This document shows, piece after piece, positions 1 through 64,000 of a DNA stretch of 64,000 nucleotides; positions within the stretch are counted from its first letter, which is position 1, and the number at the start of each line of letters is the position of its first letter. This DNA is from an uncultured Candidatus Saccharibacteria bacterium. GTDB taxonomy: Bacteria > Patescibacteriota > Minisyncoccia > Phycocordibacterales > CSBR16-119. The position numbers were made by a program, and so were the translations under genes. The stretch covers positions 21,560 through 85,559 of the forward strand of contig CAZLAD010000002.1 of the NCBI GenBank assembly GCA_964557535.1. Reading direction: 5' to 3'. The notes under the pieces are model-generated. The model was not told where the DNA came from. It saw nothing but the letters and a program-made list of their open reading frames with translations, and ran no database searches.

Positions 1-8
1 TCATCGAG

Positions 9-482
9 GTGAGCAGTTTAACGCAGTTCCCCGAGATGATGGGCGGCAGATTGAAAACCTTGCACCCGATGGTCTTTGGACCCATCCTTGGAAGGACAAG
101 TGTACTGAGCGACATCAAGTCCATGCAGGATCACAAGATGCCGCTCATCGACATCGTCGTCGTGAACCTGTACCCTTTCAATGAAGAAGTCGAGAAGGGC
201 GCCAATACAACCCATCAGAACATCATCGAGAAGATCGACATCGGTGGGCCATCCCTGATCCGTGCCGCAGCCAAGAACTACGAACGCGTCAGCGTCGTCT
301 GCGACCCGCGGCATTACGATGTTCTGGCGGACCTTATCGAAAAGGGTGCCGGTATCTCACATGACCAACGCGAGGACTGGGCGGGCCAGGCCTTCGATCT
401 TACTTCCGGTTACGATGAACCGATCGGAAGCTACTTCGCTCGAAGGAGGCTTGCACGCCAGGAAACAGTCACCGGCGCCTAA
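9..482 (+). CDS. purH: PurH-like IMP cyclohydrolase (MGS-like) domain only; 5' end lies outside the window and the ORF stops before any AICAR-transformylase domain (truncated, possibly pseudogene or HGT fragment)
   Basis: Motifs FPEMMGGRLKTLHP, IDIVVVNLYPF and IDIGGPSLIRAAAKN match the PurH N-terminal domain. The ORF ends after the linker. Local GC is ~55%, against ~40% for the neighbours. Confidence 0.55.
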   Translation: MSSLTQFPEMMGGRLKTLHPMVFGPILGRTSVLSDIKSMQDHKMPLIDIVVVNLYPFNEEVEKGANTTHQNIIEKIDIGGPSLIRAAAKNYERVSVVCDPRHYDVLADLIEKGAGISHDQREDWAGQAFDLTSGYDEPIGSYFARRRLARQETVTGA

Positions 483-508
483 CCCGTACTTCACCTCGCA
501 TCCGCAGA

Positions 509-541
509 AAGCCCCGGACCCCGGGGCTTTCGCTTTTTTCT
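509..541 (+). terminator. Rho-independent terminator (GC hairpin aaagccccgg/ccggggcttt followed by a T-run)
   Basis: Inverted repeat plus tttttt seen directly in the sequence. Confidence 0.6.
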
Positions 542-567
542 TAAATCTTAAATCCTAATTCTTAAAT

Positions 568-948
568 CTAACCAAACGGCCACCATGGCTTCATCCCCTT
601 AATCCTTTTCTTGAGACTTCGCGCCCCACGGACAAACATCGTCTGAGATCTTCCCTTTCTGTCTTTAATCTCGCGCAGAGCTTCGTCACGTACGAGATCA
701 ATGGCCGCGAGTAATTCTCCTGAATGATTTTTTATATAAAATTCTTTACCTTCAAACGTAAACCGAACTTCTGCCATATACACGTCTTCGCCTTTCTGGT
801 GGTGGTTTGATTCTTTGCCAATCTCTACGAAGACATTGAAATCTCGATCATGATCTAAAAATTTACTGAATGAATTTATTTTTTCGTTTACGTAATCTTT
901 GATTTCTAGCGTCAGATCAATATTGGTTGCCTTGATATTTATGTTCAT
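568..948 (-). CDS. hpf: Ribosome hibernation promoting factor / ribosome-associated inhibitor (HPF/RaiA family)
   Basis: Size and sequence pattern (NINIKATNIDLT..., VRFTFEGKEFY) are typical of sigma-54 modulation protein/HPF. Confidence 0.7.
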   Translation of the reverse strand: MNINIKATNIDLTLEIKDYVNEKINSFSKFLDHDRDFNVFVEIGKESNHHQKGEDVYMAEVRFTFEGKEFYIKNHSGELLAAIDLVRDEALREIKDRKGRSQTMFVRGARSLKKRIKGMKPWWPFG

Positions 949-992
949 ACGATATATCCGTGAAGTGCTAATACTTCCATTTTAACACACTC

Positions 993-1220
993 TTATTCCT
1001 GGTCCGGTATAGACAAAATCTTGGCTTGACTGTGGTGTCCGCTTACAATGCGCACCTTGCCTGTCGGTATGGCAAAATGCCTAGCTACGAGCTCCCGGAC
1101 CGCCTCATTGGCCATATTTCGCTCAGCCGGAGCCCGAACCCTGGCCTCAAAGCGCAGACTAGAAACCTCCTTCAAAACGTCTTTTTTAGAATCAGGAAAG
1201 ACTTTTAGTTTGATATACAT
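993..1220 (-). CDS. DUF167 (YggU-like) small protein
   Basis: 75 aa; the C-terminal GKVRIVSGHHSQAKIL resembles the DUF167 signature. Overlaps ddl by 16 nt (operon). Confidence 0.5.
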   Translation of the reverse strand: MYIKLKVFPDSKKDVLKEVSSLRFEARVRAPAERNMANEAVRELVARHFAIPTGKVRIVSGHHSQAKILSIPDQE

Positions 1221-2068
1221 TGTTTAATCCATTCTTGTAATAAAACGGCTAAAGAAATCCCCGCCTGATTCAACATCTTCGGAATCAGTGAAGTTCTGGT
1301 CATTCCTGGAATGGTATTTATCTCCAAAAAATATATTTCATTTTCATGCCTAACAATAAAATCCGATCTAGAAATATGTTTGGCGTTTATTTTCTTATGA
1401 ATCGCAAGTGCTTGTTTTTGCAATTCTCTATTCAAACTCTCATCAATATCAGCAGGACATATTTCTGTCGCCAAACTCTTTGGGTTGTACTTATTTTCAA
1501 AATCAAAAAATTCGCCTTTTGGGATTATTTCTATGACGGGTAGAGCAATTATCTTTTGATTGTGTTCTATGATTCCAACAGTAAACTCCCTGCCATTTAT
1601 TGGCTCCTCCAATATAAATTCGGTTTCAGAATTTGCAGAAATCAATTTATCCAATTCTTCTTGCGAGCGACACAATCCAGAATCTACCGATGAACCACCC
1701 AAATTAGGTTTGGCAAAAAGTGGAAACTTGCTCGTCTCTGGTGCTATTTTAATTCCAATCGATTTGGCGATTTGCTTCGTTGTCTTTTTATCTATGCCAA
1801 CAGCATGAGCACCCGAATCAGAAAAAATATACGGTACTTTTATTTCTTTGAGAAACCCTTGAAGTGCTCCGTCCTCTCCACCGACACCGTGAATTACCGG
1901 TATTGCCACATCAAAATTTTTTGAGACATTCAAAAATCTCTCTTTTTCTTCGGGAAAAACAAAAACCTCGGTGTCGGCAAAATCAATCAAATTTACAACA
2001 TTTTCAGCCGACCTCATCGATATTTCTCGCTCGCCCGATTCTCCTCCCGTAATGATAGCAACCCGCAT
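1205..2068 (-). CDS. ddl: D-alanine--D-alanine ligase
   Basis: MRVAIITGG... and HGVGGEDGALQGFLKEIKVPY match Ddl N- and central-domain motifs. Carries an ATP-grasp C-terminal half. Confidence 0.8.
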   Translation of the reverse strand: MRVAIITGGESGEREISMRSAENVVNLIDFADTEVFVFPEEKERFLNVSKNFDVAIPVIHGVGGEDGALQGFLKEIKVPYIFSDSGAHAVGIDKKTTKQIAKSIGIKIAPETSKFPLFAKPNLGGSSVDSGLCRSQEELDKLISANSETEFILEEPINGREFTVGIIEHNQKIIALPVIEIIPKGEFFDFENKYNPKSLATEICPADIDESLNRELQKQALAIHKKINAKHISRSDFIVRHENEIYFLEINTIPGMTRTSLIPKMLNQAGISLAVLLQEWIKQCISN

Positions 2069-2193
2069 CTTCCTATCTTATCAAAAGTTTGCTTTTTAAG
2101 CCCTTTTTGGCTAATATTTGGCAGTATCTTCGAAAAGGTACACATTGAAAACTAAATATTCCCCGGTAGCGCAGCGGTAGCGCAGTTGCCTGT

Positions 2194-2756
2194 GAGAAAT
2201 GTAATGGTATACTTATTTTGTGTCTACCACAAGAAAAGAGACCAGAACATACTCCGATCGTGCAGAATATATGCGAGAAGCAGTTAAACGAAGACGTATA
2301 AAGCTTCGTGTAATGGCTCGTGAATATGCTGGCGGTAAATGCAGAATCTGTGGGTACAATAAATCTTCCCGAGCATTAAATTTCCACCATCTTGATCCAA
2401 AGAAAAAAGACTTTGGTTTGGCGGATGGCGGAATAACCAGATCTTGGGAAAAAACTCGCAAAGAAATAGACAAATGTATATTACTTTGCGCAAATTGTCA
2501 CATGGAAGTGCACGACGGAATTACGCAGCTCCCTTCGGAAACGAAGAGATGAAAAACAAGGTGAATTGTCTGGAAGCCCGAGCTGTAACAACAGCGGGTA
2601 ATCAGCAGCCAAGCCTCAATAATTTTTGAGGAAGGTTCAGAGACTATCCTAAACGGAGTAGGCCGAGAGTTTCGGTCGAAGCGCCTTGCACCTAAATTCC
2701 GATTCGGAACACGGTGATGATATAGTCCATTCCTAGAAGTGATTTTAGGGTAAATG
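2194..2756 (+). ncRNA. Group I self-splicing intron (ORF-containing), inserted between tRNA positions 35/36
   Basis: The catalytic-core conserved elements are all present: P-like caacagc (~2600), Q aatcagcagcc (2610-2620), R gttcagagactat (2636-2648) and S gatatagtcc (2719-2728). The intron ends in G before exon 2. Confidence 0.75.
2220..2552 (+). CDS. HNH homing endonuclease encoded inside the group I intron
   Basis: Carries CRICGYNKSSRALNFHHLDP...CILLCANCHMEVH, the HNH/zinc-finger motif. Lies entirely within the intron, 5' of the ribozyme core. Confidence 0.75.
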   Translation: MSTTRKETRTYSDRAEYMREAVKRRRIKLRVMAREYAGGKCRICGYNKSSRALNFHHLDPKKKDFGLADGGITRSWEKTRKEIDKCILLCANCHMEVHDGITQLPSETKR

Positions 2757-2834
2757 TAAGCAATTGGTCGCAGGTTCGAATCCTGCCCGGGGAGCCAAGT
2801 CGTGCGGAGTTATCCCGCACGAGACGCATCAATA

Positions 2835-2871
2835 TTTGTATCAGAAAAACCGCTTAGAATGAGCGGTTTTT
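2835..2871 (+). terminator. Rho-independent terminator after the tRNA (aaaaaccgct...agcggttttt), preceded by a second hairpin at 2799-2825
   Basis: Perfect 10-bp stem plus a T-run. Confidence 0.6.
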
Positions 2872-2901
2872 CTGTAGCCAATTAAATGATAAAATTAAAG
2901 C

Positions 2902-5900
2902 GTGAATTTTGAAAGAAATCTAAAACCCAACAAACTGGACGTCGGGTCAGTTGAGGATTTGTCCGAAAATCAAGAATCAAAGGAAAATCTAAATCAGGCA
3001 CATGAAAAAATTGTGTCTGTCTTGAAAGTTTTTAAACCAGAAGATATTTCATCAGATGAATTTCTTGATGAGGTGGTGGATAATTTATTTGAAGATGCTA
3101 AAAAACTCCAATTATCAAGGGGTCAACTTTTAGAGACCGATGAAGCTGTTTACTCTGAAATGAGAGAAATTTTGATTTCAAGATTCAAACAAATTTCCCA
3201 AGACTACTATGCTGATTATAAAGATATGAAAACGGAGCAATCTGGCCGAGATCTTTGTAGAAAAGCCAGACTTGGTTTGATTTTACTTGATGATCTGTCG
3301 GACTTCGAAGAAGAATTCACAAAAAGATATAACACGCCAAAAAATGACGATCCGAGACAATTAAATTTTGATAATGTTGTTCGCTATTTAAATTTGGATT
3401 GGCAAAACCCACTGAAAGTCAATGAAATAGAACTGTTGATACAAAATGGATACCTAGAAAAGATGTGTGACTTCAATGGAACACTCTACGGTTATATCGA
3501 AGGGACGCCAGAAGAGTTATTGAATGAGATGTCAAAGTCCGGTTTTGCTGGGTCTGCTCGTTGGTCAGACATAAATCATGCTCTTGGGGCTGTAGCGGGA
3601 AGCGAAGATCAGAAATATAGTAGAAAAGCGTTTGAGAATCTAATTGCAGGAAAATATATTAGAGGTATTGCTGAAAATATAAACGCTTTTGAAAACATAG
3701 ATCTAGAAGACCTAGCGATGGTTGGCCTAGACGCCAAAGACTTTATCAAGTTAATACTTGATAGATACGGAATAGACGACCCAACAATAGGAGATAAATT
3801 GAAGGATTTTGTTAAGCATAGCCAGATTAATTTTTTCGATGAAGAGCTAATTGTAAAAAAATGGCTAGGTTTAAAATTAAACAAAGTTCTGGAACAAGAC
3901 AGTAAGTTTTTTGATATTAGAGATGTAGAGCATTGTAAGAAAGTTATAGAGGCAGGATATCTAGGATTGGCGATATGGGACAATAAAATCTTTGAGGAGG
4001 TTGTTAAGAATGATTATGATTGGCTGCTCAATATAGCCAGAGAAAATCATCAAGAGCATCTCCTGCTCCGCTGTCCCGGTATTGGAAACGTCCTTAAAAA
4101 GGAAGATCAACTTGTATATGGTAAGAAACTTATTTCGGAGGGCAAATGGTATGTATTATCATCAATATTGGGCAATATAAGATACGCAGATTCACATTTT
4201 TCTTCTCAAACATTTGATCAAGATATATACGATTCTATCTCGAGCCATGATTTCCATCCGCATCCTGGAAGCTTTAAAAACTTAAATGAAGAGACTCTTG
4301 AGATTCTTTCTGAAAGGTTCCCTGATTTTATAGAACAGGATCCTCTGAGTATAACTAGTTTCGAATTCGGAGAAAATTCGAGATTAGAGGGATATAAGAG
4401 ATACAAGGAATTTATGCTTGAAGTTGAAGCTTTGTTCGACATTCGATTAAGTAAAGAGAGGCTAGAGACGATGAATTTTAATTTTAAAAGATTATCAAAG
4501 CTTTCTTTGGATCAAGGCTTAGAAAATATAAGAAGAAAGGCTTCTTTATACAAAAAAATCGAATCAGTGGCTATTTCTCAGGGGCACGACAAAGAACAAG
4601 TTTTTGATACCTTTGGTTGGATGTTGAATGATTCACATAGCGCTACACCCATAAGAGAAGAGGTCATTGATGAACTAAAATATGTTCCGAAGTCTCTTCA
4701 CGAAACTGAGAGATGTTTAACTATCTTGAATAGATTGACTGGACTTGATCGAGATAAAAAAACCCGAATAGCAATGGAACTATCTATGATCGCAGGATCA
4801 GAATTTTTGGGGGCCGAAGATGTTATATATGAACGATATTTCCGTATTACTTTGCCTGAAGAATCTAGATCTCCCACCAAAGATGAATTTCCTGCGCGAG
4901 AATCTATGGTTACTCAAATACCTGATTTTTCTACAGAATATAAGGAGATGAGCGAGCATTCGCAAGCAGTGTGGCAAAAATTATTCCCATGGTCTGAATC
5001 TTTGAGAGAACTTGAAGGTATCCAGAAACATGCAAAGAGGAGAGAATATGACCCTTGGCAAACAGAACTAGTTCCGCTTCTTAAACACGAACTTGGAAAT
5101 CTGTCATTTGCTAATCCAGAAGATGGAAAAATTTTAGTTGAATACGTAAAGAGATTTGGAATGAAAAATATTCCCTATCTATATTCGGTATTTTCCCAAG
5201 TTTATAAAAGTAAAGATGTAGATCAAATACCACCTCACATTAAGGGAATCCTTGCAGATGATTTCGGTATCAACGCAGAAGAACTTTGTAAAAAAGATAA
5301 AAAGAATTTGGGTCTAATTTTTGCTGAAATGGAGAAAATGCAGACTAGACTAGTTAGCGATATCAGGAATGAAGATTTATCCTTGCTAGAAAGAGTACAA
5401 AAATCACCTTATTTACTTGAAACGATTAAATCTATAGTTGGCAATTCGGGCCATGCGCATGGAGTAAGTACCGAAGAGGCTTTGGAGCTTTATAGAAAAG
5501 CCGTAAAAGAATCACCTAAGAAATTTTTGTTACCAGAAGGATATGAAGAAGTAGAAGTGAGTGTCCCGCAGGTTATATTTGAAGAGGAAGAAAAATCTGA
5601 GGTGATTCAGAAAGAAAAAGAGAAAATATTAAGCAATTCAGATCTAAGAACTTTGGCTGTTGGCTATCGTGACGTTTATAAGCAAAATAAAGACTCAGAT
5701 AACACAACTGATCTATCTAGCAAACGAGATGAAATTAGAAGTTTTATTCAGAGCTCGATAGATGATTTGAACTTACGTTTAAAACAAGAGGAAGAAAAAG
5801 AAATTAAAAATGAAAAAGCAATCTTCGGTCTAAAGTCTAGGATGCAAGCGCTTGAAGAAAAAAAGAAAGATTTCGATATAAATTTTGAAAAATCTTTGAG

Positions 5901-6798
5901 TAAAGAAATTTCTATAAAAGAAAGAATGGAAATACTTTTCGATCAAATACCAGAAAATTGGCCAGGAAAAAAGAACCTCATGATGGATATTAGCCTTTCA
6001 GATATAAAAAATAAAATGCCAGAAGGTTATGATCTGTTCAAATCAGGCATTCAAAATCACGATGACGAGGCTTCAATCTCTCAGATTTATGAATTTATAG
6101 CAAACCATGTTAAGGAACACTATTTAAACAAAAAACATGGACAAGGAGAAGCTGTGGAAACTGATAATAAGGCTTTGATCAAAGCGTTGAAGCAATATTG
6201 GGGTGTACAAGACTTTGATAACTCAATCTTAGCAGTTAGCCATGTAAAATTAGCGGAGTTAAACAAGGGTTCGATCTCAGAGAATAATCTTAATTTAAGT
6301 TTTGTGCCTTCAAAGGGACTGCAAAGAATTTTCAGTGGCGATTTAGGAAGAGCGTGTACGAGTCGAGAAAACGGCAACCTCGCAAAGGGTGAATTTGAAC
6401 CTATCACATCTTATTCAATCATATTAGATAAAGGAACAAAAAACGAAAGGTTTGCCGGATCTTTCCTGGTTATAGAAACGGGGACAGAAGACGGTAAGCC
6501 AGTAATGGTGCTTAGAGCAAACAACCCGCAACAAAATCTGTTTAATATGGTCCACGGTGACTCATTGGTTGCGTCTATTGTTAGTGAAGTAAAGGCGCTT
6601 GCGAAAAGAAGGGGTATAGATAGAGTGGTGGCGCCTCTATCTGGGGGAGCAACTTCAAACAGAACAGAGGTTGCGGAATACTATGACAAGACGTTTTCAA
6701 GTGGTCAGAAAATTGGTCTTAAAAAATCTCCGGAAACAAACTTTAATGGCTATGATATTTGGAATAAGGAGTCAGTGAATGCCGTCACTGTCATTTAG
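2902..6798 (+). CDS. Giant (1298 aa) acidic/lysine-rich hypothetical protein, GTG start, no signal peptide and no recognisable catalytic motifs; cargo of the tRNA-Asn-linked insertion
   Basis: Uninterrupted 3.9-kb ORF in a compact genome. No Walker, HExxH or other motif recognised. Confidence 0.6.
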   Translation: MNFERNLKPNKLDVGSVEDLSENQESKENLNQAHEKIVSVLKVFKPEDISSDEFLDEVVDNLFEDAKKLQLSRGQLLETDEAVYSEMREILISRFKQISQDYYADYKDMKTEQSGRDLCRKARLGLILLDDLSDFEEEFTKRYNTPKNDDPRQLNFDNVVRYLNLDWQNPLKVNEIELLIQNGYLEKMCDFNGTLYGYIEGTPEELLNEMSKSGFAGSARWSDINHALGAVAGSEDQKYSRKAFENLIAGKYIRGIAENINAFENIDLEDLAMVGLDAKDFIKLILDRYGIDDPTIGDKLKDFVKHSQINFFDEELIVKKWLGLKLNKVLEQDSKFFDIRDVEHCKKVIEAGYLGLAIWDNKIFEEVVKNDYDWLLNIARENHQEHLLLRCPGIGNVLKKEDQLVYGKKLISEGKWYVLSSILGNIRYADSHFSSQTFDQDIYDSISSHDFHPHPGSFKNLNEETLEILSERFPDFIEQDPLSITSFEFGENSRLEGYKRYKEFMLEVEALFDIRLSKERLETMNFNFKRLSKLSLDQGLENIRRKASLYKKIESVAISQGHDKEQVFDTFGWMLNDSHSATPIREEVIDELKYVPKSLHETERCLTILNRLTGLDRDKKTRIAMELSMIAGSEFLGAEDVIYERYFRITLPEESRSPTKDEFPARESMVTQIPDFSTEYKEMSEHSQAVWQKLFPWSESLRELEGIQKHAKRREYDPWQTELVPLLKHELGNLSFANPEDGKILVEYVKRFGMKNIPYLYSVFSQVYKSKDVDQIPPHIKGILADDFGINAEELCKKDKKNLGLIFAEMEKMQTRLVSDIRNEDLSLLERVQKSPYLLETIKSIVGNSGHAHGVSTEEALELYRKAVKESPKKFLLPEGYEEVEVSVPQVIFEEEEKSEVIQKEKEKILSNSDLRTLAVGYRDVYKQNKDSDNTTDLSSKRDEIRSFIQSSIDDLNLRLKQEEEKEIKNEKAIFGLKSRMQALEEKKKDFDINFEKSLSKEISIKERMEILFDQIPENWPGKKNLMMDISLSDIKNKMPEGYDLFKSGIQNHDDEASISQIYEFIANHVKEHYLNKKHGQGEAVETDNKALIKALKQYWGVQDFDNSILAVSHVKLAELNKGSISENNLNLSFVPSKGLQRIFSGDLGRACTSRENGNLAKGEFEPITSYSIILDKGTKNERFAGSFLVIETGTEDGKPVMVLRANNPQQNLFNMVHGDSLVASIVSEVKALAKRRGIDRVVAPLSGGATSNRTEVAEYYDKTFSSGQKIGLKKSPETNFNGYDIWNKESVNAVTVI

Positions 6799-6988
6799 AT
6801 TGTAAAATAGATATTTGTTTATCTTTTAGTAAAATTTTCCCTTTAAGATTCCCAAGTAATTCTCGCTTTTCCGAAATACTTCCATCTGCTAAAACGAACT
6901 TAGCATAATTCCGTATATCAACGTCATCAACTTTTACGACTTGGCTTTTACCAGAAACAAGTTTTTGGAATTTCTTGAATCGTGTCAC
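6791..6988 (-). pseudogene. C-terminal remnant (65 aa) of a large serine recombinase, paralog of the intact gene at 48801-50147
   Basis: The translation RFKKFQKLVSGKSQVVKVDDVDIRNYAKFVLADGSISEKRELLGNLKGKILL aligns with the last ~63 aa of the 448-aa recombinase at 48801-50147, at ~80% nt identity. No upstream catalytic domain is present. Confidence 0.75.
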
Positions 6989-7068
6989 TTTTGTAACTTT
7001 TTGATGCGCTCAAGACGCATCAGGAATTCCTGATTTTAGTGCTAAAATAGCCTTACCCTGCAATGAGC

Positions 7069-7101
7069 CAATTGGTTCTAACTCGAGTCGGGGAGCCAAG
7101 T
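7069..7101 (+). repeat. Decayed direct repeat of the tRNA-Asn 3' end (caattggt...cggggagccaagt); candidate attR of the 2798-7101 insertion
   Basis: Blocks of 8 and 13 nt are identical to 2761-2768 and 2788-2800 (T-arm/acceptor/CCA region), in the same order and orientation. Confidence 0.45.
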
Positions 7102-7126
7102 TTAGAAAATTAAGGAGACGGGTATC

Positions 7127-7501
7127 ATGCTTGAATCAAGACGAGAAGAAAATATGGGTCCAGAAAAAGTTGCAAAGATATCTCAAAATATTGTGTCTTT
7201 TTTGTTAAAGAACAAAAAAACGAACGAAGCTCTTAAAAGCTTAATAGGCGTTTATTGTCCAGAATTGAAAATCCTTACAAATCACGATGAAAAACTTTCT
7301 GAAGAATATACCTCAACCATGATTGTCCATAAACTTCCTGGGTTGCCTTTTCCAAAGGAAGATAGCGACTCTTTTATTTCCGACATGCTAAGCGAAACAA
7401 AACTATCCAATGCTGACTTTATAAAATGGCTAGAAAAAATAAAATCTAATAAGAAATCAGGTTTACATTTTGGTATAAAGAATCCTATTTTCCCGAGCTA
7501 A
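7127..7501 (+). CDS. Hypothetical protein
   Basis: ORF preceded by an aaggagacgggtatcATG ribosome-binding site. Confidence 0.45.
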   Translation: MLESRREENMGPEKVAKISQNIVSFLLKNKKTNEALKSLIGVYCPELKILTNHDEKLSEEYTSTMIVHKLPGLPFPKEDSDSFISDMLSETKLSNADFIKWLEKIKSNKKSGLHFGIKNPIFPS

Positions 7502-7609
7502 CAAAAGTATGCAAAAGACCTATTTTCTTGTAAAATAGCATTGCAAACATCGTCCCAAGTTCGAAACAGAATTTTGAAATCGTTTTGCCAAATCTGATAC
7601 AATAATCAG

Positions 7610-8176
7610 ATGAAAGAAACGTTGGCAATTATTGGTGCCGTTATCGCAATCGTCGGCAATATACCTTATTTAATAGATGTAATTAAAAAACGCGTTGAAC
7701 CGCATCCTTATACCTGGCTCGTCTGGACGATCGTCTCTGGGGTCACTTTTTTCGGAGCACTGGCCAAAGGCGCGGGGGTTGGGGCCATACCTACCGGCGC
7801 TGCAGAAATTTTCACAGTCATAATATTTATACTTTCATTAAAATATGGATTTAGAAATATTAGACGAATTGATACATATTTTTTAATCATTGCCCTGCTC
7901 GGACTTGTGCCCTGGGCGCTAACCAAAGACCCGACCATATCAGTCATAATCGTTGTTACGATTGATCTTGTAGCTTTTATCCCGACCCTGCGCAAAACTT
8001 GGAAAAAACCAAAAACAGAAACACCAGTACTCTACAGCATGAACGTCGTGCGTCATATTTTGACCCTCTTTTCGCTTCAGGCCTACAACATCGCGACGAT
8101 GCTTCACTCTATTGCCATGATTATCGTTAATTCCTTTATGACACTCATGATTATACGTGGCAGAAAGAAAGGCTAA
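7610..8176 (+). CDS. Integral membrane protein (about 6 TM, internal two-fold repeat; PQ-loop/SWEET-like?)
   Basis: Hydrophobic segments throughout. Function not assignable. Confidence 0.45.
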   Translation: MKETLAIIGAVIAIVGNIPYLIDVIKKRVEPHPYTWLVWTIVSGVTFFGALAKGAGVGAIPTGAAEIFTVIIFILSLKYGFRNIRRIDTYFLIIALLGLVPWALTKDPTISVIIVVTIDLVAFIPTLRKTWKKPKTETPVLYSMNVVRHILTLFSLQAYNIATMLHSIAMIIVNSFMTLMIIRGRKKG

Positions 8177-8739
8177 TATTTTCTAATAACACCCTTCACA
8201 ACTGCGCATATTTTCAAATCATATTCGGGATATATCGGCTCATAATTTTTATTCGCTGGCTCGAGCCAGACTTTTGCACCATTTTTACGAAAATATTTCA
8301 TCGTAAATTCCCCATCAACTTCAGCGATAATGATCTGACCATCGGTAGCCTTGGTCGTGCGTTCCGCTACCACCAGGTCTCCCTTTTTAATATGAGCATC
8401 AATCATCGAGTCACCGTCGACTTCGAGCACGTAAATAGAATCCTTTTTCGGTATCAAAAACTCATCAAGTGATATTGTCTCTTCTAAAATTTCTTCGGAC
8501 GGCGATGGGAATCCGGCCTTGATTGTTCCGAGCATTGGAACTTCGCCTAAAATTCGATCTGGGACAAGCCGTCCCATTTTATCCTTGGCTACAATTCCCG
8601 CCTCAATCATTTTCTCAACAACGCGGAAAACGGCATTTTTGGATTTGAATCCAAAGAGCTTCATCATCTCAGAATAACTCGGCATGCGCTTGTTGGAACG
8701 ATAGAAGCCAGAAAGGCTATCTTTGTAATTTTCATTCAT
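8173..8739 (-). CDS. lexA: LexA repressor (S24 peptidase)
   Basis: An N-terminal winged HTH, then an Ala-Gly-like cleavage region, then VDGDSMIDAHIKKGDLVV. These are the Ser and Lys of the S24 catalytic dyad. Confidence 0.8.
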   Translation of the reverse strand: MNENYKDSLSGFYRSNKRMPSYSEMMKLFGFKSKNAVFRVVEKMIEAGIVAKDKMGRLVPDRILGEVPMLGTIKAGFPSPSEEILEETISLDEFLIPKKDSIYVLEVDGDSMIDAHIKKGDLVVAERTTKATDGQIIIAEVDGEFTMKYFRKNGAKVWLEPANKNYEPIYPEYDLKICAVVKGVIRKY

Positions 8740-8869
8740 CCCGCTCGAGATAGCAAATTTTTAATTTGCGTATCTTATTTATTTAAAATAATTATTTATA
8801 ATTCGTTCCATTCCCATTATTGTAAAAATTTCTAACCATGAAATCTCTAACGGGATTCATAGATGTAGT

Positions 8870-9121
8870 TTAGAAGAAAGACGGAAAAAGTTTATTAAGC
8901 AATCCCTCGGATTGATGTTTGCGTAATTGATTTACAAGAAATCGATGGCGAAGCGATTCAAAGAAATAATTCTGTCCGCACATAATCTTGTCATCAATTC
9001 TCTTGTTGAGACGCTTGATCTCTGCTTCCAAGGATTTTAAATATTGATTTCGTGTCATGTGAGTGTTTAACTTAAAATTTGTAATCGACCACGAGAGTAT
9101 TATAAGTGAACGACCGTTCAC
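8870..9121 (-). CDS. Small hypothetical protein (possibly DUF465/YdcH-like; the true start may be the internal Met of MTRNQYLKSLEAEIKRLNKRIDD)
   Basis: Short ORF with a coiled-coil-like pattern. Weak call. Confidence 0.3.
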   Translation of the reverse strand: MNGRSLIILSWSITNFKLNTHMTRNQYLKSLEAEIKRLNKRIDDKIMCGQNYFFESLRHRFLVNQLRKHQSEGLLNKLFPSFF

Positions 9122-9218
9122 AAGTCAAATTATTTTAACAAAACGACACAAAAATACTAACTGGTCTATTTATGCCTCTGGGTCAAGCTCGATTCTCTGC
9201 CTAATATGTTAAAATATT

Positions 9219-9992
9219 TTGATGACATTTTTAGATGCGACAATACTTGGAATCATTGAAGGTATCACCGAATTCCTCCCCATCTCATCAACGGGCCATA
9301 TGATATTGGCAGCCGATATATTCAAAATACCCGCAACCGAATTCCTAAAAAGCTTTCAAATCATTATTCAACTTGGAGCTATTACAGCGGTGATTTTCCT
9401 TTATTGGAAAAACTTATGGAAAATCGAAAATATAAAAAAAGTTATTGTTGGATCGATTCCAACCGCCGTAATTGGTTTTGGTCTTTACAAAATAATAAAA
9501 TCAGATTTGTTGGGGTCAACTTCCGTCGTCTTGTGGTCAATGCTTTTGGGCGGAATCATACTTATAATTTTTGAATATTATTATCGTGGCCCAGATATAG
9601 AAAAAGAAGAGACTTCCGACATAACTTATTTACAAGCTTTTGTTGTTGGTATTTTCCAGTCTCTTGCCGTTATACCCGGCGTCTCTAGATCAGCTGCCAC
9701 AATCATTGGCGGACTTGCTCTTGGTATTCCTCGCAGAACCATAATTGAGTTTTCATTCATGCTTGCCATACCGGTCATGCTCGGAGCGAGCGCGCTCGAT
9801 ATCTACAAAAGCCCAGCGATTTTTTCGGATGCAAATATTCCCATCATCTTGGTCGGATTTGTAACGGCATTTTTGGTCGCCATAGTTTCAATTAAATTCT
9901 TACTTCGATTTATCAAAAATAACAATTTCATTCCCTTTGGAATCTACCGCATCGTGGTCGCAATCATGTTTTATTTCATAATTTTTAAATAA
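9219..9992 (+). CDS. uppP: Undecaprenyl-diphosphatase
   Basis: GIIEGITEFLPISSTGHM is the BacA/UppP signature. Multi-pass membrane protein. Confidence 0.85.
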   Translation: MMTFLDATILGIIEGITEFLPISSTGHMILAADIFKIPATEFLKSFQIIIQLGAITAVIFLYWKNLWKIENIKKVIVGSIPTAVIGFGLYKIIKSDLLGSTSVVLWSMLLGGIILIIFEYYYRGPDIEKEETSDITYLQAFVVGIFQSLAVIPGVSRSAATIIGGLALGIPRRTIIEFSFMLAIPVMLGASALDIYKSPAIFSDANIPIILVGFVTAFLVAIVSIKFLLRFIKNNNFIPFGIYRIVVAIMFYFIIFK

Positions 9993-10043
9993 TTTATAAG
10001 TTGGTAAGTAAAGCAAAATATATACGGAAAAGACATTCCGGAA

Positions 10044-10078
10044 CAGAAAACCGGCCTGAGGGCCGGTTTTCTGTTTTC
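10044..10078 (+). terminator. Rho-independent terminator of uppP (cagaaaaccggcc...ggccggttttctg + T-run)
   Basis: Perfect stem seen directly. Confidence 0.6.
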
Positions 10079-10088
10079 TCTCAGCGAA

Positions 10089-10167
10089 GCAAAATCTCCG
10101 TTTTCCGAATCCCGAGGACCTAGTGCGTAGACACGCTTCCGCAGGGTGAGGAAAACGGAGATTTTGC
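10089..10167. repeat. Structured repeat, copy A. A 46-nt conserved core (cgaatcccgaggacctagtgcgtagacacgcttccgcagggtgagg) enclosed by a copy-specific 17-bp perfect inverted repeat
   Basis: Shares the same core (4 mismatches) with 14952-15029, while the flanking stems differ and are compensatory. Confidence 0.6.
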
Positions 10168-10177
10168 ACAGTACCTT

Positions 10178-10345
10178 TTAAAATCTTCGATATCCTCCGC
10201 CACCAGATCCCCCACCTCGCTCATCGCGAGATTTACGGTGACAATCACGACATTTGAGTGTGCCGAGTCTACTTGGGTCTGGTTCAAACGGAAGTTCGGT
10301 AATTGAACCTCCGCAAGTTCCACATGTCCAATTACCCGTAAACAT
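10178..10345 (-). CDS. FmdB-family zinc-ribbon protein with a Gly/Arg-rich tail (start probably at MFTGNWTCGTCG)
   Basis: Motif WTCGTCGG-x17-KCRDC and a C-terminal GGGSGGGGYRRF tail, typical of TIGR02605-like zinc-ribbon proteins. Confidence 0.45.
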   Translation of the reverse strand: MFTGNWTCGTCGGSITELPFEPDPSRLGTLKCRDCHRKSRDERGGGSGGGGYRRF

Positions 10346-10495
10346 CTGACGTGGTGACTGGCTTCCTCCTGTGTTTCCTGTATACATAATCAATACGCTA
10401 AATTTATTAATCTAAACGAAAAAAGTTAACGTATCGACATAACATCACTTTAATTCGTATATTAATTATCAATTAAACCATTCCAAAAGTCAAAG

Positions 10496-11611
10496 TTATT
10501 TGAAAACCTCTTGCACAAGCTCGGGTTTTGTCTCGGCGTCTTTTATTTTAAACCTTATTTCTCCAACTGTCTGCCCCCTGCTTGTCGTAACCTTGACCCG
10601 CCAAGACCCCGGCCAAACATTTGATTTTTGAGAAAATCCTCGAAAACCATCAGTCCGTCCACCGGTGATTGGAATTTTTATACTCGAAGACTCGACCCAA
10701 CGAGTACGTTTGGTATCAAAATATTCCCAAACATGATAAATATCGACACCCAGATTCACAGGTGCATAGACTTCAGTATATACATAAACCGGTTCATTAT
10801 TTGTTCTATTAAAAACACGACTGCGTTTTCTCCAGAATTCAAAGTCCGGAGCCTCTTCATAACTACCATAATATTCAACTGCCTGGATACGATAAAAATC
10901 ATGATAAACTGCGCGAAATTTAAGCGACAGAGGTATTGGTGGGATGACATTTGTAAAATACAAGAAATTAAAAACCAGAAAAATCAAACCAATTCTTGTG
11001 AGAATTTTCGTACGATTAGTGACGAAAGCCGCTCTGTTTATCCTTGAAAGGATAAACAGATAAATCGAAATCAAAAAAAGTCCCGCGAATCCCGACAACA
11101 TATAAATACCCGGACCCATTTGCTTGAAAACCACAGGTAACGAAAATATTAAATAAGAAAAAAGTGCTACGTAAAAAAGACTAATTTGTAAAATAATCTT
11201 TTGAAAATATTTTTTCTTTATCTCGGTCGCAAGCATAAGCGCAAGCAACGCAAAGATAAACGGCCAACTAGAAATAAGCGAGCCTGATTTGGCATAAAAA
11301 ACAGTAAAAGCTGAAAACAATCCGCCAAAAGAAAACAATATTACGGCAGAAATAATTCCATCCTTGTTGGCAATTTTCAGCTTTCTGCCGAGACGACTGT
11401 TCGCCGAAAACAAGAGAGCGATGGAGATTGCAACGATGCAAAGGTGGACCAAAACGACAATATTGTCAAAAGCCTTATCTACTTGGCCAAGTGTCAGTGT
11501 GTCGATAATAAAACCGCCCAAAATAACAGTCGGCAAAAGTAACGTCCTATTACGTTCGATAAAATTCTCGAGGCTTTTTCTTTTTGAGGTAATATAACTT
11601 TTCATAACCAA
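10496..11611 (-). CDS. Membrane protein with an N-terminal polytopic domain and a C-terminal extracytoplasmic domain
   Basis: About 7 hydrophobic helices, then a ~150-aa soluble domain. No function assigned. Confidence 0.5.
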   Translation of the reverse strand: MVMKSYITSKRKSLENFIERNRTLLLPTVILGGFIIDTLTLGQVDKAFDNIVVLVHLCIVAISIALLFSANSRLGRKLKIANKDGIISAVILFSFGGLFSAFTVFYAKSGSLISSWPFIFALLALMLATEIKKKYFQKIILQISLFYVALFSYLIFSLPVVFKQMGPGIYMLSGFAGLFLISIYLFILSRINRAAFVTNRTKILTRIGLIFLVFNFLYFTNVIPPIPLSLKFRAVYHDFYRIQAVEYYGSYEEAPDFEFWRKRSRVFNRTNNEPVYVYTEVYAPVNLGVDIYHVWEYFDTKRTRWVESSSIKIPITGGRTDGFRGFSQKSNVWPGSWRVKVTTSRGQTVGEIRFKIKDAETKPELVQEVFK

Positions 11612-11618
11612 ATCACGG

Positions 11619-11709
11619 AAGTCGGCGCGATAAATTTAAAATGTCTGGTTGAGCTGCAAAAGGCGTAGCCTGGCGGCGACCCGAGGACTTTTAAATTTAT
11701 CACGCCGAC
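11619..11709. repeat. Long hairpin: a 21-bp inverted repeat (gtcggcgcgataaatttaaaa / ttttaaatttatcacgccgac) around a ~48-nt GC-rich loop, between gdh and the upstream gene
   Basis: Seen directly in the sequence, with one mismatch in the stem. Confidence 0.5.
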
Positions 11710-11718
11710 TGGAGTTAA

Positions 11719-12963
11719 TTATACCCTGCCTCGCAATTTCATTGCATCCACGATGCGTTTGACGCCCAGAGAGAAAGCTCCGAGTCGCAAATCAACTTGC
11801 TTGTCCTTGGCCAAAAAATAAACATCTCGATAACTTTTAACGATGATTTCTTTGAGCTTCGACAAGACTTCTGCTTCCGTCCAATAATATCCCTGTCTGT
11901 TCTGAACCCATTCAAAATACGACACGGTAACACCTCCGGCATTGGCGAGCACATCCGGCACGAGTGTTCTACCTTTTTTAAAGAGGATTTCATCGGCTTC
12001 AGGAGTCGTTGGACCGTTGGCCAATTCCAGAATAATTTTTGCTTTAATGTTTACCGCGTTCGACGCAGTGATTTGATTGTCGAGAGCGGCCGGAATCAAA
12101 ACATCGCAATCAACTTCTAAAAGTTCAGTGTTGGTCAAAACTTTGACACCATCTTTTTGAAATTCAATCATGCCCTTCCCGGATTCATCTTTGAAACGAT
12201 TTATCTCTTCGGGATCAAGACCGTTCCCATCATAAAGTCCACCAGAAGAATCCGACACGGCAACGATCTTGCATCCCATGCGATGGAGTATTGACGCCGC
12301 GGTGTATCCGGCGTTACCAAATCCTTGCACGGCGATTTTTAAATCACCAAAATTTAATCCCGCGTCTTTTACCACTTCTTCCAAAACATAAATTCCTCCC
12401 TGAGCTGTGGCAATATTTCTACCAAGTGATCCACCAAGTTCCAGAGGTTTACCAGTAATGACTCCTGGCTCAGCATGTCCAACAATTGATTCAAACTCAT
12501 CCAAGATATAAGACATTATTTGACCATTGGTGTAGACGTCCGGTGCGGGAATGTCTTTGTCGACGCCGATGACAGGCGCCATAGCGCGAGCCCAGGCCCG
12601 AGAGACGAGTTCCAAATCTTTGGCAGAATATTTTTTCGGATCAATTGTCACACCGCCTTTGGCACCTCCTAGTGGAATCCCAACGACAGCGCACTTCACG
12701 GCCATAAGAGCCGCGAGCGCTTTCACTTCATCGAGATCCGCTGCCGAGTGAAAACGAATCCCGCCCTTGAAAGGTCCGCGAGCGTTGTTGAACTGCACAC
12801 GATAGGCGGGGAAAATTTCTTTACCCAAAGATGTTTCAATTTCCAAATTTGTATTGACGATATTTTGCGGTTCGGTCAGTTTGGTAATTTCCGCATCAGA
12901 ATAATTTAAAAGTTTGGCAGTTTTGCCGAGGTTGTCGAGATAATTTTGAAATGGATTATTCAT
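11719..12963 (-). CDS. gdhA: NAD(P)-dependent glutamate dehydrogenase (Glu/Leu/Phe/Val dehydrogenase family)
   Basis: Carries KGGIRFHSAADLDEVKALAALMAVKCAVVGIPLGGAKGG, with the catalytic-Lys region, plus an NAD-binding GFGNAG. Confidence 0.85.
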   Translation of the reverse strand: MNNPFQNYLDNLGKTAKLLNYSDAEITKLTEPQNIVNTNLEIETSLGKEIFPAYRVQFNNARGPFKGGIRFHSAADLDEVKALAALMAVKCAVVGIPLGGAKGGVTIDPKKYSAKDLELVSRAWARAMAPVIGVDKDIPAPDVYTNGQIMSYILDEFESIVGHAEPGVITGKPLELGGSLGRNIATAQGGIYVLEEVVKDAGLNFGDLKIAVQGFGNAGYTAASILHRMGCKIVAVSDSSGGLYDGNGLDPEEINRFKDESGKGMIEFQKDGVKVLTNTELLEVDCDVLIPAALDNQITASNAVNIKAKIILELANGPTTPEADEILFKKGRTLVPDVLANAGGVTVSYFEWVQNRQGYYWTEAEVLSKLKEIIVKSYRDVYFLAKDKQVDLRLGAFSLGVKRIVDAMKLRGRV

Positions 12964-13076
12964 GTTTTTTTACTAATTGTTAGGGCTTAATTATATCCTC
13001 GTTTTGGTATAAAAAGAAATTGGAAGCAGAAAAGCCCCGGATCACCGGGGCTCCTCCACTTCGGTGGGGATACCAC

Positions 13077-14099
13077 CTAGTAGTTTGTGACAACAAGCCC
13101 GCAGGCCCGTCGTTCACCAATCTCACTGGTCTGAACCAACTGATACGCACCGGGTGCGTATCCGGCCAAGCTCATCATCAACGTCGATGATGAACTCGGG
13201 GTTAGTAGGACGTGAACCAAACGACCGTCAGATCCGATGACCTGTAGCGACTGGCCGGGGATGAGGTTTTCGATCGTCACCGTTTCAGCTTCAGTAGCTG
13301 GATTCGGGAAGACCCGCATCTCGCACGGCTTGCACTCAGCCTGATCATCAATTCCGGTCGAGAAGTCGTGATCAAACTCGACAACAGCGAAAGTGCTGCA
13401 GCTGGAGCTATTGCTGACCAGTTCCCAATTCCAGAGCGGGGCAAGCCCCGCATCCTTGTACCACAGCTCGTATGACAGGACATAGTGTCCGGGTTCATCA
13501 AGTTCGAAGTCGTAATACTCGGTGTTTGAGAACCCTGGGGTGATCATCCGATCTTCGGTCCAGACGCTACCTGTGGTGGTATTGGTCAAGATCCTCCTAA
13601 GCCGAAGCAGAACATCAGGAGCCGGATGACCATATCGAGCCACAACGGTAAAAGTGTAGTTGCTACCGTTAATGAACGGTTCGTCCGACACATTCAGCGT
13701 CGGACAAGCCAGTGGACTGAAGGAGTAAATCCCTCCCCCTGTTTCAGGCCGAGGTGAGGCTAATTCAGTCACGCCACCCAGAGGCTTCAAACGCAACTGA
13801 ATGAAATATTCGTGCTCGTTGATGTACGGCTCGATCGGAACAAGGATCACCTCGATTCCAGCGCCGGTCAAGGTATCCGTCAATTCCGGACGCTGAACCC
13901 AGATGTTGGGTGCACTGGTGATGTCCATCACATATACCCGGCGCAGGTAAGTGTCAGAGCCGAAGTCATACGTAACGTTCACCGTTTCCGAAAGCGGAAA
14001 GATCTCCGCGTTCCAGTTGATGACCATCGTCTGCGCCTGCGCGAGGTTCGCGCAGAAGACCGTCGCCACGAAGGCGAACAGGGTTTTCAGGTTCTTCAT
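13077..14099 (-). CDS. GC-rich secreted protein with a C-terminal T9SS (Por) sorting domain (CTD)
   Basis: Signal peptide MKNLKTLFAFVATVFCANLAQA. The last ~80 aa (RVFPNPATEAETVTIENLIPGQSLQVIGSDGRLVHV...) match the Bacteroidetes-type secretion-system C-terminal sorting domain. ~55% GC. Confidence 0.6.
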   Translation of the reverse strand: MKNLKTLFAFVATVFCANLAQAQTMVINWNAEIFPLSETVNVTYDFGSDTYLRRVYVMDITSAPNIWVQRPELTDTLTGAGIEVILVPIEPYINEHEYFIQLRLKPLGGVTELASPRPETGGGIYSFSPLACPTLNVSDEPFINGSNYTFTVVARYGHPAPDVLLRLRRILTNTTTGSVWTEDRMITPGFSNTEYYDFELDEPGHYVLSYELWYKDAGLAPLWNWELVSNSSSCSTFAVVEFDHDFSTGIDDQAECKPCEMRVFPNPATEAETVTIENLIPGQSLQVIGSDGRLVHVLLTPSSSSTLMMSLAGYAPGAYQLVQTSEIGERRACGLVVTNY

Positions 14100-14288
14100 G
14101 ATTTGAGGGTTGTTTGGTTCGTGAAGTTTGCAAGGTACGTGGTCAAGAAGACCAAACCTTTGCTTTGTATACTATCACAAATACTCAGAAAAGTCAACCT
14201 TTTTGAGGCTCTAAAAACCCTTATTTTACAAGGGTTTTTAGGACCCGCCAGTATGGGCAGGTAAACTCTTTGGTTCAATCTTTCTATT

Positions 14289-14939
14289 TTAAATTTTACG
14301 AGCCTTTTTGATGTCAAACTCCCCTATTTTCGTCCGTCGGAGATTTGCCAAAGTTGCAGGGGTGTCCAAGAAATTTCCGATGAATTCCACAAGCGATCTG
14401 ATATAAACTCCGCTCGCCACATCAAAATTTACTCTCAAAACAAAGCCATTTTCTGTTTCTTCGATTCCTCGAAGCTCACTTTTATAAATTTTCATCTTCT
14501 TCACCGGCAAAGGAACGTCGATTCCATCCCTCGCATATTCATAGAGCGCCTTGCCATTACGCTTGATTGCAGAATATTTTGGCACAGCAATATCAAACTC
14601 GCCGTGAAAAGCTCGTATGACTTCTTCGACATAATCTTCTTCGACATTGGTAACTTCACGTGATTCGATAATTTCGCCCTCCAAATCTCCGGTGTCGGTT
14701 TTGGTCCCGAGTAAAATTTCCGCTTCATAACTCTTGTCGAGTTTCAAAAATTGCTCCATCTGTTTCGTGCCGTCATTAACGCCGATAATCATAAGACCTG
14801 ATGCAAGCGGATCGAGCGTTCCAGCGTGTCCCATTTTCCGTATCCCCAAATCCCTTCGCAAAATGCGAATAACGTCAAAGCTTGTGATGCCTTTGGGCTT
14901 GTCGACGAGTATTATATTTTCAGGTAATTTTTTATTCAT
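14289..14939 (-). CDS. truB: tRNA pseudouridine(55) synthase
   Basis: VDKPKGITSFDVIRILRRDLGIRKMGHAGTLDPLASGLM is the TruB catalytic-Asp motif. Confidence 0.85.
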   Translation of the reverse strand: MNKKLPENIILVDKPKGITSFDVIRILRRDLGIRKMGHAGTLDPLASGLMIIGVNDGTKQMEQFLKLDKSYEAEILLGTKTDTGDLEGEIIESREVTNVEEDYVEEVIRAFHGEFDIAVPKYSAIKRNGKALYEYARDGIDVPLPVKKMKIYKSELRGIEETENGFVLRVNFDVASGVYIRSLVEFIGNFLDTPATLANLRRTKIGEFDIKKARKI

Positions 14940-14951
14940 GTTTCAAAAAAT

Positions 14952-15029
14952 AAAATTACAAAATTTTCGAATCCCGAGGACTTAAGTGCGCAGACACGCT
15001 TTCGCAGGGTGAGGAAATTTTATAATTTT
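14952..15029. repeat. Structured repeat, copy B. The same 46-nt core as 10089-10167, enclosed by a different 16-bp inverted repeat
   Basis: Core cgaatcccgaggacttaagtgcgcagacacgctttcgcagggtgagg. Flanks are aaaattacaaaatttt / aaaattttataatttt. Confidence 0.6.
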
Positions 15030-15042
15030 ATTTTTTGAAATA

Positions 15043-15636
15043 CTAGACATGATTTTTTAAAAAAGAAATTCGATGCAATGGCGTCGTACCAAATTCTCGT
15101 ATCGCATCCATATGCGATTTCGTTCCGTATCCTTTATTTTTTCTCCAACCATATTGATCTTCTTCGCCCGCAAGTTTTTCCATTTCCCTGTCACGCGAAA
15201 CTTTGGCCACAATTGAGGCGAGCGAAATTACGGGAATATTTTCATCACCCTTGATTATGGTTTCTTGATTATATTTATCCAATGCCCGAAGTCCACCATC
15301 GAGGAATACTTTCGTTTCAGCCGGATCGAAGTTTAATTTCTCTAAACAATTATCAACCGCCGCGCGGATACACACAGCAATGCCCTTGTCGTCAATTTCT
15401 ATATTTGAGGCCTTGGTCATCACATATCTGATTTTTTTCTCTTTAGCCAAACCATCCAAATATTCAAACCATTTCTCACGCATTTTGGCCGTGAGTTTCT
15501 TGGAATCTCGAAGCGGTAATTTCGCCCCGGAGACAATCTCGTCTATCGCGTTTGACGCGACCAAAAAGGCACAAACGTAGACCGGCCCAGCCACCGGCCC
15601 CCGCCCAACTTCGTCAATTCCGACTAAAAATTTCAT
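15043..15636 (-). CDS. rnhB: Ribonuclease HII
   Basis: GIDEVGRGPVAGPVYVCAF is the RNase HII active-site motif. Confidence 0.85.
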   Translation of the reverse strand: MKFLVGIDEVGRGPVAGPVYVCAFLVASNAIDEIVSGAKLPLRDSKKLTAKMREKWFEYLDGLAKEKKIRYVMTKASNIEIDDKGIAVCIRAAVDNCLEKLNFDPAETKVFLDGGLRALDKYNQETIIKGDENIPVISLASIVAKVSRDREMEKLAGEEDQYGWRKNKGYGTKSHMDAIREFGTTPLHRISFLKNHV

Positions 15637-15702
15637 AACTGCATTCTAACAAAAAGCGAAGGCCCCGGTAAGTTCCGGGGCCTTCAATCGCCAACAAGCA
15701 CA

Positions 15703-15936
15703 CTACCAGCCGGCCATTTCCAGAGACTCCTCGGATAAACGAGAAGGCCCTGAATGACGTAACTCGCTAGAACGATCCGAGCTTCGCTCGTACGACTCCA
15801 CCGATGGATAGTAGGTCGTGACGGTCTGAGACCGTGAAATTCGACCGATAATCCAGCCGATAAAGCCAGAGATGGCGGCCGCAAGAAATATCTTCATGGT
15901 GATGGGGTTTTTCTGAATATAACAATACTTTGCCAA
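15703..15936 (-). CDS. Small membrane-anchored hypothetical protein, GC-rich
   Basis: N-terminal TM (IFLAAAISGFIGWIIG). Followed by the GC hairpin gaaggccccgg...ccggggccttc at 15655-15690. Confidence 0.35.
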   Translation of the reverse strand: MAKYCYIQKNPITMKIFLAAAISGFIGWIIGRISRSQTVTTYYPSVESYERSSDRSSELRHSGPSRLSEESLEMAGW

Positions 15937-15945
15937 CTCGTCAAC

Positions 15946-17199
15946 CTACTCGTTGATTTTATTCCATATTCTATCTCGGATGTATTTCGCAACCTCCAAA
16001 TCATGTTTCTGAAGAGCGGTACGAAGAAAAGTGAAAAAATTCTTTATGTCTTCCGGTATGCCCGGCCCAAATTCGAAACCATAGATAAAGAAAGCTTTTA
16101 TGTCGTCTTTATACTCTTTGCTCATTGATCGAATTGCGTTTTGCGATTCATTGAAGTCCTTATCTTTGAAATGAGTCTCGTTTTGAGCCAAAAATAGTAA
16201 GTCCAGCATGAGACTATTTTTTTTCTCCTGTTTTCTGAAATCTTTCATACGCTCAATTTCTTCTGTCCAGGCATCTTTATTCTCAACAAACGAGCGTTCG
16301 ATTTCCGGAAACAATTTTTGTTGCATGCTCCGCCAGTCTCCTTTTTTCAAAACCTCGGCGTATTTTTTAGATAGCTCGTACACTTCTCGACGAGACCCTG
16401 GAACAAGGTCTACTTCTTCATTGTTTGCAACACTTTTAAATATCGAGATATTCTCAAGCACTTCATACATCACAGCACGATTAAAATCATGCACGATAAT
16501 AAATTTCTGATCGATCGGATTGCCAGATTTTTCATCTTCTAAACCTCCTTCTCTGTCGTCTGGCGACACATGATAAATTTTGTAACCGTCTTTCTCGTCA
16601 AAAACTCCATGCAATTTTATAGGAGGCCTCTGTCCGTCAACTATATACTGGACTCCTTCGGCTTCGACAATCACCATGGGATGGTCTGGTGTTATACCAA
16701 GCTCGACTTTCAATCCTCGTTTTTTACAGTAAGCTCCAAACATTGTTGTTAAGCCGACACAATTCGTTTCCACATTTTCTTCATTATCGTATTTTGCAAG
16801 CTTGGGAGTAAATCCTCGACTATCGTATCCATTACCTTGATCAAAAACAGAAGTCATGCCAAATCTTACATATAAATGCCATAGAAATTCCCTTTCAGGT
16901 AAATCCATCATACTTGGTGTAAAAATGTAGTGTTCTTTGTTTCTTTGTTCTATTTGTTCAGAAGTTAAAAATCTGGCTTCAAATCTGTTTATGCTTTCCA
17001 AATTTCTTCTGCGACGTTCTGTTTGAATATTTATAAATTGTTGCTGCATAGCTTCGGATATCGCCGGAATATTTTCTTTTGATAATGGTAGGTCTACTTC
17101 CTCCGTAAAAATCATTTCTTTCCCAAGTTCTCTAAAAGACTCCTGTTCTTCGGGTGAAATAAGGGGCTTTTTTCTTTCAAATACTTTCTTTAATTCCAT
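15946..17199 (-). CDS. Hypothetical protein (possible transglutaminase-like Cys/His/Asp fold: NCVGLTTMFGAYC...PDHPMVIV...IVDG)
   Basis: Long ORF. Only a weak motif resemblance. Confidence 0.4.
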   Translation of the reverse strand: MELKKVFERKKPLISPEEQESFRELGKEMIFTEEVDLPLSKENIPAISEAMQQQFINIQTERRRRNLESINRFEARFLTSEQIEQRNKEHYIFTPSMMDLPEREFLWHLYVRFGMTSVFDQGNGYDSRGFTPKLAKYDNEENVETNCVGLTTMFGAYCKKRGLKVELGITPDHPMVIVEAEGVQYIVDGQRPPIKLHGVFDEKDGYKIYHVSPDDREGGLEDEKSGNPIDQKFIIVHDFNRAVMYEVLENISIFKSVANNEEVDLVPGSRREVYELSKKYAEVLKKGDWRSMQQKLFPEIERSFVENKDAWTEEIERMKDFRKQEKKNSLMLDLLFLAQNETHFKDKDFNESQNAIRSMSKEYKDDIKAFFIYGFEFGPGIPEDIKNFFTFLRTALQKHDLEVAKYIRDRIWNKINE

Positions 17200-17263
17200 G
17201 GGAAAATTATACCAAAATATTGATTAGAATTGCGTACGAAGCCCTGCTATAATAGCCCTACTT

Positions 17264-20200
17264 ATGTCCGCAAAATTCGTCCATCTTCATACACACTCGC
17301 ATTACTCCCTACTAGACGGAATGTCAAAAATCGGCGATTTGGTGGCCAAAGCCAAAGAATTCGGCATGACGGCCATGGCCCTAACCGATCACGGCGCCAT
17401 GTACGGCGCGATTGAGTTCTACAAAGAATGCAAAAAGGCTGGTATCAAACCAATCCTCGGCGTCGAAGCCTACATTGCCGAACGCACGCGTTTCGACAAA
17501 GAAGCCAACGTCGATTCGAAACGTTATCACCTGACGCTTCTCGCTAAAAACGCCGCCGGTTACAAAAATCTGATGAAGCTCGTCTCAGCATCTTTTATCG
17601 ATGGCTACTATTACAAGCCACGCATGGACGAGGAACTCTTGCGACAATATTCTGAGGGCGTCATCTGTCTATCGGGTTGCCCGGCTGGCGAACTCGCTCA
17701 CGCCATCCGTGCCAAAGACGACGAAAAAGCTCGCGCCATAATTAACAAATACCAAAGTATTTTCGGTAAAGAAAATTTCTTCTTGGAACTCATGAGTCAT
17801 CCAGAAGTTGAAAATTACGAAATCGTCCGTGACGGCATTAAAAAATATTCCAAGGAACTAAGTATTCCAATTGTCGGAACCTGGGACTCACATTATCTCC
17901 ACGAAGATGACTCGGCCGCACACAATACCCTTCTCGCTATCAACACGCACGGCGGCGAAATGAAAATGAGTGGCGACTATTCTTTCATTGATCCAGAAAA
18001 GGCATCAAAGTTTTTCGCTGAAATTCCTGAGGCTTTGGAAAACACCGTTAAGGTTGCCGACCTGATAAATATTGAACTCGAACTTGATACGTGGGTCTTT
18101 CCCAAATTCGAGCTCGACCCTGGTCTCGATGCCGATGCCCAAGTGCGAAGAAATGTTTACGCGGGGATTCCGACGCGTTATGGTGAGACGTCGAAGAAAA
18201 TCGAAGATCGTATCGAATACGAGCTCGCCATCATCAAGCAAAAAGGCTTCTCAATCTACTTCCTCATCGTCGCCGACCTTATCCGCTTTGCTCGTGAGAA
18301 TAAAATTTTGACAAACATCCGAGGTTCGGTGGCCGGCTCCATCTGCTCATACCTTCTCGGCATCACCACCGTCGATCCATTTCGCTTCCAACTTCCTTTC
18401 GAGCGATTTCTAAACCCTGAGCGTCCATCCGCGCCCGATATCGATATGGACTTTGCCGATAACCGCCGTGACGAGGTCATTGATTATGCGCGTCAAAAAT
18501 ACGGAGAAGCTGCCGTGGCACAGATTGGAACATTTGGTACCATGCTCGCTCGCGGATCTGTACGAGACGTCGCTCGTGCGCTTGGTTATGCTTATGGAGT
18601 CGGAGACAAAATTTCGAAATTGATTCCTTTAGGTAAACAAGGCTTCCCGATGACGATTGATCTCGCCCTAAGTATGGTTGAAGAATTGAAAAAAGCGTAC
18701 GACACCGACGCCGTCACCAAAGAAATCATCGACATGGCCAAGAAAATCGAAGGCTGCGCAAGACACATCAGCGTGCACGCGGCGGGTGTCGTTATCTCGC
18801 CAACTCGCGTCGACGACTATGCGCCAATCCAACTCGACCCTAAAGGTGGAAAGATCATCACTCAATACGACATGCACTCCGTCGAAGCCGCCGGACTTAT
18901 CAAATTCGACTTTTTGGGAATTAGAAATCTCGCCATTCTCGGAGGCGCCGTGGAGTTGGTCAAAAAAATCGAAGGTGTAGAAGTCGATATCGAAAATATC
19001 CCGATGGACGACAAGAAAACTTTCGAAATGCTCGCACGTGGCGAAACTATCGGACTTTTCCAACTAAACGGCTCCGGCATGACACGATATTTGAAAGAAC
19101 TTCGTCCAACGGTTATCGACGACATCAACGCCATGGTGGCGCTTTATCGTCCGGGACCGATGGAAATGATTCCCGAATATATCCGCCGCAAACAAAATCA
19201 TCACCTCATCAGATTTCTAGATCCTCGCATGTCGGACATTCTCGATTTGTCGTACGGAGTTATCACCTACCAAGACGACGTCATGATGATTGCCATCAAG
19301 CTCGCCGGATATTCTTGGCTCGAGGCCGACAAATTGCGCAAAGCCATGGGTAAAAAAATTCCCGAAGTTATGGCCGCTGAGAAAGACAAGCTGATGGCGG
19401 GACTTTTGAAAAATGGTATGACCAAACAAAAAGCCGACGAGCTTTGGGCGCTTATCGAGCCATTCGCCGCGTATGGATTTAACAAGGCTCACGCTGCTTC
19501 GTACGGTCGTGTGGCCTATCAGACGGCTTATATGAAAGCCCACTTCCCGGTTCCTTATATGACGGCTATTCTCACGGCCGAGTCGGGCGACATCGAAAAA
19601 GTCTCCGAAATCATTCACGAATGCGCTCGTATGGGTATCGACGTCTTGCCACCAGACGTGAACGAATGCTTCGGCGGATTCACCGTTATCAAAGACGATA
19701 CTGGTTCTGGTAAAGACAAGATTCGTTTTGGCTTCTACACGATCAAGAACTTAGGAACAGATATCGCCGACGCCATCATCGAAGAACGCAAAGTCCGCGG
19801 AAGATTTACAAGTCTCGAAAATTTTCTCGAACGTGTCACACATAAAAATGTAAACAAGAAATCTCTCGAAGCCCTCATCAAGTCCGGCGCCATGGATTCG
19901 TTCGGCGATCGCGGAGTCTTGGCTGGTAACATTGAAAATCTAACAGAATTCAACAAATCATTTTCAAAAGTCGACAAAGACCAAGTTAGTCTCTTTGGCG
20001 GATCTTTGGCTCCTAAATCAATCCTCCGGTTGGGCGATGTGCCTCCCGTCGACATGAAAACCAAACTCGCCTGGGAGAAAGAACTTCTGGGGCTTTATGT
20101 TTCCGGTCACCCACTCGATGGTATTCGCGAGAAAATTGAAAAAGTTGGTATCAACATAAACAAGATTAAACTAACTGGTCGGGAAGACCAACCAGTGACT

Positions 20201-20431
20201 CTGGCTTGTGTAGTTCAGTCAGTTCGAATAATCATCACCAAGAAAAATCAACAAATGGCTTTCGTCCAGCTCGAAGATCTAACCGGCACGATCGAAGCCG
20301 TGGCATTCCCAACAATTTACAAAAACTTCATGAACATGCTCATGGAAGACAAAATCCTGGCAATCAAAGGTAAAGTTTCAATCCGCGAAGGCGAAAAGAC
20401 GCTCGTTATAGACGAGGTCAAAGAAATTTGA
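17264..20431 (+). CDS. dnaE: DNA polymerase III alpha subunit
   Basis: PHP domain VHLHTHSHYSLLDG, a polymerase core and an OB fold. 1055 aa. Confidence 0.9.
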   Translation: MSAKFVHLHTHSHYSLLDGMSKIGDLVAKAKEFGMTAMALTDHGAMYGAIEFYKECKKAGIKPILGVEAYIAERTRFDKEANVDSKRYHLTLLAKNAAGYKNLMKLVSASFIDGYYYKPRMDEELLRQYSEGVICLSGCPAGELAHAIRAKDDEKARAIINKYQSIFGKENFFLELMSHPEVENYEIVRDGIKKYSKELSIPIVGTWDSHYLHEDDSAAHNTLLAINTHGGEMKMSGDYSFIDPEKASKFFAEIPEALENTVKVADLINIELELDTWVFPKFELDPGLDADAQVRRNVYAGIPTRYGETSKKIEDRIEYELAIIKQKGFSIYFLIVADLIRFARENKILTNIRGSVAGSICSYLLGITTVDPFRFQLPFERFLNPERPSAPDIDMDFADNRRDEVIDYARQKYGEAAVAQIGTFGTMLARGSVRDVARALGYAYGVGDKISKLIPLGKQGFPMTIDLALSMVEELKKAYDTDAVTKEIIDMAKKIEGCARHISVHAAGVVISPTRVDDYAPIQLDPKGGKIITQYDMHSVEAAGLIKFDFLGIRNLAILGGAVELVKKIEGVEVDIENIPMDDKKTFEMLARGETIGLFQLNGSGMTRYLKELRPTVIDDINAMVALYRPGPMEMIPEYIRRKQNHHLIRFLDPRMSDILDLSYGVITYQDDVMMIAIKLAGYSWLEADKLRKAMGKKIPEVMAAEKDKLMAGLLKNGMTKQKADELWALIEPFAAYGFNKAHAASYGRVAYQTAYMKAHFPVPYMTAILTAESGDIEKVSEIIHECARMGIDVLPPDVNECFGGFTVIKDDTGSGKDKIRFGFYTIKNLGTDIADAIIEERKVRGRFTSLENFLERVTHKNVNKKSLEALIKSGAMDSFGDRGVLAGNIENLTEFNKSFSKVDKDQVSLFGGSLAPKSILRLGDVPPVDMKTKLAWEKELLGLYVSGHPLDGIREKIEKVGININKIKLTGREDQPVTLACVVQSVRIIITKKNQQMAFVQLEDLTGTIEAVAFPTIYKNFMNMLMEDKILAIKGKVSIREGEKTLVIDEVKEI

Positions 20432-20473
20432 CATTGGTCATATTGGTGATAGATTGAAGCAAAACCCGACGCC

Positions 20474-20845
20474 ATGCCCTTCCCACAGAACGAAGATGCT
20501 TTCTGGAACGATTACAGAAGCCCCTGGACCCAGGGCCAACACATGAGATCCACTGGATCAGGACAACCTTTGGACGAGCAGCAGGTGGATATCAACGCTT
20601 TACCTGTCCCGACACCAAATCCGGTCGCGTGGACGAATGTGCCCAATCTCCCTGATCGATTCATGAAAGTTCATTGCAAGGCCCGTCGCAGTGGACGAAG
20701 AACTTATCCTGGCAGACAACCTGTCGAGATGAAGATGACAAATGGTTCAATGGTCGTATATTTTTACGACCCGTGCGACAAGACTTTTCGAACCAAGAAA
20801 GGTCGAAACCGTACCAAGTTCATCACCAGTTGGAAACCAGCCTAG
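20474..20845 (+). CDS. GC-rich hypothetical protein
   Basis: ORF in a ~55% GC patch, followed by hairpin terminators at 20860-20955. Confidence 0.35.
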   Translation: MPFPQNEDAFWNDYRSPWTQGQHMRSTGSGQPLDEQQVDINALPVPTPNPVAWTNVPNLPDRFMKVHCKARRSGRRTYPGRQPVEMKMTNGSMVVYFYDPCDKTFRTKKGRNRTKFITSWKPA

Positions 20846-20963
20846 CACGCCACTCTTCACAAGCTCTACCCGCTCCGGCGGGGTTTGTCTTTTTAATTGA
20901 AAAATTTTGCAAACAAAAAGTCCCGGTGATTGCTCACACGGGACTTTTTGATTTACTTTTGAT

Positions 20964-21644
20964 TTAGGCTTGGGCAAGGACACGAGTGTCGACTTGCATG
21001 TTTCCAATATCGTTCATAACCTTTACAGCCTTACCATGATAATTTTTCGTAATACCAGGTGTCGCTGGGGGGTTATAGACTTCTAGGACCTCATCGAGAG
21101 ACTTACCTTTGTAAAGGTGAGAAGTTTTCTCGCCATTCCCAGACAAAGTCTTGGCAACAGCGTCGAAGGCTTCCTCGAAAGTGTTGAAGTGAATCTGGCA
21201 TGATCCGAAACCGAATGGGTTGTGGTTAACAATTCCGTTCTTGGTCTTGTCACACAAGTTCTTACCACCAGTAGTTTCAAGCATAGCCAAAGCCGGGAGC
21301 AATCTCCAATCGATACCGTACTTATCAGCAGCTTCGATCATACCTTTACCGTGTCCGGCAAGCGGGAGATCCCACTGAGCAAAGTAAGCATCGATCTTTT
21401 CGGCACGAGAGTCAACAATGACTTCCGGAGCCTTGAGGTCTTTGAAAATTTGAAGGTTCAAGCTGATTCCTTCTTTCGGGGCCTCCTCGATCTTGTTGTT
21501 AATAGCAAGACCTGGAGTAGCAATGTTCGAAAGAAGAAGCGGGAGAAGAATAAACGAGTTAAGTCTATTCTTGAAGTAATTGTTGATTTTGGTCATATTT
21601 GACGGTTTCGCTCCGACAACACCATGAAGGTAAATCTCCGGCAA
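20964..21644 (-). CDS. Secreted peptidoglycan hydrolase, glucosaminidase (FlgJ-C/PF01832-like) domain
   Basis: N-terminal TM/signal. LAMLETTGGKN...NPFGFGS resembles the glucosaminidase motif. Confidence 0.5.
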   Translation of the reverse strand: MPEIYLHGVVGAKPSNMTKINNYFKNRLNSFILLPLLLSNIATPGLAINNKIEEAPKEGISLNLQIFKDLKAPEVIVDSRAEKIDAYFAQWDLPLAGHGKGMIEAADKYGIDWRLLPALAMLETTGGKNLCDKTKNGIVNHNPFGFGSCQIHFNTFEEAFDAVAKTLSGNGEKTSHLYKGKSLDEVLEVYNPPATPGITKNYHGKAVKVMNDIGNMQVDTRVLAQA

Positions 21645-21718
21645 CTGAACATTTGCGTTCTTCCCTTGGGAAATGGTTGCGGGAAATTAAAAAACCCCTT
21701 TCGGGATTTACGAAGTAA

Positions 21719-21741
21719 TACTAGCATGCCACCCCAAACTT
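21719..21741 (-). promoter_or_regulatory. Predicted promoter of the glucosaminidase gene: duplicated gcTTGACAag -35 boxes, a 17-nt spacer, then TGcTAGTAT (minus strand)
   Basis: The minus strand reads gcTTGACAagtttggggtggcatgcTAGTAT. Confidence 0.35.
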
Positions 21742-21891
21742 GTCAAGCAATAAAAAGTTGACCTTGTCAAGCTCCAAAAAGCCTTATTTTATAACGCTTT
21801 TTGGCCTTTTTTAAGAATTGTCAGTCCGAGAATTTTGGATTCTAAAAATCGACTCCACCGCCAAAACTCGGCAAAAAGAGGGATCTAAAAG

Positions 21892-21920
21892 TTGACAAAT
21901 AAGATAAAAGATGCTATTGT
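21892..21920 (+). promoter_or_regulatory. Cassette promoter 1: TTGACA, 17-nt spacer, TGcTATTGT (extended -10)
   Basis: Consensus -35, a 17-nt spacer and an extended -10. Two near-identical copies sit at 22688 and 23181. Confidence 0.6.
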
Positions 21921-21979
21921 CTAGTGGTAGTTTGAACCTTGTAACCACCCGTCCAAGCGAGAGCTCGGACACAAAACCA

Positions 21980-22567
21980 ATGGACATGCACACACCTATG
22001 CAACTTCGGAAGAATTCCGAGATCATCAACCAGCAAGCAAAACGGCTGGTGAAGTTCGTACTCGCCAACCCTGGTAACAGGAAAAAGGGGGGTAACAACT
22101 ACCTGGGTCAAGATGAATTGGAAGCAGTAGGCTTCAGTGGTATCAAATACCTGACAGCTGAAGAGAGGGTTGTGCTCGATCATGGATGGGTTTTCTACCC
22201 AAACCTACTGAAAGGCCATGGCTATGATAGGTATGGAAAAACCCTGGAAGGACTCTTCCGTAGTCGATCCAACAGCCAGAACTGGAACAGGAGTATTAAC
22301 ATCAAGTCGAAGGCTACAAAAGGCCAACGACTGCTTGAGATCTCCATACGCCTGATCGATCCCCATTACGAGAGAAACTACGTCCTCGTAAACGAGGCCG
22401 GCAAGATCGTTCCTTGCCAATTCGCCGCCATGCAATCCCACAACTGGGATGAAGATTCTGATGAAACCTTGGCCTTGATCAAGGAACCCGAACCAGCGGA
22501 TGTCTACGACTGGGATCAGGACGATGACCCAGATCGTGGCATGGAAGTCCGTGCTGATGAGTACTAG
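21980..22567 (+). CDS. Cassette gene 1: hypothetical protein (start MDMHTPMQ after the conserved leader)
   Basis: ORF following the conserved promoter and leader. GC-rich terminator at 22590-22625. Confidence 0.5.
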   Translation: MDMHTPMQLRKNSEIINQQAKRLVKFVLANPGNRKKGGNNYLGQDELEAVGFSGIKYLTAEERVVLDHGWVFYPNLLKGHGYDRYGKTLEGLFRSRSNSQNWNRSINIKSKATKGQRLLEISIRLIDPHYERNYVLVNEAGKIVPCQFAAMQSHNWDEDSDETLALIKEPEPADVYDWDQDDDPDRGMEVRADEY

Positions 22568-22687
22568 CAAGGACAGTCCCTGCCAAAAGAAGCGCCCCGA
22601 GCAATCGGGGCGTTCTTGTTTCTATTTCTTCACTTCCTTTATCGTCCAGCCTTCCACCAAAACTCGGCAAAAAGAGGGATCTAAAAG

Positions 22688-22716
22688 TTGACAAATAGAC
22701 TAAACTATGCTAGTTT
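22688..22716 (+). promoter_or_regulatory. Cassette promoter 2: TTGACA, 17-nt spacer, TGcTAGTTT
   Basis: Shares a 32-nt upstream block (aaaactcggcaaaaagagggatctaaaag) with copy 1. Confidence 0.55.
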
Positions 22717-22785
22717 TTAGTCAGTAACTTTGAACCTTTACACTCACCTGCTCAGGAAAAAGCCTGGGACAAAACAACTGCACTC

Positions 22786-23112
22786 ATGCGCTACAAAATT
22801 CTCCTTGCCACGATTCGAAAAGCCGGCGAAAAATCGAGGGTAATAGCCTTCGTCACGGAACGCCACAAGACCGAAGAAGTCATCAAGCAAAAACTTTGGA
22901 AGAAGGGATTCAACGTCCTGAAACTCCAACAATTAGTAGTCGACCCGAACGATGATCTCATGATCAAGGCTCTGGACTATCTGGAAACGCAGTTGCTGCC
23001 CAGTCGAGGATTGGAGGCCGAAAGACACTTCAATCTGATCATCAGTGCGATTGCAGGACAAAGCGCCAAGATTGGCGCGCAATACGTCCAGGAGTCCCTG
23101 GAACAGTCCTGA
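22786..23112 (+). CDS. Cassette gene 2: small hypothetical protein
   Basis: ORF following the conserved promoter and leader. Terminator at 23133-23168. Confidence 0.5.
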   Translation: MRYKILLATIRKAGEKSRVIAFVTERHKTEEVIKQKLWKKGFNVLKLQQLVVDPNDDLMIKALDYLETQLLPSRGLEAERHFNLIISAIAGQSAKIGAQYVQESLEQS

Positions 23113-23132
23113 TAAAGAACAGGACAAAGTCT

Positions 23133-23168
23133 GAAGCCCCGGCGCACGCCGGGGCTTCTCCATTTTTA
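23133..23168 (+). terminator. GC-rich hairpin terminator gaagccccggcgcacgccggggcttc; an identical copy at 23734-23759
   Basis: Perfect 10-bp stem plus a T-run. Two 26-nt identical copies. Confidence 0.6.
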
Positions 23169-23180
23169 TATTTTAAAAAT

Positions 23181-23209
23181 TTGACAAATAGACTAAATTA
23201 TGCTAGTTT
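23181..23209 (+). promoter_or_regulatory. Cassette promoter 3: TTGACA, 17-nt spacer, TGcTAGTTT
   Basis: Same spacing and sequence as copy 2. Confidence 0.55.
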
Positions 23210-23277
23210 TTAGTGGTAACTCTGAACCTTTACACTCACCCGTTCTGGCAAAAGCCAGAACACAACAATCCAAACCC

Positions 23278-23712
23278 ATGGCAAGCATCGCTTTCGGTAA
23301 TGTAACGGTCTACCTGACCAAAGAAGAATTGCTGGAGCGCCTGTTCCCCAACCTCCCCGCAGAACTCAAGCGGACAGCAGAGGTCGTTCAGAATCAGGGG
23401 AAAGACGCCGCCCTCGAGTTCGAATTCCAGATCTACGGTGAGACGGAAAAAGGCGAACTGGAAGAGCTCAAGAAAGAGGTCGAAAGACTTCGCCTTGGTA
23501 CAACAAAGACCCAAGGCCCGGCCCAGCAAAAGATCGTCGATCAGGACATCACGGTACGAGCACTGAACGCCGCCAAACGTCACAATTTGGAAACGTTGGC
23601 GGACATTGCCTCCTTCACCAGCGACAAGTTCCTCGGCCTGGTTGGCAGGAAAAACTGGACCGAATTGGGAGACTTACTGGAAGCGAAAGGTCTCAAGTTC
23701 AAGGAGGAGTAG
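23278..23712 (+). CDS. Cassette gene 3: hypothetical protein with a C-terminal RNA-polymerase-alpha-CTD-like helix-hairpin-helix domain
   Basis: ITVRALNAAKRHNLETLADIASFTSDKFLGLVGRKNWTELGDLLEAKGL resembles alphaCTD (LSVRSANCLK...GELV...LLKxxNxGxKSLxEIxxxLxxxGL). Confidence 0.45.
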   Translation: MASIAFGNVTVYLTKEELLERLFPNLPAELKRTAEVVQNQGKDAALEFEFQIYGETEKGELEELKKEVERLRLGTTKTQGPAQQKIVDQDITVRALNAAKRHNLETLADIASFTSDKFLGLVGRKNWTELGDLLEAKGLKFKEE

Positions 23713-23733
23713 TCCGCAAGCACGACAAAGTTT

Positions 23734-23766
23734 GAAGCCCCGGCGCACGCCGGGGCTTCTTTCATT
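23734..23766. terminator. Bidirectional terminator between cassette gene 3 and secA (identical hairpin to 23133-23158)
   Basis: Sits between convergent genes. Confidence 0.55.
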
Positions 23767-23774
23767 CTTGGTTG

Positions 23775-26312
23775 TTATTTTTTGACTTCCCTTATCGTCC
23801 AGCCTTCGGCGAGCAATTGCTCGGCTTTTTTGTATTTTAATTCTTGAGTTTCGCTTCCCTTTTGGATGATGACGATGTCGTTTCGACCGATTTTATCTTC
23901 TTCTGATTTCTTGACCGTGCCTCCGACATCTCCTTTGTTGTCGCTTCCTCCACCCGACGTAATGTATTCTTTTTTCTTTTCTACAACTTCAGCTTGTGGT
24001 GGGGCTTGTTTGATCGTTTCGATGAGCGACAAGACTTGTTCGCGGAACATTGCTTCCATCTGAGTAAATCTCGTGAGGCCCTCCTTTTTATACTCGACAA
24101 GCGGTTCACGCTGACCATATGCGCGCAAGTTTACCGATGAACGCACATAATCCATCGTTTCGAGGTGTTCCACCCAGAGCAAGTCAGTCACATGGAGAAT
24201 TATTCGACGAACCGTATCCCAAAATGGCGCCTCGCCGACTTCTTTTATCCTATCGGCAATGATTTGCTCAAGCTTCGTCTTGTCATCGGTCAAAGACATG
24301 GTGAATTCTTGGACCTCCGGAGTTTCGGCAAAAAGCATCTTTCTTCGTCGTTCATAAATAGCGAATCTTTGAGTATTGAGAACGTTGTCGTATTCGAGCG
24401 TGTGTTTACGCGAGTCGAAATGGAAGCCTTCGATTTTCTTCTGAGCGGTTTCAATAGCATTTGAGACAAATTTGTTCTGTATCGGCTCGTCTTCGGGAAT
24501 GCCGAATCGACCCATCATGTTTTTGAGTCTGTCACCACCGAAAATACGCATAAGATCGTCCTCGAGTGAGACATAAAACTGAGTTTCGCCCGGATCACCC
24601 TGACGGCCCGATCGTCCTCGAAGCTGATTGTCGATACGACGAGACTCGTGCCGTTCGGTTCCAAGGACAAAAAGTCCGCCAAGATTTTTGATCTCTTCGG
24701 AAAGTTCTTTGGTCGAAGGATCACCGCCGAGCTTGATGTCGATTCCACGACCGGCCATGTTGGTCGCAATAGTAACTGAACCTTTTCGTCCCGCCTGAGC
24801 AACTATCTCACCCTCTGATTCGTGTCGTTTAGCATTTAGAATCGTGTGAGACACGCCCTCTTTCTGGAGATACTCGGAAAGCATTTCACTTCGCTCAACT
24901 GAAATAGTACCGACGAGGATCGGCTGACCCGAAGCATTTACTTCTTTGATTTTCTTGGCAATGGCTTTGAACTTACCAGCTTCTGTCTGAAAAATTAAAT
25001 CAGATTCGTCACGACGCACTACGGGCTGGTTCGTTGGGATAGTCATAACGTCGAGTCCATAGACAGTATAGAATTCTTCGGACGAAGTTTTGGCCGTACC
25101 GGTCATACCCGAAAGCTTCTTGTAGAACTTGAAGTAGTTTTGGAAAGTAATCGAAGCGACTGTCTTCGTCTCTTGTTTGATTTCGACGGCTTCTTTGGCT
25201 TCAATCGCCTGATGAAGACCCTGATTGAAACGTCGGCCTGGCATCATGCGTCCAGTTGACTGATCAATGATTATAATTTCTCCGTTGTGAACAACATATT
25301 CTTTGTCTTTTCTAAACAACGCATCTGCACGAATAGCGGTTTCTAAATGGTGGACATATTTGATGCCCTGTTCGGTATAGATATTTTCAATTCCCAGTAA
25401 CTTCTCGGCCAAAGTAATTCCTTCGTCGTTCAATGTAATGGCGCGAAGCTTTTCATCCACACCATAATGCTCAATAGGTTTTAATTGTTTGGCAATGCCA
25501 GCAAATTTAACATACAGTTCGCCTGAATCTTCGGCTGGAGCGGAGATGATGAGCGGTGTTCGAGCTTCGTCGATGAGAATCGAGTCAATTTCGTCAACGA
25601 CAGCATAAAAGTGTCCGCGCTGAACGATACCGTATTTGGATTGGGTCAGGTTGTCACGCAAATAATCAAAACCAAATTCATTGTTCGTACCATAAGTAAT
25701 GTCCGCATCGTAGGCTTCTTTCCTGCTACAAGGCTTTAGAAAATCATAGACGACCTTGAAAGACCCGACTTCGTCACGAAGCTTGTCTTTGTCTGGTCCT
25801 GCGGTTCTATCATATAGATAAGAAACGTTCTGAGAATTTACGACACCAACACTAAGTCCAAGCGCGTCGTAGATTTCCCCCATCCAAGTAGCGTCACGAC
25901 GAGCCAAGAAATCGTTCACCGTAACCAAGTGTGCGCCCTTGCCAGCCAGGGCGTTTAGATACATAGCAAGTGTTGCGACGAGAGTTTTACCCTCGCCTGT
26001 TTTCATCTCGGCAATTCGGCCCTTGTGGAGAGCGTATCCTCCGATGATCTGAACATCGTAGTGTCTTTGTCCGCGGGTACGTTTCGAGGCCTCACGGACG
26101 AGAGCAAATGCTTCTGGCAGGACATCGTCCAGACTTTCGCCTTTTGTCAGGCGGTCTTTTAATTCGAGGGTATATTTGGGCAAGTCTTCTATAGGAACGT
26201 TCAAAAACTTCTCTTCTAGAGAATTGACCTTGGCGACGATGGCTTCGACCTCTTTCAAAAATGACGTATTTTCATCCCCGAAAAGACTTTTTAGACTATT
26301 TAAAATAGACAT
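23775..26312 (-). CDS. secA: Preprotein translocase ATPase SecA
   Basis: DEAD-like motor with Walker A GEGKT, the preprotein cross-linking domain and a helical scaffold. 845 aa. Confidence 0.9.
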   Translation of the reverse strand: MSILNSLKSLFGDENTSFLKEVEAIVAKVNSLEEKFLNVPIEDLPKYTLELKDRLTKGESLDDVLPEAFALVREASKRTRGQRHYDVQIIGGYALHKGRIAEMKTGEGKTLVATLAMYLNALAGKGAHLVTVNDFLARRDATWMGEIYDALGLSVGVVNSQNVSYLYDRTAGPDKDKLRDEVGSFKVVYDFLKPCSRKEAYDADITYGTNNEFGFDYLRDNLTQSKYGIVQRGHFYAVVDEIDSILIDEARTPLIISAPAEDSGELYVKFAGIAKQLKPIEHYGVDEKLRAITLNDEGITLAEKLLGIENIYTEQGIKYVHHLETAIRADALFRKDKEYVVHNGEIIIIDQSTGRMMPGRRFNQGLHQAIEAKEAVEIKQETKTVASITFQNYFKFYKKLSGMTGTAKTSSEEFYTVYGLDVMTIPTNQPVVRRDESDLIFQTEAGKFKAIAKKIKEVNASGQPILVGTISVERSEMLSEYLQKEGVSHTILNAKRHESEGEIVAQAGRKGSVTIATNMAGRGIDIKLGGDPSTKELSEEIKNLGGLFVLGTERHESRRIDNQLRGRSGRQGDPGETQFYVSLEDDLMRIFGGDRLKNMMGRFGIPEDEPIQNKFVSNAIETAQKKIEGFHFDSRKHTLEYDNVLNTQRFAIYERRRKMLFAETPEVQEFTMSLTDDKTKLEQIIADRIKEVGEAPFWDTVRRIILHVTDLLWVEHLETMDYVRSSVNLRAYGQREPLVEYKKEGLTRFTQMEAMFREQVLSLIETIKQAPPQAEVVEKKKEYITSGGGSDNKGDVGGTVKKSEEDKIGRNDIVIIQKGSETQELKYKKAEQLLAEGWTIREVKK

Positions 26313-26377
26313 GTCCTAAAGATTATCATAAAAACGAAAATCCCGCGAGGCGGGATTTTCGTTACAAGGCAAATGAA

Positions 26378-26470
26378 ATTATCGTCGTCGTTTTGCTGCT
26401 TTCTTCTTTGCGACTTTCTTCTTTGCTTTCTTTGCAGTCTTCTTTGCTGCTTTTCTTTTTTTAGCTGCCA
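26378..26470 (-). CDS. 30-aa Lys/Ala-rich basic peptide (MAAKKRKAAKKTAKKAKKKVAKKKAAKRRR), with a hairpin terminator at 26334-26360
   Basis: An ORF in a frame the track does not list. Composition resembles the K/A-rich protein at 35006-35275. Speculative. Confidence 0.3.
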
Positions 26471-26705
26471 TAGTATTTTCAATTAGTTTATAAATCATGC
26501 AACAACTTTCGACCAAAAATTTTTTTCAAAAAAATATCTTGAAAAAAGTTGTCGCTGCTGTAACTAAATTATCTTACAAACAAAGTTTACTTACAATAAT
26601 TTAAAAACAAATGTGTGGATAACTCCTGTCCGAACAAAAATATTTTTGGACGAATTTTTAAAATAAATTTTTCGCAAAAATTATTTTTGTAAAAATAATT
26701 CTATT

Positions 26706-26939
26706 TTAGAAAATTAAAATCAAATTGATTAACGCAATAACGGCCCAAATGATATTTAGAATTGCTGGTTGATAGTCACGACGATGAAATGCATGAAAGA
26801 CGATGAAAACTGAACCGACGATATTTAAAATCAGATAAACCAAACTCTTTGTTTGGATAATTTCAAAAATATTCAACGTGTAGGCCGTTAAAATCAGAAC
26901 GATCCCAAACCAACTTAATAAATTTGAAAAATTTTTCAT
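26706..26939 (-). CDS. Small 2-TM membrane protein
   Basis: Two hydrophobic helices. Confidence 0.4.
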   Translation of the reverse strand: MKNFSNLLSWFGIVLILTAYTLNIFEIIQTKSLVYLILNIVGSVFIVFHAFHRRDYQPAILNIIWAVIALINLILIF

Positions 26940-27114
26940 AAGATTATTTTAGCATTAGTTACTTTATTGGCTTCTATTCTTTGTTTTATAAGCGCAACCA
27001 CCACCCAAACAGTAAAAATAATCAGTGCCCACTTTAAACTTATTACATCGAACGCCCTCTCGCCAAGCAACGACACGAGGCAGAATGCTTAGAATTTTAG
27101 GAGATTATTTATTT

Positions 27115-27678
27115 TCATAAATTTTCTATCGCCTCCAAAACAAACGGCACCGGACCAAAACCTTCTTCAGAAGTTATATGTCCGGCATTTGGTATGACAG
27201 TCACTTGTGCGCCCAGATTTTCTTCAAACTTCTTCTTGGTAATTTCAAGAGGCACAAATTTATCATTATCACTCAGAAAAACAATTGTCTTTCCGACAAC
27301 CTCTTTCAATTTCCCAAAATCAATCGGCGTTTCGATCCAAGGCTTGGCAATCTCCCCCACTTCGCCATTTTCAAGTCCGATCAAATCAAACCAACCCGCC
27401 ACAAAAACAACTCCGGCAACTTTTTTCTCTTGCTCTGCTAAAAATCTCATAATCGTCTGACAGCCAATGCTGTGACCGACAAATATTGTATTTTCATCAA
27501 TCTCGCCCGCTTCTTCGCGCAATTGCGAAACCCATTCACCAATTATGGGAGTTTCCGGATCTTTCATGTCAAAAGCAACAACCTCGTATTGTTTCTTTTT
27601 CAGTTCGCCAACAAGCCACGGGAACCAAAATGATTCCATGCTACCGTCCCAGCCATGAACCAAAATTACTTTTTTCAT
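27115..27678 (-). CDS. Alpha/beta-hydrolase-fold serine hydrolase (RBBP9/YdeN-like)
   Basis: VILVHGW... and FVGHSIGC, the nucleophile elbow GxSxG. Confidence 0.6.
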   Translation of the reverse strand: MKKVILVHGWDGSMESFWFPWLVGELKKKQYEVVAFDMKDPETPIIGEWVSQLREEAGEIDENTIFVGHSIGCQTIMRFLAEQEKKVAGVVFVAGWFDLIGLENGEVGEIAKPWIETPIDFGKLKEVVGKTIVFLSDNDKFVPLEITKKKFEENLGAQVTVIPNAGHITSEEGFGPVPFVLEAIENL

Positions 27679-28241
27679 GAATTTATTTCTTCTAAAAGCT
27701 CTGGAAATTCTATCGTTCCAAGATCATCCAAACAAAAATGTCCCTTGTCAGTAAATTCAATAAATTTAATATTCTGTGTATTTTCTTTCAGGAGATTTAC
27801 GCTGTCGGTTATATAATCTTCGTCATCTGATGAAGATAGTACTGTGATTCCAGAAGTTTTGGAGACAATATCTGAATCAATCTTGAAATCAAACATACCT
27901 GTCGTTAGATATTTCTCGGTATCTAGCCATGGAGCGACCAAAACAACCTGCGAGACTTTTATATTATTTTCGCTCAACCAACGAACAATGAATCCGCCCC
28001 CACAACTATGTCCAATTAATATAGTTTCTTCGTCTGGATTTAATTGTTCAAATATTTTTCGCCAGTTTTCATATACGGGATTGTAAGGCTCTGGCATTTC
28101 CGGAGTCTGAGCCAAAATATTTTTTAATAAGAGTTTCTTTTGAATCCATGGAAGCCAATGACAATTCGATGAAGCTGGACGATTTACGTCGTAATATTCT
28201 TCCTTCGACGGCATCCCGTGAATTATGATTGCTTTCTTCAT
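27675..28241 (-). CDS. Alpha/beta-hydrolase-fold serine hydrolase, tandem paralog of the preceding gene
   Basis: AIIIHGM... and LIGHSCGG. Overlaps its neighbour by 4 nt. Confidence 0.6.
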   Translation of the reverse strand: MKKAIIIHGMPSKEEYYDVNRPASSNCHWLPWIQKKLLLKNILAQTPEMPEPYNPVYENWRKIFEQLNPDEETILIGHSCGGGFIVRWLSENNIKVSQVVLVAPWLDTEKYLTTGMFDFKIDSDIVSKTSGITVLSSSDDEDYITDSVNLLKENTQNIKFIEFTDKGHFCLDDLGTIEFPELLEEINS

Positions 28242-28242
28242 T

Positions 28243-28785
28243 TTAATTCTTCTCCAACCACTCGATCATTTTCTTGTAAGTTCCTTCGCCCGCTTGGCCA
28301 TCCGCTAGCAGACCTTGTTCTTGTTGGAATTTTTTGACCGCGTTTACGGTCGTATCGCCATAATCGTTATCCACACCCACTTTTATCCCGTATTCGTTTA
28401 GAAACTTCTGCACCGTTCCCACACGTGTTCCACGCGAACCTTTTTTCATGAGAATCTTGTCAGTAATGAGTTTTTGAATATCTTTTATAAGCTGTGCGTT
28501 TTCGCCCACCGGTGTCGTCGATGTCGGCACTTCATTTGGCTCAACAGGATTTGGGGTTGGTGCTTGTGGAGCAGGATCTACGACTGGAGTTTCTGGCGTC
28601 GTATTTTGTGGAGGAACGTAGCTATCTTCTGGTTCTGTCGTAACTACCGGACCTATATCTATAGACTCATAGCCTTCTATAATAGAGTCATTTGCAGAGT
28701 TAATGCTTTTAAATGCCCAAATTCCCAGAGCCACAACCCCAAAAATAAAGACAAATATTATAAAATTGGTCTTTAGGCTTTCCAT
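28243..28785 (-). CDS. Secreted protein with a Pro-rich linker and a C-terminal peptidoglycan-binding (PG_binding_1) domain
   Basis: Signal/TM, PxxP repeats, then GSRGTRVGTVQKFLNEYGIKVGVDNDYGDTTVNAVKKFQQEQGLLADGQAG. Confidence 0.6.
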   Translation of the reverse strand: MESLKTNFIIFVFIFGVVALGIWAFKSINSANDSIIEGYESIDIGPVVTTEPEDSYVPPQNTTPETPVVDPAPQAPTPNPVEPNEVPTSTTPVGENAQLIKDIQKLITDKILMKKGSRGTRVGTVQKFLNEYGIKVGVDNDYGDTTVNAVKKFQQEQGLLADGQAGEGTYKKMIEWLEKN

Positions 28786-28955
28786 CTAGATAGTGATAGG
28801 TCACGATCTTTAGATTAATAAACTGTCAGACATTCCCCCGAGAGTAACCGCGTGCGCTATCGGGATCCATACAATAGATATTACCAAGTCCGAGTAACTT
28901 CGCCAAACGGCATGGGTGTTTGCAAAATTTTGAAGGCTTTGATAGTATATTCCCC

Positions 28956-29177
28956 ATGGAAGGAATACTCTCGTGGCTACAGATAATATTCTCTATCGTA
29001 CTGGTAATAACCATACTGTTACAGAAATCCGAATCAGGTATCGGAGGCACTTTTGGCGCTGGCAATGACGGCGGTGTGACATACCACAAAAGACGTGGTT
29101 TCGAGAAGTTTATTTTCTACATGACTATTGTATTCGCGGTGCTTTTAGTTGCTTCGCTTTTGGCAGAATTTTTCTAG
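28956..29177 (+). CDS. secG: Preprotein translocase subunit SecG (track ORF starts at 28920; the internal Met is the likely start)
   Basis: LLQKSESGIGGTFGAGNDGG is the SecG glycine-rich signature between two TM helices. Confidence 0.65.
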   Translation: MEGILSWLQIIFSIVLVITILLQKSESGIGGTFGAGNDGGVTYHKRRGFEKFIFYMTIVFAVLLVASLLAEFF

Positions 29178-29236
29178 TCAGAATCTAATTTTTGACTCCT
29201 TAGACGCTTAAATTTATAGATACTATTTAATTAAAC

Positions 29237-31003
29237 ATGACAGAAACAAAAAGTCATTTGACTAAATTTACTTCGTCGATAATTCAAAATAAAAAAACTC
29301 TAAAAAATGTTTTGGATTCTTTTTCGCCGAAGCAAACATTTATTTTCATAACTTTATTCATAGTGATGCTTGTCAGCGTTTTGTTTATTTTGGGCAAAAT
29401 CAACAAAACATTTTTGGTCTATTTACCAGAAAGAGGTGGTGGGATTTCAGAGGGAATCATTGGCTCCCCACGGTTCATAAACCCCATACTTGCAATTTCA
29501 GACACGGACAAAGACCTAACTTCACTCGTATATTCCGGACTGATGAAGAAAAATCCAGATGGAACGATTGTTCCTGATATCGCAGAATCCTATACTATTT
29601 CCGAAAACGGATTAACTTATAGTTTCAAGATAAAGCCGGGCATCAAATTCCAAGACAATAATCCCCTCACAATCGATGACATAATCTTTACTGTCGAAAA
29701 AATCAAAGACGCGGTAGTCAAAAGCCCACTTGAATCAACATGGCAAGGCATCCTCGTTTCAAAAGATCAGAACGATCCGCAAACAATTGTTTTCAAACTA
29801 GCTGCTCCGTACGCATCATTTTTAGAAAATACAACTTTCGGAATCCTCCCAAAACATATTTGGAATGAATTTCAAACCGAAGAATTTAATTTATCGAAAG
29901 TAAATCTAGAAGCAATTGGTTCTGGCCCGTATAAAATTTCTTCTATAACCCAAAACAAAAATGGAGTTGTCGAAAAAATTGAATTAAATCAATGGCGTAG
30001 ATATTCCGGTAAAAAGCCCTTTATCAAAAAAATCAAACTTGTTTTCTATAGAAACGAAGCAGACATGATTCGAGCTTACCGCAGGGGTCGCGTGGACCAA
30101 ATCAGTTCCATAAGTCCGAAAAATGCCAACGAACTGCGCGATGCGGGATATCAGCCCACAACAGCTGTTTTGTCTAGGATTTTTGGACTATTTTTCAATC
30201 CAAACCAAAATGAAATATTTCGTGACAAAAGCATAATCACGGCGATCAATCTCGGAATAGACAAAGAAAAAATCATCGATGGAACTCTGTATGGTTTTGG
30301 AAAAGTGATCGACTCACCCGTAACCAATCAGGATTCGGATGAAAAAATCGACAACAATTTTGCCGAAAATTTATCAACCGCCCAAAACATCTTGGATAAT
30401 GCTGGATGGAAAATAAACGAAGCAACTGGTTTTCGAGAAAAATCTGGTAAAAGATTGCAATTTTCTATCTCGACAGCTGACGTCGGAGAACTCCGTGCCA
30501 CAAGTGAATCAATCAAAGAAGCTATGGCCAATCTCGGTATCGAGGTCTCAGTCAAAGTCTTTGAGATCGGGATGTTAAATCAGACCATCATTCGACCGAG
30601 AGACTACGAAGCACTATTTTTCGGTCAAATTGTTAGAAATGATTCGGACTTGTTTGCTTTTTGGCATTCGTCGCAAAGAAATGATCCCGGACTAAACATT
30701 TCTGTTTATACAAATGCCAGGGTAGACAAAATGCTCGAAGAACTAATTGCAACCACCGACCAGACGACAAGAGAAGCGAGACTTGCCGAGATAGCTAGTC
30801 AAATAAAATCTGATCTACCAGCAATCTTTATCTATTCGCCAGAATTTATTTACATGAAAAGTGAACGTATAAAAGGAATTGAGCTTGGTCAAATGACTTC
30901 TAGTTCAGAAAGATTTCTCGGAATAGCTGATTGGTATGTTAGAACTGACGCTGTGTGGAAGTTTTTGAAGCCAAAAGACGAACGCGCAATGACTGAAAAT
31001 TAA
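29237..31003 (+). CDS. ABC transporter substrate-binding protein, family 5 (oligopeptide/nickel type)
   Basis: N-terminal TM anchor. The SBP_bac_5 region has matches in ...LVYSGLMKKNPDGTIVPDIAESYTIS... Confidence 0.7.
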   Translation: MTETKSHLTKFTSSIIQNKKTLKNVLDSFSPKQTFIFITLFIVMLVSVLFILGKINKTFLVYLPERGGGISEGIIGSPRFINPILAISDTDKDLTSLVYSGLMKKNPDGTIVPDIAESYTISENGLTYSFKIKPGIKFQDNNPLTIDDIIFTVEKIKDAVVKSPLESTWQGILVSKDQNDPQTIVFKLAAPYASFLENTTFGILPKHIWNEFQTEEFNLSKVNLEAIGSGPYKISSITQNKNGVVEKIELNQWRRYSGKKPFIKKIKLVFYRNEADMIRAYRRGRVDQISSISPKNANELRDAGYQPTTAVLSRIFGLFFNPNQNEIFRDKSIITAINLGIDKEKIIDGTLYGFGKVIDSPVTNQDSDEKIDNNFAENLSTAQNILDNAGWKINEATGFREKSGKRLQFSISTADVGELRATSESIKEAMANLGIEVSVKVFEIGMLNQTIIRPRDYEALFFGQIVRNDSDLFAFWHSSQRNDPGLNISVYTNARVDKMLEELIATTDQTTREARLAEIASQIKSDLPAIFIYSPEFIYMKSERIKGIELGQMTSSSERFLGIADWYVRTDAVWKFLKPKDERAMTEN

Positions 31004-31033
31004 AAAACAAAAATTAATTATAAAAAATAAAAT

Positions 31034-33001
31034 ATGATAAAAAAAGGAGACGAGCGAAACAACGCGAGCCGAACTAGAACCTATGTTTCTAATGGAGCAC
31101 CCAAGAAAAAGACGCACACCTCGACATCGGTTGTTGGTGCCAGCGCGCCAAAACAAGCGCCACGCAGACCAAACCAAGGATCAACAAAAAAAGCTTTCGG
31201 TGACAAACCCATATCTGGACAGACGAGAAATTTTAGAACGCAAAAACCGTCCGGGAATTTCCGTTCCGGTGATCAAAGACCGTCTCATAACCACCCCGAA
31301 CGCAAGAGTGCTGATAAAATTCCGCCACTCGCACCAGGTGATATCCGCATAATTCCACTTGGAGGCGTCGAAGAAATCGGTCGCAACATGACGATTGTTG
31401 AAATGAACGATCAGATCATCGTTATCGATGCTGGTATAGAATTTGCCGACGAAGATAATCCGGGTGTGAATTATATTATCCCAAACACTAGATATCTAGA
31501 GGAAAACAAACACAAAATCAAAGCATTGGTTATCACGCACGGACACCTCGACCACATCGGCGGAATTCCCTATCTCATCGACCGTATTGGAAATCCACCA
31601 ATATATACTCGTGAGTTTGGAGCATTGCTTATCAAATCAAAAGCGACGGATTTCCCAGGTCTCAAACTCAACATAAAAATAGTTGAGAAAGACGACGGAG
31701 CAATTCCTCTGTCACCTGACTTCAAAGTGCGCTTCTTTGGTCTGACTCACTCTATTCCAGACTCCACAGGAGTAATCATTGAAACTCCTTATGGTGACAT
31801 CGTCTCAACCGGAGATGTTCGTATTGAAAACACCGATGGCGTACCGGCTGAGAAAGAAATTGCCCAATATGAAATTTTCAAAAACCGCAAAGTCCTTCTC
31901 ATGACGATGGATTCCACTGGAATCACTACGCCAGGATGGTCACAATCTGAACGAAAAGTTATTGAAACGATCGACGGTATCATGAAAAACGTTACTGGTA
32001 GATTGATTATTGCTACATTCGCCTCGCAAGTCGAACGCATTGTTGAATTCATAAAGATCGCCAAAAAGTACGGTAAATATGTGGTCGTCGAAGGCCGTTC
32101 GATGAAAACAAACATCGGTATTGTCGAACAGCTTAAACTTACAGAAATGTCACATGTCATTCCTGTCGAAGAAATGGAAAATTACCCACCACACAAAATC
32201 ATGATGCTTGCAACTGGCGCTCAGGGTGAGGAATTCGCCGCTCTCATGCGTATGGCAAACAAAACACACAAACAAGTGCGTCTAACGCCACACGACACCA
32301 TCATCCTCTCGTCATCAGTTATTCCCGGCAACGAAATGTCAGTAACGAAGCTCAAGGACAATCTATACCGAAGTGACGCCAAGATCATAACGTACATCGA
32401 TAACGTCGTTCATGCTTCTGGTCACGGTAAGCGAGATGAGCTCATGTGGATTCATAGCCAAATAAAATACAAATATTTTATGCCAGTCCATGGACATCAC
32501 CACTTTGTCAAAATCCACGCCGAATTGGCGGTTGCTCGTGGCGCAAAACCAGAAAACGTCATAGTTCCAGACGACGGATCAATTATCGAAATCAGAGATA
32601 AGGGCGAAAGTATCACCAAACTCAAAGAAAAAGCCCCGGCAGACGCAGTTATCATCGACGGTCTCTCTGTTTCTGACACTCAACACTTGGTTATCCGCGA
32701 CAGAAAAGCTCTGGCCCAAGACGGAATCTTTATGATTATCGTCATGATCGACGTTCACAATAAAAAAGTAAAAAAATCCCCAGACCTAATTTCACGTGGA
32801 TTTGTTTATCTCAAAGAAAATCAAGAACTTCTGAAAAAAGCCCGCACAATGATCAAAACCACGACCGAAGAAACAATACTAGGTATGGACCCGATTGATT
32901 TTGACTATGTCAAAGACACCATCAACCGAAAAATCTCGAAATTCCTGTTCCAGTCAACTGGTAAGCGCCCTGTCGTTATCCCAGTAGTGCTCAGTGTCTA
33001 A
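31034..33001 (+). CDS. rnj: Ribonuclease J with a ~100-aa basic low-complexity N-terminal extension
   Basis: Metallo-beta-lactamase VITHGHLDHIGG, plus a beta-CASP and a C-terminal domain. Confidence 0.85.
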   Translation: MIKKGDERNNASRTRTYVSNGAPKKKTHTSTSVVGASAPKQAPRRPNQGSTKKAFGDKPISGQTRNFRTQKPSGNFRSGDQRPSHNHPERKSADKIPPLAPGDIRIIPLGGVEEIGRNMTIVEMNDQIIVIDAGIEFADEDNPGVNYIIPNTRYLEENKHKIKALVITHGHLDHIGGIPYLIDRIGNPPIYTREFGALLIKSKATDFPGLKLNIKIVEKDDGAIPLSPDFKVRFFGLTHSIPDSTGVIIETPYGDIVSTGDVRIENTDGVPAEKEIAQYEIFKNRKVLLMTMDSTGITTPGWSQSERKVIETIDGIMKNVTGRLIIATFASQVERIVEFIKIAKKYGKYVVVEGRSMKTNIGIVEQLKLTEMSHVIPVEEMENYPPHKIMMLATGAQGEEFAALMRMANKTHKQVRLTPHDTIILSSSVIPGNEMSVTKLKDNLYRSDAKIITYIDNVVHASGHGKRDELMWIHSQIKYKYFMPVHGHHHFVKIHAELAVARGAKPENVIVPDDGSIIEIRDKGESITKLKEKAPADAVIIDGLSVSDTQHLVIRDRKALAQDGIFMIIVMIDVHNKKVKKSPDLISRGFVYLKENQELLKKARTMIKTTTEETILGMDPIDFDYVKDTINRKISKFLFQSTGKRPVVIPVVLSV

Positions 33002-33023
33002 AATTGTTTGCTACAATTAAAGT

Positions 33024-34199
33024 ATGCAAAAAAACAAACCTGATTTATCTGGTCAAAAAATACGTTCGGTTTTCTTGATTGGTTTTCTGCTTACGGTTGC
33101 ACTTGCCCTCACTGGCTACATCGATTCGAGCTTCCTTGGAACCAAAGTCAACGTCAAAACAGTTGGGCTTTTGTTCTCTCTTGGGTCCATCGCCTCTATC
33201 GTCTTTCTAACTTATCTGCCAGAAATATTGAAAAAGATAGGTATTCGTGGCGTTTTCCATTTGACGGGATTGACCTACCTCGTGTCAGTTCTAGGAATGT
33301 TGAATACCGAAACACCTTTGGTTTTCGGAATATTGTTTATCTTTTATATTGCTTCGGGCTACGGCATGTATTTCGCTATTGATCTACTCATAGAAAGCAT
33401 GTCCAAAAAGAAAACAACTGGTGTGACACGCGGGATTTATCTTGCGATTTACAACTTGGCGTATCTTCTCGGACCACTTCTGGCCGGAATGATTCTAAAA
33501 GATAATTCTTTTAATCTCGTATACCTCATCGCCGGAGTGTTTGTTATTATCATGTTTTTGGTCTTCATCAAAGATTTGGAAAAGCTCGACATTGAAACCT
33601 CGCATCGAAAGATTTCCCCGCCCGAAATCATCAATCGACTTTTTAGAAGTGAGAACCTTTTTAATATTTTTATCGTAAGCTTGATGCTGTCATTTTTCTT
33701 CAGCTGGATGGCTATTTACACGCCTATTTATCTTCATACATTTTTGGGATTTAATTGGCAACAAATCGGCACAATGTTTGCCATCATGCACATCCCCTAT
33801 ATTACTCTCGAGGTCCCGATCGGACGTTTGGCTGACAAATACAATTGTGAAAAATATTTACTCACGATTGGTCTCGTCATCATAGGACTCTCGACTGCCG
33901 GTCTATCTCTTTTTGCCGATGGTAGTTTCTGGGCTTGGACTCTGGGGCTTGCAATAACTCGTGTCGGCGCAAGTTTTGTACAAGTTGGCCACGAAAGCTA
34001 CTTTTTCAAGCGTGTCGACGCGCAAGACTCACACATGATTGCACTTTACCGAAACGCCTCTCCGCTTGCATATATCTTGGGACCAATAATCGGAACGATT
34101 GTTTTAGCATTTACAAATTACAATGCTTTGTTTATAGTGCTCGGAGTTATCATGCTTGGCGTCACCTACTTTAGTGTACGCCTAAAGAAATTTCGATGA
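33024..34199 (+). CDS. MFS transporter (12 TM)
   Basis: Twelve hydrophobic helices with an MFS-like loop arrangement. Confidence 0.6.
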   Translation: MQKNKPDLSGQKIRSVFLIGFLLTVALALTGYIDSSFLGTKVNVKTVGLLFSLGSIASIVFLTYLPEILKKIGIRGVFHLTGLTYLVSVLGMLNTETPLVFGILFIFYIASGYGMYFAIDLLIESMSKKKTTGVTRGIYLAIYNLAYLLGPLLAGMILKDNSFNLVYLIAGVFVIIMFLVFIKDLEKLDIETSHRKISPPEIINRLFRSENLFNIFIVSLMLSFFFSWMAIYTPIYLHTFLGFNWQQIGTMFAIMHIPYITLEVPIGRLADKYNCEKYLLTIGLVIIGLSTAGLSLFADGSFWAWTLGLAITRVGASFVQVGHESYFFKRVDAQDSHMIALYRNASPLAYILGPIIGTIVLAFTNYNALFIVLGVIMLGVTYFSVRLKKFR

Positions 34200-34243
34200 A
34201 TCCCATTAGAGATACCCTTATTTAAGCCTACAATAAAAAATTT

Positions 34244-34969
34244 ATGAAAAAAACGAATGACAAAATCTCTAACGGGATGAGAATAAACAAATATCTGGCT
34301 CACAAAAATTATGCCACCCGCCGAGGCGCAGACGCCCTTATATCTGCCGGAAAAGTCCTTATAAACGGTAAAAAAGCCGTGCTTGGCGATCAGGTAACCG
34401 AAACTGACAAAGTCACCCTCAAAGGCGATGTGGCTGCCACAGAGGCAAAATACGCCTACTACGCCTACTATAAACCGACAGGAGTCTCGACCATCGGTGG
34501 TACAACCGAAGAGAAAAGTATAAACGATGTGGCCAAATTCCCCGAGCGAGTCTTTCCGCTCGGTCGCCTAGACAAAGATTCCGAAGGATTACTTTTGATG
34601 ACCAACGATGGTCGCCTAACCGACAAACTTCTCAATCCCAAAAACGATCACGATAAAGAATACTTGGTCACACTCGAGGAAGAAATTACGCATCAGTTCT
34701 TGGTCAAAATGGGACTTGGGGTAAAAATCGGCGACTACAAAACAAAAAAAACAAAAATTCGTCGTGTCGATAAACATTCATTCGAAATAATTCTAACTGA
34801 AGGCAAAAATCGTCAAATTAGAAAAATGTGCGGAAACCTAGGATTCAAAGTCAAATATTTAAAACGCATCCGTATCATGAACATTCTCTTGGGCAAACTA
34901 AAACCAAATCAATTTAGAAAACTAACCCCTGCCGAACTTAAAACACTTTTCAAAGACTTGGGATTTTAA
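34244..34969 (+). CDS. RsuA/RluB-family rRNA pseudouridine synthase (S4 domain + catalytic domain)
   Basis: S4 region MRINKYLAHKNYATRRGADALISAGKVLINGK, and the catalytic-Asp motif FPLGRLDKDSEGLLLMTNDG. Confidence 0.8.
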   Translation: MKKTNDKISNGMRINKYLAHKNYATRRGADALISAGKVLINGKKAVLGDQVTETDKVTLKGDVAATEAKYAYYAYYKPTGVSTIGGTTEEKSINDVAKFPERVFPLGRLDKDSEGLLLMTNDGRLTDKLLNPKNDHDKEYLVTLEEEITHQFLVKMGLGVKIGDYKTKKTKIRRVDKHSFEIILTEGKNRQIRKMCGNLGFKVKYLKRIRIMNILLGKLKPNQFRKLTPAELKTLFKDLGF

Positions 34970-35000
34970 AAAGAAAAACCAGAGCGATCTGGTTTTTCTT
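34968..35000. terminator. Bidirectional hairpin terminator (aaaaaccagagcgatctggttttt)
   Basis: Sits between convergent genes. Confidence 0.55.
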
Positions 35001-35005
35001 TTTGA

Positions 35006-35275
35006 TTATTTCTTGATTGCTTTTTTGACGGCTTTCTTCATCACGGCGACTTGCTTGGCGACCTTCTTTACTGTTTTCTTGGCGTTCGCAACTTTTTTCT
35101 TGGCGGCACCCATCATGGCTTTGCCGGTTACTTTCGCTTTGGCCATTACCTTCTTTACCTTGGCGCGATTTTTCTTACCATTTGGTCCAAGTAACATATA
35201 TGCCGCTGTTCCCGCTGCCACGACTCCTGCACCAATTGCTAACTTCTTGCCTAGATTTCCTTTTTTCTTTGCCAT
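35006..35275 (-). CDS. Lys/Ala-rich basic protein (histone-H1-like tail) with an N-terminal hydrophobic segment
   Basis: Composition: KK(V/A)xKAxKK repeats. Confidence 0.45.
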   Translation of the reverse strand: MAKKKGNLGKKLAIGAGVVAAGTAAYMLLGPNGKKNRAKVKKVMAKAKVTGKAMMGAAKKKVANAKKTVKKVAKQVAVMKKAVKKAIKK

Positions 35276-35341
35276 AATATTTTCTTTCTTAGTTTAATAA
35301 TCTTTGCTTTCCTGTTTTATTATACTCCAAAAATCACCGAA

Positions 35342-35707
35342 TCAAGACTTTTTCTTCCTGCGCCCTCCCAGGGCTTTGCGCGTAGACGGTTTCACTTCCG
35401 GAAACATCAACCTAAACAGAAAGCTCTCTTTGACGCGGGCAACCATGTCTTTAGCATCATTACTAACTTCGTTCGCACTAGTTTCGATATTTTTTGCAAT
35501 CCTGTTACAAGTCGAAAGAAATTGAGCCAAGTGAAAAAGTGCAAAAATAATTCCAGCTGTTATTACAACAACGGCAATCGTCGTAACGAAGAAGAAAATG
35601 TCGGCTTTCATAAATGTTTCCATCCCGGTAGTGATTGTCGCGGTCTTAAAAATAATAAACTTCAGATAATTTCCCCGAAGCTTATCGCAATCACTGTCGG
35701 GATCCAT
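35342..35707 (-). CDS. Single-TM membrane protein (DUF948-like?)
   Basis: One hydrophobic helix, then a coiled-coil-like region. Confidence 0.4.
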   Translation of the reverse strand: MDPDSDCDKLRGNYLKFIIFKTATITTGMETFMKADIFFFVTTIAVVVITAGIIFALFHLAQFLSTCNRIAKNIETSANEVSNDAKDMVARVKESFLFRLMFPEVKPSTRKALGGRRKKKS

Positions 35708-35745
35708 GTCTAAATTATAGCAGATACTCGTGCTAATATACCCAC

Positions 35746-37017
35746 ATGAAAGACAAAGTCTGGGACGTGATCGTCGTGGGTGGTGGACCAGCTGGCATGA
35801 TGGCGGCTATTTCTGCATCTGGGAAAGGCGCACAAGTAATCCTGATCGAGAAAAATCGAACTCTTGGCAAGAAACTCCTCATCACCGGTGGGGGGCGCTG
35901 TAATGTGACCAATGCGGAATTTGACGACCGTAAACTTCTAGCCAAATTCCGGGGTCAAGGGAAATTTCTCTTTTCAGCATTTGATAAATGGAACGTCGAG
36001 AAAACTCTCGAATTTTTCCACACCAGAAACATGCCAACTAAAATTGAAAACGAGAAGCGCGTCTTCCCCGTTTCTGATTCGGCCCAGTCCGTCTGGGATG
36101 TTCTCGTTGACGAAATGAAAAAAAATCATGTAACTATTCTTTCTAACTCTCCGGTCACCGAAATAATCCTAAGTGACGACAAAAAATCCGTCCTCGGCGT
36201 AGCTCTTAAAAACAAAACTAAAGTATTGGGCAAGTCGGTCATCATCGCAACCGGAGGCACGTCTCGTCCCGAGACAGGATCGACTGGCGATGGCTACAAA
36301 TGGCTCGACAAAATCGGTCATACGATATCCAAACCGACGGCTTCACTGGTGCCGATCGCGGTCAAAGACAGATGGGTTAAATCTCTCGCTGGAATAAGTC
36401 TAAGAGATATAAAAATCAGTCTATTCCAAAACAATGTTCTCCAAGAAAAAATCTTGGGTAAAATTCTATTCACTCACGTCGGTGTCTCTGGTCCAACAAT
36501 TCTCAATATGAGTAAAAGTATAGGCGAACTACTCAAGTACGGCGTAGTCACGGTGTTGCTTGATCTATTGCCGACAATGAACCACGGAGATCTCAATCTC
36601 GGACTCCAAGAAATATTCAATAAAAATCCAACCAAGAAGTTCAAAAATGTTTTGGGCGAATTGGTGCCAAATGCAATGTCTCCAGTCATTGTCGAACTCT
36701 CTGGAATCAATCCGGACATCATCTGCAATGCCGTGTCTCGCGAGCAAAGACTAGCTTTGGTGAAATTACTCAAAGGCATTCCGCTCCATGTCGACAAACT
36801 TCTCGGTCTCGACAAGGCCGTCATCTCATCTGGTGGAGTAGACTTACGTGAAGTTGATTTCAAAACTTGCGCTTCTCGCTTGTACCCAAACCTCTATCTA
36901 ATTGGAGATATACTAAATATTGACCGGCCATCAGGTGGTTACTCTCTGCAACTTTGCTGGACGACTGGACATGTCGCCGGTATTTCATCCACAGAAAAAC
37001 TTTTTTCGAGAAAATAA
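35746..37017 (+). CDS. HI0933-family flavoprotein (BaiN-like NAD(FAD)-utilising dehydrogenase)
   Basis: WDVIVVGGGPAGMMAAISASGKGAQVILIEKN...LLITGGGRCNVTN, 423 aa. Confidence 0.75.
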   Translation: MKDKVWDVIVVGGGPAGMMAAISASGKGAQVILIEKNRTLGKKLLITGGGRCNVTNAEFDDRKLLAKFRGQGKFLFSAFDKWNVEKTLEFFHTRNMPTKIENEKRVFPVSDSAQSVWDVLVDEMKKNHVTILSNSPVTEIILSDDKKSVLGVALKNKTKVLGKSVIIATGGTSRPETGSTGDGYKWLDKIGHTISKPTASLVPIAVKDRWVKSLAGISLRDIKISLFQNNVLQEKILGKILFTHVGVSGPTILNMSKSIGELLKYGVVTVLLDLLPTMNHGDLNLGLQEIFNKNPTKKFKNVLGELVPNAMSPVIVELSGINPDIICNAVSREQRLALVKLLKGIPLHVDKLLGLDKAVISSGGVDLREVDFKTCASRLYPNLYLIGDILNIDRPSGGYSLQLCWTTGHVAGISSTEKLFSRK

Positions 37018-37046
37018 TTTTATATAATTGGTAAAACCCATCTGCC

Positions 37047-37451
37047 ATGAAAACTCTGCTAGTTTTCCTCTTGGCCTTCATGCCAAGTTTTGAGATCGTG
37101 GCTCAAAGTCACGCAATCAAGAATCAGTGTCCGTGCGCACACGAGCGGATCGAAAGAGCACAAAAAAGAGCGAGGTGGATGTGGGAGAACGGCTGGGTCC
37201 TGCAAATAAAATGCAGACGTCAGTCATTTTTCTTCAGGGTCAATCTTCCTGATTCCAAGGATGGCATACTTCTAACGAGAGACACACCGTTTAAGAAGAC
37301 GGTGAAGATCTCGTACCGGGACCACCATTCTTTTGGAGTTGATTTAGGAGACGGTACAACTGTCTACTACAATTTCAACTCACAGAAATGGAGCGAGCCA
37401 AGCCGACCGCTCAGCCCCGGAGAAATTCGACCGGGAGAATACAGAGAGTAG
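37047..37451 (+). CDS. GC-rich secreted hypothetical protein
   Basis: Signal peptide MKTLLVFLLAFMPSFEIVAQS. GC-rich hairpin terminator at 37455-37510. Confidence 0.4.
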   Translation: MKTLLVFLLAFMPSFEIVAQSHAIKNQCPCAHERIERAQKRARWMWENGWVLQIKCRRQSFFFRVNLPDSKDGILLTRDTPFKKTVKISYRDHHSFGVDLGDGTTVYYNFNSQKWSEPSRPLSPGEIRPGEYRE

Positions 37452-37596
37452 CTTGGGTCTACACAAGCGCACGTTCGCCCCCGCCAACAGGCGGGGGCTG
37501 TTCGTTTATTTTTTATTACGCAACTTACTTATAGCAATTTCACTCCAAGCAACAGCAAAAGCCGAGTAATTTACAATCACAAACCACGTTGGGTTT

Positions 37597-38037
37597 TTAC
37601 AACGACGCCAAGCTCGTCACGAAAAGCACTACCAGCCCCCACCAGCCGAGGAATGAAATTACGAAGCTTGCTATTATTTTGTGCTGAAGGCTCGTTGTGA
37701 GGAGCTCACGGGACTTGCCATCTTTCTCCCTTTGGATAAGCGCGGGGCTCACGACAAACGAAAGAAAACATCCATTTACGATGAGTATAGCGATGACGAC
37801 GAGACGACTTGCGAGTTCCCCCTCGACGAAAACTCCCTGTTTCGACAGGAGAATATGTCCCACAAACACAAGTAGTGTCCCAACCCAAATCAGTGGCTTG
37901 GTAATTTTATGCGTACGAATAGTTGCCTCCGTCCAGTACGAAGACGTGCGGCCGAAAAATCCGTGCAGATCGATAACCGTGACCGCGCCAAGTCCGATGA
38001 CAAATCCTGCGATAGTGAGAAAAAGTGCGATGAACAT
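37597..38037 (-). CDS. Integral membrane protein (4 TM)
   Basis: Hydrophobic helices. Confidence 0.4.
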   Translation of the reverse strand: MFIALFLTIAGFVIGLGAVTVIDLHGFFGRTSSYWTEATIRTHKITKPLIWVGTLLVFVGHILLSKQGVFVEGELASRLVVIAILIVNGCFLSFVVSPALIQREKDGKSRELLTTSLQHKIIASFVISFLGWWGLVVLFVTSLASL

Positions 38038-38038
38038 A

Positions 38039-38458
38039 TTATTTGAAATTTAGATACGTAATCGTGAGTTGAAGGACCGTTGCGAAAATAACCCAAAGCA
38101 GATACGGAATATTGATAAGAGCAATCCATTTCGCGTATGGATATATGGCAATCATCGCCCAGATGAGCGTCGCAAGGACGAGAATGATGTCTCCAGCTGC
38201 GAGGAGATTGTTCTTCAGTCCAAATTGAATCGGCGTAAAAAGTAAATTAAAAACGAGATTAAGAATAAATGGCAAAGCAACAATGAACGGAATCTGGCGC
38301 CCGAAAAGCATCATAAAAACTTTTCCAAATGAAATGGCGATGAGGATGTAAAGCACAGACCACACCGGACCAAAGAGCCACGACGGCGGAGCCCAGTCGG
38401 GCCTTATGAGCGTCTGATACCATTCATAAGAATTTTTCATACTTAAATCATGCACCAA
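38039..38458 (-). CDS. tspO: TspO/MBR family tryptophan-rich sensory protein
   Basis: LIRPDWAPPSWLFGPVWSVLYILIA is the TspO signature. 5 TM. Confidence 0.7.
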   Translation of the reverse strand: MVHDLSMKNSYEWYQTLIRPDWAPPSWLFGPVWSVLYILIAISFGKVFMMLFGRQIPFIVALPFILNLVFNLLFTPIQFGLKNNLLAAGDIILVLATLIWAMIAIYPYAKWIALINIPYLLWVIFATVLQLTITYLNFK

Positions 38459-38484
38459 GTCCTAATTTTTTACAACCCGAATCT

Positions 38485-39966
38485 TTATACCGACTTCTTG
38501 TCGAGATCGAGAGTTTCGTCGATACGGATTTGCTTTACGAATTCTGGAACGTGAGAAACGAGAATCATCGCGCCTTGGAATTCATCGAGCGCTTTGGCAA
38601 TGACCGGCAAATGTCGAAAGTTTATATGATTCGTCGGCTCGTCGAGAATGAGGAGTCCGGGTCGTTCGAGCACGAGCCGTGCAAATGCTACGAGTCCTTT
38701 CTGACCTTCGGACAAAGATCCGATTTTGGTTTTGATCATGTCGCCGGTAAGCAGAAATCCAGCCGCGGTTGCACGCAACCGTTCTTCGTTTAGGGGCATG
38801 TTCGCTATAGCCATACCATCACGCAGAGATTCGTAAATCGTTTGATTAAAATCAAGCGTCGAAAAATCTTGGCGATAGTAGCCAATGCGAACTTCTGGCG
38901 CAATTTTTACTCCCTCGGCCGTTCCACGGGCCAAATTCTCAAGAAGCGTCGACTTCCCTATTCCGTTTGGACCCGCGAGAAGAAGATGATTATTTTTCTT
39001 TAATTTTATGTTTACTTTTTTCTTTGTCGGTTTGTGATTTTTCAAAACGGTAACAGATTCGAAAGTAACCAAATCACCAATCAGATCACCCTGATATGGA
39101 ATAGTAAAATTCTTGATTGTTTTGTCTTCGCGTCGTACATCCACCAACTCTTCTTCGAGATCGGCCGCGAGGTCACGCATACGTTTCGCGACCGCACGCA
39201 AATTACCGCCTTTATGAGCAAAGACGTTAGCTTGATCCTTCTTGGCCTGGATGATTTTACCCAGTCGTGCGTTTTTGATATTTTCTTTTTCGACGCGCGC
39301 AGTAATGTCTTTGATCACATCGAAATAGTTTCCGACGTAGCGCTCAATTTTTCGCGTGAAAACGTCGAGATATAGCACGCCGTCAGTAAACGAATTCAAA
39401 AAGTCGGCGTCGTGAGAGATGACCAGACAAGTTTTTTGATAATTGATAAGAAAATCTGTAAGGTGTGCGATGCCGGCTTTGTCCAAATTATTCGTCGGCT
39501 CGTCGAGAAGAAGTATGTCTGGTTCTTGGATTAAAGCCGAGGCGAGAAGTATGCGTGCCTGCTGACCACCAGAAAAACTTCGAATGACGCGGTCGTGAAC
39601 TTTTTCATGACCTTTCAAGTGAACAATTTCTAGAACTTCATCGATGCGCGGATCAATGTCGTAAACCTTTGCTTTGAAATAACTTTGAAAAAATTCTCGC
39701 ACGGTCATGTCCATCTTCTCGCGCGGAATAACTTGTTTGGCGATGGCGATAGTAACTCCCCGCACAACGTGGATATCGCCAGAGTTCGGCTCGTGCTCGC
39801 CAGTAATGAGCCCAAAAAGTGTAGATTTACCCGCGCCGTTTTGACCCATAATAGTGAGCTTCATGCCCGAGCGCACCGAAAAAGACACCTCGTCGAGGAT
39901 CGGCTTCAAGGGATTGTATTCAAATGTGACTCCTTCGAATCGGAGAATCGTTTCGTCTTTGGACAC
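38485..39966 (-). CDS. ABC-F family ATPase (two tandem ABC domains, no TMD)
   Basis: Two Walker A motifs (GQNGAGKST, GPNGIGKST) and two LSGG signatures. Confidence 0.8.
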   Translation of the reverse strand: MSKDETILRFEGVTFEYNPLKPILDEVSFSVRSGMKLTIMGQNGAGKSTLFGLITGEHEPNSGDIHVVRGVTIAIAKQVIPREKMDMTVREFFQSYFKAKVYDIDPRIDEVLEIVHLKGHEKVHDRVIRSFSGGQQARILLASALIQEPDILLLDEPTNNLDKAGIAHLTDFLINYQKTCLVISHDADFLNSFTDGVLYLDVFTRKIERYVGNYFDVIKDITARVEKENIKNARLGKIIQAKKDQANVFAHKGGNLRAVAKRMRDLAADLEEELVDVRREDKTIKNFTIPYQGDLIGDLVTFESVTVLKNHKPTKKKVNIKLKKNNHLLLAGPNGIGKSTLLENLARGTAEGVKIAPEVRIGYYRQDFSTLDFNQTIYESLRDGMAIANMPLNEERLRATAAGFLLTGDMIKTKIGSLSEGQKGLVAFARLVLERPGLLILDEPTNHINFRHLPVIAKALDEFQGAMILVSHVPEFVKQIRIDETLDLDKKSV

Positions 39967-40284
39967 GTTCTAGAAGATTACTTTATTTTATATAAAAATG
40001 AAACCCCAAAATGGTTGAAGCCCGCCTTACGGGACGGGCTTCTCAACCGGATCGTGAGCTATAGCTACCACGACAGACCGAAGTCCGTACGACATCACGC
40101 TCATAACTCAAGCGACCCCAGTATAAAGGTCTAGCGTCCCCCAAGAAAACCCGATTTCTTTTCACCAACCGGCCAAGCATGTGGGACGATTACCTTTGAT
40201 AAATATTCTACACTCTCTTTATAATTTTACAATACAAACGAAGAAGCCCCCGCGCGGGGGGCTCTCGGGACCAGATCGGTCTTT

Positions 40285-40608
40285 CTAATGATGCCAACGA
40301 GGTAGTCCATCCTTTGAATGTGCACGCTCCCACTCTTCTGGGGTCATGTCATTTATGAGCCAAACCAGCCTCTTACGGCCATCAATCCTCCGATAGCCAT
40401 GCTTTATCTGGTCGGCCCCAGGAACATGGTATTTGTCCATGAATTCTTTGAGGGTGAGTCCTTCGACAGGATCCCGTTCCGCCAAGGGCTGATTCAGAAA
40501 GTCTTCGGCGGTTTGAAGGCCGTTTGCTCTTGCGTGACGATCGGCATCTTTCTCCCAGGCACTCTGGCCGATTGGAGGCATCTTGGGTCTTATGTTCTCA
40601 ATTCTCAT
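40285..40608 (-). CDS. GC-rich hypothetical protein
   Basis: ORF followed by the GC hairpin gaagcccccgcgcggggggctc. Confidence 0.35.
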   Translation of the reverse strand: MRIENIRPKMPPIGQSAWEKDADRHARANGLQTAEDFLNQPLAERDPVEGLTLKEFMDKYHVPGADQIKHGYRRIDGRKRLVWLINDMTPEEWERAHSKDGLPRWHH

Positions 40609-40651
40609 GGTGGCGGGTTTTGCTAAAAATTATAACACTGGTTTTATTATA

Positions 40652-41161
40652 CTACAAACGACGCGTATCGTACGCCCAGTGTAAAAGCGCCTGACGCTGA
40701 CGCGGACGACAAGCGAGATCTCCTACTCGGCAATTATGCGATATCTGGGCCAGATGGCGACGCATGGCATTCCAACGTTTTATCTGACGAGTGTCTTCAT
40801 CAGGAATTCTGCGACCCATGTAATAGCGACAATACCATTGAAACCACCCCCGCGGATCTTCGTGGTAAATCCAACCTTTGGCTCGCCAGACGGACAGCGG
40901 TTGGCTTGCATTTATTTTGAAATAATTTATTTTCGCATCACGAGCACCTTTGGCAAATTTGGCAAGCGTAAACCACGACTTTGGAAACTCTTTGCCACAA
41001 TCACGCATGTACACCCCGCCAAAAACTCCAATAGCAAGCATTTCGGCTGGCGTCAAATCTGGACGAAAATCGGGATGAAAATTTCTACCAACGGGAGCAG
41101 ACAAAACATATTCGTATTTTTTCTGCATTTTGTCGTTTACGACAACTTTCTTTTTGGGCAT
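40652..41161 (-). CDS. GC-rich hypothetical protein with a Trp-rich motif (RGWFQWYCRYYMGRR)
   Basis: ORF; family not recognised. Confidence 0.4.
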   Translation of the reverse strand: MPKKKVVVNDKMQKKYEYVLSAPVGRNFHPDFRPDLTPAEMLAIGVFGGVYMRDCGKEFPKSWFTLAKFAKGARDAKINYFKINASQPLSVWRAKGWIYHEDPRGWFQWYCRYYMGRRIPDEDTRQIKRWNAMRRHLAQISHNCRVGDLACRPRQRQALLHWAYDTRRL

Positions 41162-41164
41162 ATC

Positions 41165-41377
41165 TTAGAGCTTACCGAGTTCTTTCAAGTCTTTGTCGGG
41201 AAAGTATAGAATGAAGATTCCGACAATTATCCCAGCAATAGCGGTAATGAAATGATCGCCGTTTAAAAGACGATGGTCAACAATATCTAGCAAGTGCCAC
41301 ACTCCCCGCCAAATCAAAACGATGGCCACGCCAACAAGGAAACTATCTACTAAGTTCTTTGCTTTTTTTGATGTCAT
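41165..41377 (-). CDS. Small 2-TM membrane protein
   Basis: Hydrophobic helices. Confidence 0.35.
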   Translation of the reverse strand: MTSKKAKNLVDSFLVGVAIVLIWRGVWHLLDIVDHRLLNGDHFITAIAGIIVGIFILYFPDKDLKELGKL

Positions 41378-41410
41378 GATGAGAAAATTATAACATGATT
41401 GTATAAAAGA

Positions 41411-41734
41411 CTATTTTATTTCTTTCCATTGCCGAGTTTTTTCGTCATATTCTGCAAGATTTTCTGACCAAAAAGGCATATCGTTTTTGTAATGAATCGC
41501 ATGAACAACGGTCACCGACGAAGAAATTTTATTAGGAAATTCTCCTCTTCTTGTGTATTGATATTCAATGAAACGCCCTTCTTCCAAGTCTTTTTTTGCT
41601 TCATAAAAATAAAGTCCTTTTTCGTCAGAAAGCTCTCTAGTAAAAACGGCGCCTTCGGCAAAGCGGTTCATAACTTCTAAAACCTGTTCTCTGGTGAGTA
41701 TTCTCTCGGGACTTGCTTCCATAAATTCTTTCAT
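41411..41734 (-). CDS. Hypothetical protein
   Basis: ORF. Confidence 0.4.
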   Translation of the reverse strand: MKEFMEASPERILTREQVLEVMNRFAEGAVFTRELSDEKGLYFYEAKKDLEEGRFIEYQYTRRGEFPNKISSSVTVVHAIHYKNDMPFWSENLAEYDEKTRQWKEIK

Positions 41735-41830
41735 AGCTTTATTCTATCACTTCCTTGATTTTAATTCCCATAATAGTGACAATTACGAACTTCTTCTCTC
41801 AAATATTTTAGGACTATGTTTCTTTAGAAT

Positions 41831-42052
41831 TTGGATTATAATAAAAGTATGCAAAAAATTACAACAAAATTGTTTATTATCGCTTCTGTCGCTTTCGGCA
41901 TCGCCGGAATCCTCCTCATCCTGACGACCGAAGGACCGGATGGCACAACGGCTTATAACATGATTCTAACCAAAATCATGATGACGTCAGTCTTCGTCCT
42001 CCTACCCTCTTTTGCGCTAAGTGTCGCGAGTAAATATCTAAACACTAAATAA
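41831..42052 (+). CDS. Small 2-TM membrane protein
   Basis: Hydrophobic helices. Confidence 0.35.
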   Translation: MDYNKSMQKITTKLFIIASVAFGIAGILLILTTEGPDGTTAYNMILTKIMMTSVFVLLPSFALSVASKYLNTK

Positions 42053-42680
42053 AATCGGTCTTTAGATAATCGCGCAATTTTGAAACAGAATCGACAATAG
42101 CCACGAGGTTTTCGTGCGGTTCACGGTTGAAATAAGCATGATCGTGAATCCCCCATGTCACGGCAATCGTCGGCACGTTTTCGTGATCGGCCTCGCGAAT
42201 ATCACCCAAGGTGTCGGTGATGAAAATCATATCTTTTGAATCAACACTATACTTTTCTTTAATCATTTTGAATTTCTCAGTTTTCTTGATCGAAACTTCT
42301 TTGGTTCCGAGAAAATCAAAAAGATCGAGTATTCCGTGGCGTTCCAAAACAGGAAAACAAGTTGTTTTACCCGCAGAAGTATTGAGACACAGGGTTTGCC
42401 CGGAAGCGAAAAGATCTTTTACGAGTTCCGCAATCCCATCAAATAAGACACACTCTTTTTTGTCTTTTATGTACTTGTTTAAGCGGGCTTCTTTTTCTTC
42501 GGGGGTTTCGATTTTTTTAAAATCAGTCAGCTTGGCAGATTCTTCGATAAAATTACCGCACAGCGTTTCGCGGTACAGTTCTTCCCCGGCATTTGGGTGG
42601 ACATTATAAAAATCCTCGACTGTCAATTTATTCGAGTCCACCAAGACTCCATCAAGATCGAAAATTATGATTTTAGACAT
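42045..42680 (-). CDS. HAD-superfamily hydrolase
   Basis: KIIIFDLDGVLVDS is HAD motif I with the nucleophile Asp. Confidence 0.7.
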   Translation of the reverse strand: MSKIIIFDLDGVLVDSNKLTVEDFYNVHPNAGEELYRETLCGNFIEESAKLTDFKKIETPEEKEARLNKYIKDKKECVLFDGIAELVKDLFASGQTLCLNTSAGKTTCFPVLERHGILDLFDFLGTKEVSIKKTEKFKMIKEKYSVDSKDMIFITDTLGDIREADHENVPTIAVTWGIHDHAYFNREPHENLVAIVDSVSKLRDYLKTDFI

Positions 42681-42822
42681 GGGCTGGCCTGTTCGGTCTC
42701 GGAAGTTTTAAAACGTTACCCCACAAGGCTTTCCAGGTAACTTTCATTCTACCATTTCGACCCTCTTCGGACAGCTCTAAAACGAGACAAACGAGACACT
42801 TTTTCGCTTCGATTTTTATCTA

Positions 42823-43230
42823 TTGACGAGCATGATAATGAATGATATTATGCCAACAAAATACCCTGAAATGAAAGCACTAAAGCTCTCGTCTGTATGG
42901 GATTGGACCTTGTCGGCCACTCTGTACGTTCTCTTCTTGCTCCTACTCGGTAAGATCGTCGACATCTTCTCACCCGTCACAACCATGTTCTTCGTACTGA
43001 TCGGTACGGGATACGGTTTGATGAGTGGATGGCTCAGAGCGATCATTACCATTTCGGGTATCGCCATGTACATCCTGTCGTGGGTGGCATTGTGGAACTG
43101 GAATTGGAGTCCGAACGAAGCGATGTTGCTATGCGGAGCCGGCATCCTCACCTGGATCGCCGCCGTCTTTTCTCCAGCAGCATCACATATCTTGCCGCTG
43201 ATTTTCGCGGCAAGACAACGTCCCTTGTGA
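42823..43230 (+). CDS. GC-rich 4-TM membrane protein (an alternative minus-strand ORF overlaps it)
   Basis: Hydrophobic helices on the + strand. Terminator hairpin at 43245-43280. Confidence 0.35.
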   Translation: MTSMIMNDIMPTKYPEMKALKLSSVWDWTLSATLYVLFLLLLGKIVDIFSPVTTMFFVLIGTGYGLMSGWLRAIITISGIAMYILSWVALWNWNWSPNEAMLLCGAGILTWIAAVFSPAASHILPLIFAARQRPL

Positions 43231-43505
43231 CGTAGACCACTTATGTGGAACGAAGCCCTTAGCGAAAGCGGGGCTTCTTCTTTTTCTCTAATTAAATCTT
43301 TATCCACACCCCTCATTCGTTGACATTATTCCGTACCGATATACATTTAGTTTATAAGATATTTCATAGATAAATAGTTTCTAAGTAAAGCGTTGTAAGC
43401 ACTTACAGTGACAAGTAAGGGTTTGGCCCAAGCGTGGATAACCAAGAGTGTTGGCTAAAGGCGACAATATCTTAGGTTTTAGGAACTAACGCCTATCTAC
43501 GAAGT

Positions 43506-44816
43506 ATGAAAACTAATATTGAGGTTGTTTATGTTCGCACGGATCTACTTTCTGCTGCGGAATATAATCCACGCACGTGGGACTCAGAAGCCAAGAAGCA
43601 TTTAACAGAGAGTATTAATAAATTTGGTGTTGTTGATCCGCTCATCGTGAACGGTGCAACGAATCGAAAGAATATTGTTATCGGTGGGCACTTTCGTCTT
43701 GAAGTGTTAAAAGAACTTGGGCATGCCGAAGTTCCTGTCGTGTATCTAAACATACCCGACATAAACAAAGAGAAGGAACTAAATATTCGTCTCAATAAAA
43801 ACCAGGGAGAATTTGATCTCGATCTTCTAACATCTTTCGACGAAGGCTTATTAGCCGATATTGGTTTTTCAAGTGAAGAGCTTGATGATATTTTCCTTGA
43901 TGACATTGAAGAAGATGAGTTTGATCTAAAGAAAGCACTTGAGAGACTAGATATACAAAAAATTTCGGTAAAACCAGGAGATGTATACGAGATAGACGGC
44001 TCGCGTCTTATGTGTGGTGACTCGACAATAGAGTCTGACATGAAAAAGCTTGTGGGGAATGAAAAAGCCGACATGGTAATGACAGATCCACCATATATTC
44101 TCGACTACCTAACAAAACCAAACCAAGGAGGTTTTGGCGCAAATCAGAATAGAAAATATCTTGGAACCGACAGCTTGCCTCCAAACTTCACGGAGCTTTG
44201 GATGAGTAATGTTGCCGGGGCAGCCCAAAAGGATTTCTCTATTATCGTTTACGAGAATTGGAAGAATATTAGAACCATCTGGAATGAAATGGAGAAACAT
44301 TGGCGCGTCCGAAATATGATCGTTTGGCATGCCGCCAATAGAAGCCAGGGATATGCCGGCAAACACAAGTTCTTCAACAAGCACGACATCGCGATTGTTG
44401 GTACGACGCCAGGAAAAGATGTATCCAGCGAACAAGAAGATGCTCTTATCGAAAATGAATATGAGACGGCACTATTTGCAATTTCTGGAAGTCCTCATTG
44501 GGAGAAATATGAGAAAGGTAATCCATACTGTCCAACCGATTTCATCTCTCACAATGTAGCAACTGAAAAATCTTCTGGCCAAGGGGTTGTCTTTGGAACA
44601 AAACCAATCGAACTCTTGATTCCGTATATCAAGGTGCTGACCAAGCGTAATCAGTTGGTCCTGGAACCATTTGGCGGAAGCGGATCAACCCTCATCGCCT
44701 CCATTAAGATTAGTCGTCGATGCTTTACCATGGAGAAATCTCCCGTCTATTCTGAAGTCATCCTTACACGGTGGGAAAAATTAACTGGTAAGAAAAGAGT
44801 AAAAATAAATGCATAA
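43506..44816 (+). CDS. ParB-like nuclease domain fused to an N6A/N4C DNA methyltransferase (circularly permuted motifs: DPPY before FGGSG)
   Basis: N-terminal ParB/Srx fold (VDPLIVNG...GGHFRLEVLKELG), then MVMTDPPY (motif IV) and EPFGGSGSTLIAS (motif I). Confidence 0.75.
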   Translation: MKTNIEVVYVRTDLLSAAEYNPRTWDSEAKKHLTESINKFGVVDPLIVNGATNRKNIVIGGHFRLEVLKELGHAEVPVVYLNIPDINKEKELNIRLNKNQGEFDLDLLTSFDEGLLADIGFSSEELDDIFLDDIEEDEFDLKKALERLDIQKISVKPGDVYEIDGSRLMCGDSTIESDMKKLVGNEKADMVMTDPPYILDYLTKPNQGGFGANQNRKYLGTDSLPPNFTELWMSNVAGAAQKDFSIIVYENWKNIRTIWNEMEKHWRVRNMIVWHAANRSQGYAGKHKFFNKHDIAIVGTTPGKDVSSEQEDALIENEYETALFAISGSPHWEKYEKGNPYCPTDFISHNVATEKSSGQGVVFGTKPIELLIPYIKVLTKRNQLVLEPFGGSGSTLIASIKISRRCFTMEKSPVYSEVILTRWEKLTGKKRVKINA

Positions 44817-45264
44817 CAATGATATTAGAAAACAATTTATTGAAACTCTCGAAGAAGTCCCTTTCGTTAAATATGCTGCCAAGAAGGTCGGTATCAATCG
44901 TACGACTATATATCGATGGATGCAGGAAGACCCAAGATTCAGAATTCAAGTAGAAAAGTCTTTGGGTGAGGGCCGTAAATTACTTATCGAAGACGCGGAG
45001 TATCAATTACTAAAAAAGATTAGAAAAGATGGCAACCAAAGAGCCATAGAGTTTTTCCTAAAACATAATAATAAGAAGTATTATCCAAGAAAAACGATGG
45101 AGGTATATCCATTGGCTGAAGACCAGTATCAGATGTCGTTTGAAGAACACGCGGCTATCGAGTTGTGGTCAGAGAAGTTTGTTGAGCTATCTCCTATGTG
45201 GCGACGAATCTTCTCTGACATGGAAAAGAAGCTAGGAAACCCCGACGAAGACCGATCCTTATAA
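44809..45264 (+). CDS. HTH DNA-binding protein (terminase-small-subunit-like or regulator)
   Basis: VGINRTTIYRWMQ helix-turn-helix. Overlaps the upstream gene by 8 nt. Confidence 0.5.
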   Translation: MHNNDIRKQFIETLEEVPFVKYAAKKVGINRTTIYRWMQEDPRFRIQVEKSLGEGRKLLIEDAEYQLLKKIRKDGNQRAIEFFLKHNNKKYYPRKTMEVYPLAEDQYQMSFEEHAAIELWSEKFVELSPMWRRIFSDMEKKLGNPDEDRSL

Positions 45265-45276
45265 GGAGGAAGATGA

Positions 45277-45882
45277 TTAGTCGATTTGCACTAAGGTGTT
45301 GCAAGCCGTATCGTAACCATCACTCTCATTCTTCAAGAATTCACAGAGATTGCCACTATCGAAGTTCGACCAAGCGATCTTTTCATAGGTCGCTTTGTCG
45401 ATTGTATATACCAAGATCACTTTGTTTTCTGCATTCCCATATTTATCTGTCGTGTCGCCGTAGTACCAAACCAAGACATCGTACGCTTCTGGATGAGAAG
45501 AATATATTTCTTGGAATGTTTTGGCGGATAGCTCTCCTGTATTTCGGTATAAGGAATCTTTGTTGTAGAACGAAGAAAGAGAATATTTAACCGTGATCAT
45601 TTTCGTGTCGACAGGACGATCTGGGTCAGATTTCTCTATGTCCATTCCTACATAGGAAGCATGTGCAAGCGGAATGTCTTTAACAATCGCTTTTAGTCTA
45701 TCTTCTGGCGTTAGTGATTGTGCTGGAACATTTGTTGCAACAGTTTGTTCTGTTTTCTTGCCATCACCAGATCCGGCGATGACGAAAAGAAAAATAATAA
45801 AGACTACAATTCCAGTAATTACTGGGTGGCGTTTGATCCAGGACTTGGTTGTCTTAGGATCCATCATTGGGTGTTTATCCAT
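45277..45882 (-). CDS. N-terminally membrane-anchored extracytoplasmic protein, hypothetical
   Basis: TM helix VITGIVVFIIFLFVIAGSG, then a ~160-aa domain. Confidence 0.45.
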   Translation of the reverse strand: MDKHPMMDPKTTKSWIKRHPVITGIVVFIIFLFVIAGSGDGKKTEQTVATNVPAQSLTPEDRLKAIVKDIPLAHASYVGMDIEKSDPDRPVDTKMITVKYSLSSFYNKDSLYRNTGELSAKTFQEIYSSHPEAYDVLVWYYGDTTDKYGNAENKVILVYTIDKATYEKIAWSNFDSGNLCEFLKNESDGYDTACNTLVQID

Positions 45883-46167
45883 ATGTTATTACTAATTAAT
45901 AAATCCCGATGATGGATACAAAAAGCCCACCACGGGTAGGGCCCGAAAGCCCTCATACGAGTTTCCTCGTATGGCCAATCAGACAACCCCATGATGGGTT
46001 CTTTATGTCTGATTGGACTTTTTCACCATGCCCAGTAAGGGGTTTAGGCTACTTTATTTATTCGATTGTTCGACCATAATACCAAATAATAGGCATTACG
46101 CCCACCACCATAGCAGATTCCAGGATTTTGCGAAGGGGGTTACCAACAAGTTTAGATCTAAATTTTT

Positions 46168-48780
46168 TTACTTGATATCTTTTTTAGTTTCCACATTCTT
46201 GATACCCCAAGTTTCAAAAACCTCTCCTGTTATCCTTCTTAGATTTTCATTTTTTGATTTTATTAAATCAGGCATTTTTTTATCTAAGGGGTATTTCGAT
46301 AAGTTAACCCATGGCCACTGGTTCTTTTTAAGAAAACCGATTAATTGTTCTTGGGCGGCTTCATCGGAAGCATTAATCTTATCGACTAGCATGTCCATAA
46401 ATTTAGATGCGTATTCTGAGGGAGGAGGAATTTTTTGGAATCCTTGATTGATAAAATTAGCAATATTATCTGACAAGGCGGCTATATGTTTAGGGATGAT
46501 TCTTTTCCATATCTCTTCGGGTGTGGAAATATTTTGTTGAATTATAAAATTTAGACTCTGAATAAGAACATTAATATCAACTGAATCTTCAATCTTTTTC
46601 AATAGCTCCCCTTCGATCTCGGAAACCTTCCACGAACTATCGTCGGCTTTTGAGACTGCCCAAGTCGTAACGTCTGCATTTAAATCGTATACTTGTTTTA
46701 GAATTTTCTCTTTTAAGATTGTAATTCCGTTAGGTATAAAATATTTCAAAATTTCGAATCTCTTATCTCGTAGATCGTTATTCTCTCCTAACAAACCATC
46801 AGCAAAAGTATTTTCCATACCTTCCATTTCTTTTTGTACCGCAGGTTTATCTAGTTGTGGAAATAGATTTAACATTCTATTTGTTAAATCTGTTGGATTC
46901 TGAGGATAGAAATTCCTGTACCATCTAGTAAGTAGAGAGCTTGTGAAAATTCCAGGCTCAATAATGTTTGCGTTATCAAAATCGTTGGAATTTAGTATAA
47001 AATCAAATTTATTTTTAAAGCCATCGAAGATCGATTGTTCCTCGATAAGATCAATCCAGTGCGTAAAAGAATTAACGATATCAAATTTTTGTGCCAAATT
47101 TACAATAAAGTTGAGGTCTACGTCTTTTAATTTATCTGCAAATATTTTATGAACGGAATACTCTTTGGGAAACTGGGCTAATGCTATCATCAGAGCTTTT
47201 AAGATGCTTCCTCGTGTTTCTTCACCAAGACCTGGTAGTCTAGTCGAGACTACGCCCGCATAGTTAGATAAATTATTATCCCCAGAAGAAGCAAGAACGT
47301 TTTTTATTTGTACTGGATCACCAGTATCAATAATAGAAACAAAATCATCCCCAGATAATCCTCTATGATCACCAAAACTTGCATCTGCCGCCAAGAAAAT
47401 GAATGGTCGTATGTCAGCAATATCTAGACTGAAACCTTTATAGAATCTAGGATCCTCGTAGAGAAATGCCTCTATGAAACTTTTCTGACCCGAAGACATA
47501 TCTGTTCCGTACTTAGTTACTTCTTCATTTATTTTTACAGAATCTTTTTTCTCAACTAGGTACTCTAACTTTAGAAGTATCTCTTGATCATTGACAATTT
47601 TATCAAAAAGAGGCGGGCAAAGTTCTTGTAACATCAGAATACGTACTACGAGGAGGGGTTTATCGAGCATTTCCATAAAGTATTTCTTTTGTATTTCATC
47701 CTGATCACCAGATTTGCTTTGAATGATTTCAAAGGTGAATAATGTAGTTTCAATAAACCTGATAATTTGGCGATAGTTCTTACTGAAATATTTTTTTAAA
47801 TATCCGGCAAAAATAGTTTTATCATCTTCTTTAAGGAATATCTTATCTAGAGCCGAGTCTTTCTCCTTTAGCTTTTTATCAATGAATGAATCGATTTCCT
47901 TTTCTAATGGGAGAGGTAGGCGCCAATAAATATTAAATATTTTCTTTAAAAATCTTCTACCCTCCTCAAGTTGTTCAGGGCTGTTCGAATCCGGAAGAAT
48001 ATCTTTACCTAAATATCTTTCTAGAACGGTATGATCACCTGTTACCACGAATGTAATATCTTTTTTATCGAAGAACGTTCTTAGGTTATCTAGAACAGTA
48101 TGAGCAATTTCTGGAGTTACCCTATCAAGATCATCAACAAAGATAACAGGCTTCTTTTTATCTGATTTAAACGCATCAATAATTTTTCGCAAAAGCTCAT
48201 CAAATTGATCAATTGTAGAAATGGCATGATTACTTTTTTGCACAGTAATCATATTGCCCACAATACCAAGAAAGATTGGTATTCCCATTAACATTATCAA
48301 TGACTTCCAGTTTTGGATGAAAAGTTTGAAAGGATCAGAACATTGCATAACCATGTATACAATAAAGATCGCACCTGCAATCAAGAATAGATTTCCCCAA
48401 TGGACATTTGTCTCCGACGTGTCAAAATCTAGTGCTTTAAGGTCTTCTTTGACACCCGTATCAGTCAAATCACCAGCTAGTGTTTTCAAAAAATTTCTAA
48501 GGAAAGACGTACTATCGCTATCAGAAGCAAATTTCCAAGGATTAATTCTAAATATTTTAAATTTTTCTTCTTTAGAATCGGTCTGACTAACCAAATCTTC
48601 TTCTAATTGGTCCAAAAAGTGTGTTTTACCCTCGCCCCATTTCCCAGAAATACCAAAAATGAAGGATTCGCTATGCTTTCCGTGATTATCCTTTATTGTG
48701 TTGGCTACTTGTTTTACGAAGTATTTTTTACTATCCATAGTCTCGAATTTAGCATAAAAATCTTCATATTTATAGGGCAT
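46168..48780 (-). CDS. KAP-family P-loop NTPase (870 aa) with two TM helices inserted in the NTPase domain
   Basis: Walker A GISGKWGEGKTHF. The hydrophobic helices LFLIAGAIFIVYMVM and LIMLMGIPIFLGIVGNMI sit between Walker A and Walker B (VIFVDDLDR). A long alpha-helical C-terminal region follows. This is the defining KAP architecture. Confidence 0.7.
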   Translation of the reverse strand: MPYKYEDFYAKFETMDSKKYFVKQVANTIKDNHGKHSESFIFGISGKWGEGKTHFLDQLEEDLVSQTDSKEEKFKIFRINPWKFASDSDSTSFLRNFLKTLAGDLTDTGVKEDLKALDFDTSETNVHWGNLFLIAGAIFIVYMVMQCSDPFKLFIQNWKSLIMLMGIPIFLGIVGNMITVQKSNHAISTIDQFDELLRKIIDAFKSDKKKPVIFVDDLDRVTPEIAHTVLDNLRTFFDKKDITFVVTGDHTVLERYLGKDILPDSNSPEQLEEGRRFLKKIFNIYWRLPLPLEKEIDSFIDKKLKEKDSALDKIFLKEDDKTIFAGYLKKYFSKNYRQIIRFIETTLFTFEIIQSKSGDQDEIQKKYFMEMLDKPLLVVRILMLQELCPPLFDKIVNDQEILLKLEYLVEKKDSVKINEEVTKYGTDMSSGQKSFIEAFLYEDPRFYKGFSLDIADIRPFIFLAADASFGDHRGLSGDDFVSIIDTGDPVQIKNVLASSGDNNLSNYAGVVSTRLPGLGEETRGSILKALMIALAQFPKEYSVHKIFADKLKDVDLNFIVNLAQKFDIVNSFTHWIDLIEEQSIFDGFKNKFDFILNSNDFDNANIIEPGIFTSSLLTRWYRNFYPQNPTDLTNRMLNLFPQLDKPAVQKEMEGMENTFADGLLGENNDLRDKRFEILKYFIPNGITILKEKILKQVYDLNADVTTWAVSKADDSSWKVSEIEGELLKKIEDSVDINVLIQSLNFIIQQNISTPEEIWKRIIPKHIAALSDNIANFINQGFQKIPPPSEYASKFMDMLVDKINASDEAAQEQLIGFLKKNQWPWVNLSKYPLDKKMPDLIKSKNENLRRITGEVFETWGIKNVETKKDIK

Positions 48781-48800
48781 TCAATCCTTGACCTCCAAAA

Positions 48801-50147
48801 GTGTTTGCGTCATCCATAGAGTATATGGAAAAAGCGATTACAGGGCTTATAAGCCCACCAGTGTTACCCAGTATAGAGAAAGTCAGGTATTGTCTCTACG
48901 CTCGTAAATCCAGTGAGGATTCCAGCGAAAAACAGGCCCTTTCGGTGGATTCCCAAGTTAAGGAAATGTTGGCTATTGCCGAGCGAGAAAACTTAGAAAT
49001 CGTGGATATTCGGCGTGAGTCTCATTCGGCCAAGGATTCTGGTCAAAGACCTGTTTTTAACGAATTGGTTCGGGATCTCCGTAGTGGAAGATACACGGGT
49101 ATTTTAACCTGGGCCCCGGATAGACTTTCGAGAAATGCAGGAGATTTGGGCTCGCTCGTTGACCTGATGGATCAGAAACTTCTTCATGAGATAAGAACCT
49201 ACGGCCAGTACTTTAGAAATTCTCCGAATGAGAAATTTCTTTTGATGATTCTATGTTCACAAGCGAAACTTGAGAATGATAATAAAAGTATCAATGTTAA
49301 ACGTGGTCTTCGTACACGATGTGAAATGGGACTGTGGCCTGCGCCAGCTCCAATGGGATATTTAAATGAAATGAAGACGGACAGAAAAGGATATGTCTAT
49401 GTTGATCCAGAAAGAGGACATGTTATTAAAAAAATGTTTGAGAAAGTTGCCTTTGAAAAATGGAGCGGTAGAAAACTTTATCACTGGTTAAAGTTTGAGC
49501 TAAATTTTAAGACACCAAACGGCAATAAAGGCTTAACCTTGAGTTGTATTTATCTGATTCTTAGCAATCACTTTTATTATGGTACTTTTGAATTCCCAAG
49601 AAAAAGTGGTGTATGGTACAAAGGCATACACGAACCTATTATCACGAAAGAATTATTTGATCAGGTTCAAGAGCAGATGAGAAGCCAGTTCGTGAAATCA
49701 GAAACAAAAGAGTTTGCTTTCACGAAGCTTATGGCCTGCGGGCTGTGCGGTTCTGGCGTAACGGCTGATGAGAAATTTAAAAAGCAGAAAAATGGAAATA
49801 TACACAGACATGTTTATTATGGGTGTACTAGGGTACGCGACCAAAATTGTAAATGTGCATATATTAATGAGCCAGATCTTATTAAAGAATTTGAGTGCCT
49901 AATGGACGAAATTGATCTCAATGAGTTGGGGATGAAAGAAAAGATTAAACTTGAAATTGAACGATTCAAAAAGTTCCAGAAACTCGTTTCTGGTAAAAGC
50001 CAAATCATCAAAATTGATGAGGTTGATATACGAAATTACGCAAAGTTTGTTTTGGCTGAAGGAGCGCTGATTGAGAAACGTGAATTGCTTGGGAATTTAA
50101 AAGGAAAGATTATATTAGGAGATAAGAAAATCTCTTTAGTTTCCTAA
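48801..50147 (+). CDS. Large serine recombinase (resolvase catalytic domain + recombinase domain + zinc ribbon)
   Basis: YARKSSEDSSEKQALSVDSQ (catalytic Ser), DRLSRN, and CGLCGSGV...YYGCTRVRDQNCKC zinc ribbon. 448 aa. Confidence 0.8.
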   Translation: MFASSIEYMEKAITGLISPPVLPSIEKVRYCLYARKSSEDSSEKQALSVDSQVKEMLAIAERENLEIVDIRRESHSAKDSGQRPVFNELVRDLRSGRYTGILTWAPDRLSRNAGDLGSLVDLMDQKLLHEIRTYGQYFRNSPNEKFLLMILCSQAKLENDNKSINVKRGLRTRCEMGLWPAPAPMGYLNEMKTDRKGYVYVDPERGHVIKKMFEKVAFEKWSGRKLYHWLKFELNFKTPNGNKGLTLSCIYLILSNHFYYGTFEFPRKSGVWYKGIHEPIITKELFDQVQEQMRSQFVKSETKEFAFTKLMACGLCGSGVTADEKFKKQKNGNIHRHVYYGCTRVRDQNCKCAYINEPDLIKEFECLMDEIDLNELGMKEKIKLEIERFKKFQKLVSGKSQIIKIDEVDIRNYAKFVLAEGALIEKRELLGNLKGKIILGDKKISLVS

Positions 50148-50954
50148 TTCTTTTTTAAGAACAAAAATTTTCTTGGTAATCGTGAATTGAATAGTATTTC
50201 CTAGATCTTCGTACTTGAGCTTTTCTTTTAATTCGGGGTTAAATCTTTCGCGGATGTATTGGTTGAGCTGTTCAAGTTTCGACATGTCGCCGCCGAGCTC
50301 TTGTTCAAGTCGTCGAATAGAGTTAAACCGATAGTGGATAGGATGAAATTCATGAATGTTTCCGAAACCAGCCTTTTTAACATTTTCAATAAATTCATCT
50401 TCTCTAAAAAAGTATCTCTCGGTCATGAGCATGTCGAAGCCGCTCAATTCGTCTTTCTTGCGGATAATGTCTTGGAACAAGGTTTGAGTTTCATTGTCGA
50501 GCATGATGTCCCAGATGACAATCTTGCCAGTTGGCTTTAGTAACTTGTGGAACTCTTGTAGCACCTCGAGTTGCAAGGCCTTGGAAACCTCGTGGAGCCC
50601 CATTTTGAGTGCTATGGTATCGAAAAAAGATTCTTTGAATGGAGCTCCGGGCAAAGATGCGACAGAAAATCTTTCGGCTGGAAGATTTGGCAAATTTTCT
50701 CTCGCTCGCTGTACCTGTACATCACTTTCATCGACGAGATAGACGACTGCGTTCGGATTTCTCTCTAATACCTCTTTACCGATAGCTCCATATCCGCCCA
50801 TGGCGTCCAAAACGATCTCACCATCTTTCGGATCAATAGCATCAATAAACGCCTTTTTATCCGCAGGGTCAATCGAGTGGATGTACTCATAGGAAACTAT
50901 TCTATTGTCGAATCCTTGTTTCATAATTTTACAGATAATCTCCTCCGCTTTCAT
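50136..50954 (-). CDS. Class I SAM-dependent methyltransferase
   Basis: VLDAMGGYGAIG (motif I), YLVDESD (acidic post-I), KPTGKIVIWD. Confidence 0.65.
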   Translation of the reverse strand: MKAEEIICKIMKQGFDNRIVSYEYIHSIDPADKKAFIDAIDPKDGEIVLDAMGGYGAIGKEVLERNPNAVVYLVDESDVQVQRARENLPNLPAERFSVASLPGAPFKESFFDTIALKMGLHEVSKALQLEVLQEFHKLLKPTGKIVIWDIMLDNETQTLFQDIIRKKDELSGFDMLMTERYFFREDEFIENVKKAGFGNIHEFHPIHYRFNSIRRLEQELGGDMSKLEQLNQYIRERFNPELKEKLKYEDLGNTIQFTITKKIFVLKKELGN

Positions 50955-51750
50955 TTTTGAATTCCTTTCTGAATTGTTTCCATCCGATAAGATTGCCCAT
51001 TCTTTTTCTTGTGTTTAGTGCTTGAGCGACATGCTCGAATGGACTCCAGTGTCCAGACGAAGAAAGCCTCTCACATAATTTTAGATCGCTATTGATATCA
51101 GAAGTTTTTCCATCAAAAAGAGAGTAACTCACTCGTGCGCATCGAGCCGCACTAATCTTTTTTCTCATCTCTAGATCAAGGGTATGTTCAGTGTCTAAAA
51201 TAAAAGGAAGATGCCATTCATCAGATTGCAATATGTTTGGTTTCTGATCCTGTAAGAGTAAATTCATCCTTTCTGCGACATATCTGATTTCAGGCTGAGC
51301 GGCTTCGTTTGATCTTAGAGAAATAAAGTTGGACCACTCTGTCGCAGTTATAATCACATCAACCATGAGCCAAGGTTCTATGAGTCGATTCACCACCTCC
51401 TTATGCATTCCTAGTTTTTCTCCCAGCCAATGAAAGAAAACAGGTACATACCTAGACCAAAGCCATATCTTTTTTGCCAAGAATAGTTTTAGACCTCTAA
51501 AGGGCTTGCCAGATTGCATGCCAGCCCTGTTCTCACCGAAATATACTGGCAAGAAAGGATCATTAAGAACATATTTTCTAATTCTTTTTGCTGGAATAGC
51601 CCTACTCGAGGCAGAGTTTCTTGAAAGCGTTCGATGACTAATGATATGTCCCCAAAGAAATTTGGGGATCTTGAGAACAAAAGTTGCCAGACGCTTTTGG
51701 GTATCTGTTGATTCAGAATAAGTAATTAATGATACTTTAATTTTATTCAT
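50929..51750 (-). CDS. ThyX-like (flavin-dependent thymidylate synthase fold) protein with altered motif order and a degenerate signature
   Basis: N-terminal FVLKIPKFLWGHIISHRTLSRNSASSRA aligns with the ThyX segment [28 protein letters not shown]. The first Arg of the RHR signature motif is replaced by Ser. C-terminal AARCARVSYSLFDG...GHWSPFEHV resembles the ThyX N-terminal segment AARVSFD...GHETPFEH. Confidence 0.5.
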   Translation of the reverse strand: MNKIKVSLITYSESTDTQKRLATFVLKIPKFLWGHIISHRTLSRNSASSRAIPAKRIRKYVLNDPFLPVYFGENRAGMQSGKPFRGLKLFLAKKIWLWSRYVPVFFHWLGEKLGMHKEVVNRLIEPWLMVDVIITATEWSNFISLRSNEAAQPEIRYVAERMNLLLQDQKPNILQSDEWHLPFILDTEHTLDLEMRKKISAARCARVSYSLFDGKTSDINSDLKLCERLSSSGHWSPFEHVAQALNTRKRMGNLIGWKQFRKEFKNESGGDYL

Positions 51751-52879
51751 GTTTGTCTAGTATATCAGTTACCGTATCAGGGACGTCGATAAACCCAAGC
51801 TGTCCAATTTCGTTGTTTGTCAGAGCTTCTAAAGTTGATCCGTACAATAGGCCAATAGTACGTTCGATTTCTTCTGGGGTTGATTCGTATCGATTACCTT
51901 TGAATGTTATTGGAAACCCGTTGTTTATGAGTACCAAATTATCCCAAATAACATCTCCATGGATTTCAGAAGATTTAATACTGTTTTTTCTTATGTATAT
52001 TGTCGGGAACTCGCGATCAGCCGATGACATACTTATAAGGTAGAGCTTATAATCTAAAAGATCTTTAATTTCTTGAAGCTGTTCCTCGTTTAGAATATTT
52101 GAACCCGTCACACCAACCACAACATTAATATTATTATCTCGAATCAGGTTCACTAATTCAGATTTATCATGGTGAGCAATATCGTACCCTAATGCAAAAT
52201 AACCTTTCTCTTTAAATATCGAAAGCGTATTACTACCCATAGGTCCTAGTCCGACAACGAGAATTCTTGGTTCAGCAATGGAATACTGCTTGAACGCATC
52301 TACCATTCTATTGCACCCCAGCTCCGCGATGAGAGGACTTTCTTTTATAAGTTTGACCGAAGCACGGGCGACATTGAATATTGGGAAATGAACTTGTGAT
52401 TTTTCAAGCTTTCTAAAACCAGATGAGGTTTGTTCGATGCCGATGACAGGAATCTCTTTGGATATAGAATCAAATTTATCATTTACGATTCTAAGCAACT
52501 CTCCACCATCATCTAAAATAATAACTTTTGAAGGATTCTTGATCCGAGACAAGAATAAATCGAGTTGCTTGGTGCAATTTTCAGCATGTTCGATATCGAA
52601 TGAGACAGATTGATCGAAGTTTGGTTGGACAACATTAAATCCAGCGTCAGATAATTCTTTCAATACTTCATTACTGGTTGAATAGATCTTGCCGAAGATA
52701 TGAATGTTCTCTTTTGGAACACCAAACTCTACCAATAACTCAAACATTTTTGCTTGCGACTCGAGTATGTGCTGACAGGCGAGAATATAGACATTATCAA
52801 ATCCACCCTTTTTTGAATCAAAATAACGGGAGATCTCCTCCAGTAGAGAATACTTATAAGCTGTTTCCATGACTTCCAT
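51743..52879 (-). CDS. S-adenosyl-L-homocysteine hydrolase-like protein (divergent)
   Basis: ILACQHILESQAKMFELLVEFG...IHIFGKIYSTSNEV matches GCLHMTxQTAVLIETLxxLGA...CNIFSTQDHAA. VIILDDGGEL matches ILDDGGDL. NAD-binding VVGLGPMGS matches AGYGDVGKG. Confidence 0.55.
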   Translation of the reverse strand: MEVMETAYKYSLLEEISRYFDSKKGGFDNVYILACQHILESQAKMFELLVEFGVPKENIHIFGKIYSTSNEVLKELSDAGFNVVQPNFDQSVSFDIEHAENCTKQLDLFLSRIKNPSKVIILDDGGELLRIVNDKFDSISKEIPVIGIEQTSSGFRKLEKSQVHFPIFNVARASVKLIKESPLIAELGCNRMVDAFKQYSIAEPRILVVGLGPMGSNTLSIFKEKGYFALGYDIAHHDKSELVNLIRDNNINVVVGVTGSNILNEEQLQEIKDLLDYKLYLISMSSADREFPTIYIRKNSIKSSEIHGDVIWDNLVLINNGFPITFKGNRYESTPEEIERTIGLLYGSTLEALTNNEIGQLGFIDVPDTVTDILDKHE

Positions 52880-52950
52880 TATACTAAATCCTTAGGTGTT
52901 TTAACCTAGGGACTTTCAACGCGTCTCGAGCGCGATAACCTAGCTCAAGT

Positions 52951-53024
52951 TGGCTGCGGAACCTGGACTCGAACCAAGATACCCTCCTCCAGAGGGAGGT
53001 GTCCTACCATTAGACGATTCCGCA
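52951..53024 (-). tRNA. tRNA-Gln(CUG), CCA encoded
   Basis: Cloverleaf UGCGGAA-UC-GUCUAAUGGUAGGAC-A-CCUCC-CUCUGGA-GGAGG-GUAU-CUUGG-UUCGAGU-CCAGG-UUCCGCA-G-CCA, similar to E. coli tRNA-Gln2. Confidence 0.75.
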
Positions 53025-53109
53025 ATGGTCACATTTTGCCCGAAAATAACCTTAAAATCAAGAATGGATTTATTTTGTTAAATACGCACAAAAACTCTGT
53101 GCTAGAATA

Positions 53110-53838
53110 TTGTCCATGACTGAAAACAATAAACCTTTTAGACCAAAGAAGCTTTCGATCGAAGAAATCAAGAGTGGCTGCGTCTATGTCTACGGCAAAG
53201 ACTCTGACGAGACTCAAATCTGCGTCATGAACGAAGAATTTCGCCAAGGCTTCGATATAGTGAAGAAAAACAAAGACGGAAATAAATCCGTCACTTTCTG
53301 GGGATCAGCCAGATTCCCCGTCGAAAACGAATACTATCAAAAGGCTTTACGACTCGGACGCAGACTTGCTCAGGAACTCAACTGCATGATCGTCACCGGC
53401 GGCGGCCCAGGCATCATGGAAGCCGGCAATCGCGGAGCTTATGAAATGGGCAAACCGTCTCTTGGCCTCACCATCAATTTGCCGATGGAACAACAGACCA
53501 ATCGCTACGTCACGGAGGAAATTCCTTTCTACTTTTTCTTCACCCGAAAAACACTTATGGCATATTCTGCCGAAGCATATCTGTACTTCCCCGGCGGATA
53601 CGGCACACTCGACGAACTTTTTGAAATTTTGACACTTGTCCAAACGGGCAAAATTTCCAAACTACCGATCATCCTCGTCGGCGAGAAATTCTGGAGACCG
53701 CTCGATGAGTTCATCCGCCAAACACTCGACACCGAGAACCAAACCGTCTCTCACGAAGACTTAAATCTTTATCAGATCATCGATGACGAAGACCAGATCA
53801 TCGAAATCGTCAAAAACGCACCGATGAGAAATGATTAA
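53110..53838 (+). CDS. LOG-family protein (TIGR00730 Rossmann-fold nucleotide-binding / cytokinin riboside 5'-monophosphate phosphoribohydrolase-like)
   Basis: IVTGGGPGIMEAGNRGA and YFPGGYGTLDELFE motifs. Confidence 0.75.
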   Translation: MSMTENNKPFRPKKLSIEEIKSGCVYVYGKDSDETQICVMNEEFRQGFDIVKKNKDGNKSVTFWGSARFPVENEYYQKALRLGRRLAQELNCMIVTGGGPGIMEAGNRGAYEMGKPSLGLTINLPMEQQTNRYVTEEIPFYFFFTRKTLMAYSAEAYLYFPGGYGTLDELFEILTLVQTGKISKLPIILVGEKFWRPLDEFIRQTLDTENQTVSHEDLNLYQIIDDEDQIIEIVKNAPMRND

Positions 53839-53841
53839 TTT

Positions 53842-54708
53842 ATGTCACTTGGAATATTAGCCGCCATAATCGCCATGCTCTGTTGGGGCTTTGGCGATTT
53901 TCTAATTCAACGTTCGACGAGAAAAATTGGCGACTGGGAAACACTTTTCCTGATTACTCTTCTAGGTACGATCGGACTGCTTCCATTTGTTTGGAAAGAT
54001 TTTCCAAATTTTTTCCAAAACATTGATTCGACAGCGTGGATACTTGGTGTGGCCGGAATCCTTCTATTTATAGCCGCACTTTTAGAATTCGAAGCCTTAA
54101 AAGAAGGCAAAATTTCGGTAATTGAGCCAACTTGGTCGCTCGAGATTCCGGTGGCAGCAATATTGGCGGCTTTTATCCTAAGCGAGTCTCTCACTATCAC
54201 GCAAATAATTCTTGTCGCGACACTTATCGTCGGGCTTTTCTTCGTTTCATATAAAGGCGCAATCACGAAGAAATTTTTCCTAGAAAAAGGTGTTGTTATT
54301 TCTGTGTTTGCGGCAATCATGATGGGTACAACAAACTTTTTCGTCGGCTGGGGCGCACGAGAAACGGATCCACTTATGATAAATTTTGTTATCAGCTTCG
54401 TCTCGCTTCTTGGATCTTTTATTTTTTTGGTCGTCAGGGGAAGAGTTGAAAAGACTTTTTCTCATTTGATTAAATATTCAAAAACACTTCTCCCTATGAT
54501 GGTTCTCGACAACAGCGCCTGGATCGCGTTTGCCTTTGCCATGACGCTCGCGCCAATCGGGATCACGGTCGCGCTATCTGAAAGTTATATTATCATCGCA
54601 GTAATTCTGGGGATCTTCATAAGCAAAGAAAAACTCAGCAGACGTCAACTTGCCGGGCTCTTGGTCGCACTAACCTCAGCCATACTTTTGGCGATGGTGA
54701 CTATTTAG
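53842..54708 (+). CDS. EamA/DMT-superfamily transporter (10 TM)
   Basis: Two 5-TM repeats. Confidence 0.6.
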   Translation: MSLGILAAIIAMLCWGFGDFLIQRSTRKIGDWETLFLITLLGTIGLLPFVWKDFPNFFQNIDSTAWILGVAGILLFIAALLEFEALKEGKISVIEPTWSLEIPVAAILAAFILSESLTITQIILVATLIVGLFFVSYKGAITKKFFLEKGVVISVFAAIMMGTTNFFVGWGARETDPLMINFVISFVSLLGSFIFLVVRGRVEKTFSHLIKYSKTLLPMMVLDNSAWIAFAFAMTLAPIGITVALSESYIIIAVILGIFISKEKLSRRQLAGLLVALTSAILLAMVTI

Positions 54709-54727
54709 ATTAAATTTATAAAAAAAT

Positions 54728-54843
54728 AAAATGTAACAATTTCCAGCTATAGCATGAAATTGTTACATTTTATTTTCAGGTCGGTTTGGATGTTTAATCT
54801 AAATGTAACATTAACATGCTATAGCTACTTAATGTTATATTTT
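54728..54843. repeat. Pair of related palindromic elements: E1 54728-54771 (16-bp perfect inverted repeat aaaatgtaacaatttc/gaaattgttacatttt, loop cagctatagcatg) and E2 54801-54843 (shorter stem, loop the reverse complement of E1's loop)
   Basis: Seen directly. Located between convergent genes. Confidence 0.55.
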
Positions 54844-54854
54844 TTATTTCAATA

Positions 54855-55277
54855 TTAATTCTGTCGTGCATTATCAACCCTTAGGAGTATTTCATTAAAT
54901 TTTTGTTGTAATTCTTTCCATTCGTCATTGATAGCGTCAAGATGAATGTTTCGTAGAGTCATTTCATCAATCTGGGATTGCAGTTTTCCTATATCGGATT
55001 TTATTTTTTCTATTTCTCGTTTAGATTTTTCTATCTGTTCAGTAGAATATTTAGATGTGCTTTCAGCTCCCATTATTTCTTTTTCAAGTGTCGTAAAATC
55101 CTTTTCACTTTCCGTGTGTTCTAGATAGCCCGTTTCAGAGTCTAAAATTTCGATACCCTCTTTTATTGAAACCATGGCTTCTTGAATAAGCAGTTTTTGT
55201 TCCTCGACAAATTTCTCGTTATCTCTTATCTGCTTTTGAATTTCTGGGTCAAATATTTTTGGTTTTCTACTTTCCAT
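54855..55277 (-). CDS. Coiled-coil hypothetical protein
   Basis: Heptad-like charged pattern. Confidence 0.4.
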   Translation of the reverse strand: MESRKPKIFDPEIQKQIRDNEKFVEEQKLLIQEAMVSIKEGIEILDSETGYLEHTESEKDFTTLEKEIMGAESTSKYSTEQIEKSKREIEKIKSDIGKLQSQIDEMTLRNIHLDAINDEWKELQQKFNEILLRVDNARQN

Positions 55278-55281
55278 AAAA

Positions 55282-55812
55282 TTACTCGTTATTTTCTTCT
55301 CTTGCTAATTTCAAGATATTTTGCAAAAAATCATTTTTGCCGGCACGATAAGCCGGATAATCTTCTGGGAAATCTTCATTGAGTTTTATTTTCAAATCTT
55401 CATATTCTTTCAACGCCTCTGGATGATCTAGAAAATATTTTTTCGTAATCAAAAATTTCTCGGCCTCCCGATGTCCTTCTGGCACAACATGAATATTTTC
55501 AATTTTTCTTTCACCTTCTAATTTATAGACAAATACAGTATCAGGCGCAATGTAATTATCTTCCCATAAATACCCAAACTCTGTCATTTTTTGCTTTTCG
55601 AACGCAATATCATCAATATCTTTGACCACAACCAAAACATCAAGGAGTGGCTTCGCTCTGATAGCAAATGAATTACTACCAATATGTTCTATCCGCAAGA
55701 CCTTATCACCAAAGACCGACTTTAATATTTCTCTGACACTATCAAATTTCTTGACCCAGGAATCGTTTGGCGCCTCCAAAGAATATGGTCGTTTTTGCAT
55801 CTTATCGAGCAT
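55282..55812 (-). CDS. GrpB-family protein (UPF0157, nucleotidyltransferase fold)
   Basis: EHIGSNSFAIRAKPLLDVLVVV matches the GrpB HIGSTSVPGLxAKPIIDI motif. Confidence 0.65.
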   Translation of the reverse strand: MLDKMQKRPYSLEAPNDSWVKKFDSVREILKSVFGDKVLRIEHIGSNSFAIRAKPLLDVLVVVKDIDDIAFEKQKMTEFGYLWEDNYIAPDTVFVYKLEGERKIENIHVVPEGHREAEKFLITKKYFLDHPEALKEYEDLKIKLNEDFPEDYPAYRAGKNDFLQNILKLAREENNE

Positions 55813-55813
55813 A

Positions 55814-57478
55814 CTATTTCTTCTTTATACACGCTTTTACAAACGCTGAGAAAAGCGGATGTGGTGAAAGTGGTCGCGCTAGGAATTCCGGATGAAACTG
55901 TGTGCCCAGCATAAACGGATGCGCGGATTTTGGCAGTTCAGCAATTTCCATAAGGACGCCATTTGGAGACTTGCCGGAGAAAACGAGCCCGGCCTTTTCG
56001 ATTTTCTCCACATACGCCGGATTGACTTCATAGCGATGTCGGTGACGCTCATCGATTTTCGTTTTGCCGTAGGCCTCGTAAGCAATTGTGTTTTTCGAGA
56101 CGACACACGGATATGTGCCGAGACGCATTGACCCGCCGAAATTTTTAATTTCCAACTTCTTCTTCTGATCCGGCATAATGTCGATGACCGGATTTTCCGT
56201 TTTTGGATTGATCTCGACAGTGTTCGCGTCTTTGAGGCCCAAAACATTGCGTGCGTATTCGACAACCATAAGTTGCATGCCGTAACAAAGCCCGAAATAT
56301 GGGATTTTGTTTTTGCGAGCATGTTCGATAACTTTTATCTTGCCCTCGACGCCCGTTTCTCCAAACCCACCCGGCACAAGTATGCCGTCAAAATTTTTGA
56401 GCTTTTCGAGAGTTTTACCGCCTTTTTCAAAAGACTTCGCGTCAAGCCACGAAAGCTCGGTTTTGACACCGTTATACGCACCAGAAATTTTGAGTGCCTC
56501 TATGACTGAAATATACGCGTCAGAGAGAACGAAGTCGCCCGTTTCGAAGTACTTCCCAACAACGGCAATTTTCACTGCACTTTTGACATTATCCATTTTC
56601 GATACAAATGCTCGCCACTCTTTCAAATCTTTTTTCTTTGGCTTGATATCAAAATATTTGAGTATCCGCGCAGACAAACCATCGTTTTCAAAATTAATTG
56701 GGACGTCATAAATATTTTTGACATTCGGCGCTGAGATAACATCATCGGCCGAATAAAGTCCTGACATGTTGGCAATTTTCTCCTTGCGCTTCTTGTCGAC
56801 TGGTTGGTCGGCACGAGCAATAATGATATTTGGGTGGACTCCGTAACCATTCATCTGAGACACAGCGTTTTGGGTTGGTTTGGTTTTCATCTCCCCAATC
56901 GAAGACGGCATCGGCAGGTATGAGACCATCACAAACATCACATTTCCCGGATTTTGGAGTTTGAGCTGGCGTGCGGCTTCTAGAAAAATAGCATTTTGGT
57001 ATTCGCCAATTGTCCCGCCAATTTCTACTATGACAAATTCACTTTTATTTACTTCGATACATTCATCAATACGACGCAGAATTTCTTCGGTGATGTGATA
57101 TGTCGGTTCGACGCATTTACCCCGATAACCGAGCGCGCGTTCTTTGTCGATGACGTATTTGAAGACCATGCCGTTCGTCATATAGTTCTGCTTCGGCAAA
57201 CTCTTATTTAGAAATCTCTCGTAATTGCCCATGTCTTGATCGGTTTCAAGTCCCGAGTCGAGCACGAAGACTTCGCCGTGCTCGGTCGGATTCATAGTGC
57301 CAGCATCGACATTTAAATAAGGGTCGGCTTTTATCAAGCTGACCCGAAAACCTTTTGACTCCATAATAGTGCCGATAGAAGATGTCGTGACTCCCTTACC
57401 CACCCCAGACATTACGCCCCCGACAACAAAGATATATTTTGTATTTCTTTTATTTTTCATCCCATTAGTGATTATCAA
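55814..57478 (-). CDS. pyrG: CTP synthase
   Basis: YIFVVGGVMSGVGKG, and a C-terminal glutamine amidotransferase with GLCYGMQ. Confidence 0.9.
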   Translation of the reverse strand: MIITNGMKNKRNTKYIFVVGGVMSGVGKGVTTSSIGTIMESKGFRVSLIKADPYLNVDAGTMNPTEHGEVFVLDSGLETDQDMGNYERFLNKSLPKQNYMTNGMVFKYVIDKERALGYRGKCVEPTYHITEEILRRIDECIEVNKSEFVIVEIGGTIGEYQNAIFLEAARQLKLQNPGNVMFVMVSYLPMPSSIGEMKTKPTQNAVSQMNGYGVHPNIIIARADQPVDKKRKEKIANMSGLYSADDVISAPNVKNIYDVPINFENDGLSARILKYFDIKPKKKDLKEWRAFVSKMDNVKSAVKIAVVGKYFETGDFVLSDAYISVIEALKISGAYNGVKTELSWLDAKSFEKGGKTLEKLKNFDGILVPGGFGETGVEGKIKVIEHARKNKIPYFGLCYGMQLMVVEYARNVLGLKDANTVEINPKTENPVIDIMPDQKKKLEIKNFGGSMRLGTYPCVVSKNTIAYEAYGKTKIDERHRHRYEVNPAYVEKIEKAGLVFSGKSPNGVLMEIAELPKSAHPFMLGTQFHPEFLARPLSPHPLFSAFVKACIKKK

Positions 57479-57561
57479 TTGTGTTTTTTAACTAATTCAA
57501 GATTAATTTAATTTTTGAATCTTTTTGACATTTTATAAGTAATAATTTACGAAACAGGTTT

Positions 57562-58485
57562 TTATTTATTTAAATACGCACGGACAGCAGAAAAACTTGA
57601 GATGGCGCCCAAAATCATACCGAAGACCGCAGTGATAATAAACAACTGGAAGAAATTCGAAACATAATACGTATGGAGATTTAGTCCCAAAAATTCTGTC
57701 ATATTCGCGCCTACCCAAAGAGTAATCGGGTAGAAAATTATCATTGTAATAATCGAAGAAATAATGCCATAAAGCATTCCTTCGACCAAAAACGGTCCGC
57801 GAATATAGTGATTTTCGGCCCCAACAACTCGCATGACTGATATCTCATCACGAGAAATATAGATAACCAAACGGATAGTGTTGAAAGTAATGATGAGCGA
57901 AATAACCATTAGAACGATGGTGACAGCAATCCCTAGGCGTCGCGCACCTTCGGTAATAGAAATTAGGCGATCAATAACAAGTTTATTTTGAGAATAGTTA
58001 ACTTTATCAATTATGACCTTGTTGCCAGACCCAAGAGCGCCCTTGTTATCGAGAAATGTCGCAATGGCTTCGTAATCAGCCGTGTCGATGGCTTTTATAT
58101 TTAGAGTCGCTCCAAGAGGATTGCCGTCGAGTTCTTCGAGAGCCTGCAGAGTCAGAAAATCATTGGCGTGCCTTTCTTTGAAATTTTCCAAGGCTTGTTC
58201 AGCAGAAATATACTTTACCGAAGCAACTGTTGGCAATTCTTCGATTGATTTTTTGATTATTAAAATATCGGATTCTTCTGCTCCGACAGTCATATAGACA
58301 GTGACGTCAACTTTATCTTTGATTGAAGCGAGAGAAAAATTCAAAATTGCTTGAGAAAAAATTATCAGCGTCACGACCGACAAGGTAATAGTCATGACGA
58401 GAACGGAAGAAAGCGAAACAAAACTGCTTCTCTTGAAGTTAATGAATCCGGATTTTATGATGCGTCGTAGATCTAATATTTTCAT
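57562..58485 (-). CDS. ftsX: Cell-division ABC transporter permease FtsX-like
   Basis: 4 TM with a large periplasmic loop. Immediately downstream of ftsE. Confidence 0.75.
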   Translation of the reverse strand: MKILDLRRIIKSGFINFKRSSFVSLSSVLVMTITLSVVTLIIFSQAILNFSLASIKDKVDVTVYMTVGAEESDILIIKKSIEELPTVASVKYISAEQALENFKERHANDFLTLQALEELDGNPLGATLNIKAIDTADYEAIATFLDNKGALGSGNKVIIDKVNYSQNKLVIDRLISITEGARRLGIAVTIVLMVISLIITFNTIRLVIYISRDEISVMRVVGAENHYIRGPFLVEGMLYGIISSIITMIIFYPITLWVGANMTEFLGLNLHTYYVSNFFQLFIITAVFGMILGAISSFSAVRAYLNK

Positions 58486-58554
58486 CCCGTTAGAAATTTA
58501 ATCTTTTAAAACTTTTTTCATAATATTTCCCCGTATTTCTAACGGGACGTGTAA

Positions 58555-59238
58555 CTAAACAATATATTTACCATGTGCTTCGTCACGCACAATTCTACCG
58601 TCTTCGAGCGTGACAACACGTTTTTTAATCGAATCAATAACACCCTTGTTGTGTGTGGTTAAAATTACTGTCGTACCCAAATCATTTATCTTTTTCAAAA
58701 TCTGAATAACTTCGAAAGTGTTAACTGGATCCAAATTCCCTGTCGGCTCATCGGCAATCACGACATCGGGGTTGTTGATAATAGCGCGGGCAATCGATAA
58801 ACGCTGTTTTTCTCCGCCAGAAAGCTGTCTAGGAAAATGATTTGCTTTGTCTGACATATCAACAAGTTCTAAAACGTGCGGGACATCTTCGGCAATTTCT
58901 TCGTCCGTCTTGCCTGCCATTTCCATAGCAAAGGCAATGTTTTCGTATGTTGTTTTGTTTGGCAACAAACGGAAATCTTGGAAAACCGTACCAATACCAC
59001 GACGATACTTGGTCAATTTCTTGCGTCGAAGTTTATGAATGTCGTGGCCATGAAAAGTAACTCGACCTTCGGTTGGAGATTCTTCACACAAAAGTAGTTT
59101 GGTAAAAGTTGTTTTGCCCGCGCCAGAATGACCAACGATCGATACGAATTCGCCCTTTTTTATTTCCAAATCCATATCCACAATAGAAGGATTCTTCGCA
59201 CCTTTATAAAATTTTGTAACACCCTCAAAAAGAATCAT
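58555..59238 (-). CDS. ftsE: Cell-division ABC transporter ATP-binding protein FtsE
   Basis: Walker A GHSGAGKTT, LSGGEKQR, Walker B VVIADEPTGNLD. Confidence 0.8.
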   Translation of the reverse strand: MILFEGVTKFYKGAKNPSIVDMDLEIKKGEFVSIVGHSGAGKTTFTKLLLCEESPTEGRVTFHGHDIHKLRRKKLTKYRRGIGTVFQDFRLLPNKTTYENIAFAMEMAGKTDEEIAEDVPHVLELVDMSDKANHFPRQLSGGEKQRLSIARAIINNPDVVIADEPTGNLDPVNTFEVIQILKKINDLGTTVILTTHNKGVIDSIKKRVVTLEDGRIVRDEAHGKYIV

Positions 59239-59283
59239 GCCATAAAGTATAGCAAAAAATTGGCTCAGTCCGAAAAACTTTTT

Positions 59284-60162
59284 CTACAATTCGCGCTCGG
59301 CTTCGAGAAATTCGTCAATTTCGCCATTTTTAAAAACCTTGTCAATATTTCTCTCTTCGATTTCGGTTCTGTGATCTTTGATCATTTGATAAGGATGTAG
59401 GACATATGAACGAATCTGACTACCCCATTCGTTGGCTGTCGTTTTAGAAATCGATAACTCTTCGATGCTATCTTTCTTTTGCTCTTCGAGAATTCGAACG
59501 AGCTTACCTCGAAGCATTTCCATGGCTTTGGCGCGATTGGCCTCCTGACTACGTTCGGAGCTTTCATGAACAGCTATTCCCGTCGGTTTGTGAGTTATGC
59601 GAACAGCGGTGTCACGCTTGTTGACGTTTTGTCCACCGGCACCACCCGAACGTGTAAATGTCACCTCCAAATCATCGGGGGAAATCTGAATCTCATCGCT
59701 TTTATCCATAACCGGAATCACTTCAACCATCGAAAAAGATGTCTGTCGTTTTGAATTTGCATTAAATGGTGAAATGCGGACCAAACGATGCACACCAGAC
59801 TCGTTTTTTAGTTTGCCATAAACTCCCTTTCCCAAGATTTCAAAAACAATCGAACGATACCCTCCCGAGTCGGCACGCGTCTCGTCGTTGATTTTAAAAC
59901 CAAACGATTCTTTGTTCGCGTACTTCATATACATCTCAAAAAGCATGCGTGTAAAATCTTCGGCATCATCACCACCAGCACCGGAAAAAATGGTGATAAG
60001 GGCCGACTTCTTGTCGTACTTACCCAAGCCATCGAGGGAATCTTTTAATTCGCCGAGTTCTTTTATCATAGCTTGCGCCTTGTTTTTGTCAGACCAAAAA
60101 TCCGCCGAATTCATGGCGTTTTCGATTTCATTTATCCTTTGATTGATTACGTCTTTGTTCAT
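59284..60162 (-). CDS. prfB: Peptide chain release factor 2 (the track ORF extends spuriously to 60240)
   Basis: SPF tripeptide ([15 protein letters not shown]) and GGQ motif ([11 protein letters not shown]). Continuous frame, with no frameshift site. Confidence 0.8.
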
Positions 60163-60276
60163 TGTTTTATACTTTAGCGAAAAAAAGATAAAGAAGAAAG
60201 CCCGACACGAATTCACGCATCGAGCTTCCATGAGACTCACAAATGATCAGGTTCGTCCTTGTTGACCAAGATGATC

Positions 60277-60741
60277 TTAATCAAACGACAAGACGATGAG
60301 CTTACGAAGGAGCACCTCTGCTTCTCGGGGCTTTATCCTCTTGGAGTTCGAAAAGATTGCATAACTGTCACCGTCCGGATCATCTTTGATGGCCCCGACT
60401 CCTGCAGTATTCAAGCTGTTGTTTAATTCACAACGCTCATCTTCGGTAAGACCAAAAGCAACGACTCCCTGGCAATCCGGGTTGGTGGCCAAGTCGACGA
60501 TTTGCTCGAGATCTTCCGATACATAATTGCTATGATTTCTAAGAGACGTACCTGGAATTCCCAATTTCTCTTCGATTTCTCCTACGAACTTGGTGGAACT
60601 GCAAGACAGCTCTCCAATTAGTAGAAAAAATTGCTGTTTGTTTCTACTGTAATGTTCTCTTGCTTTGTGTCGAAGCTGGTCTGGACCAAGACCACGCTCT
60701 ACGTACAGATGAGGCGCCTTCCCTTTGAGTGCTTGTAGCAT
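60277..60741 (-). CDS. GC-rich hypothetical protein
   Basis: ORF. Confidence 0.35.
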   Translation of the reverse strand: MLQALKGKAPHLYVERGLGPDQLRHKAREHYSRNKQQFFLLIGELSCSSTKFVGEIEEKLGIPGTSLRNHSNYVSEDLEQIVDLATNPDCQGVVAFGLTEDERCELNNSLNTAGVGAIKDDPDGDSYAIFSNSKRIKPREAEVLLRKLIVLSFD

Positions 60742-60832
60742 GGTGTCTTGTTTTTTCTATAATATAATTATAAAAACCTCAAAAGTCAAGGTGATTTTAA
60801 AATCATCCACATCCTATATTTAAAAACGTTTT

Positions 60833-60909
60833 TGAGCCATCTCCCGGGATTGAACCGGGGGCCTCATCTTTACGAAAGATGCGCTCTACCAACTGAGCTA
60901 AGATGGCTC
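60833..60909 (-). tRNA. tRNA-Thr(CGU)
   Basis: GAGCCAUCUUAGCUCAGUUGGUAGAGCGCAUCUUUCGUAAAGAUGAGG-CCCCGGUUCAAUCCCGGGAGAUGGCUCA. Anticodon loop UUCGUAA. Confidence 0.75.
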
Positions 60910-60939
60910 GCCAATTGTGTGCGACATTTATCCCGTGAG

Positions 60940-61012
60940 AGCCGATGGCGAGACTTGCACTCGCGGCCTCCCCCTTACCATGGGGGTGCTCGACTACCTG
61001 AGCTTCATCGGC
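60940..61012 (-). tRNA. tRNA-Thr(GGU)-like gene with unusual features (T-loop TGCAAGT, A8, U73, acceptor helix extendable to 11 bp by flanking complementarity); possibly a divergent or pseudo tRNA
   Basis: GCCGAUG-AA-GCUC-AGGUAGUC-GAGC-A-CCCCC-AUGGUAA-GGGGG-AGGCC-GCGAG-UGCAAGU-CUCGC-CAUCGGC-U. Confidence 0.5.
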
Positions 61013-61170
61013 TCTCATGAGACAAAGTATTTTATCTTGGCGACAGTCGTCATGATAGCCAAAAGCCCGCTATATTTCAAGCGAGCTTTCTTTGACGAGA
61101 ACAAAAAGGGATTGAAAAGTAGAGGCTTTTATGTTAGTTTTTACCTATTGTCGCGTCAGACGCGACTTAT

Positions 61171-61244
61171 GTCGGGGTAGCTCAGACGGTTAGAGCGTAG
61201 CACTCATAACGCTAAGGTCGAGAGTTCGATTCTCTCCCCCGACA
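61171..61244 (+). tRNA. tRNA-Met(CAU) (elongator-type; could also be tRNA-Ile2)
   Basis: GUCGGGG-UA-GCUC-AGACGGUUA-GAGC-G-UAGCA-CUCAUAA-CGCUA-AGGUC-GAGAG-UUCGAUU-CUCUC-CCCCGAC-A. Confidence 0.75.
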
Positions 61245-61371
61245 CAGCGTGCGGGGAGGAAAGCAAACGACTTTGCTTTCCGTGAGGAATCGAAGGCCGG
61301 AGTCATGTCTCAAGCAATTAAAGAGACAGGCGAGGCGGGGTCGCGACCTTTTGCCAGGCAAAAGAGTTGTG

Positions 61372-61392
61372 ACCGATTCTCTCCCCCGACAC
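61372..61392 (+). repeat. Direct repeat of the last 20 nt of tRNA-Met plus 2 flanking nt (cgattctctcccccgacaca), 128 nt downstream of the tRNA
   Basis: 61227-61246 and 61373-61392 are identical. Confidence 0.7.
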
Positions 61393-61444
61393 AAAAACAT
61401 TGGCGATTTTAGGCTTTTTGTGATAGACTTTCGCCATTGTTATT

Positions 61445-61518
61445 GCGGGCGTAGCTCAACTGGTTAGAGCACTCCCCTGTCACGGGAGAGGTTGCGGGTT
61501 CGAGTCCCGTCGCTCGCG
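61445..61518 (+). tRNA. tRNA-Asp(GUC)
   Basis: GCGGGCG-UA-GCUC-AACUGGUUA-GAGC-A-CUCCC-CUGUCAC-GGGAG-AGGUU-GCGGG-UUCGAGU-CCCGU-CGCUCGC-G. Confidence 0.8.
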
Positions 61519-61520
61519 CA

Positions 61521-61560
61521 GCAAAGTGAAAAGCCGCCTTTTGGCGGCTTTTCACTTTTT
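61521..61560 (+). terminator. Strong rho-independent terminator (aagtgaaaagccgcc tttt ggcggcttttcactt + T-run)
   Basis: 15-bp stem. Confidence 0.7.
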
Positions 61561-61570
61561 CTTAAGTTTG

Positions 61571-61641
61571 TTGCGGGGGGCCGACTCGAACGGCCGTCCT
61601 CAGGTTATGAGCCTGATGAGTTACCACTACTCCACCCCGCT
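61571..61641 (-). tRNA. Initiator-type tRNA-Met(CAU) (1:72 mismatch, A73, CUCAUAA loop; ends approximate)
   Basis: AGCGGGG-UGGAGUAGUGGUAACUCAUCAGG-CUCAUAA-CCUGAGGACGGCCGUUCGAGUCGGCC-CCCCGCA-A. Compared with E. coli tRNA-fMet CGCGGGG...CCCCGCA-A. Confidence 0.65.
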
Positions 61642-61690
61642 ATAATAAGTAGGTTGATTATATATATTTTGAAGATTTTGACAATAGTAA

Positions 61691-62254
61691 CTAAATAATC
61701 TCAAACTCTTTAAAAACACTCTCGTAGAGTTCGATAGTTTTTTTCGCCTCTCGATAAGATAAATTGTAAGACAAACCTTCGTGCGCTATTCGATTTCTAA
61801 CTTTATGAGCTTCCCATGCATTGTCTAAATTTTTAAAATGATTAGGATTTGCATTCTTTAGCCTTTCTCCCAAATCTGCACCAACAAGCCCCAACTTCAC
61901 TGTCAATTGATCGAGCATGTTATCGGCCTCGATTATCGCGATTCGCCAATCAGTAGAATTGTCTGATTTTATGTGTTTAACAATCGCTTGCCATCTTTCA
62001 TTGTTTGTACCATCTTTGTGGGCAGTTTCTGCATGACGGATAAGTTCAAAATACTTATCATCATTTTTCTTTTTCCTTTCTCTCAGTCGCATCACAGAAT
62101 ATATAGTCAGGCCCAAAAAAAATATTCCGACAAGCGCCAAAAGAAACATTATAAAATTTTTAAATCCCTGACTTGGGCCACTTAGGCTGACGTCTGTACT
62201 AAACAGATTATAAATCTTTAGGAAAAACCAATCTAAGAAATTTGGACCATACAT
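61691..62254 (-). CDS. N-terminally membrane-anchored hypothetical protein
   Basis: TM FIMFLLALVGIFFLGLTIYSV, then a helical soluble domain. Confidence 0.45.
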   Translation of the reverse strand: MYGPNFLDWFFLKIYNLFSTDVSLSGPSQGFKNFIMFLLALVGIFFLGLTIYSVMRLRERKKKNDDKYFELIRHAETAHKDGTNNERWQAIVKHIKSDNSTDWRIAIIEADNMLDQLTVKLGLVGADLGERLKNANPNHFKNLDNAWEAHKVRNRIAHEGLSYNLSYREAKKTIELYESVFKEFEII

Positions 62255-62257
62255 AAA

Positions 62258-63670
62258 TTATTTTTTATAACTCTCATAATTTTTTCCGACCTCAAACAAC
62301 AATTTTTCACCAAAATGTGGCGCCATGAGTTGAATATCAAGCGGTAGCCCTTTTTGAGAAACGCCGGCAGGGATAGAGATGGCGGGCACACCAGTGATGT
62401 TGGCCGGTACGGTGAAAATGTCAGATAGATACATGGCAAGCGGGTCTTTCTTGGCACCAGGTGCGAATGCTGGGCTTGGCGTTGTTGGCGTCGCAATCAA
62501 ATCAACTTCTTCAAAAACTTTGTTCATGGCAGACGTAATAGCATGGCGAAGTTTGATGGCTTTGTTGTAATACGCATCATAATAGCCGTGTGAGAGAACA
62601 TACGTGCCGAGCAAAATGCGACGCTTGGCCTCTTTGCCGAAGCCGGCTTCTTTGGTTTTCTTGTACGAATCAGCCACATCTTTGCCTTCGACCGAAAGTC
62701 CAAAACGAATTCCATCAAAACGCGCGAGGTTCGTCGAAACTTCCGCCGGCATGAGAACATAATACACGGCTAGAGAATACTCCATGAGTGGGACTTCAAT
62801 ATCAACAATTTCATAACCAAGCGCACGAAGCTTCTCGAGACTTTTTTCAAAGTTTTCAAGTGTTTCCGGATCAATTCCCTCGCCCTTTAGAAATCCTCGG
62901 GGCACGCCGATTTTTTTCACTGTAGTTTTTTTACAAATTCTATCTTTTTCTAAAATAGCCGTGCTATCTTTTGGATCTTCTTTGGCGAGTGCACTAAAAA
63001 CAATTTCTGAATCTTCTACTGTCTTAGTAAAAGGTCCGATGATATCAAGTGACGATCCCATAGCCATGAGTCCGCTTCGGGAAATTGTGCCATATGTAGG
63101 TTTCAGTCCAACAACTCCACAAAAACCCGCCGGTTGGCGAATTGATCCACCCGTATCAGAACCAAGGGCAAAGAGCGCCATATCACCAGCGACAGAGGCG
63201 GCTGACCCGCCCGATGAACCTCCGGCAACCGTTTCGAGATTTCTTGGATTTTTGGTAATTCCATACGCACTTGTTTCGGTCGAAGAACCCATGGCAAATT
63301 CGTCCATGTTTGTCCGGCCCAAAATCACAGCGCCTTCAGCTTTCAGAGTTTCAATAACTTTGGCGTCATACGTAGCAATATAATTTTCAAGAATTTTTGA
63401 AGAGGCGCTAGCGTGATGACCCTTGAATAGCAAGTTGTCTTTGATCGCCAGAGGAATGCCGGTCAGATTTTTCATCTCGCCACGAACAATCATTTCATCA
63501 GCAACTTTTGCCTGGGCGAGCGCATCGTCAAAAACTTCCAAAAATGCATTTATGTCTACGTTTTTATTTTTAATTTCTTCTATATATGCATTCGTAAGAT
63601 CGACAGAAGTAAATTCTCCGTTTTTTAGAGCCTCTCGCGCTTTTGCAATTGTTAGATTTTTTAAATCCAT
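62258..63670 (-). CDS. gatA: Glutamyl-tRNA(Gln) amidotransferase subunit A
   Basis: Amidase signature GGSSGGSAASVA and the Ser-cisSer-Lys triad region. Confidence 0.9.
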   Translation of the reverse strand: MDLKNLTIAKAREALKNGEFTSVDLTNAYIEEIKNKNVDINAFLEVFDDALAQAKVADEMIVRGEMKNLTGIPLAIKDNLLFKGHHASASSKILENYIATYDAKVIETLKAEGAVILGRTNMDEFAMGSSTETSAYGITKNPRNLETVAGGSSGGSAASVAGDMALFALGSDTGGSIRQPAGFCGVVGLKPTYGTISRSGLMAMGSSLDIIGPFTKTVEDSEIVFSALAKEDPKDSTAILEKDRICKKTTVKKIGVPRGFLKGEGIDPETLENFEKSLEKLRALGYEIVDIEVPLMEYSLAVYYVLMPAEVSTNLARFDGIRFGLSVEGKDVADSYKKTKEAGFGKEAKRRILLGTYVLSHGYYDAYYNKAIKLRHAITSAMNKVFEEVDLIATPTTPSPAFAPGAKKDPLAMYLSDIFTVPANITGVPAISIPAGVSQKGLPLDIQLMAPHFGEKLLFEVGKNYESYKK

Positions 63671-63674
63671 AAAA

Positions 63675-63950
63675 TTAGAGAATCTTTTTAACTTTCACAA
63701 AGCCATTTTCTGTTCGCGGTGCTGAAGCAAGCAAGTCGTCAGAAAATTCTCCGGTCTGGTGAGTCGCGACATCTGGTCTGGTAACGTTTTGCGTAGGATA
63801 CGAAGGCGAAACATCGCCCACATCAACCGATTCAATTTGATTGATGTAGCCCAAAATCAATTCAAAATCTTTTTTGAATCCTTCGGCTTCTCCCGAACCT
63901 ATTTCTATCTTGGCTAATTCTGCCAATTTCTCTATCGCCTTTTCGTCCAT
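63675..63950 (-). CDS. gatC: Aspartyl/glutamyl-tRNA amidotransferase subunit C
   Basis: 91 aa, MDEKAIEKLAELAKIEI..., located directly upstream of gatA. Confidence 0.75.
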   Translation of the reverse strand: MDEKAIEKLAELAKIEIGSGEAEGFKKDFELILGYINQIESVDVGDVSPSYPTQNVTRPDVATHQTGEFSDDLLASAPRTENGFVKVKKIL

Positions 63951-64000
63951 CCCATTAGAAGATTTTAGTAATAATTTGACCTTTTCCCGTAACTTTTCGA

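What the first reader, a model, noticed from the sequence alone, without database searches (positions are those of the whole stretch)
43300..52950. ~9.5-kb putative mobile/defence island next to tRNA-Gln
A contiguous block encodes functions typical of integrative elements and defence islands: a ParB-nuclease/DNA-methylase fusion, an HTH protein, a membrane-anchored extracytoplasmic protein, a KAP P-loop NTPase, a large serine recombinase, and the MTase/ThyX-like/SAHH-like operon. It ends at the 3' end of a tRNA-Gln gene. At the left edge (43431-43458), gtggataaccaagagtgttggct partially repeats cgataacctagctcaagttggct, which lies immediately 3' of the tRNA. The left edge also carries a perfect DnaA-box-like TTATCCACA at 43301-43309. 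The recombinase has a diverged paralog fragment at 6.8 kb, indicating more than one element of this family in the genome.
Basis: partly seen in the sequence, partly recalled or inferred. Interest (0 to 1): 0.75.

Follow-up and report, generated by a model that had tools for sequence, protein, structure and literature searches.

The report
Mobile defence island in tRNA-Gln
A 10.27-kb block in this Saccharibacteria genome is a genuine mobile island, inserted by a serine recombinase into the end of a tRNA-Gln gene and absent from otherwise identical strains; it belongs to a large, apparently undescribed family of phage-like, defence-carrying elements in ultra-small (CPR) bacteria.

Summary
The gene content and the tRNA-Gln adjacency are confirmed, and the mobile/defence-island reading holds.

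- **Empty site.** Three independent assemblies join tRNA-Gln directly to the HAD gene. One has 100% identical flanks. The window's insert is exactly 10,270 bp, bounded by a 5-nt core (CAGCC) at 42682-42686 and 52952-52956.
- **Family.** All 80 fetched loci carry a recombinase 62-77% identical to this one. The shared parts recur in about half to two-thirds of loci with enough flank: a conserved ~125-nt left-end unit, ParB-methylase, a terminase-small-subunit-like HTH (often plus a large terminase and an S24 repressor), the orphan LOOT RNA, the recombinase, variable cargo, a conserved ~42-nt motif, and tRNA-Gln.
- **Cargo.** Relatives carry CBASS, Thoeris-type TIR, Hachiman, reverse transcriptase and restriction-modification genes. 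Here the cargo is a KAP NTPase and a methyltransferase/permuted-ThyX/SAHH-fold operon.
- **Second copy.** A decayed copy sits at 2.8-7.1 kb, next to an intron-split tRNA-Asn.

Integration is shown. Recombinase catalysis and phage-satellite-like transfer are inferred.

The parts
42682..42686 (-). attL crossover core (CAGCC in tRNA orientation; GGCTG on + strand), 1 nt from the HAD start codon
   Evidence: Empty-site contig L118 aligns at 100% to window 54341-52952 and to 42686-41978, with a 5-nt overlap. The sequence was read.
42682..42808 (-). Conserved left-end unit (LEU). It has TGTCNC..TTTGTCNC direct repeats, a CCGA.GAGGGTCGAAATG block, and an end that resembles a tRNA 3' end (...CCGAACAGGCCAGCC). 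It is the proposed P-arm side of attP.
   Evidence: nhmmer E = 1.5e-29. Homologous units lie upstream of the recombinase, on the tRNA strand, in 21 of 33 loci with at least 8 kb upstream. Conservation stops right after CCAGC. RNAalifold finds no RNA consensus structure.
42823..43230 (+). Probable small multi-pass membrane protein (135 aa) followed by a terminator-like hairpin at about 43250-43285. The overlapping 166-aa minus-strand ORF 42816-43316 is probably spurious.
   Evidence: Translations; hairpin read. There are no family hits and no homologues in related loci. This assignment is uncertain.
43506..44816 (+). ParB_N-domain / N6_N4 DNA methyltransferase fusion, a backbone gene of the element
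   Evidence: Pfam PF02195 + PF01555; phrog_498 E = 6e-76. A homologue lies upstream on the recombinase strand in 42 of 80 loci.
44809..45264 (+). HTH protein with weak small-terminase-subunit similarity, a backbone gene overlapping the methylase stop
   Evidence: HTH_Tnp_1_2 at E = 1e-5, 25.9 bits, below Pfam's 27.9-bit cutoff. PHROG terminase small subunit hits at E = 1e-5 and 4e-5. Homologues are present in 38 loci. In at least 22 of them a large-terminase-like gene follows directly (phrog_38 E = 1.5e-73).
45277..45882 (-). 201-aa protein with an N-terminal hydrophobic segment. It occupies the slot for small, variable membrane proteins between the packaging genes and LOOT.
   Evidence: No family hits. 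Weak homologues sit in the same slot in L036 and L054. The slot is occupied by unrelated small minus-strand ORFs in many loci.
45938..46050 (-). LOOT RNA (Rfam RF03000), followed by a terminator-like hairpin at 45926-45940
   Evidence: 79.8 bits against a gathering score of 46.4. It is present in 51 of 74 related loci with at least 300 nt upstream of the recombinase. In 38 of those it lies within 400 nt of the recombinase gene and diverges from it. Terminator.
46168..48780 (-). KAP-family P-loop NTPase (870 aa), a candidate defence cargo inserted between LOOT and the recombinase
   Evidence: PF07693 E = 4e-32. The N-terminal domain resembles PifA (E = 4e-20) and QatA (E = 6e-15). The same insertion position is seen in L104. 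Local GC is 0.34-0.36.
48801..50147 (+). Large serine recombinase (440 aa counted from the ATG at 48825)
   Evidence: Resolvase + Recombinase + Zn_ribbon_recom; CcrB-like; phrog_95 integrase E = 1.5e-56. There are more than 8000 homologues, and the top 120 are 72-82% identical across CPR lineages.
50136..50954 (-). Class-I SAM-dependent methyltransferase (cargo)
   Evidence: Methyltransf_25/31/11. It is absent from the related element L111, which keeps the other two operon genes.
50929..51750 (-). Circularly permuted ThyX-like protein (cargo)
   Evidence: Pfam Thy1 matches residues 22-171 to profile positions 59-190. TIGR02170 matches residues 198-243 to profile positions 15-60. Residues 195-272 align to T. 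maritima ThyX residues 29-103. phrog_85 E = 3e-60. Phage relatives are 32-46% identical.
51743..52879 (-). SAHH-fold protein (cargo) with invariant DDG and GxGPxG motifs
   Evidence: AlphaFold pLDDT 91.6, pTM 0.89. Foldseek top hits are all S-adenosylhomocysteine hydrolases, TM about 0.7 at 14-20% identity. There are 346 homologues; the few named by their sources are CPR lineages (most are unnamed). Three are fused to a Thy1 domain.
52911..52952 (-). Conserved right-end motif directly 3' of the tRNA (CAACTTGAGCTAGGTTATCGCGCTCGAGACGCGTTGAAAG), the proposed P'-arm side of attP
   Evidence: nhmmer E = 4e-15 in the window. The motif lies downstream of the recombinase, on the tRNA strand, in 23 of 43 loci with at least 3 kb downstream. 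A hairpin is not supported by covariation.
52951..53024 (-). tRNA-Gln(CTG). The attR crossover core CAGCC is at 52952-52956, inside its 3' end.
   Evidence: ARAGORN and Rfam. The junction was defined against the empty site.
2160..7097 (+). Second, decayed element of the same family, in the opposite orientation. In order:
- tRNA-Asn(GTT) exons 2160-2193 and 2757-2797, split by a 563-nt group I intron with an HNH ORF
- end motif 2796-2836
- a 1298-aa cargo ORF, 2902-6798
- the last ~61 codons of a recombinase gene, 6991-6809 (-)
- left-end unit, 6975-7097
   Evidence: A 13-nt exact repeat, CGGGGAGCCAAGT, joins the tRNA-Asn 3' end and the left-end unit (read).

Best explanation
Window 42682-52956 is one discrete integrative element of 10,270 bp in a Saccharibacteria chromosome.

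**Integration.**
- *Inferred:* its own large serine recombinase joined an element site (attP) to a chromosomal site (attB).
  - attP would be the end of the conserved left-end unit, ...CAGGCCAGCC, followed by the ~42-nt motif AACTTGAGCTAGGTTATCGCG....
  - attB is the last bases of tRNA-Gln, ...CCGCAGCC, followed by the HAD start, CATG....
- *Shown:* the crossover lies within the 5-nt core CAGCC. The tRNA stays intact, now with an encoded CCA. HAD is left behind the left-end unit.

**Family.** The element belongs to a CPR-wide family with this backbone:
1. left-end unit
2. variable cargo region 1
3. (S24/CI-like repressor)
4. ParB-methylase
5. small-terminase-like HTH
6. (large terminase)
7. 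a small membrane protein
8. LOOT RNA
9. recombinase
10. variable cargo region 2
11. end motif
12. tRNA-Gln, occasionally tRNA-Asn

**This copy.** It lacks the repressor and the large terminase. It carries a KAP NTPase (a candidate abortive-infection or defence NTPase) between LOOT and the recombinase. It also carries a methyltransferase / permuted-ThyX / SAHH-fold operon between the recombinase and the tRNA.

**What is shown.** Precise presence/absence, the ends, family membership, the LOOT linkage, and defence cargo in relatives.

**What is inferred.**
- That this recombinase catalyses the event.
- That the family spreads as a phage-satellite-like element, packaged by its own terminase proteins into a helper phage's capsids.
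- That the KAP NTPase and the methylase act in defence.
- That the ThyX/SAHH pair modifies a nucleoside or nucleotide.
For: **Empty site.** L118 is 100% identical to both flanks and L117 is 98.8% and 100% identical. Both join window 52952 to window 42686 with a 5-nt overlap. The nearest species-level relative, L001, also lacks the block.

**Ends.**
- The left-end unit was found by nhmmer in the window (E = 1.5e-29). It lies upstream of the recombinase, on the tRNA strand, in 21 of 33 loci with at least 8 kb upstream.
- Its conservation stops exactly at the core.
- The end motif is present next to tRNA-Gln.
- In loci with both ends, the island is 9.4-17.4 kb.

**tRNA target.**
- 23 of the 33 tRNA genes in 0.9 Mb of recombinase loci are tRNA-Gln.
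- 20 of 43 loci with at least 3 kb downstream have tRNA-Gln on the opposite strand.

**Backbone.** ParB-methylase is present in 42 loci and the HTH in 38 of the 80 loci, always in the same order and strand. The large terminase matches phrog_38 at E = 1.5e-73. An S24 repressor is also present.

**LOOT RNA.** It is found in 51 of 74 loci. In 38 it is within 400 nt of the recombinase and divergent from it.

**Mosaicism.**
- L029: recombinase 75% identical to the window's, methylase 27%.
- L104: recombinase 63%, methylase 66%.

**Cargo swapping among relatives.**
- CBASS SMODS + SAVED (L097)
- ThsB-TIR (L033)
- Hachiman (L114)
- reverse transcriptase (L121)
- HsdM, Dcm and N6_N4 methylases

**Same layout elsewhere.** L111 has tRNA-Gln, motif, SAHH-like, ThyX-like, recombinase, HTH, methylase, LOOT and left-end unit in the same order.
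Against: - No circular or excised junction was observed, so current activity of this copy is not shown.
- This copy lacks the large terminase and the S24 repressor found in many relatives, so it may be mobilisable only by recombination, or only in trans.
- No replication gene and no capsid, portal or tail gene was found in the annotated members. Helper dependence is therefore conjecture. Only 3 recombinase relatives are in IMG/VR.
- The HTH-to-small-terminase link is weak (E about 1e-5).
- The KAP NTPase matches only the N-terminal domain of PifA/QatA, far below the family cutoffs.
- The SAHH-like/ThyX-like pair lies just outside the left-end unit in L114, so it is not always element cargo.
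- Gene maps of the related loci rest on my own simple ORF calling and clustering.
Confidence: 0.8

Rival explanations
1. The family is a true phage satellite. On infection by a helper phage the element excises, and its own TerS/TerL-type proteins package it into helper capsids. The window's copy would be a crippled derivative that has lost TerL and the repressor.
For: - The layout is a miniature phage: an S24/CI-like repressor divergent from a small ORF, then ParB-methylase, a TerS-like HTH and TerL (phrog_38 E = 1.5e-73), then an integrase.
- Some members carry an HNH endonuclease next to the packaging genes.
- Size is 9-17 kb.
- No capsid, portal or tail hits appear among the annotated genes.
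- The cargo hot spots hold defence systems, as in P4 and PICI satellites.
Against: - No replication module or origin was identified.
- No helper phage is known.
- Only 3 of the relatives are in IMG/VR.
- TerL is absent from the window, from the short ParB-methylase/HTH/recombinase loci, and from L111.
- The TerS assignment is weak (E about 1e-5).
- Nothing was tested experimentally.
Confidence: 0.35
2. The locus is a decayed prophage remnant that no longer moves. The presence/absence polymorphism reflects an old insertion plus later deletion, not ongoing recombination.
For: - Genes are missing here relative to fuller family members (no TerL, no repressor).
- A clearly decayed copy exists at 2.8-7.1 kb.
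- No circular junction was seen.
Against: - The empty site is exact to the base at the 5-nt core, with 100% identical flanks. Random deletion would not produce this.
- The recombinase ORF is full length with all three domains.
- The same compact gene set with conserved ends recurs in dozens of divergent genomes. That argues for selection on a functional element rather than parallel decay.
Confidence: 0.12
3. The recombinase, LOOT and tRNA-Gln form a host-resident, integron-like capture platform. It accumulates cassettes on both sides and is not itself a mobile unit.
For: - The recombinase is far more conserved (62-82%) than its neighbours (26-66%) across CPR.
- Cargo varies on both sides.
- Copies of the pseudo-tRNA end plus motif, which look like attP, separate blocks in several loci such as L045, L095 and L113. 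This is what accretion of recombinase-less cassettes would leave.
- The SAHH/ThyX pair is always next to an att-type site, but sits inside or outside the element in different genomes.
Against: - In the empty-site strains the entire 10.27 kb is absent as one unit, including the recombinase, LOOT and both end sequences.
- The closest relative, L001, lacks recombinase, motif and end unit altogether.
Confidence: 0.1

Closest known systems
[quoted passage not shown]
   Same: A compact chromosomal island that uses a large serine recombinase as its integrase. It is phage-related, has no full structural gene set, and is linked to anti-phage function (PMC9410903, abstract, for the satellite life cycle; the recombinase type is from my own knowledge).
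   Different: - PLEs encode their own replication initiator and integrate into Vibrio repeats, not a tRNA (my own knowledge).
- No ParB-methylase, TerL or LOOT-like RNA is known in PLEs (my own knowledge).
- Helper dependence is demonstrated for PLE and only conjectured here.
PICIs/SaPIs and other satellites detected by SatelliteFinder (PMC10085698)
   Same: - An integrase at one end.
- A repressor with a divergent switch in many family members.
- A small-terminase-type gene.
- Defence cargo.
- Size of about 10-15 kb.
   Different: - PICIs use tyrosine integrases and carry primase/replication modules and capsid-size redirection genes (my own knowledge).
- None of these was found here.
- Many members of this family carry a full TerL-like gene.
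Tycheposons of Prochlorococcus (bioRxiv 10.1101/2020.12.28.424599)
   Same: - Found in streamlined genomes.
- Site-specific insertion at tRNA genes.
- Partial-tRNA-like repeats at island ends.
- Serial integration that pushes older elements inward.
- Degenerate remnants with fragmented integrases.
- PICI-like and cargo-carrying forms that share modules.
   Different: - Tycheposons are defined by a lineage-specific tyrosine recombinase (910 of 937 elements) and replication hallmark genes.
- Here the integrase is a large serine recombinase, the shared core is only 5 nt, and no replication genes were found.
SCCmec and the CcrA/CcrB recombinases
   Same: The best NCBIfam match of the recombinase is CcrB (E = 3e-29, far below cutoff). 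SCC elements are recombinase-bounded cargo islands inserted at the 3' end of a conserved gene (my own knowledge).
   Different: - The target is rlmH, not a tRNA.
- SCC uses a pair of recombinases.
- SCC has no phage packaging genes.
- Identity is low.
LOOT RNA motif (Rfam RF03000; Weinberg et al. 2017, PMC5737381; Rfam 14, PMC7779021)
   Same: The RNA at 45938-46050 is a clear member (79.8 bits).
   Different: In the texts I could read, LOOT is only listed as a metagenome-derived RNA and has no assigned function or context (PMC7779021, PMC7657543). The 2017 supplement, which may describe its neighbours, was not available.

Membership tests
Large serine recombinase integrative element | Recombinase with an N-terminal resolvase catalytic domain, a recombinase domain and a zinc-ribbon domain | tested here: met
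   PF00239 E = 1.3e-18 (profile positions 3-143 of 145), PF07508 E = 1.5e-13, PF13408 E = 1.2e-6. The sequence YARKSSED near the N-terminus fits the catalytic-serine region (read).
Large serine recombinase integrative element | A very short crossover core instead of long direct repeats, with conserved element-side arms flanking it | tested here: met
   attB, attL and attR share only a 5-nt core, CAGCC. The element-side arms (left-end unit and motif) are conserved across loci.
Large serine recombinase integrative element | The recombinase catalyses attP x attB recombination | not testable with these tools
   This needs a biochemical or in-vivo assay.
tRNA-targeting genomic island | Presence/absence polymorphism with a precise junction in near-identical genomes, and the tRNA kept intact | tested here: met
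   L117, L118 and L119 compared with the window. tRNA-Gln is called in both states.
Phage satellite (PICI / PLE / P4-like / cfPICI) | An integrase plus packaging-hijack gene(s), without a full structural gene set | tested here: inconclusive
   The window has the integrase and a weak TerS-like HTH (E about 1e-5) but no TerL. Relatives have TerL (phrog_38 E = 1.5e-73). No capsid, portal or tail hits appear in the genes scanned, but only a sample of loci was annotated.
Phage satellite (PICI / PLE / P4-like / cfPICI) | Its own replication module (primase, Rep or helicase plus an origin) | tested here: not met
   No such domain was found in the eight window genes or in the annotated backbone genes of relatives.
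Phage satellite (PICI / PLE / P4-like / cfPICI) | Helper-phage-dependent induction and encapsidation | not testable with these tools
   This needs virome or particle data, or experiments.
Tycheposon | A lineage-specific tyrosine recombinase and shared replication hallmark genes | tested here: not met
   The integrase is a serine recombinase and there are no replication genes. The definition is taken from bioRxiv 10.1101/2020.12.28.424599.
Defence island | Clustering of recognised anti-phage systems | tested here: inconclusive
   - **Window:** only a KAP NTPase with a PifA/QatA-like N-terminal domain and Type II/orphan methylase hits. There is no complete known system.
- **Family:** CBASS, ThsB-TIR, Hachiman, reverse transcriptase and restriction-modification methylases.
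Qat defence system | QatA together with QatB, QatC and QatD | tested here: not met
   Only a partial QatA-like N-terminal match: NF041923 scores 60 bits against a cutoff of 600. No QatB, QatC or QatD hits.
LOOT RNA (RF03000) | A covariance-model score above Rfam's gathering threshold | tested here: met
   79.8 bits against 46.4, with a full-length match to positions 1-121.

The most novel reading that the evidence does not exclude
The orphan LOOT RNA is a dedicated non-coding component of a CPR-wide family of recombinase-borne, phage-satellite-like defence islands. It may work with or regulate the large serine recombinase, for example by controlling its expression or directionality, or by timing induction. 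That would be an RNA partner for a recombinase class not known to have one, and these would be the first satellites described for CPR bacteria.
Probability: 0.25. Interest if true: 0.8.

Novelty: new variant of a known kind. Interest (0 to 1): 0.6.

Why it matters
CPR/Patescibacteria have tiny genomes, and their mobile elements are barely characterised. This result matters in five ways.

1. It gives a base-exact attB/attL/attR set for a recombinase family conserved at 62-82% across CPR lineages. That is a ready candidate for a site-specific integration tool in bacteria that are only now becoming genetically tractable.
2. It places the function-less LOOT RNA in a defined genetic context, divergent from and tightly linked to a large serine recombinase. 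Its role is now testable.
3. It identifies a portable platform that shuttles CBASS, Thoeris-like, Hachiman, reverse-transcriptase and restriction-modification genes among ultra-small bacteria.
4. It raises the testable possibility that CPR bacteria host phage satellites with their own terminase.
5. It flags a CPR-restricted gene pair, and in some genomes a fusion, of a permuted ThyX and an SAHH-fold enzyme. Its chemistry is unknown.

Tried and rejected
It is at chance level and is not found by the motif profile.
- **DnaA-box nonamer as an origin signal.** It occurs three times in 64 kb.
- **The ~42-nt motif as an RNA hairpin or terminator.** RNAalifold predicts no pairs. Two hand-drawn stems show no covariation beyond shuffles: 116/500 and 72/500 shuffles reach the observed pairing.
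- **The left-end unit as a structured RNA.** There is no consensus structure and no Rfam hit at E <= 1.
- **An outward promoter (TGnTAnAAT) in the left-end unit.** It is present in only about half of the aligned copies (read), and the generic promoter scan was uninformative (28 sites found against 29 expected).
- **LOOT as a bridge-RNA-like guide complementary to the att site.** Duplex energies against attR on both strands give a mean z of about 0 in 15 loci. This was a crude test.
- **The MTase/ThyX/SAHH operon as a separate unit.** I first thought so because recombinase homology to the relic stops at 50135 and none of the 80 metagenome loci has the operon. The empty site and L111 overturned this.
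- **IMG/VR search for complete phages with this recombinase.** It returned only 3 fragments.
- **Literature searches for a description of the family.** Nothing was found.
- **Exact look-ups of the recombinase (448-aa call) and the LOG protein.** Neither is on record.

Full report
**Organism and observation**

The window comes from a Saccharibacteria (TM7, CPR/Patescibacteria) genome. The protein next to the tRNA is 91% and 83% identical to homologues in a Patescibacteria MAG and a Saccharibacteria MAG.

The tRNA-Gln(CTG) gene is at 52951-53024 on the minus strand, with its 3' end facing the block.
- ParB_N + N6_N4 methylase, 43506-44816
- an HTH protein, 44809-45264
- a 201-aa protein with an N-terminal hydrophobic segment, 45277-45882
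- a KAP NTPase, 46168-48780
- a large serine recombinase, 48801-50147
- a SAM methyltransferase, 50136-50954
- a ThyX-like protein, 50929-51750
- an SAHH-like protein, 51743-52879

The SAHH-like call was checked by structure. The AlphaFold model has pLDDT 91.6, and the 50 best PDB matches are all S-adenosylhomocysteine hydrolases, with TM about 0.7 at 14-20% identity.

The recombinase fragment near 6.8 kb is real: 6809-6991, 77.6% nucleotide identity to the last 183 nt of the recombinase gene.

**What does not hold**

- The proposed boundary repeat is no better than chance. Its local alignment score is 15 against a null of 13.4 +/- 2.0, and 22.6% of random windows match or exceed it.
- TTATCCACA occurs three times in the window counting both strands.

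**The decisive result: an empty site**

1. A search with the flanking HAD protein returned a 100%-identical protein with a longer gene call.
2. Its contigs come from three different sequencing runs (L117, L118, L119). They show CTP synthase, GrpB, EamA, LOG, tRNA-Gln and HAD in direct succession.
3. L118 is 100% identical to window 54341-52952 and to window 42686-41978, with a 5-nt overlap.
4. L117 is 98.8% identical over 7.9 kb on one flank and 100% identical over 4.1 kb on the other.

The three junctions, written in tRNA orientation, are:
- attB: ...GGTTCCGCAGCC|CATGTCTAAAATC
- attR: ...GGTTCCGCAGCC|AACTTGAGCTAGGTTATCGCG
- attL: ...CCGAACAGGCCAGCC|CATGTCTAAAATC

The insert is 10,270 bp, with the core CAGCC at 42682-42686 and 52952-52956. 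The nearest species-level relative, L001, also lacks the block.

**The element belongs to a large family**

The recombinase has more than 8000 homologues. The best 120 are 72-82% identical. Where a source names them, they come from Parcubacteria, Pacebacteria, WS5 and other Patescibacteria.

I fetched 80 metagenome loci with a 62-77% identical recombinase. Features that recur among them:
- **Backbone genes.** 42 loci have a ParB-methylase and 38 an HTH homologue upstream, on the same strand and in the same order.
- **Large terminase.** In at least 22 loci the HTH is followed by a ~495-aa protein that matches large terminase (phrog_38 E = 1.5e-73; Terminase_6C).
- **Repressor.** Many loci have an S24/CI-like repressor divergent from the methylase operon.
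- **The window's HTH** gives weak small-terminase hits (E about 1e-5).
- **tRNA target.** Of the 33 tRNA genes in the 0.9 Mb of these loci, 23 are tRNA-Gln. 20 of 43 loci with at least 3 kb downstream have tRNA-Gln on the opposite strand, downstream of the recombinase.

**Conserved ends**

- *Right end.* Directly 3' of the tRNA lies a conserved ~42-nt motif (window 52911-52952). It is found downstream of the recombinase in 23 of 43 loci with at least 3 kb downstream.
- *Left end.* Upstream of the recombinase, on the tRNA strand, lies a ~125-nt left-end unit. It has TGTCNC repeats and an end that resembles a tRNA 3' end. In the window it is at 42682-42808 (E = 1.5e-29), and it is present in 21 of 33 loci with at least 8 kb upstream.
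- Conservation in the left-end unit stops right after CCAGC, where flanks become unrelated. That is exactly where the empty site puts the junction.
- Neither end shows RNA-type covariation. I read them as the two arms of attP.
- Copies in which the left-end unit and the motif are contiguous (L027, L055, L063, L070, L113) look like intact attP-type junctions. These are expected where related elements sit in tandem.

**LOOT RNA**

- Rfam finds a LOOT RNA (RF03000) at 45938-46050 on the minus strand (79.8 bits against a gathering score of 46.4). A terminator-like hairpin follows it.
- A covariance model built from eight hits finds one LOOT per locus in 51 of 74 loci that have at least 300 nt upstream of the recombinase.
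- In 38 of those it lies within 400 nt of the recombinase gene and diverges from it.
- In loci where methylase, HTH and recombinase form one operon, it lies upstream of the methylase.
- In the window and in L104, a KAP NTPase gene is inserted between LOOT and the recombinase.
- In the papers I could read, LOOT is only a metagenome-derived RNA with no assigned function (PMC7779021, PMC7657543). The 2017 supplement was not available.
- A crude test for complementarity between LOOT and the att region was negative.

**Cargo**

Both variable regions carry defence genes in relatives:
- CBASS SMODS + SAVED (L097)
- two ThsB-type TIR proteins (L033)
- Hachiman HamA + helicase (L114)
- an AAA_21/SMC protein (L111)
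- a reverse transcriptase (L121, which holds the closest recombinase at 82%)
- HsdM, Dcm and N6_N4 methylases

In the window the candidates are weaker. The KAP NTPase matches only the N-terminal domain of PifA (E = 4e-20) and QatA (E = 6e-15), and there are no QatB-D partners.

The SAHH-like protein has 346 homologues. The few that sources name are from CPR lineages, and three are fused to a Thy1 domain. The ThyX-like protein is circularly permuted relative to T. maritima ThyX and has phage relatives.
- *Inside the element.* The pair sits between tRNA-Gln and the recombinase in the window and in L111.
- *After a pseudo-tRNA end plus motif.* This is the arrangement in L113.
- *Outside the element.* In L114 the pair lies just outside the left-end unit.

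The pair is therefore linked to these att sites but is not always inside the element. Its chemistry is unknown. The invariant DDG and GxGPxG motifs fit a nucleoside-binding NAD enzyme, which is inference.

**Second element**

At 2.8-7.1 kb lies a decayed copy in the opposite orientation:
- *tRNA-Asn.* ARAGORN misses a tRNA-Asn(GTT) here because a 563-nt group I intron with an HNH ORF splits its anticodon loop. Splicing 2160-2193 to 2757-2797 gives a canonical tRNA-Asn.
- *Cargo and remnants.* The end motif (2796-2836) follows. Then come a 1298-aa ORF with no Pfam hit, the recombinase relic, and a left-end unit at 6975-7097.

**Mechanism and limits**

*Shown:*
- a precise, site-specific insertion at the tRNA-Gln 3' end
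- conserved ends
- a full-length recombinase
- family-wide linkage of the methylase, the HTH, (TerL), LOOT, the recombinase and tRNA-Gln
- mosaic evolution: in L029 the recombinase is 75% identical to the window's and the methylase 27%, whereas in L104 they are 63% and 66%

*Inferred:*
- that this recombinase performs the reaction
- that transfer is phage-satellite-like
- that the cargo acts in defence

*Against the satellite model:*
- No replication genes and no helper phage are known.
- There are few IMG/VR relatives.
- This copy has no TerL.

I found no paper describing the family. The closest analogues are PLEs, PICIs and tycheposons. The element fails the defining features of each: it has no replication module and no tyrosine recombinase.

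Noticed in passing
window 2160-2797 (+): A tRNA-Asn(GTT) gene is split in its anticodon loop by a 563-nt group I intron (2194-2756). The intron carries a 110-aa HNH endonuclease ORF (2220-2552). ARAGORN misses the gene, but splicing the two exons gives a canonical 75-nt tRNA-Asn.
   Followed up: yes
window 2796-7097: A decayed second element of the same family: end motif, a 1298-aa ORF with no Pfam hit, the last ~61 codons of a recombinase gene, and a left-end unit. The left-end unit shares a 13-nt exact repeat (CGGGGAGCCAAGT) with the tRNA-Asn 3' end. The function of the 1298-aa protein is unknown.
   Followed up: partly
window 50929-51750 (-) and 51743-52879 (-); P0178, P0201, P0208: The permuted ThyX-like and SAHH-fold proteins form a conserved pair. 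Its source-named homologues are all from CPR lineages. In three database proteins of about 645 aa the two are fused, which implies one shared pathway of unknown chemistry.
   Followed up: partly
window 42823-43230 (+) versus 42816-43316 (-): Two long ORFs overlap on opposite strands. The plus-strand one reads like a multi-pass membrane protein and ends just before a terminator-like hairpin (about 43250-43285). The 166-aa minus-strand ORF is therefore probably not a gene.
   Followed up: partly
L024/L116 (Logan SRR12487045 contig): The 13.4-kb contig that carries this same island ends inside the right-end motif, 30 nt short of the tRNA. That could reflect a branch in the assembly graph at attR, meaning a mixed population, or it could be coincidence.
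   Followed up: no
window 53842-55812 versus L001/L002: The EamA transporter, a 140-aa ORF and GrpB, which lie between LOG and CTP synthase, are absent from the two nearest species-level relatives. Those carry other small genes there. This is another small variable spot outside the island.
   Followed up: no
L121 (Logan SRR1027651): The closest recombinase relative (82%) sits in an element whose cargo is a reverse transcriptase (RVT_1), a tRNA_anti-like OB-fold protein and a 901-aa helicase. This shows rapid cargo turnover at the same slots.
   Followed up: no
L032 18645-18757: In this locus the end motif follows a tRNA-Asn(GTT) rather than tRNA-Gln. Together with the window's relic, this suggests a sub-lineage of the family that targets tRNA-Asn.
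   Followed up: partly

What the first reader, a model, noticed from the sequence alone, without database searches (positions are those of the whole stretch)
45277..48780. Membrane-inserted KAP NTPase paired with a small membrane-anchored protein: candidate defence/abortive-infection module
The 870-aa protein has Walker A, then two TM helices, then Walker B, then a long helical region. This is the KAP architecture, a family repeatedly found in anti-phage islands but poorly characterised. It is divergently arranged with the recombinase and convergent with a 201-aa membrane-anchored protein. The 285-bp spacer between them contains an 11-bp perfect inverted repeat (ccaatcagaca ... tgtctgattgg, 46002-46048) and other dyad elements. 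These could be a regulatory RNA or an operator.
Basis: partly seen in the sequence, partly recalled or inferred. Interest (0 to 1): 0.7.

Follow-up and report, generated by a model that had tools for sequence, protein, structure and literature searches.

The report
KAP defence gene beside LOOT RNA
A membrane-inserted KAP ATPase sits as probable anti-phage cargo in an integrase-bearing island of a CPR bacterium, but it is not paired with the small membrane protein: the hairpins between them are a known orphan RNA (LOOT), which has its own promoter and terminator and belongs with that small gene.

Summary
The sequence features are real, but two details are wrong. Both genes lie on the minus strand, so they are tandem, not convergent. 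The 11-bp inverted repeat is at 45975-45985/46006-46016, not 46002-46048.

The 870-aa ORF (probably 856 aa) is a bona fide KAP P-loop NTPase with two TM helices between Walker A and B and an ARM/HEAT-like C-terminus. Full-length relatives are common in Patescibacteria. In all ten inspected loci they sit in defence or mobile islands, and none has the 201-aa neighbour. The two-gene module is therefore not supported; a single-gene defence reading is, and has a 2026 experimental precedent.

The spacer holds a full-length LOOT RNA (Rfam RF03000, 79.8 bits). The inverted repeat is its P2 stem.

Across about 120 LOOT loci I found:
- a conserved extended -10 box;
- a covarying pseudoknot between the P2 apex and a 3' tail, followed by a U-tract;
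- an integrase within 5 kb upstream in 18/30 loci, against 2/34 downstream;
- a co-oriented ORF 30-75 nt after LOOT in 89/96 loci, and 71% of those ORFs carry an N-terminal hydrophobic anchor.

The real pairing is LOOT plus the 201-aa gene. KAP is cargo inserted between the serine integrase and LOOT.

The parts
46168..48780 (-). KAP-family P-loop NTPase (maximal ORF 870 aa; probable start 48738, 856 aa). It has two TM helices inserted in the NTPase domain and an alpha-solenoid C-terminal half.
   Evidence: Pfam PF07693 3.7e-32. Motifs and TM segments. AF2 pLDDT 83. Foldseek best hits are RdrA at 1e-5, then ARM/HEAT repeat proteins. 268 homologues, mostly Patescibacteria.
48622..48645 (-). Walker A (GKWGEGKT, residues 46-53)
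   Evidence: invariant in alignment A1
48241..48396 (-). Two transmembrane helices (residues 129-147 and 162-180) between Walker A and Walker B
   Evidence: Hydropathy 1.89 and 2.11; helices 128-147 and 149-178 in the AF2 model
48130..48147 (-). Walker B (VIFVDD, residues 212-217)
   Evidence: D216, D217 and D219 are invariant
45938..46050 (-). LOOT RNA (Rfam RF03000), full length. Helices: P1 46024-46050, P2 45975-46016, P3 45954-45973, P4 45938-45953.
   Evidence: cmscan 79.8 bits against gathering score 46.4, model positions 1-121 of 121
45975..46016 (-).
   Evidence: Exact coordinates. In 108 LOOT sequences, 9 of 11 pairs show compensatory double changes and 80% of cells are canonical, against 34-56% for slid controls.
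46076..46084 (-). Extended -10-like box TGgTATTAT of LOOT's own promoter. The probable transcription start is near 46069, at the conserved AC-AAYTNAATA.
   Evidence: Conserved in the alignment of 105 loci and of 5 loci. The sigma-70 consensus scan did not call it, so it rests on conservation only.
45920..45936 (-). 3' tail outside the Rfam model: CCCGTGGTGGG (45926-45936) pairs with the P2 apex CCCATCATGGG (45988-45998), and is followed by the U-tract at 45920-45924. This forms a pseudoknot and terminator-like end.
   Evidence: Own apex:tail duplex averages -22.6 kcal/mol, against -14.0 with other loci's tails and -11.1 shuffled. Eight pairs are 97-99% canonical with several pair types. Terminator-like call at 45940-45926.
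45277..45882 (-). 201-aa protein with an N-terminal membrane anchor, an extracytoplasmic alpha/beta domain and two conserved Cys. It is the ORF that follows LOOT by 55 nt.
46139..46160 (-). Direct repeat TAGATCTAAAC-TTGTTGGTAAC (unit WGTWGRYAAV), 8 nt after the KAP stop and followed by CTTCGCAA
   Evidence: The unit is enriched about 20-fold at -150..-50 from LOOT: 25 hits against about 1.2 expected. It is linked to SerRec loci (15 of 19). It brackets the cargo in L160, L047 and L112.
48801..50147 (+). Large serine recombinase/integrase (probable start 48825), divergent from KAP
   Evidence: Resolvase + Recombinase + Zn_ribbon_recom; phrog_95 integrase 5e-57. The same family is found in 46 of 127 LOOT loci.
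44809..45264 (+). HTH protein resembling a terminase small subunit, part of the element backbone
   Evidence: PHROG 4044 and 4102, terminase small subunit. Family 2 is found in 23 LOOT loci.
43506..44816 (+). ParB-N / N6_N4 DNA methyltransferase fusion, part of the element backbone
   Evidence: Pfam; phrog_498 6e-76. Family 1 is found in 27 LOOT loci. 61-67% identical copies lie next to KAP in L001, L009, L152 and L160.

Best explanation
The region is part of a chromosomally integrated, phage-related element of a Patescibacteria (CPR) bacterium.

The element backbone recurs in many metagenomic contigs. It consists of a ParB-methyltransferase, a TerS-like HTH protein (plus TerL in relatives), an integrase, and the LOOT RNA followed by a small variable gene.

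The KAP NTPase is a stand-alone cargo gene. It sits in the integrase-proximal variable slot, between the serine integrase and LOOT, where relatives have either nothing or other defence genes. Most likely it is a single-protein anti-phage defence. It would be a membrane-tethered, STAND-like NTPase whose C-terminal alpha-solenoid senses an infection cue and whose NTP hydrolysis drives the response. The last step, at the membrane or through an unknown C-terminal activity, is inferred and not shown.

The spacer dyads are LOOT, a compactly folded RNA of about 150 nt. It is transcribed from its own promoter and ends in a pseudoknot helix plus U-tract. The 201-aa exported protein gene is the typical LOOT-downstream gene. 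It is probably expressed by read-through or attenuation of that terminator, so it is coupled to LOOT and not to KAP.
For: KAP identity and architecture.

Chromosomal CPR setting: DnaE, SecA, RNase J and PyrG are in the window, and homologues carry Patescibacteria names.

Defence and mobile context of ten subfamily loci:
- type I RM directly upstream of KAP (L150, L156);
- MmeI-like enzymes (L152, L157);
- a ResIII/MTase pair (L155);
- Shedu SduA_C, HEPN_AbiU2 and an AAA_16 protein;
- Ser or Tyr integrases in 7 of the 10 loci.

Same layout elsewhere: SerRec, KAP, LOOT, small ORF, TerL, HTH, ParB-MTase in IMG/VR contig L160. There the backbone proteins are 62-66% identical to the window's but KAP only 37%.

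Empty and differently filled slots: SerRec lies 120-165 nt from LOOT in 12 loci. L022 has MmeI, a DEAD helicase, T5orf172 and Shedu in the slot.

The window's 117 nt upstream of LOOT align to the L002 SerRec-LOOT spacer with score 57, against 23.7 +/- 3.8 for shuffles.

Experimental precedent for single-gene KAP defence next to serine recombinases: PMC13552941.

LOOT:
- Rfam match; 20 of 20 sampled pattern hits pass the gathering score.
- Conserved promoter box.
- Pseudoknot plus U-tract.
- The next ORF is co-oriented in 89 of 96 loci at 30-75 nt.
- 52 of 73 such ORFs have an N-terminal hydrophobic segment, against 136 of 596 other ORFs (p = 4e-16).
Against: - There is no experimental or expression data for this protein, RNA or lineage.
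- The KAP subfamily is unusually well conserved over its full length (mean column identity 43%) and is widespread in CPR. That is also compatible with a cellular role.
- PADLOC models (PifA, QatA, PDC-S20) match only the NTPase part, so no defence-system caller would name it.
- The published KAP defences sit next to small serine recombinases and have other C-termini and TM layouts.
- Three of the ten KAP loci show no integrase within 8 kb.
- Some LOOT loci have housekeeping-looking upstream genes, such as a ClpB-like gene in L081 (judged from motifs only, not scanned) and tRNAs in L107 and L128. LOOT could therefore be a host gene rather than element-borne.
- Whether transcription really stops at the U-tract is untested.
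Confidence: 0.6

Rival explanations
1. One reading: KAP and the 201-aa membrane protein form a two-gene defence or abortive-infection module, and the spacer dyads are its operator or regulatory RNA.
For: The two genes are adjacent on one strand and both are membrane-associated. No terminator-like site was called between KAP and LOOT, so some read-through from KAP is possible.
Against: None of 21 KAP loci has a 201-aa homologue. The six loci holding 201-aa homologues lack KAP. L160 has the same layout but an unrelated downstream gene. The spacer RNA has its own conserved promoter whatever lies upstream of it. G-U pairs and compensatory changes rule out a double-stranded DNA operator.
Confidence: 0.04
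2. The KAP protein is a housekeeping membrane NTPase of CPR bacteria, for example in envelope or symbiosis-related signalling, and only happens to lie in an island here.
For: There are 268 hits, and 110 of the 120 listed cover at least 90% of the query, spread across many CPR classes. The C-terminal half is strongly conserved. Locus L159 has NDK, a SurA-like protein and MscS upstream.
Against: The neighbours differ in every locus but are repeatedly RM, Shedu, Abi and integrase genes. Local GC is low. In backbones that are 62-66% identical, KAP is only 37% identical. KAP single-gene defences have been validated elsewhere.
Confidence: 0.12
3. This KAP subfamily works as an accessory or back-up of restriction-modification systems (a PrrC-like guard of RM). 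The window copy is a detached member relying on the nearby ParB-methyltransferase or acting alone.
For: KAP starts 3-32 nt after the last RM gene on the same strand in L150 (HsdR + YgjP), L156 (HsdR), L157 (MmeI-like) and L155 (ResIII).
Against: The window, L160, L002, L153, L158 and L159 have no restriction enzyme directly upstream of KAP. The RM types differ, which fits defence-island clustering as well as it fits functional coupling.
Confidence: 0.15
4. LOOT is a host sRNA gene that serves as an integration hot spot (like tRNA or tmRNA genes). On this view, the integrase, KAP and other cargo accumulate upstream of it rather than LOOT being part of the element.
For: Integrases lie almost only on the 5' side: 18 of 30 loci against 2 of 34. 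Both Ser and Tyr integrases occur next to LOOT. Some LOOT loci have tRNA or ClpB-like upstream neighbours. A 201-aa homologue sits in an FtsH-tRNA-prfB-ftsEX context without LOOT.
Against: Backbone genes of one and the same element type flank LOOT on both sides, with SerRec upstream and TerL/HTH/ParB-MTase downstream, in the window, L022, L054, L047, L149 and L160. The same genes occur in tandem order ParBMT-HTH-TerL-SerRec-LOOT in L113 and L122. LOOT is seen in only 4 of about 14 full-length KAP loci from CPR genomes.
Confidence: 0.3

Closest known systems
Single-gene KAP P-loop NTPase antiphage proteins found next to serine recombinases (RADS pipeline; EF_KAP and three metagenomic KAPs; PLoS Biol 2026, PMC13552941)
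   Same: A KAP NTPase domain with membrane helices, a large C-terminal region of unknown function, no obligatory partner gene, and a position beside a serine recombinase.
   Different: The recombinase here is a large serine integrase (Recombinase + Zn-ribbon domains), not a small one. Both TM helices lie inside the NTPase domain. The C-terminus is an ARM/HEAT-like solenoid conserved across CPR. The host is an uncultured Patescibacterium. Activity has not been tested.
PifA (F plasmid), QatA (Qat system) and PDC-S20 in PADLOC
   Same: They share the KAP NTPase core: PifA 3.8e-20, QatA 5.6e-15, PDC-S20 6e-14.
   Different: The matches cover only the N-terminal part (profile positions 25-257 of 720 for PifA). 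There are no QatB, QatC or QatD neighbours. The C-terminal half is unrelated.
RdrA of the RADAR system (PDB 8fnt, 8hr8)
   Same: It is the best solved-structure match by fold (Foldseek E 1e-5) and by profile (E 0.003). Both are NTPases with a helical C-terminal region and a defence role.
   Different: TM-score is only 0.26. RdrA has no TM insertion. There is no RdrB deaminase gene nearby.
LOOT RNA motif (Rfam RF03000; Weinberg et al. 2017, NAR 45:10811)
   Same: A full-length match at 79.8 bits with all model helices present.
   Different: The following features were found here and are not in the Rfam model or in its 'sRNA' label:
- a promoter box;
- a 3' tail forming a covarying pseudoknot, followed by a U-tract;
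- integrase linkage;
- an exported-protein ORF downstream.
The 2017 supplement was not readable, so prior mention of any of these cannot be excluded.
Defence hot spots of integrative elements and phage satellites (P4-like and P2 hot spots; cited from general knowledge, not checked here)
   Same: Variable defence cargo sits at a fixed place next to the integrase in an otherwise conserved backbone.
   Different: The backbone here is ParB-MTase, TerS-like HTH, TerL and an integrase, in CPR bacteria. The slot is bordered by a structured RNA and a direct-repeat motif.

Membership tests
KAP family P-loop NTPase (Pfam PF07693; Aravind et al. 2004) | Profile match above the curated cut-off | tested here: met
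   112.2 bits against cut-off 20, residues 21-345
KAP family P-loop NTPase (Pfam PF07693; Aravind et al. 2004) | Walker A and Walker B with transmembrane helices inserted between them | tested here: met
   Walker A at 46-53, TM helices at 129-147 and 162-180, Walker B at 212-217
Qat system (QatABCD) | QatA accompanied by QatB, QatC (QueC-like) and QatD (TatD-like) genes | tested here: not met
   Only a partial QatA hit. The neighbours are a recombinase, LOOT and the 201-aa protein, and no PADLOC hits were found for them.
PifA | Full-length similarity to the PifA profile | tested here: not met
   Only profile positions 25-257 of 720 are matched
RADAR (RdrA/RdrB) | RdrA ATPase with an adjacent RdrB adenosine deaminase | tested here: not met
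   Only a weak fold match (TM 0.26). No deaminase among the neighbours scanned (43506-45882 and 48801-52879).
Single-gene KAP antiphage proteins linked to serine recombinases (PMC13552941) | KAP domain plus a required C-terminal region, encoded next to a serine recombinase | tested here: met
   KAP is divergent from a serine recombinase 20-86 nt away. The recombinase is of the large type, whereas the paper used small ones.
Single-gene KAP antiphage proteins linked to serine recombinases (PMC13552941) | Protection against phage that depends on Walker B | not testable with these tools
   This needs cloning and phage challenge
LOOT RNA (RF03000) | Covariance-model score at or above the gathering score over the whole model | tested here: met
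   79.8 bits against 46.4, positions 1-121 of 121, E 2e-13
LOOT RNA (RF03000) | Helices supported by covariation among relatives | tested here: met
   P2: 9 of 11 pairs are compensatory. P3: 100% canonical. P4: 83% canonical. P2a is only 42% canonical in a MAFFT alignment, equal to the slid controls, although a local apical hairpin is still favoured (z -2.1).
Large serine recombinase / integrase | Resolvase catalytic domain + Recombinase domain + zinc ribbon | tested here: met
   PF00239, PF07508 and PF13408 are all above cut-off
Intrinsic terminator / transcription attenuator | G+C-rich helix immediately followed by a U-tract, plus an alternative pairing for one strand | tested here: inconclusive
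   The helix plus U-tract is conserved (mean 5.7 T in 8 nt) and competes with the apical hairpin (-22.6 against -5.6 kcal/mol). Actual termination and switching were not tested.
Riboswitch | Ligand-dependent structural switch | not testable with these tools
   There is only indirect evidence of a complex fold: a GAAA loop in 114 of 114 sequences, and a receptor-like CCUAAx...yAUGG internal loop.

The most novel reading that the evidence does not exclude
LOOT, the integrase and the direct-repeat site TGTWGRTAAC-TGTWGGTAAC may together form a cargo-capture and expression platform of CPR integrative elements.

On this reading, cassettes such as KAP enter at the repeat site. That site brackets the cargo on both sides in L160, L047 and L112. 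In 'empty' relatives, the interval that KAP occupies in the window is only 5-15 nt long.

LOOT would then be a riboswitch-like attenuator, not a trans-acting sRNA. Its pseudoknot-terminator would gate expression of variable exported 'moron' proteins.
Probability: 0.15. Interest if true: 0.85.

Novelty: new member of a known kind. Interest (0 to 1): 0.5.

Why it matters
For the KAP gene, the result extends a defence class validated only in 2026 to the Candidate Phyla Radiation. It also defines a large, well-conserved subfamily (NTPase with an internal TM hairpin plus an ARM/HEAT-like sensor) that current defence callers do not name.

For LOOT, an orphan structured RNA known only from metagenomes, the survey gives the first concrete genomic grammar:
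- its own promoter;
- a pseudoknot-terminator;
- an integrase upstream;
- an exported-protein gene downstream.

That turns 'unknown sRNA' into testable hypotheses: attenuation, read-through control and linkage to mobile elements. The shared-strand pairing may also explain the unusual 'cross-covariations' reported for this family (PMC7657543).

Tried and rejected
- The Weinberg 2017 main text does not discuss LOOT, and its supplement is not held. Other literature gives only Rfam listings and a covariation remark.
- The afdb50 fold library was unavailable.
- A profile search of A1 against the PDB gave only RdrA at E 0.003.
- A Tyr-integrase HMM found only 2 more integrases near LOOT.
- Pairing of the tail with the segment after the U-tract is only weakly supported: -14.8 against -12.0 with other loci's segments.
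- I looked for hybrid half-sites at the ends of the KAP insert in the window and found none on the SerRec side.
- LOOT as a cofactor specific to serine recombinases was rejected, because L155 has LOOT directly after a tyrosine integrase.
- A retron-like reading was rejected. Reverse-transcriptase genes occur near LOOT in four loci, but in L026, the locus checked, the gene is on the opposite strand.
- The sigma-70 consensus scan did not call the LOOT promoter, so that promoter rests on conservation only.


Full report
**1. Observation**

The window region holds three ORFs:
- a minus-strand ORF at 46168-48780 (870 aa);
- a minus-strand ORF at 45277-45882 (201 aa);
- a plus-strand ORF at 48801-50147 (448 aa).

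The 870-aa protein matches Pfam KAP_NTPase (3.7e-32, residues 21-345). Walker A (GKWGEGKT) is at residues 46-53 and Walker B (VIFVDD) at 212-217. Two strongly hydrophobic segments, 129-147 and 162-180, lie between them. An AlphaFold2 model built on 26 homologues (pLDDT 83) shows the helical hairpin inside the NTPase fold and an all-helical region from about residue 480 to 860.

The deposited protein and the homologue consensus start at M15, so the real start is probably 48738.

The 201-aa protein has one N-terminal TM segment. The 448-aa protein is a large serine recombinase with Resolvase, Recombinase and Zn-ribbon domains and matches PHROG 'integrase'.

The spacer is 285 bp and contains the quoted 11-bp perfect inverted repeat. 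The arms are at 45975-45985 and 46006-46016, about 30 nt from the coordinates given. An IR this long occurs in only 0.35% of dinucleotide shuffles.

**2. The spacer is a known RNA**

Rfam finds a full-length LOOT RNA (RF03000) at 45938-46050 on the minus strand, at 79.8 bits against a gathering score of 46.4. The 11-bp repeat is its P2 helix. The 'other dyads' are P3 (45954-45973) and P4 (45938-45953).

LOOT is listed as a metagenome-derived sRNA of unknown function (PMC7779021). The only other remark I could find is that it shows an unusual number of 'cross-covariations' (PMC7657543).

**3. Is the 201-aa gene KAP's partner? No.**

The KAP protein has 268 relatives, and 110 of the 120 listed cover at least 90% of the query (~850-870 aa). 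The source names present are all Patescibacteria/CPR lineages. In 21 loci from species-representative genomes, none encodes a 201-aa homologue.

Conversely, the 16 homologues of the 201-aa protein occur without KAP:
- L022: next to a four-gene block (MmeI-like enzyme, DEAD helicase, T5orf172, Shedu);
- L026: next to a serine recombinase;
- L027: in an FtsH-tRNA-prfB-ftsEX context.

**4. Is KAP in a defence or mobile context? Yes.**

Gene neighbourhoods of subfamily members:
- L150 and L156: type I RM directly upstream of KAP;
- L152 and L157: MmeI/Eco57I-like enzymes with a PLD-SNF2 helicase;
- L155: a ResIII/MTase pair and an AAA_16 protein;
- L152: Shedu SduA_C;
- L156: HEPN_AbiU2 and GIY-YIG;
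- L002: a 363-aa protein whose sequence looks DUF262/HNH-like (from reading the ORF, not scanned) and a methylase.

Serine or tyrosine integrases are present in 7 of 10 loci. ParB-methyltransferase, a TerS-like HTH and TerL recur.

The KAP segment has GC 0.34-0.35 against about 0.42 for the window. The window itself is chromosomal: DnaE, SecA, RNase J, PyrG and GatA are present.

PADLOC models (PifA, QatA, PDC-S20) hit only the NTPase part. The nearest solved fold is RdrA of RADAR (E 1e-5, TM 0.26), followed by ARM/HEAT repeat proteins for the C-terminus.

A 2026 paper shows that single-gene KAP NTPases beside small serine recombinases protect against phage. Protection needs Walker B and the C-terminal region, and for EF_KAP it does not act by abortive infection (PMC13552941). 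The defence reading is therefore reasonable, and no longer new in kind.

**5. What LOOT sits next to**

A pattern derived from five LOOT copies retrieved 120 metagenomic loci and one IMG/VR contig. All 20 sampled hits pass Rfam's gathering score.

All-against-all clustering of flanking ORFs shows these recurring families:
- the window's serine recombinase family, in 46 of 127 loci;
- ParB-MTase, in 27 loci;
- the TerS-like HTH, in 23 loci;
- TerL, in 13 loci;
- the 201-aa family, in only 8 loci.

An integrase lies within 5 kb upstream in 18 of 30 loci with enough flank, against 2 of 34 downstream (p = 2.6e-6). It is either divergent at 120-165 nt or in tandem at 33-59 nt. L155 has a tyrosine integrase in that place.

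The next ORF after LOOT is co-oriented in 89 of 96 loci, mostly 30-75 nt away, and belongs to many unrelated families. Yet 52 of 73 of these ORFs have an N-terminal hydrophobic segment, against 136 of 596 other ORFs in the same loci (p = 4e-16).

The 201-aa gene is thus a typical LOOT-downstream gene.

**6. LOOT anatomy beyond the Rfam model**

*Promoter.* An extended -10-like TGnTAT(T/A)AT box and a conserved AC-AAYTNAATA precede the model start. In the window they are at 46076-46084 and ~46069.

*Pseudoknot and terminator-like end.* After P4, a conserved tail pairs with the P2 apex. In the window this is CCCGUGGUGGG with CCCAUCAUGGG; other classes have GCUCGUCGUCAG:CUGGCGGCGAGC and CCCCUAGUCAGG:CUUGGCUAGGGG.
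- Each locus's own apex:tail duplex averages -22.6 kcal/mol, against -14.0 with other loci's tails and -11.1 shuffled.
- Eight pairs are 97-99% canonical in 108 sequences, with several pair types.
- A U-rich tract follows immediately, and the scan calls a terminator-like site there.

*Competing hairpin.* The Rfam P2a hairpin is much weaker (-5.6 kcal/mol, z -2.1) and shares strands with the pseudoknot. That is an attenuator-like arrangement, and it may account for the reported cross-covariations.

*Other fold features.* G-U pairs make the structure strand-specific, so it is RNA and not a DNA operator. P3 always ends in GAAA. P1 carries a CCUAAx...yAUGG internal loop resembling the 11-nt tetraloop receptor (the identification of the receptor rests on general knowledge).

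**7. KAP as an insert**

In 'empty' relatives the SerRec-LOOT spacer contains, in order:
- a GATGACGC box;
- an AGTCCAGR box;
- 5-15 nt later, a tandem direct repeat TGTWGRTAAAC-TGTWGGTAAC;
- CTTCGCAA, and then the LOOT promoter.

In the window, the repeat and CTTCGCAA lie 8 nt after the KAP stop (46139-46160), while the first two boxes lie at the other end of KAP. The LOOT-proximal 117 nt align to L002 with a score 8.8 sd above shuffles.

IMG/VR contig L160 has the same order: SerRec, KAP, LOOT, small ORF, TerL, HTH, ParB-MTase. Its backbone proteins are 62-66% identical to the window's but KAP only 37%. The repeat is present on both sides of KAP there.

L047 and L112 likewise have the repeat on both sides of their inserts. 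The unit is about 20-fold enriched at -150..-50 from LOOT.

Whether this marks a recombination site or duplicated operator DNA is open.

**8. Verdict**

The KAP gene is most likely a stand-alone defence cargo of a CPR integrative element, and so a new member of a known kind. The proposed partnership with the 201-aa protein is not supported. The spacer element is the known LOOT RNA, whose context and 3' pseudoknot-terminator described here are the more interesting by-product.

Noticed in passing
window 45920-45936 with 45988-45998; loci L029-L148: The LOOT RNA has a conserved 3' tail, outside the Rfam model, that forms a covarying 11-12-bp pseudoknot with the apex of P2. A U-tract follows it directly. 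The pseudoknot competes with the Rfam P2a hairpin.
   Followed up: yes
127 LOOT loci (L002, L022-L026, L029-L149, window): The ORF right after LOOT is co-oriented in 89 of 96 loci. In 71% of cases it encodes a protein with an N-terminal hydrophobic anchor (23% for other ORFs), although the protein families are unrelated.
   Followed up: yes
window 46139-46160; L160 5793-5815 and 8465-8482; L047, L112, L073, L026: A direct-repeat motif TGTWGRTAAC (x2) lies between the serine integrase and LOOT. Copies are present on both sides of the inserted cargo in L160, L047 and L112, which may mark a cargo-entry or recombination site.
   Followed up: partly
L150, L155, L156, L157 (KAP at about 8001 in each): In four loci KAP starts 3-32 nt after the last gene of a restriction-modification system on the same strand (type I, MmeI-like, ResIII type). 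This suggests operonic coupling in part of the subfamily.
   Followed up: partly
window 46026-46048 and 45962-45965: The LOOT P1 internal loop CCUAAA...CAUGG resembles the 11-nt GAAA-tetraloop receptor. Across loci the variable positions co-vary (A/C 56, C/U 24, G/U 11). The P3 loop is GAAA in 114 of 114 sequences.
   Followed up: partly
window 50136-52879 and 52951-53024: Beyond the recombinase lie a SAM methyltransferase (272 aa), a ThyX-like protein (273 aa), a 378-aa protein with no Pfam hit, and then tRNA-Gln. They may be further island genes for nucleotide modification, and the tRNA may mark the island border.
   Followed up: no
window 2476-2749 (+): A group I catalytic intron (72.6 bits) lies just upstream of a 1298-aa ORF with no Pfam hit. 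No rRNA or tRNA host gene was detected around it. L020 has a similar intron.
   Followed up: no
window 40652-41161 (-) and L009 7474-7899: A 169-aa protein of unknown function is 66% identical to a gene about 3 kb downstream of KAP (and ~6 kb from the ParB-MTase) in L009. The element may therefore extend left to about 40.3 kb.
   Followed up: no
L014 9621-9723 and 10552-10654: Two SAM riboswitch aptamers lie within 1-2.5 kb downstream of a distant KAP relative in a Peregrinibacteria genome.
   Followed up: no

Follow-up and report, generated by a model that had tools for sequence, protein, structure and literature searches.

The flavin-dependent thymidylate synthase ThyX is an antibacterial target, and the in vivo source of its reductant and one-carbon unit is debated. 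Canonical ThyX (PF02511; T. maritima TM0449, M. tuberculosis ThyX), together with the PolB UMP/dUMP methylase, is the nearest described system for the ThyX-like protein considered in this work, and phage 'thymidylate synthases' of phrog_85 (N4-like phages, Myxococcus phage Mx1, Microcystis phage Mic1 and others) have the same rearranged architecture. The second protein has its two-domain fold in common with S-adenosylhomocysteine (SAH) hydrolase, AhcY/SAHH (human 1LI4, Cytophaga 6GBN), and with S-inosyl-homocysteine hydrolase. A literature search on this SAHH-like family, ThyX-SAHH fusion, ThyX permutation, and ThyX or SAH in bacteria of the candidate phyla radiation (CPR), which are without many cofactor pathways, returned nothing relevant.

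Here, we report that these two genes, fused in some organisms, make up a conserved chromosomal module of tiny-genome Patescibacteria (CPR) and are typical of those of the Paceibacteria type. A preliminary description of the window, i.e. the whole 64,000-nt stretch of DNA that was analysed, had joined them with a methyltransferase gene into a hypermodification or defence trio; for that claim our result is negative.

Results

Organization of the locus

The three minus-strand open reading frames proposed earlier are real, with their domain assignments, as judged from ORF coordinates and domain models. The first gene of the conserved pair encodes the SAHH-like, putatively NAD-binding protein (51743..52879, minus strand, 378 aa; the NCBI call gives 375 aa from Met4) and the second the rearranged ('permuted') ThyX-family flavin-dependent thymidylate synthase (50929..51750, minus strand, 273 aa). 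Their 8-nt overlap is kept in relatives. The class I SAM-dependent methyltransferase gene (50136..50954, minus strand) has an ORF of 272 aa, and its 26-nt overlap with the ThyX gene depends on the start chosen, because its homologues (n = 67, from CPR and Nanoarchaeota (DPANN)) are 258-260 aa long and on the identical contig the gene was called from Met11. The true start is probably this Met11 at 50924, giving 262 aa and a 4-nt gap to the ThyX gene. Translational coupling, supposed before for all three genes, holds for the SAHH-like/ThyX pair.

On the same strand, a tRNA-Gln(CTG) gene (52951..53024, minus strand; ARAGORN and Rfam) precedes the SAHH-like start by 71 nt; this neighbour is possibly co-transcribed with the SAHH-like gene. 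Rfam models gave no riboswitch or leader match in the vicinity of the operon, and the scan for internal promoters and terminators gave nothing above shuffled expectation, which neither supports nor excludes such signals. The other neighbours named in the preliminary description are likewise present according to domain models: a large serine recombinase (48801-50147), a KAP NTPase (PifA/QatA-like, 46168-48780) and a ParB_N + N6_N4 DNA methylase (43506-44816). GC content is reduced at 46-49 kb of the window, and housekeeping genes (SecA, RNase J, amidase, CTP synthase) make up its background. The window also carries an EamA transporter; the EamA gene found repeatedly in the distant-clade cluster is no relative of it.

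A rearranged ThyX with retained residues

The ThyX fold was confirmed, the Pfam score is above the gathering threshold (PF02511), and the score against the TIGR02170 equivalog model is 53.7 bits, below the cut-off of 87.9. Pfam and TIGRFAM ThyX models match in two swapped stretches, and residues 17-91 of T. maritima ThyX align to residues 195-272 of the protein. Moving residues 176-241 to after residue 19 made the alignment collinear and better-scoring, which supports a rearrangement; throughout the subfamily, the alpha1-alpha2-'GHxxPFEH' segment has been relocated to the C-terminus from a position close to the N-terminus. Within the RHRxxxxxxxS motif (S38-H39-R40 ... S48) the His, the second Arg and the Ser are retained, and Ser or Thr replaces the first Arg in all of the rearranged subfamily. 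The invariant Arg261, located in a C-terminal degenerate copy of the beta3/'RHR' region, might stand in for the missing Arg. The SHR signature and permuted motif order are genuine but not special to this gene: they characterise a subfamily of more than 6,000 proteins, with 1,034 records in phages, most of those among the matches listed being annotated as thymidylate synthase. We know of no solved structure for this subfamily.

Residues were mapped by alignment to T. maritima ThyX, a reference sequence checked against an earlier alignment. S88, R90, R147, N169 and R174 correspond to S48, R50, R122, N141 and R146, and H53 and E58/H59 to H234 and E239/H240; R90, R147 and R174 make up the dUMP-binding Arg set. 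All mapped positions are invariant in 82 sequences, except H39 (aligned to H79), conserved in at least 90% of them. By this mapping the dUMP-binding residues and a flavin-site histidine are kept, and this retention points to ordinary dTMP synthesis: as far as the alignment tells, the protein is most likely an ordinary dTMP synthase.

An undescribed relative of SAH hydrolase

The partner is an undescribed, divergent relative of SAHH, with which it shares the two-domain fold and the NAD-binding Rossmann domain (342 residues superposed) at about 18% identity. It scores 28.5 bits against the ahcY equivalog TIGR00936, the cut-off of which is 497.6, and the Pfam SAHH models PF05221 and PF00670 gave no match. 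The GxGxxG and acidic NAD motif are kept, as are H37 (His55), D124 (Asp131), K176 (Lys186), E180 (Asp190) and the equivalent of Glu155. Replaced are Glu156, by Q150, and His301, by S286, the latter mapped through an AHCYL alignment, the C-terminal half of human SAHH being too dissimilar to the family HMM (glocal hmmalign). Positions H37, D124, Q150, K176, E180 and S286 are all invariant in the family, and the Lys/acid/Asp/His positions and NAD-binding motifs remain so even in very distant members; NAD is probably bound. The adenine-binding Thr57/Glu59 are L39/P41, and the C-terminal Lys426/Tyr430 tail is absent, the protein ending at 378 aa. New basic residues are invariant (K64, R172, R289) or present in at least 90% of members (K327), and could indicate an anionic substrate, e.g. 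a nucleotide, rather than SAH. An invariant 'SSSDREF' and a conserved 'NGFPITFKG' motif are also proper to the family. The family comprises 693 clusters (50% identity) at E <= 1e-30, is not represented by a Pfam model and is auto-labelled 'S-adenosylhomocysteine hydrolase' in IMG; as several SAHH hallmarks are missing, this label could mislead metabolic reconstructions.

Conservation of the pair and other partners

ThyX is adjacent to, overlaps or is fused with the SAHH-like gene at 17 of 92 evaluable loci, and the two are linked at 13 of the 25 loci of the close clade. Both gene orders occur, with junctions of an 8-nt or 4-nt overlap or a 2-7 nt gap, and so do both fusion orders: SAHH-like then ThyX in P0178, P0201, P0208 and the genome locus L018, and ThyX then SAHH-like in P0301. 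The proposed functional linkage of these two genes is thereby supported. An HMM search found no canonical or divergent ThyX beside the unpaired SAHH-like genes. Contexts of the pair are varied and mostly chromosomal rather than mobile islands (ribosomal proteins, NUDIX, LMWPc, Mur ligase); in relatives with 90% and 83% ThyX identity, ribosomal protein genes or NUDIX come after it.

The SAHH-like domain has further partners. Pfam detects at least three fusions to SAM methyltransferases of differing subtypes (P0289, P0315, P0342), and P0281 has an N-terminal methyltransferase-like motif, read by eye only. Class I methyltransferases are the commonest same-strand neighbour family (12/86). In L073, L008 and L075 a methyltransferase begins 3 nt after the SAHH-like gene; the L008 genome has two SAHH-like paralogues, one of them followed by a methyltransferase. 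A link of the SAHH-like protein to methylation has a basis in these fusions and in this top neighbour family; the methyltransferase of this window is not a conserved member of the module. Histidine kinases are also linked (HisKA-HATPase-REC with the SAHH-like domain in P0291; L059, L060), NUDIX is both fused and adjacent, and paceibacterial neighbours include phosphoribosyltransferases, adenylate/thymidylate-kinase-like proteins, IMPDH/GMP reductase, nucleoside deoxyribosyltransferase-like and CYTH proteins.

The methyltransferase and the surrounding genes

The class I assignment of the methyltransferase was upheld by Methyltransf_25, 31, 11, 12 and 23, each above its Pfam cut-off. We rejected the gene as a conserved third member, since phmmer against all ORFs of 136 loci found no homologue in other SAHH-like/ThyX loci, only an identical copy, and its relatives in L137-L141 stand alone without ThyX or SAHH-like gene nearby. 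Nor does it resemble the methyltransferase domains of the SAHH-like fusions. It is a lineage-specific neighbour from a small stand-alone family that adjoins the pair in this lineage only, whereas the pair itself is conserved.

The repeat search over 41-54 kb yielded chance-level short repeats only as candidate island boundaries, and none of 50,697 phage records contains the SAHH-like protein. PADLOC defence models matched neither member of the pair; the sole match of the trio is that of the methyltransferase to mad2, a methyltransferase component model, and we take the matched region as a generic methyltransferase domain. In L013 a ParB-methylase of 65% identity is found at a distance of 1.7 kb from the pair. 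In the window, the recombinase, KAP NTPase and ParB-methylase form an unrelated patch of mobile or defence genes beside it.

Discussion

The reading that we tentatively favour is a chromosomal ThyX/SAHH-like module in which dTMP synthesis is physically coupled to SAH-type chemistry or sensing. The ThyX-like protein would convert dUMP to dTMP using FAD, methylene-tetrahydrofolate and NAD(P)H, as is assumed for its phage relatives, and the SAHH-like protein would hold NAD and have the machinery (Lys, acid, Asp, His) for transient oxidation of the 3'-OH of a nucleoside. We infer a physical complex because the genes are translationally coupled here and fused in either order elsewhere. The ligand would most likely be SAH or a close 5'-substituted nucleoside, since several unrelated SAM methyltransferases occur fused to the domain or next to it; by hydrolysing or sensing this ligand, the protein may link thymidylate synthesis with the cellular SAM/one-carbon state, and the downstream methyltransferase would at most benefit from SAH removal. 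Against this stand the missing SAHH hallmarks (His301, Glu156, Thr57/Glu59, tail, HMM score) and the phage ThyX relatives, which work without such a partner, and we know of no biochemical reason for physically coupling SAH hydrolysis to ThyX.

Loss of His301 and of the tail, on which canonical catalysis and NAD retention depend, would suit a non-catalytic or slow regulatory subunit, sensing SAH, adenosine or NAD(H) and modulating ThyX, methyltransferase, NUDIX or histidine kinase partners, by analogy with the animal pseudo-enzymes AHCYL/IRBIT. The promiscuous fusion to unrelated output enzymes and HisKA-HATPase-REC kinases argues in the same direction, and the two paralogues of L008, one followed by a methyltransferase, are more readily explained by partner-specific subunits than by a general SAH hydrolase. 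We nevertheless hold such a role for somewhat unlikely: the residues invariant in very distant members resemble an active site, and 370 aa is large for a sensor module. Replacement of the adenine-binding residues, with new basic residues conserved, would agree instead with a nucleotide-metabolism enzyme acting by SAHH-type 3'-oxidation on a (deoxy)uridine-type or other 5'-substituted nucleoside or nucleotide before or after ThyX, or with an NAD(H)-linked reductase recharging the ThyX flavin, a partner to ThyX as DHFR is to ThyA in DHFR-TS. ThyX fusions in both orders, the NUDIX links and the nucleotide-metabolism neighbours favour this, but little can be concluded from gene neighbours in compact CPR genomes, direct oxidation of NAD(P)H is the rule for ThyX enzymes, and the recurrent association with at least four kinds of SAM methyltransferase would be left unexplained; we regard it as unlikely. 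More doubtful still is that the family represents a new class of NAD-dependent enzyme giving Patescibacteria a modified thymidylate-synthesis route, the partner supplying reducing equivalents or the one-carbon unit, or making the nucleotide substrate by SAHH-type redox-assisted chemistry.

That all three genes serve one pathway of defence or of nucleotide or DNA hypermodification (anti-restriction), carried on a recombinase-bearing mobile island, as first proposed, is very improbable. Tight same-strand packing beside the recombinase, KAP NTPase and ParB-methylase, the lower GC content and the ParB-methylase of L013 speak for it. The trio, however, is unique to this lineage, the methyltransferase family standing alone elsewhere, and in the closest relatives mentioned above ribosomal protein genes or NUDIX follow the pair; no island boundaries, phage homologues of the SAHH-like protein or defence models for the pair were found in our searches, and the ThyX residues fit plain dTMP synthesis. 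The methyltransferase and the mobile genes being chance neighbours, we see no such trio.

A conserved and repeatedly fused ThyX partner would offer a direct handle on the reductant and one-carbon question, and the pair could inform the nucleotide and one-carbon economy of CPR bacteria. Were the modified route true, dTMP synthesis in cofactor-poor symbionts would be partly independent of free NADPH or folate.

Among known systems, DHFR-TS of protozoa and plants also joins a thymidylate synthase to a dinucleotide-binding partner, but this is analogy only, as the folds differ and there is no homology to the ThyX/SAHH-like fusion. Compared with AhcY, the SAHH-like protein is shorter (~375 aa), lacks the C-terminal tail and has its own 'SSSDREF' and 'NGFPITFKG' motifs. 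From canonical ThyX our protein differs in that the equivalent of T. maritima residues 17-59 is C-terminal and followed by the degenerate beta3/'RHR' copy, that Ser/Thr takes the place of the first RHR Arg in its subfamily, and that it falls below the TIGR02170 cut-off. Its phrog_85 homologues are full-length, collinear and 36-41% identical; these phage genes stand alone, with no SAHH-like partner in phage records, whereas the ThyX described here is paired.

Results

Gene layout and chromosomal setting

Three minus-strand open reading frames (ORFs) are present as the preliminary description had them: a gene for a protein resembling S-adenosylhomocysteine hydrolase (SAHH-like; 51743-52879, 378 aa), a ThyX-like gene (50929-51750, 273 aa) and a class I SAM methyltransferase gene (50136-50954, 272 aa), with tRNA-Gln(CTG) (52951-53024) located 71 nt upstream of the first. 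The 8-nt overlap of the SAHH-like and ThyX-like genes, below called the pair, is unambiguous. The 26-nt overlap ascribed to the ThyX-like and methyltransferase genes is ambiguous, as the sequence permits either start: gene prediction on an identical contig begins the methyltransferase at Met11, 4 nt past the ThyX stop, and all 66 homologues below the identical one favour this length, the close ones having 258-260 aa.

On the far side of the three genes lie a large serine recombinase (Resolvase, Recombinase and Zn-ribbon), a KAP-family P-loop NTPase (46168-48780, minus strand, 870 aa) and a ParB_N and N6/N4 DNA methylase fusion (43506-44816, plus strand). The recombinase and methyltransferase ORFs are convergent and share 12 nt at their 3' ends (50136-50147). 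GC content of this patch is lower (0.34-0.38), and the KAP NTPase gene, whose product matches the PifA, QatA and PDC-S20 defence models, lies in the window's lowest-GC stretch (0.34-0.35). Within the patch we also noticed a full-length LOOT RNA (Rfam RF03000; 45938-46050, minus strand; 79.8 bits, gathering score 46.4), just upstream of a 201-aa ORF (45277-45882) that gave no Pfam match.

The remaining window is ordinary chromosome, with genes for SecA, RNase J, an amidase, an ABC-F protein, CTP synthase, FtsE/X-like proteins and release factor 2. Diverging from the tRNA-Gln/SAHH-like side are a LOG/SLOG-family gene (PF03641) and a 288-aa membrane-protein ORF (together 53110-54708, plus strand), the latter a putative EamA-type transporter. 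Five tRNA genes (Thr-CGT, Thr-GGT, Met, Asp and Met) are clustered on both strands at 60834-61641. A complete group I intron (RF00028, 72.6 bits; 2476-2749, plus strand), with no sign of an rRNA or tRNA host gene around it, lies just 5' of a 1,298-aa ORF (2902-6798) without a Pfam match.

The pair outside the window

The three genes had been suggested to act together in a nucleotide-modifying pathway, in a recombinase-bearing island of the kind that carries DNA-hypermodification or defence modules. The window's methyltransferase does not belong to a conserved trio. It has no homologue in the 136 loci searched, the identical contig excepted, nor does it resemble the methyltransferase domains found in SAHH-like fusion proteins. 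Its small family comprises 67 proteins from CPR bacteria and Nanoarchaeota, the nearest 64% identical, and these homologues stand alone in unrelated contexts. The occurrence of this family in both CPR bacteria and Nanoarchaeota (DPANN), seen at 53-55% identity in the proteins P0424 and P0426, hints at its transfer between these two episymbiont groups.

The hypermodification or defence reading is likewise unsupported: PADLOC models matched neither the ThyX-like nor the SAHH-like protein, and among 50,697 phage records the latter had no counterpart except a canonical ahcY. A search for repeats bounding an island found none. Close relatives of the pair occupy quite different genomic places, lying beside ribosomal proteins S14, S8 and L6, then SecY (locus L056, ThyX identity 90%), between HamA with a helicase upstream and NUDIX downstream (L057, 83%), between TrmB upstream and LMWPc downstream (L002, 74%), or with a DAO-family oxidoreductase and a Mur ligase (L004, 62%). 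The recombinase/KAP/ParB-methylase patch resembles a mobile or defence patch adjoining the pair rather than one carrying it. As a caveat, the pair in locus L013 has a 65%-identical ParB-methylase (1909-3228) 1.7 kb upstream, the sole hint of any 'island' gene recurring near the pair.

The ThyX-like protein

Both the 'SHR' motif and the permuted order reported for this protein are correct; they are traits of a whole subfamily and not a peculiarity of the window's gene. PF02511 covers the protein as two stretches in swapped order, residues 22-171 corresponding to profile positions 59-190, while residues 198-243 correspond to TIGR02170 positions 15-60. Residues 17-91 of Thermotoga maritima ThyX (Tm) align to residues 195-272, and the native protein matches Tm in three non-collinear pieces. 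When residues 176-241 are relocated after residue 19, the two become collinear and the E-value improves from 1.5e-9 to 2.2e-11; the Tm sequence used for this agrees over the stretch that the first of these alignments shows.

Full-length matches were found in 6,134 database proteins, and the SHR position reads T/S-H-R throughout an 82-sequence alignment. The phage family phrog_85 ('thymidylate synthase') covers the protein in a single stretch (3.4e-60), 1,034 phage records (N4-like phages, Mx1, Mic1 and others) contain full-length relatives, most of those listed being annotated as thymidylate synthase, and a viral predicted structure superposes with a TM of 0.91 over 271 columns. By alignment, Tm residues S88, R90, R147, N169, R174, H53 and E58/H59 map onto positions invariant in the 82 sequences, and H39, aligned to Tm H79, is conserved in at least 90% of them; the roles assigned to these Tm residues are those of the ThyX literature. 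Gln259 and Arg261 are invariant in a C-terminal degenerate copy, where Arg261 may take the place of the first Arg of RHR, which is missing. Most economically, the protein is read as an active dTMP synthase.

The SAHH-like protein

This protein has no Pfam match and only weak matches to the ahcY model (28.5 bits, cut-off 497.6), and a profile of 88 relatives retrieves SAHH and AHCYL chains at about 1e-10. Residues were mapped by profile alignments to these chains and by hhalign against human SAHH; the numbering of the human sequence used reproduces H55, D131, E156, K186, D190, N191, H301, H353, K426 and Y430. Human H55, D131, K186 and GxGxxG are kept (H37, D124, K176 and G210-G215), T157-159 is similar (T151-S153), and D190 and E243 are conservatively replaced (E180 and D233). 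E155/E156 correspond to E149/Q150, so that Glu156 becomes Gln; N191 is changed (S181), H301 is lost (S286), and so are the adenine-binding T57/E59 (L39/P41). The K426/Y430 tail has no equivalent, as the protein stops at 378 aa.

The mapped positions are mostly invariant in the 88 sequences; at least 90% of these share L39 and P41, and S181 falls outside the conserved columns. Invariant features new to this protein include K64, R172, 'SSSDREF' (283-291) and the core of 'NGFPITFKG' (319-328). Judged by its residues, the protein appears to retain the redox core. What it lacks is the base pocket, the tail for oligomerisation and some of the hydrolytic apparatus.

Partners of the SAHH-like family

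With sequences clustered at 50% identity, an exhaustive profile search gave 2,623 clusters at E <= 1e-3, and 693 when the threshold was E <= 1e-30. A word-indexed search yielded 346 close relatives; those that carry a name belong to Parcubacteria, Paceibacterota, Minisyncoccia and Taylorbacteria, and 'S-adenosylhomocysteine hydrolase' is a frequent IMG label for such relatives. We compared 50 genome, 76 metagenome and two 'viral' loci, calling ORFs and scoring them by family HMMs. A ThyX-like gene is adjacent or fused at 17 of 92 unique SAHH-like genes with readable neighbours (13/25 in the clade near the window's protein versus 4/67 elsewhere). The SAHH-like gene usually comes first, and the two genes either overlap by 8 or 4 nt or lie a few nt apart; the order is reversed in L070 and L083. 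Fusions occur with the SAHH-like part first (proteins P0178, P0201 and P0208, genome locus L018) or the ThyX part first (P0301). ThyX relatives at or below 48% identity stand alone.

Among 86 further same-strand neighbours no more than 150 nt away, class I methyltransferases are the top Pfam families, with up to 12 members, and in one Paceibacteria subclade a 254-257-aa Methyltransf_25/11 gene lies 3 nt downstream. SAHH-like domains are also fused to three different methyltransferase types (P0289, P0315, P0342), to NUDIX (P0288) and to a HisKA-HATPase-REC kinase (P0291); P0281 has an N-terminal methyltransferase-like motif, read by eye. On two contigs filed as viral in IMG/VR such a domain stands beside or fused to a hybrid histidine kinase (HisKA-HATPase-REC; L059 7884-10793, L060 7884-9923), an association suggesting that it serves as a sensor. 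In one genome (L008), two paralogues are separated by 1.8 kb (10004-11119 and 12871-13995; 68% and 44% identical to the window's protein), the second followed after 3 nt by a class I methyltransferase.

The remaining neighbours in Paceibacteria vary, and many are linked to nucleotides (phosphoribosyltransferases, an adenylate/thymidylate-kinase-like protein, IMPDH/GMP reductase, a deoxyribosyltransferase-like protein, a CYTH protein, holB). A distant clade from Chlamydiae, Gammaproteobacteria and Bdellovibrio-like MAGs has a recurring cluster in which the SAHH-like gene is accompanied by an MTS-type methyltransferase and by an SDR or Zn-ADH; this cluster looks like a small-molecule or SAM/SAH-related operon. 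In six loci (L043, L048, L113, L111, L118, L049) an EamA-type transporter gene is near, to which the window's putative EamA-type ORF is unrelated.

Discussion

The folds, the conserved positions, the tight coupling of the pair and the independent fusions in both orders are shown by the analysis. In the mechanism that we propose, the ThyX-like protein would convert dUMP to dTMP in a complex with its SAHH-like partner, which would bind NAD and carry out a transient 3'-oxidation of the SAHH type. Its ligand would be SAH or a close analogue, because SAM/SAH is the sole thing common to the partner's many methyltransferases. With adenine-binding residues lost and basic ones gained, the substrate may instead be another nucleoside or nucleotide, possibly an anionic one. 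The histidine-kinase fusions and the partner-specific paralogues would be compatible with a regulatory or sensor role as well.

The ThyX-like subfamily is already known and widely annotated, and structurally uncharacterised. The SAHH-like protein represents a new branch of the SAHH fold, so far unannotated, and its linkage to ThyX appears undescribed in the literature open to our search. This partner family, with its unexplained coupling to a thymidylate synthase, is of real interest.
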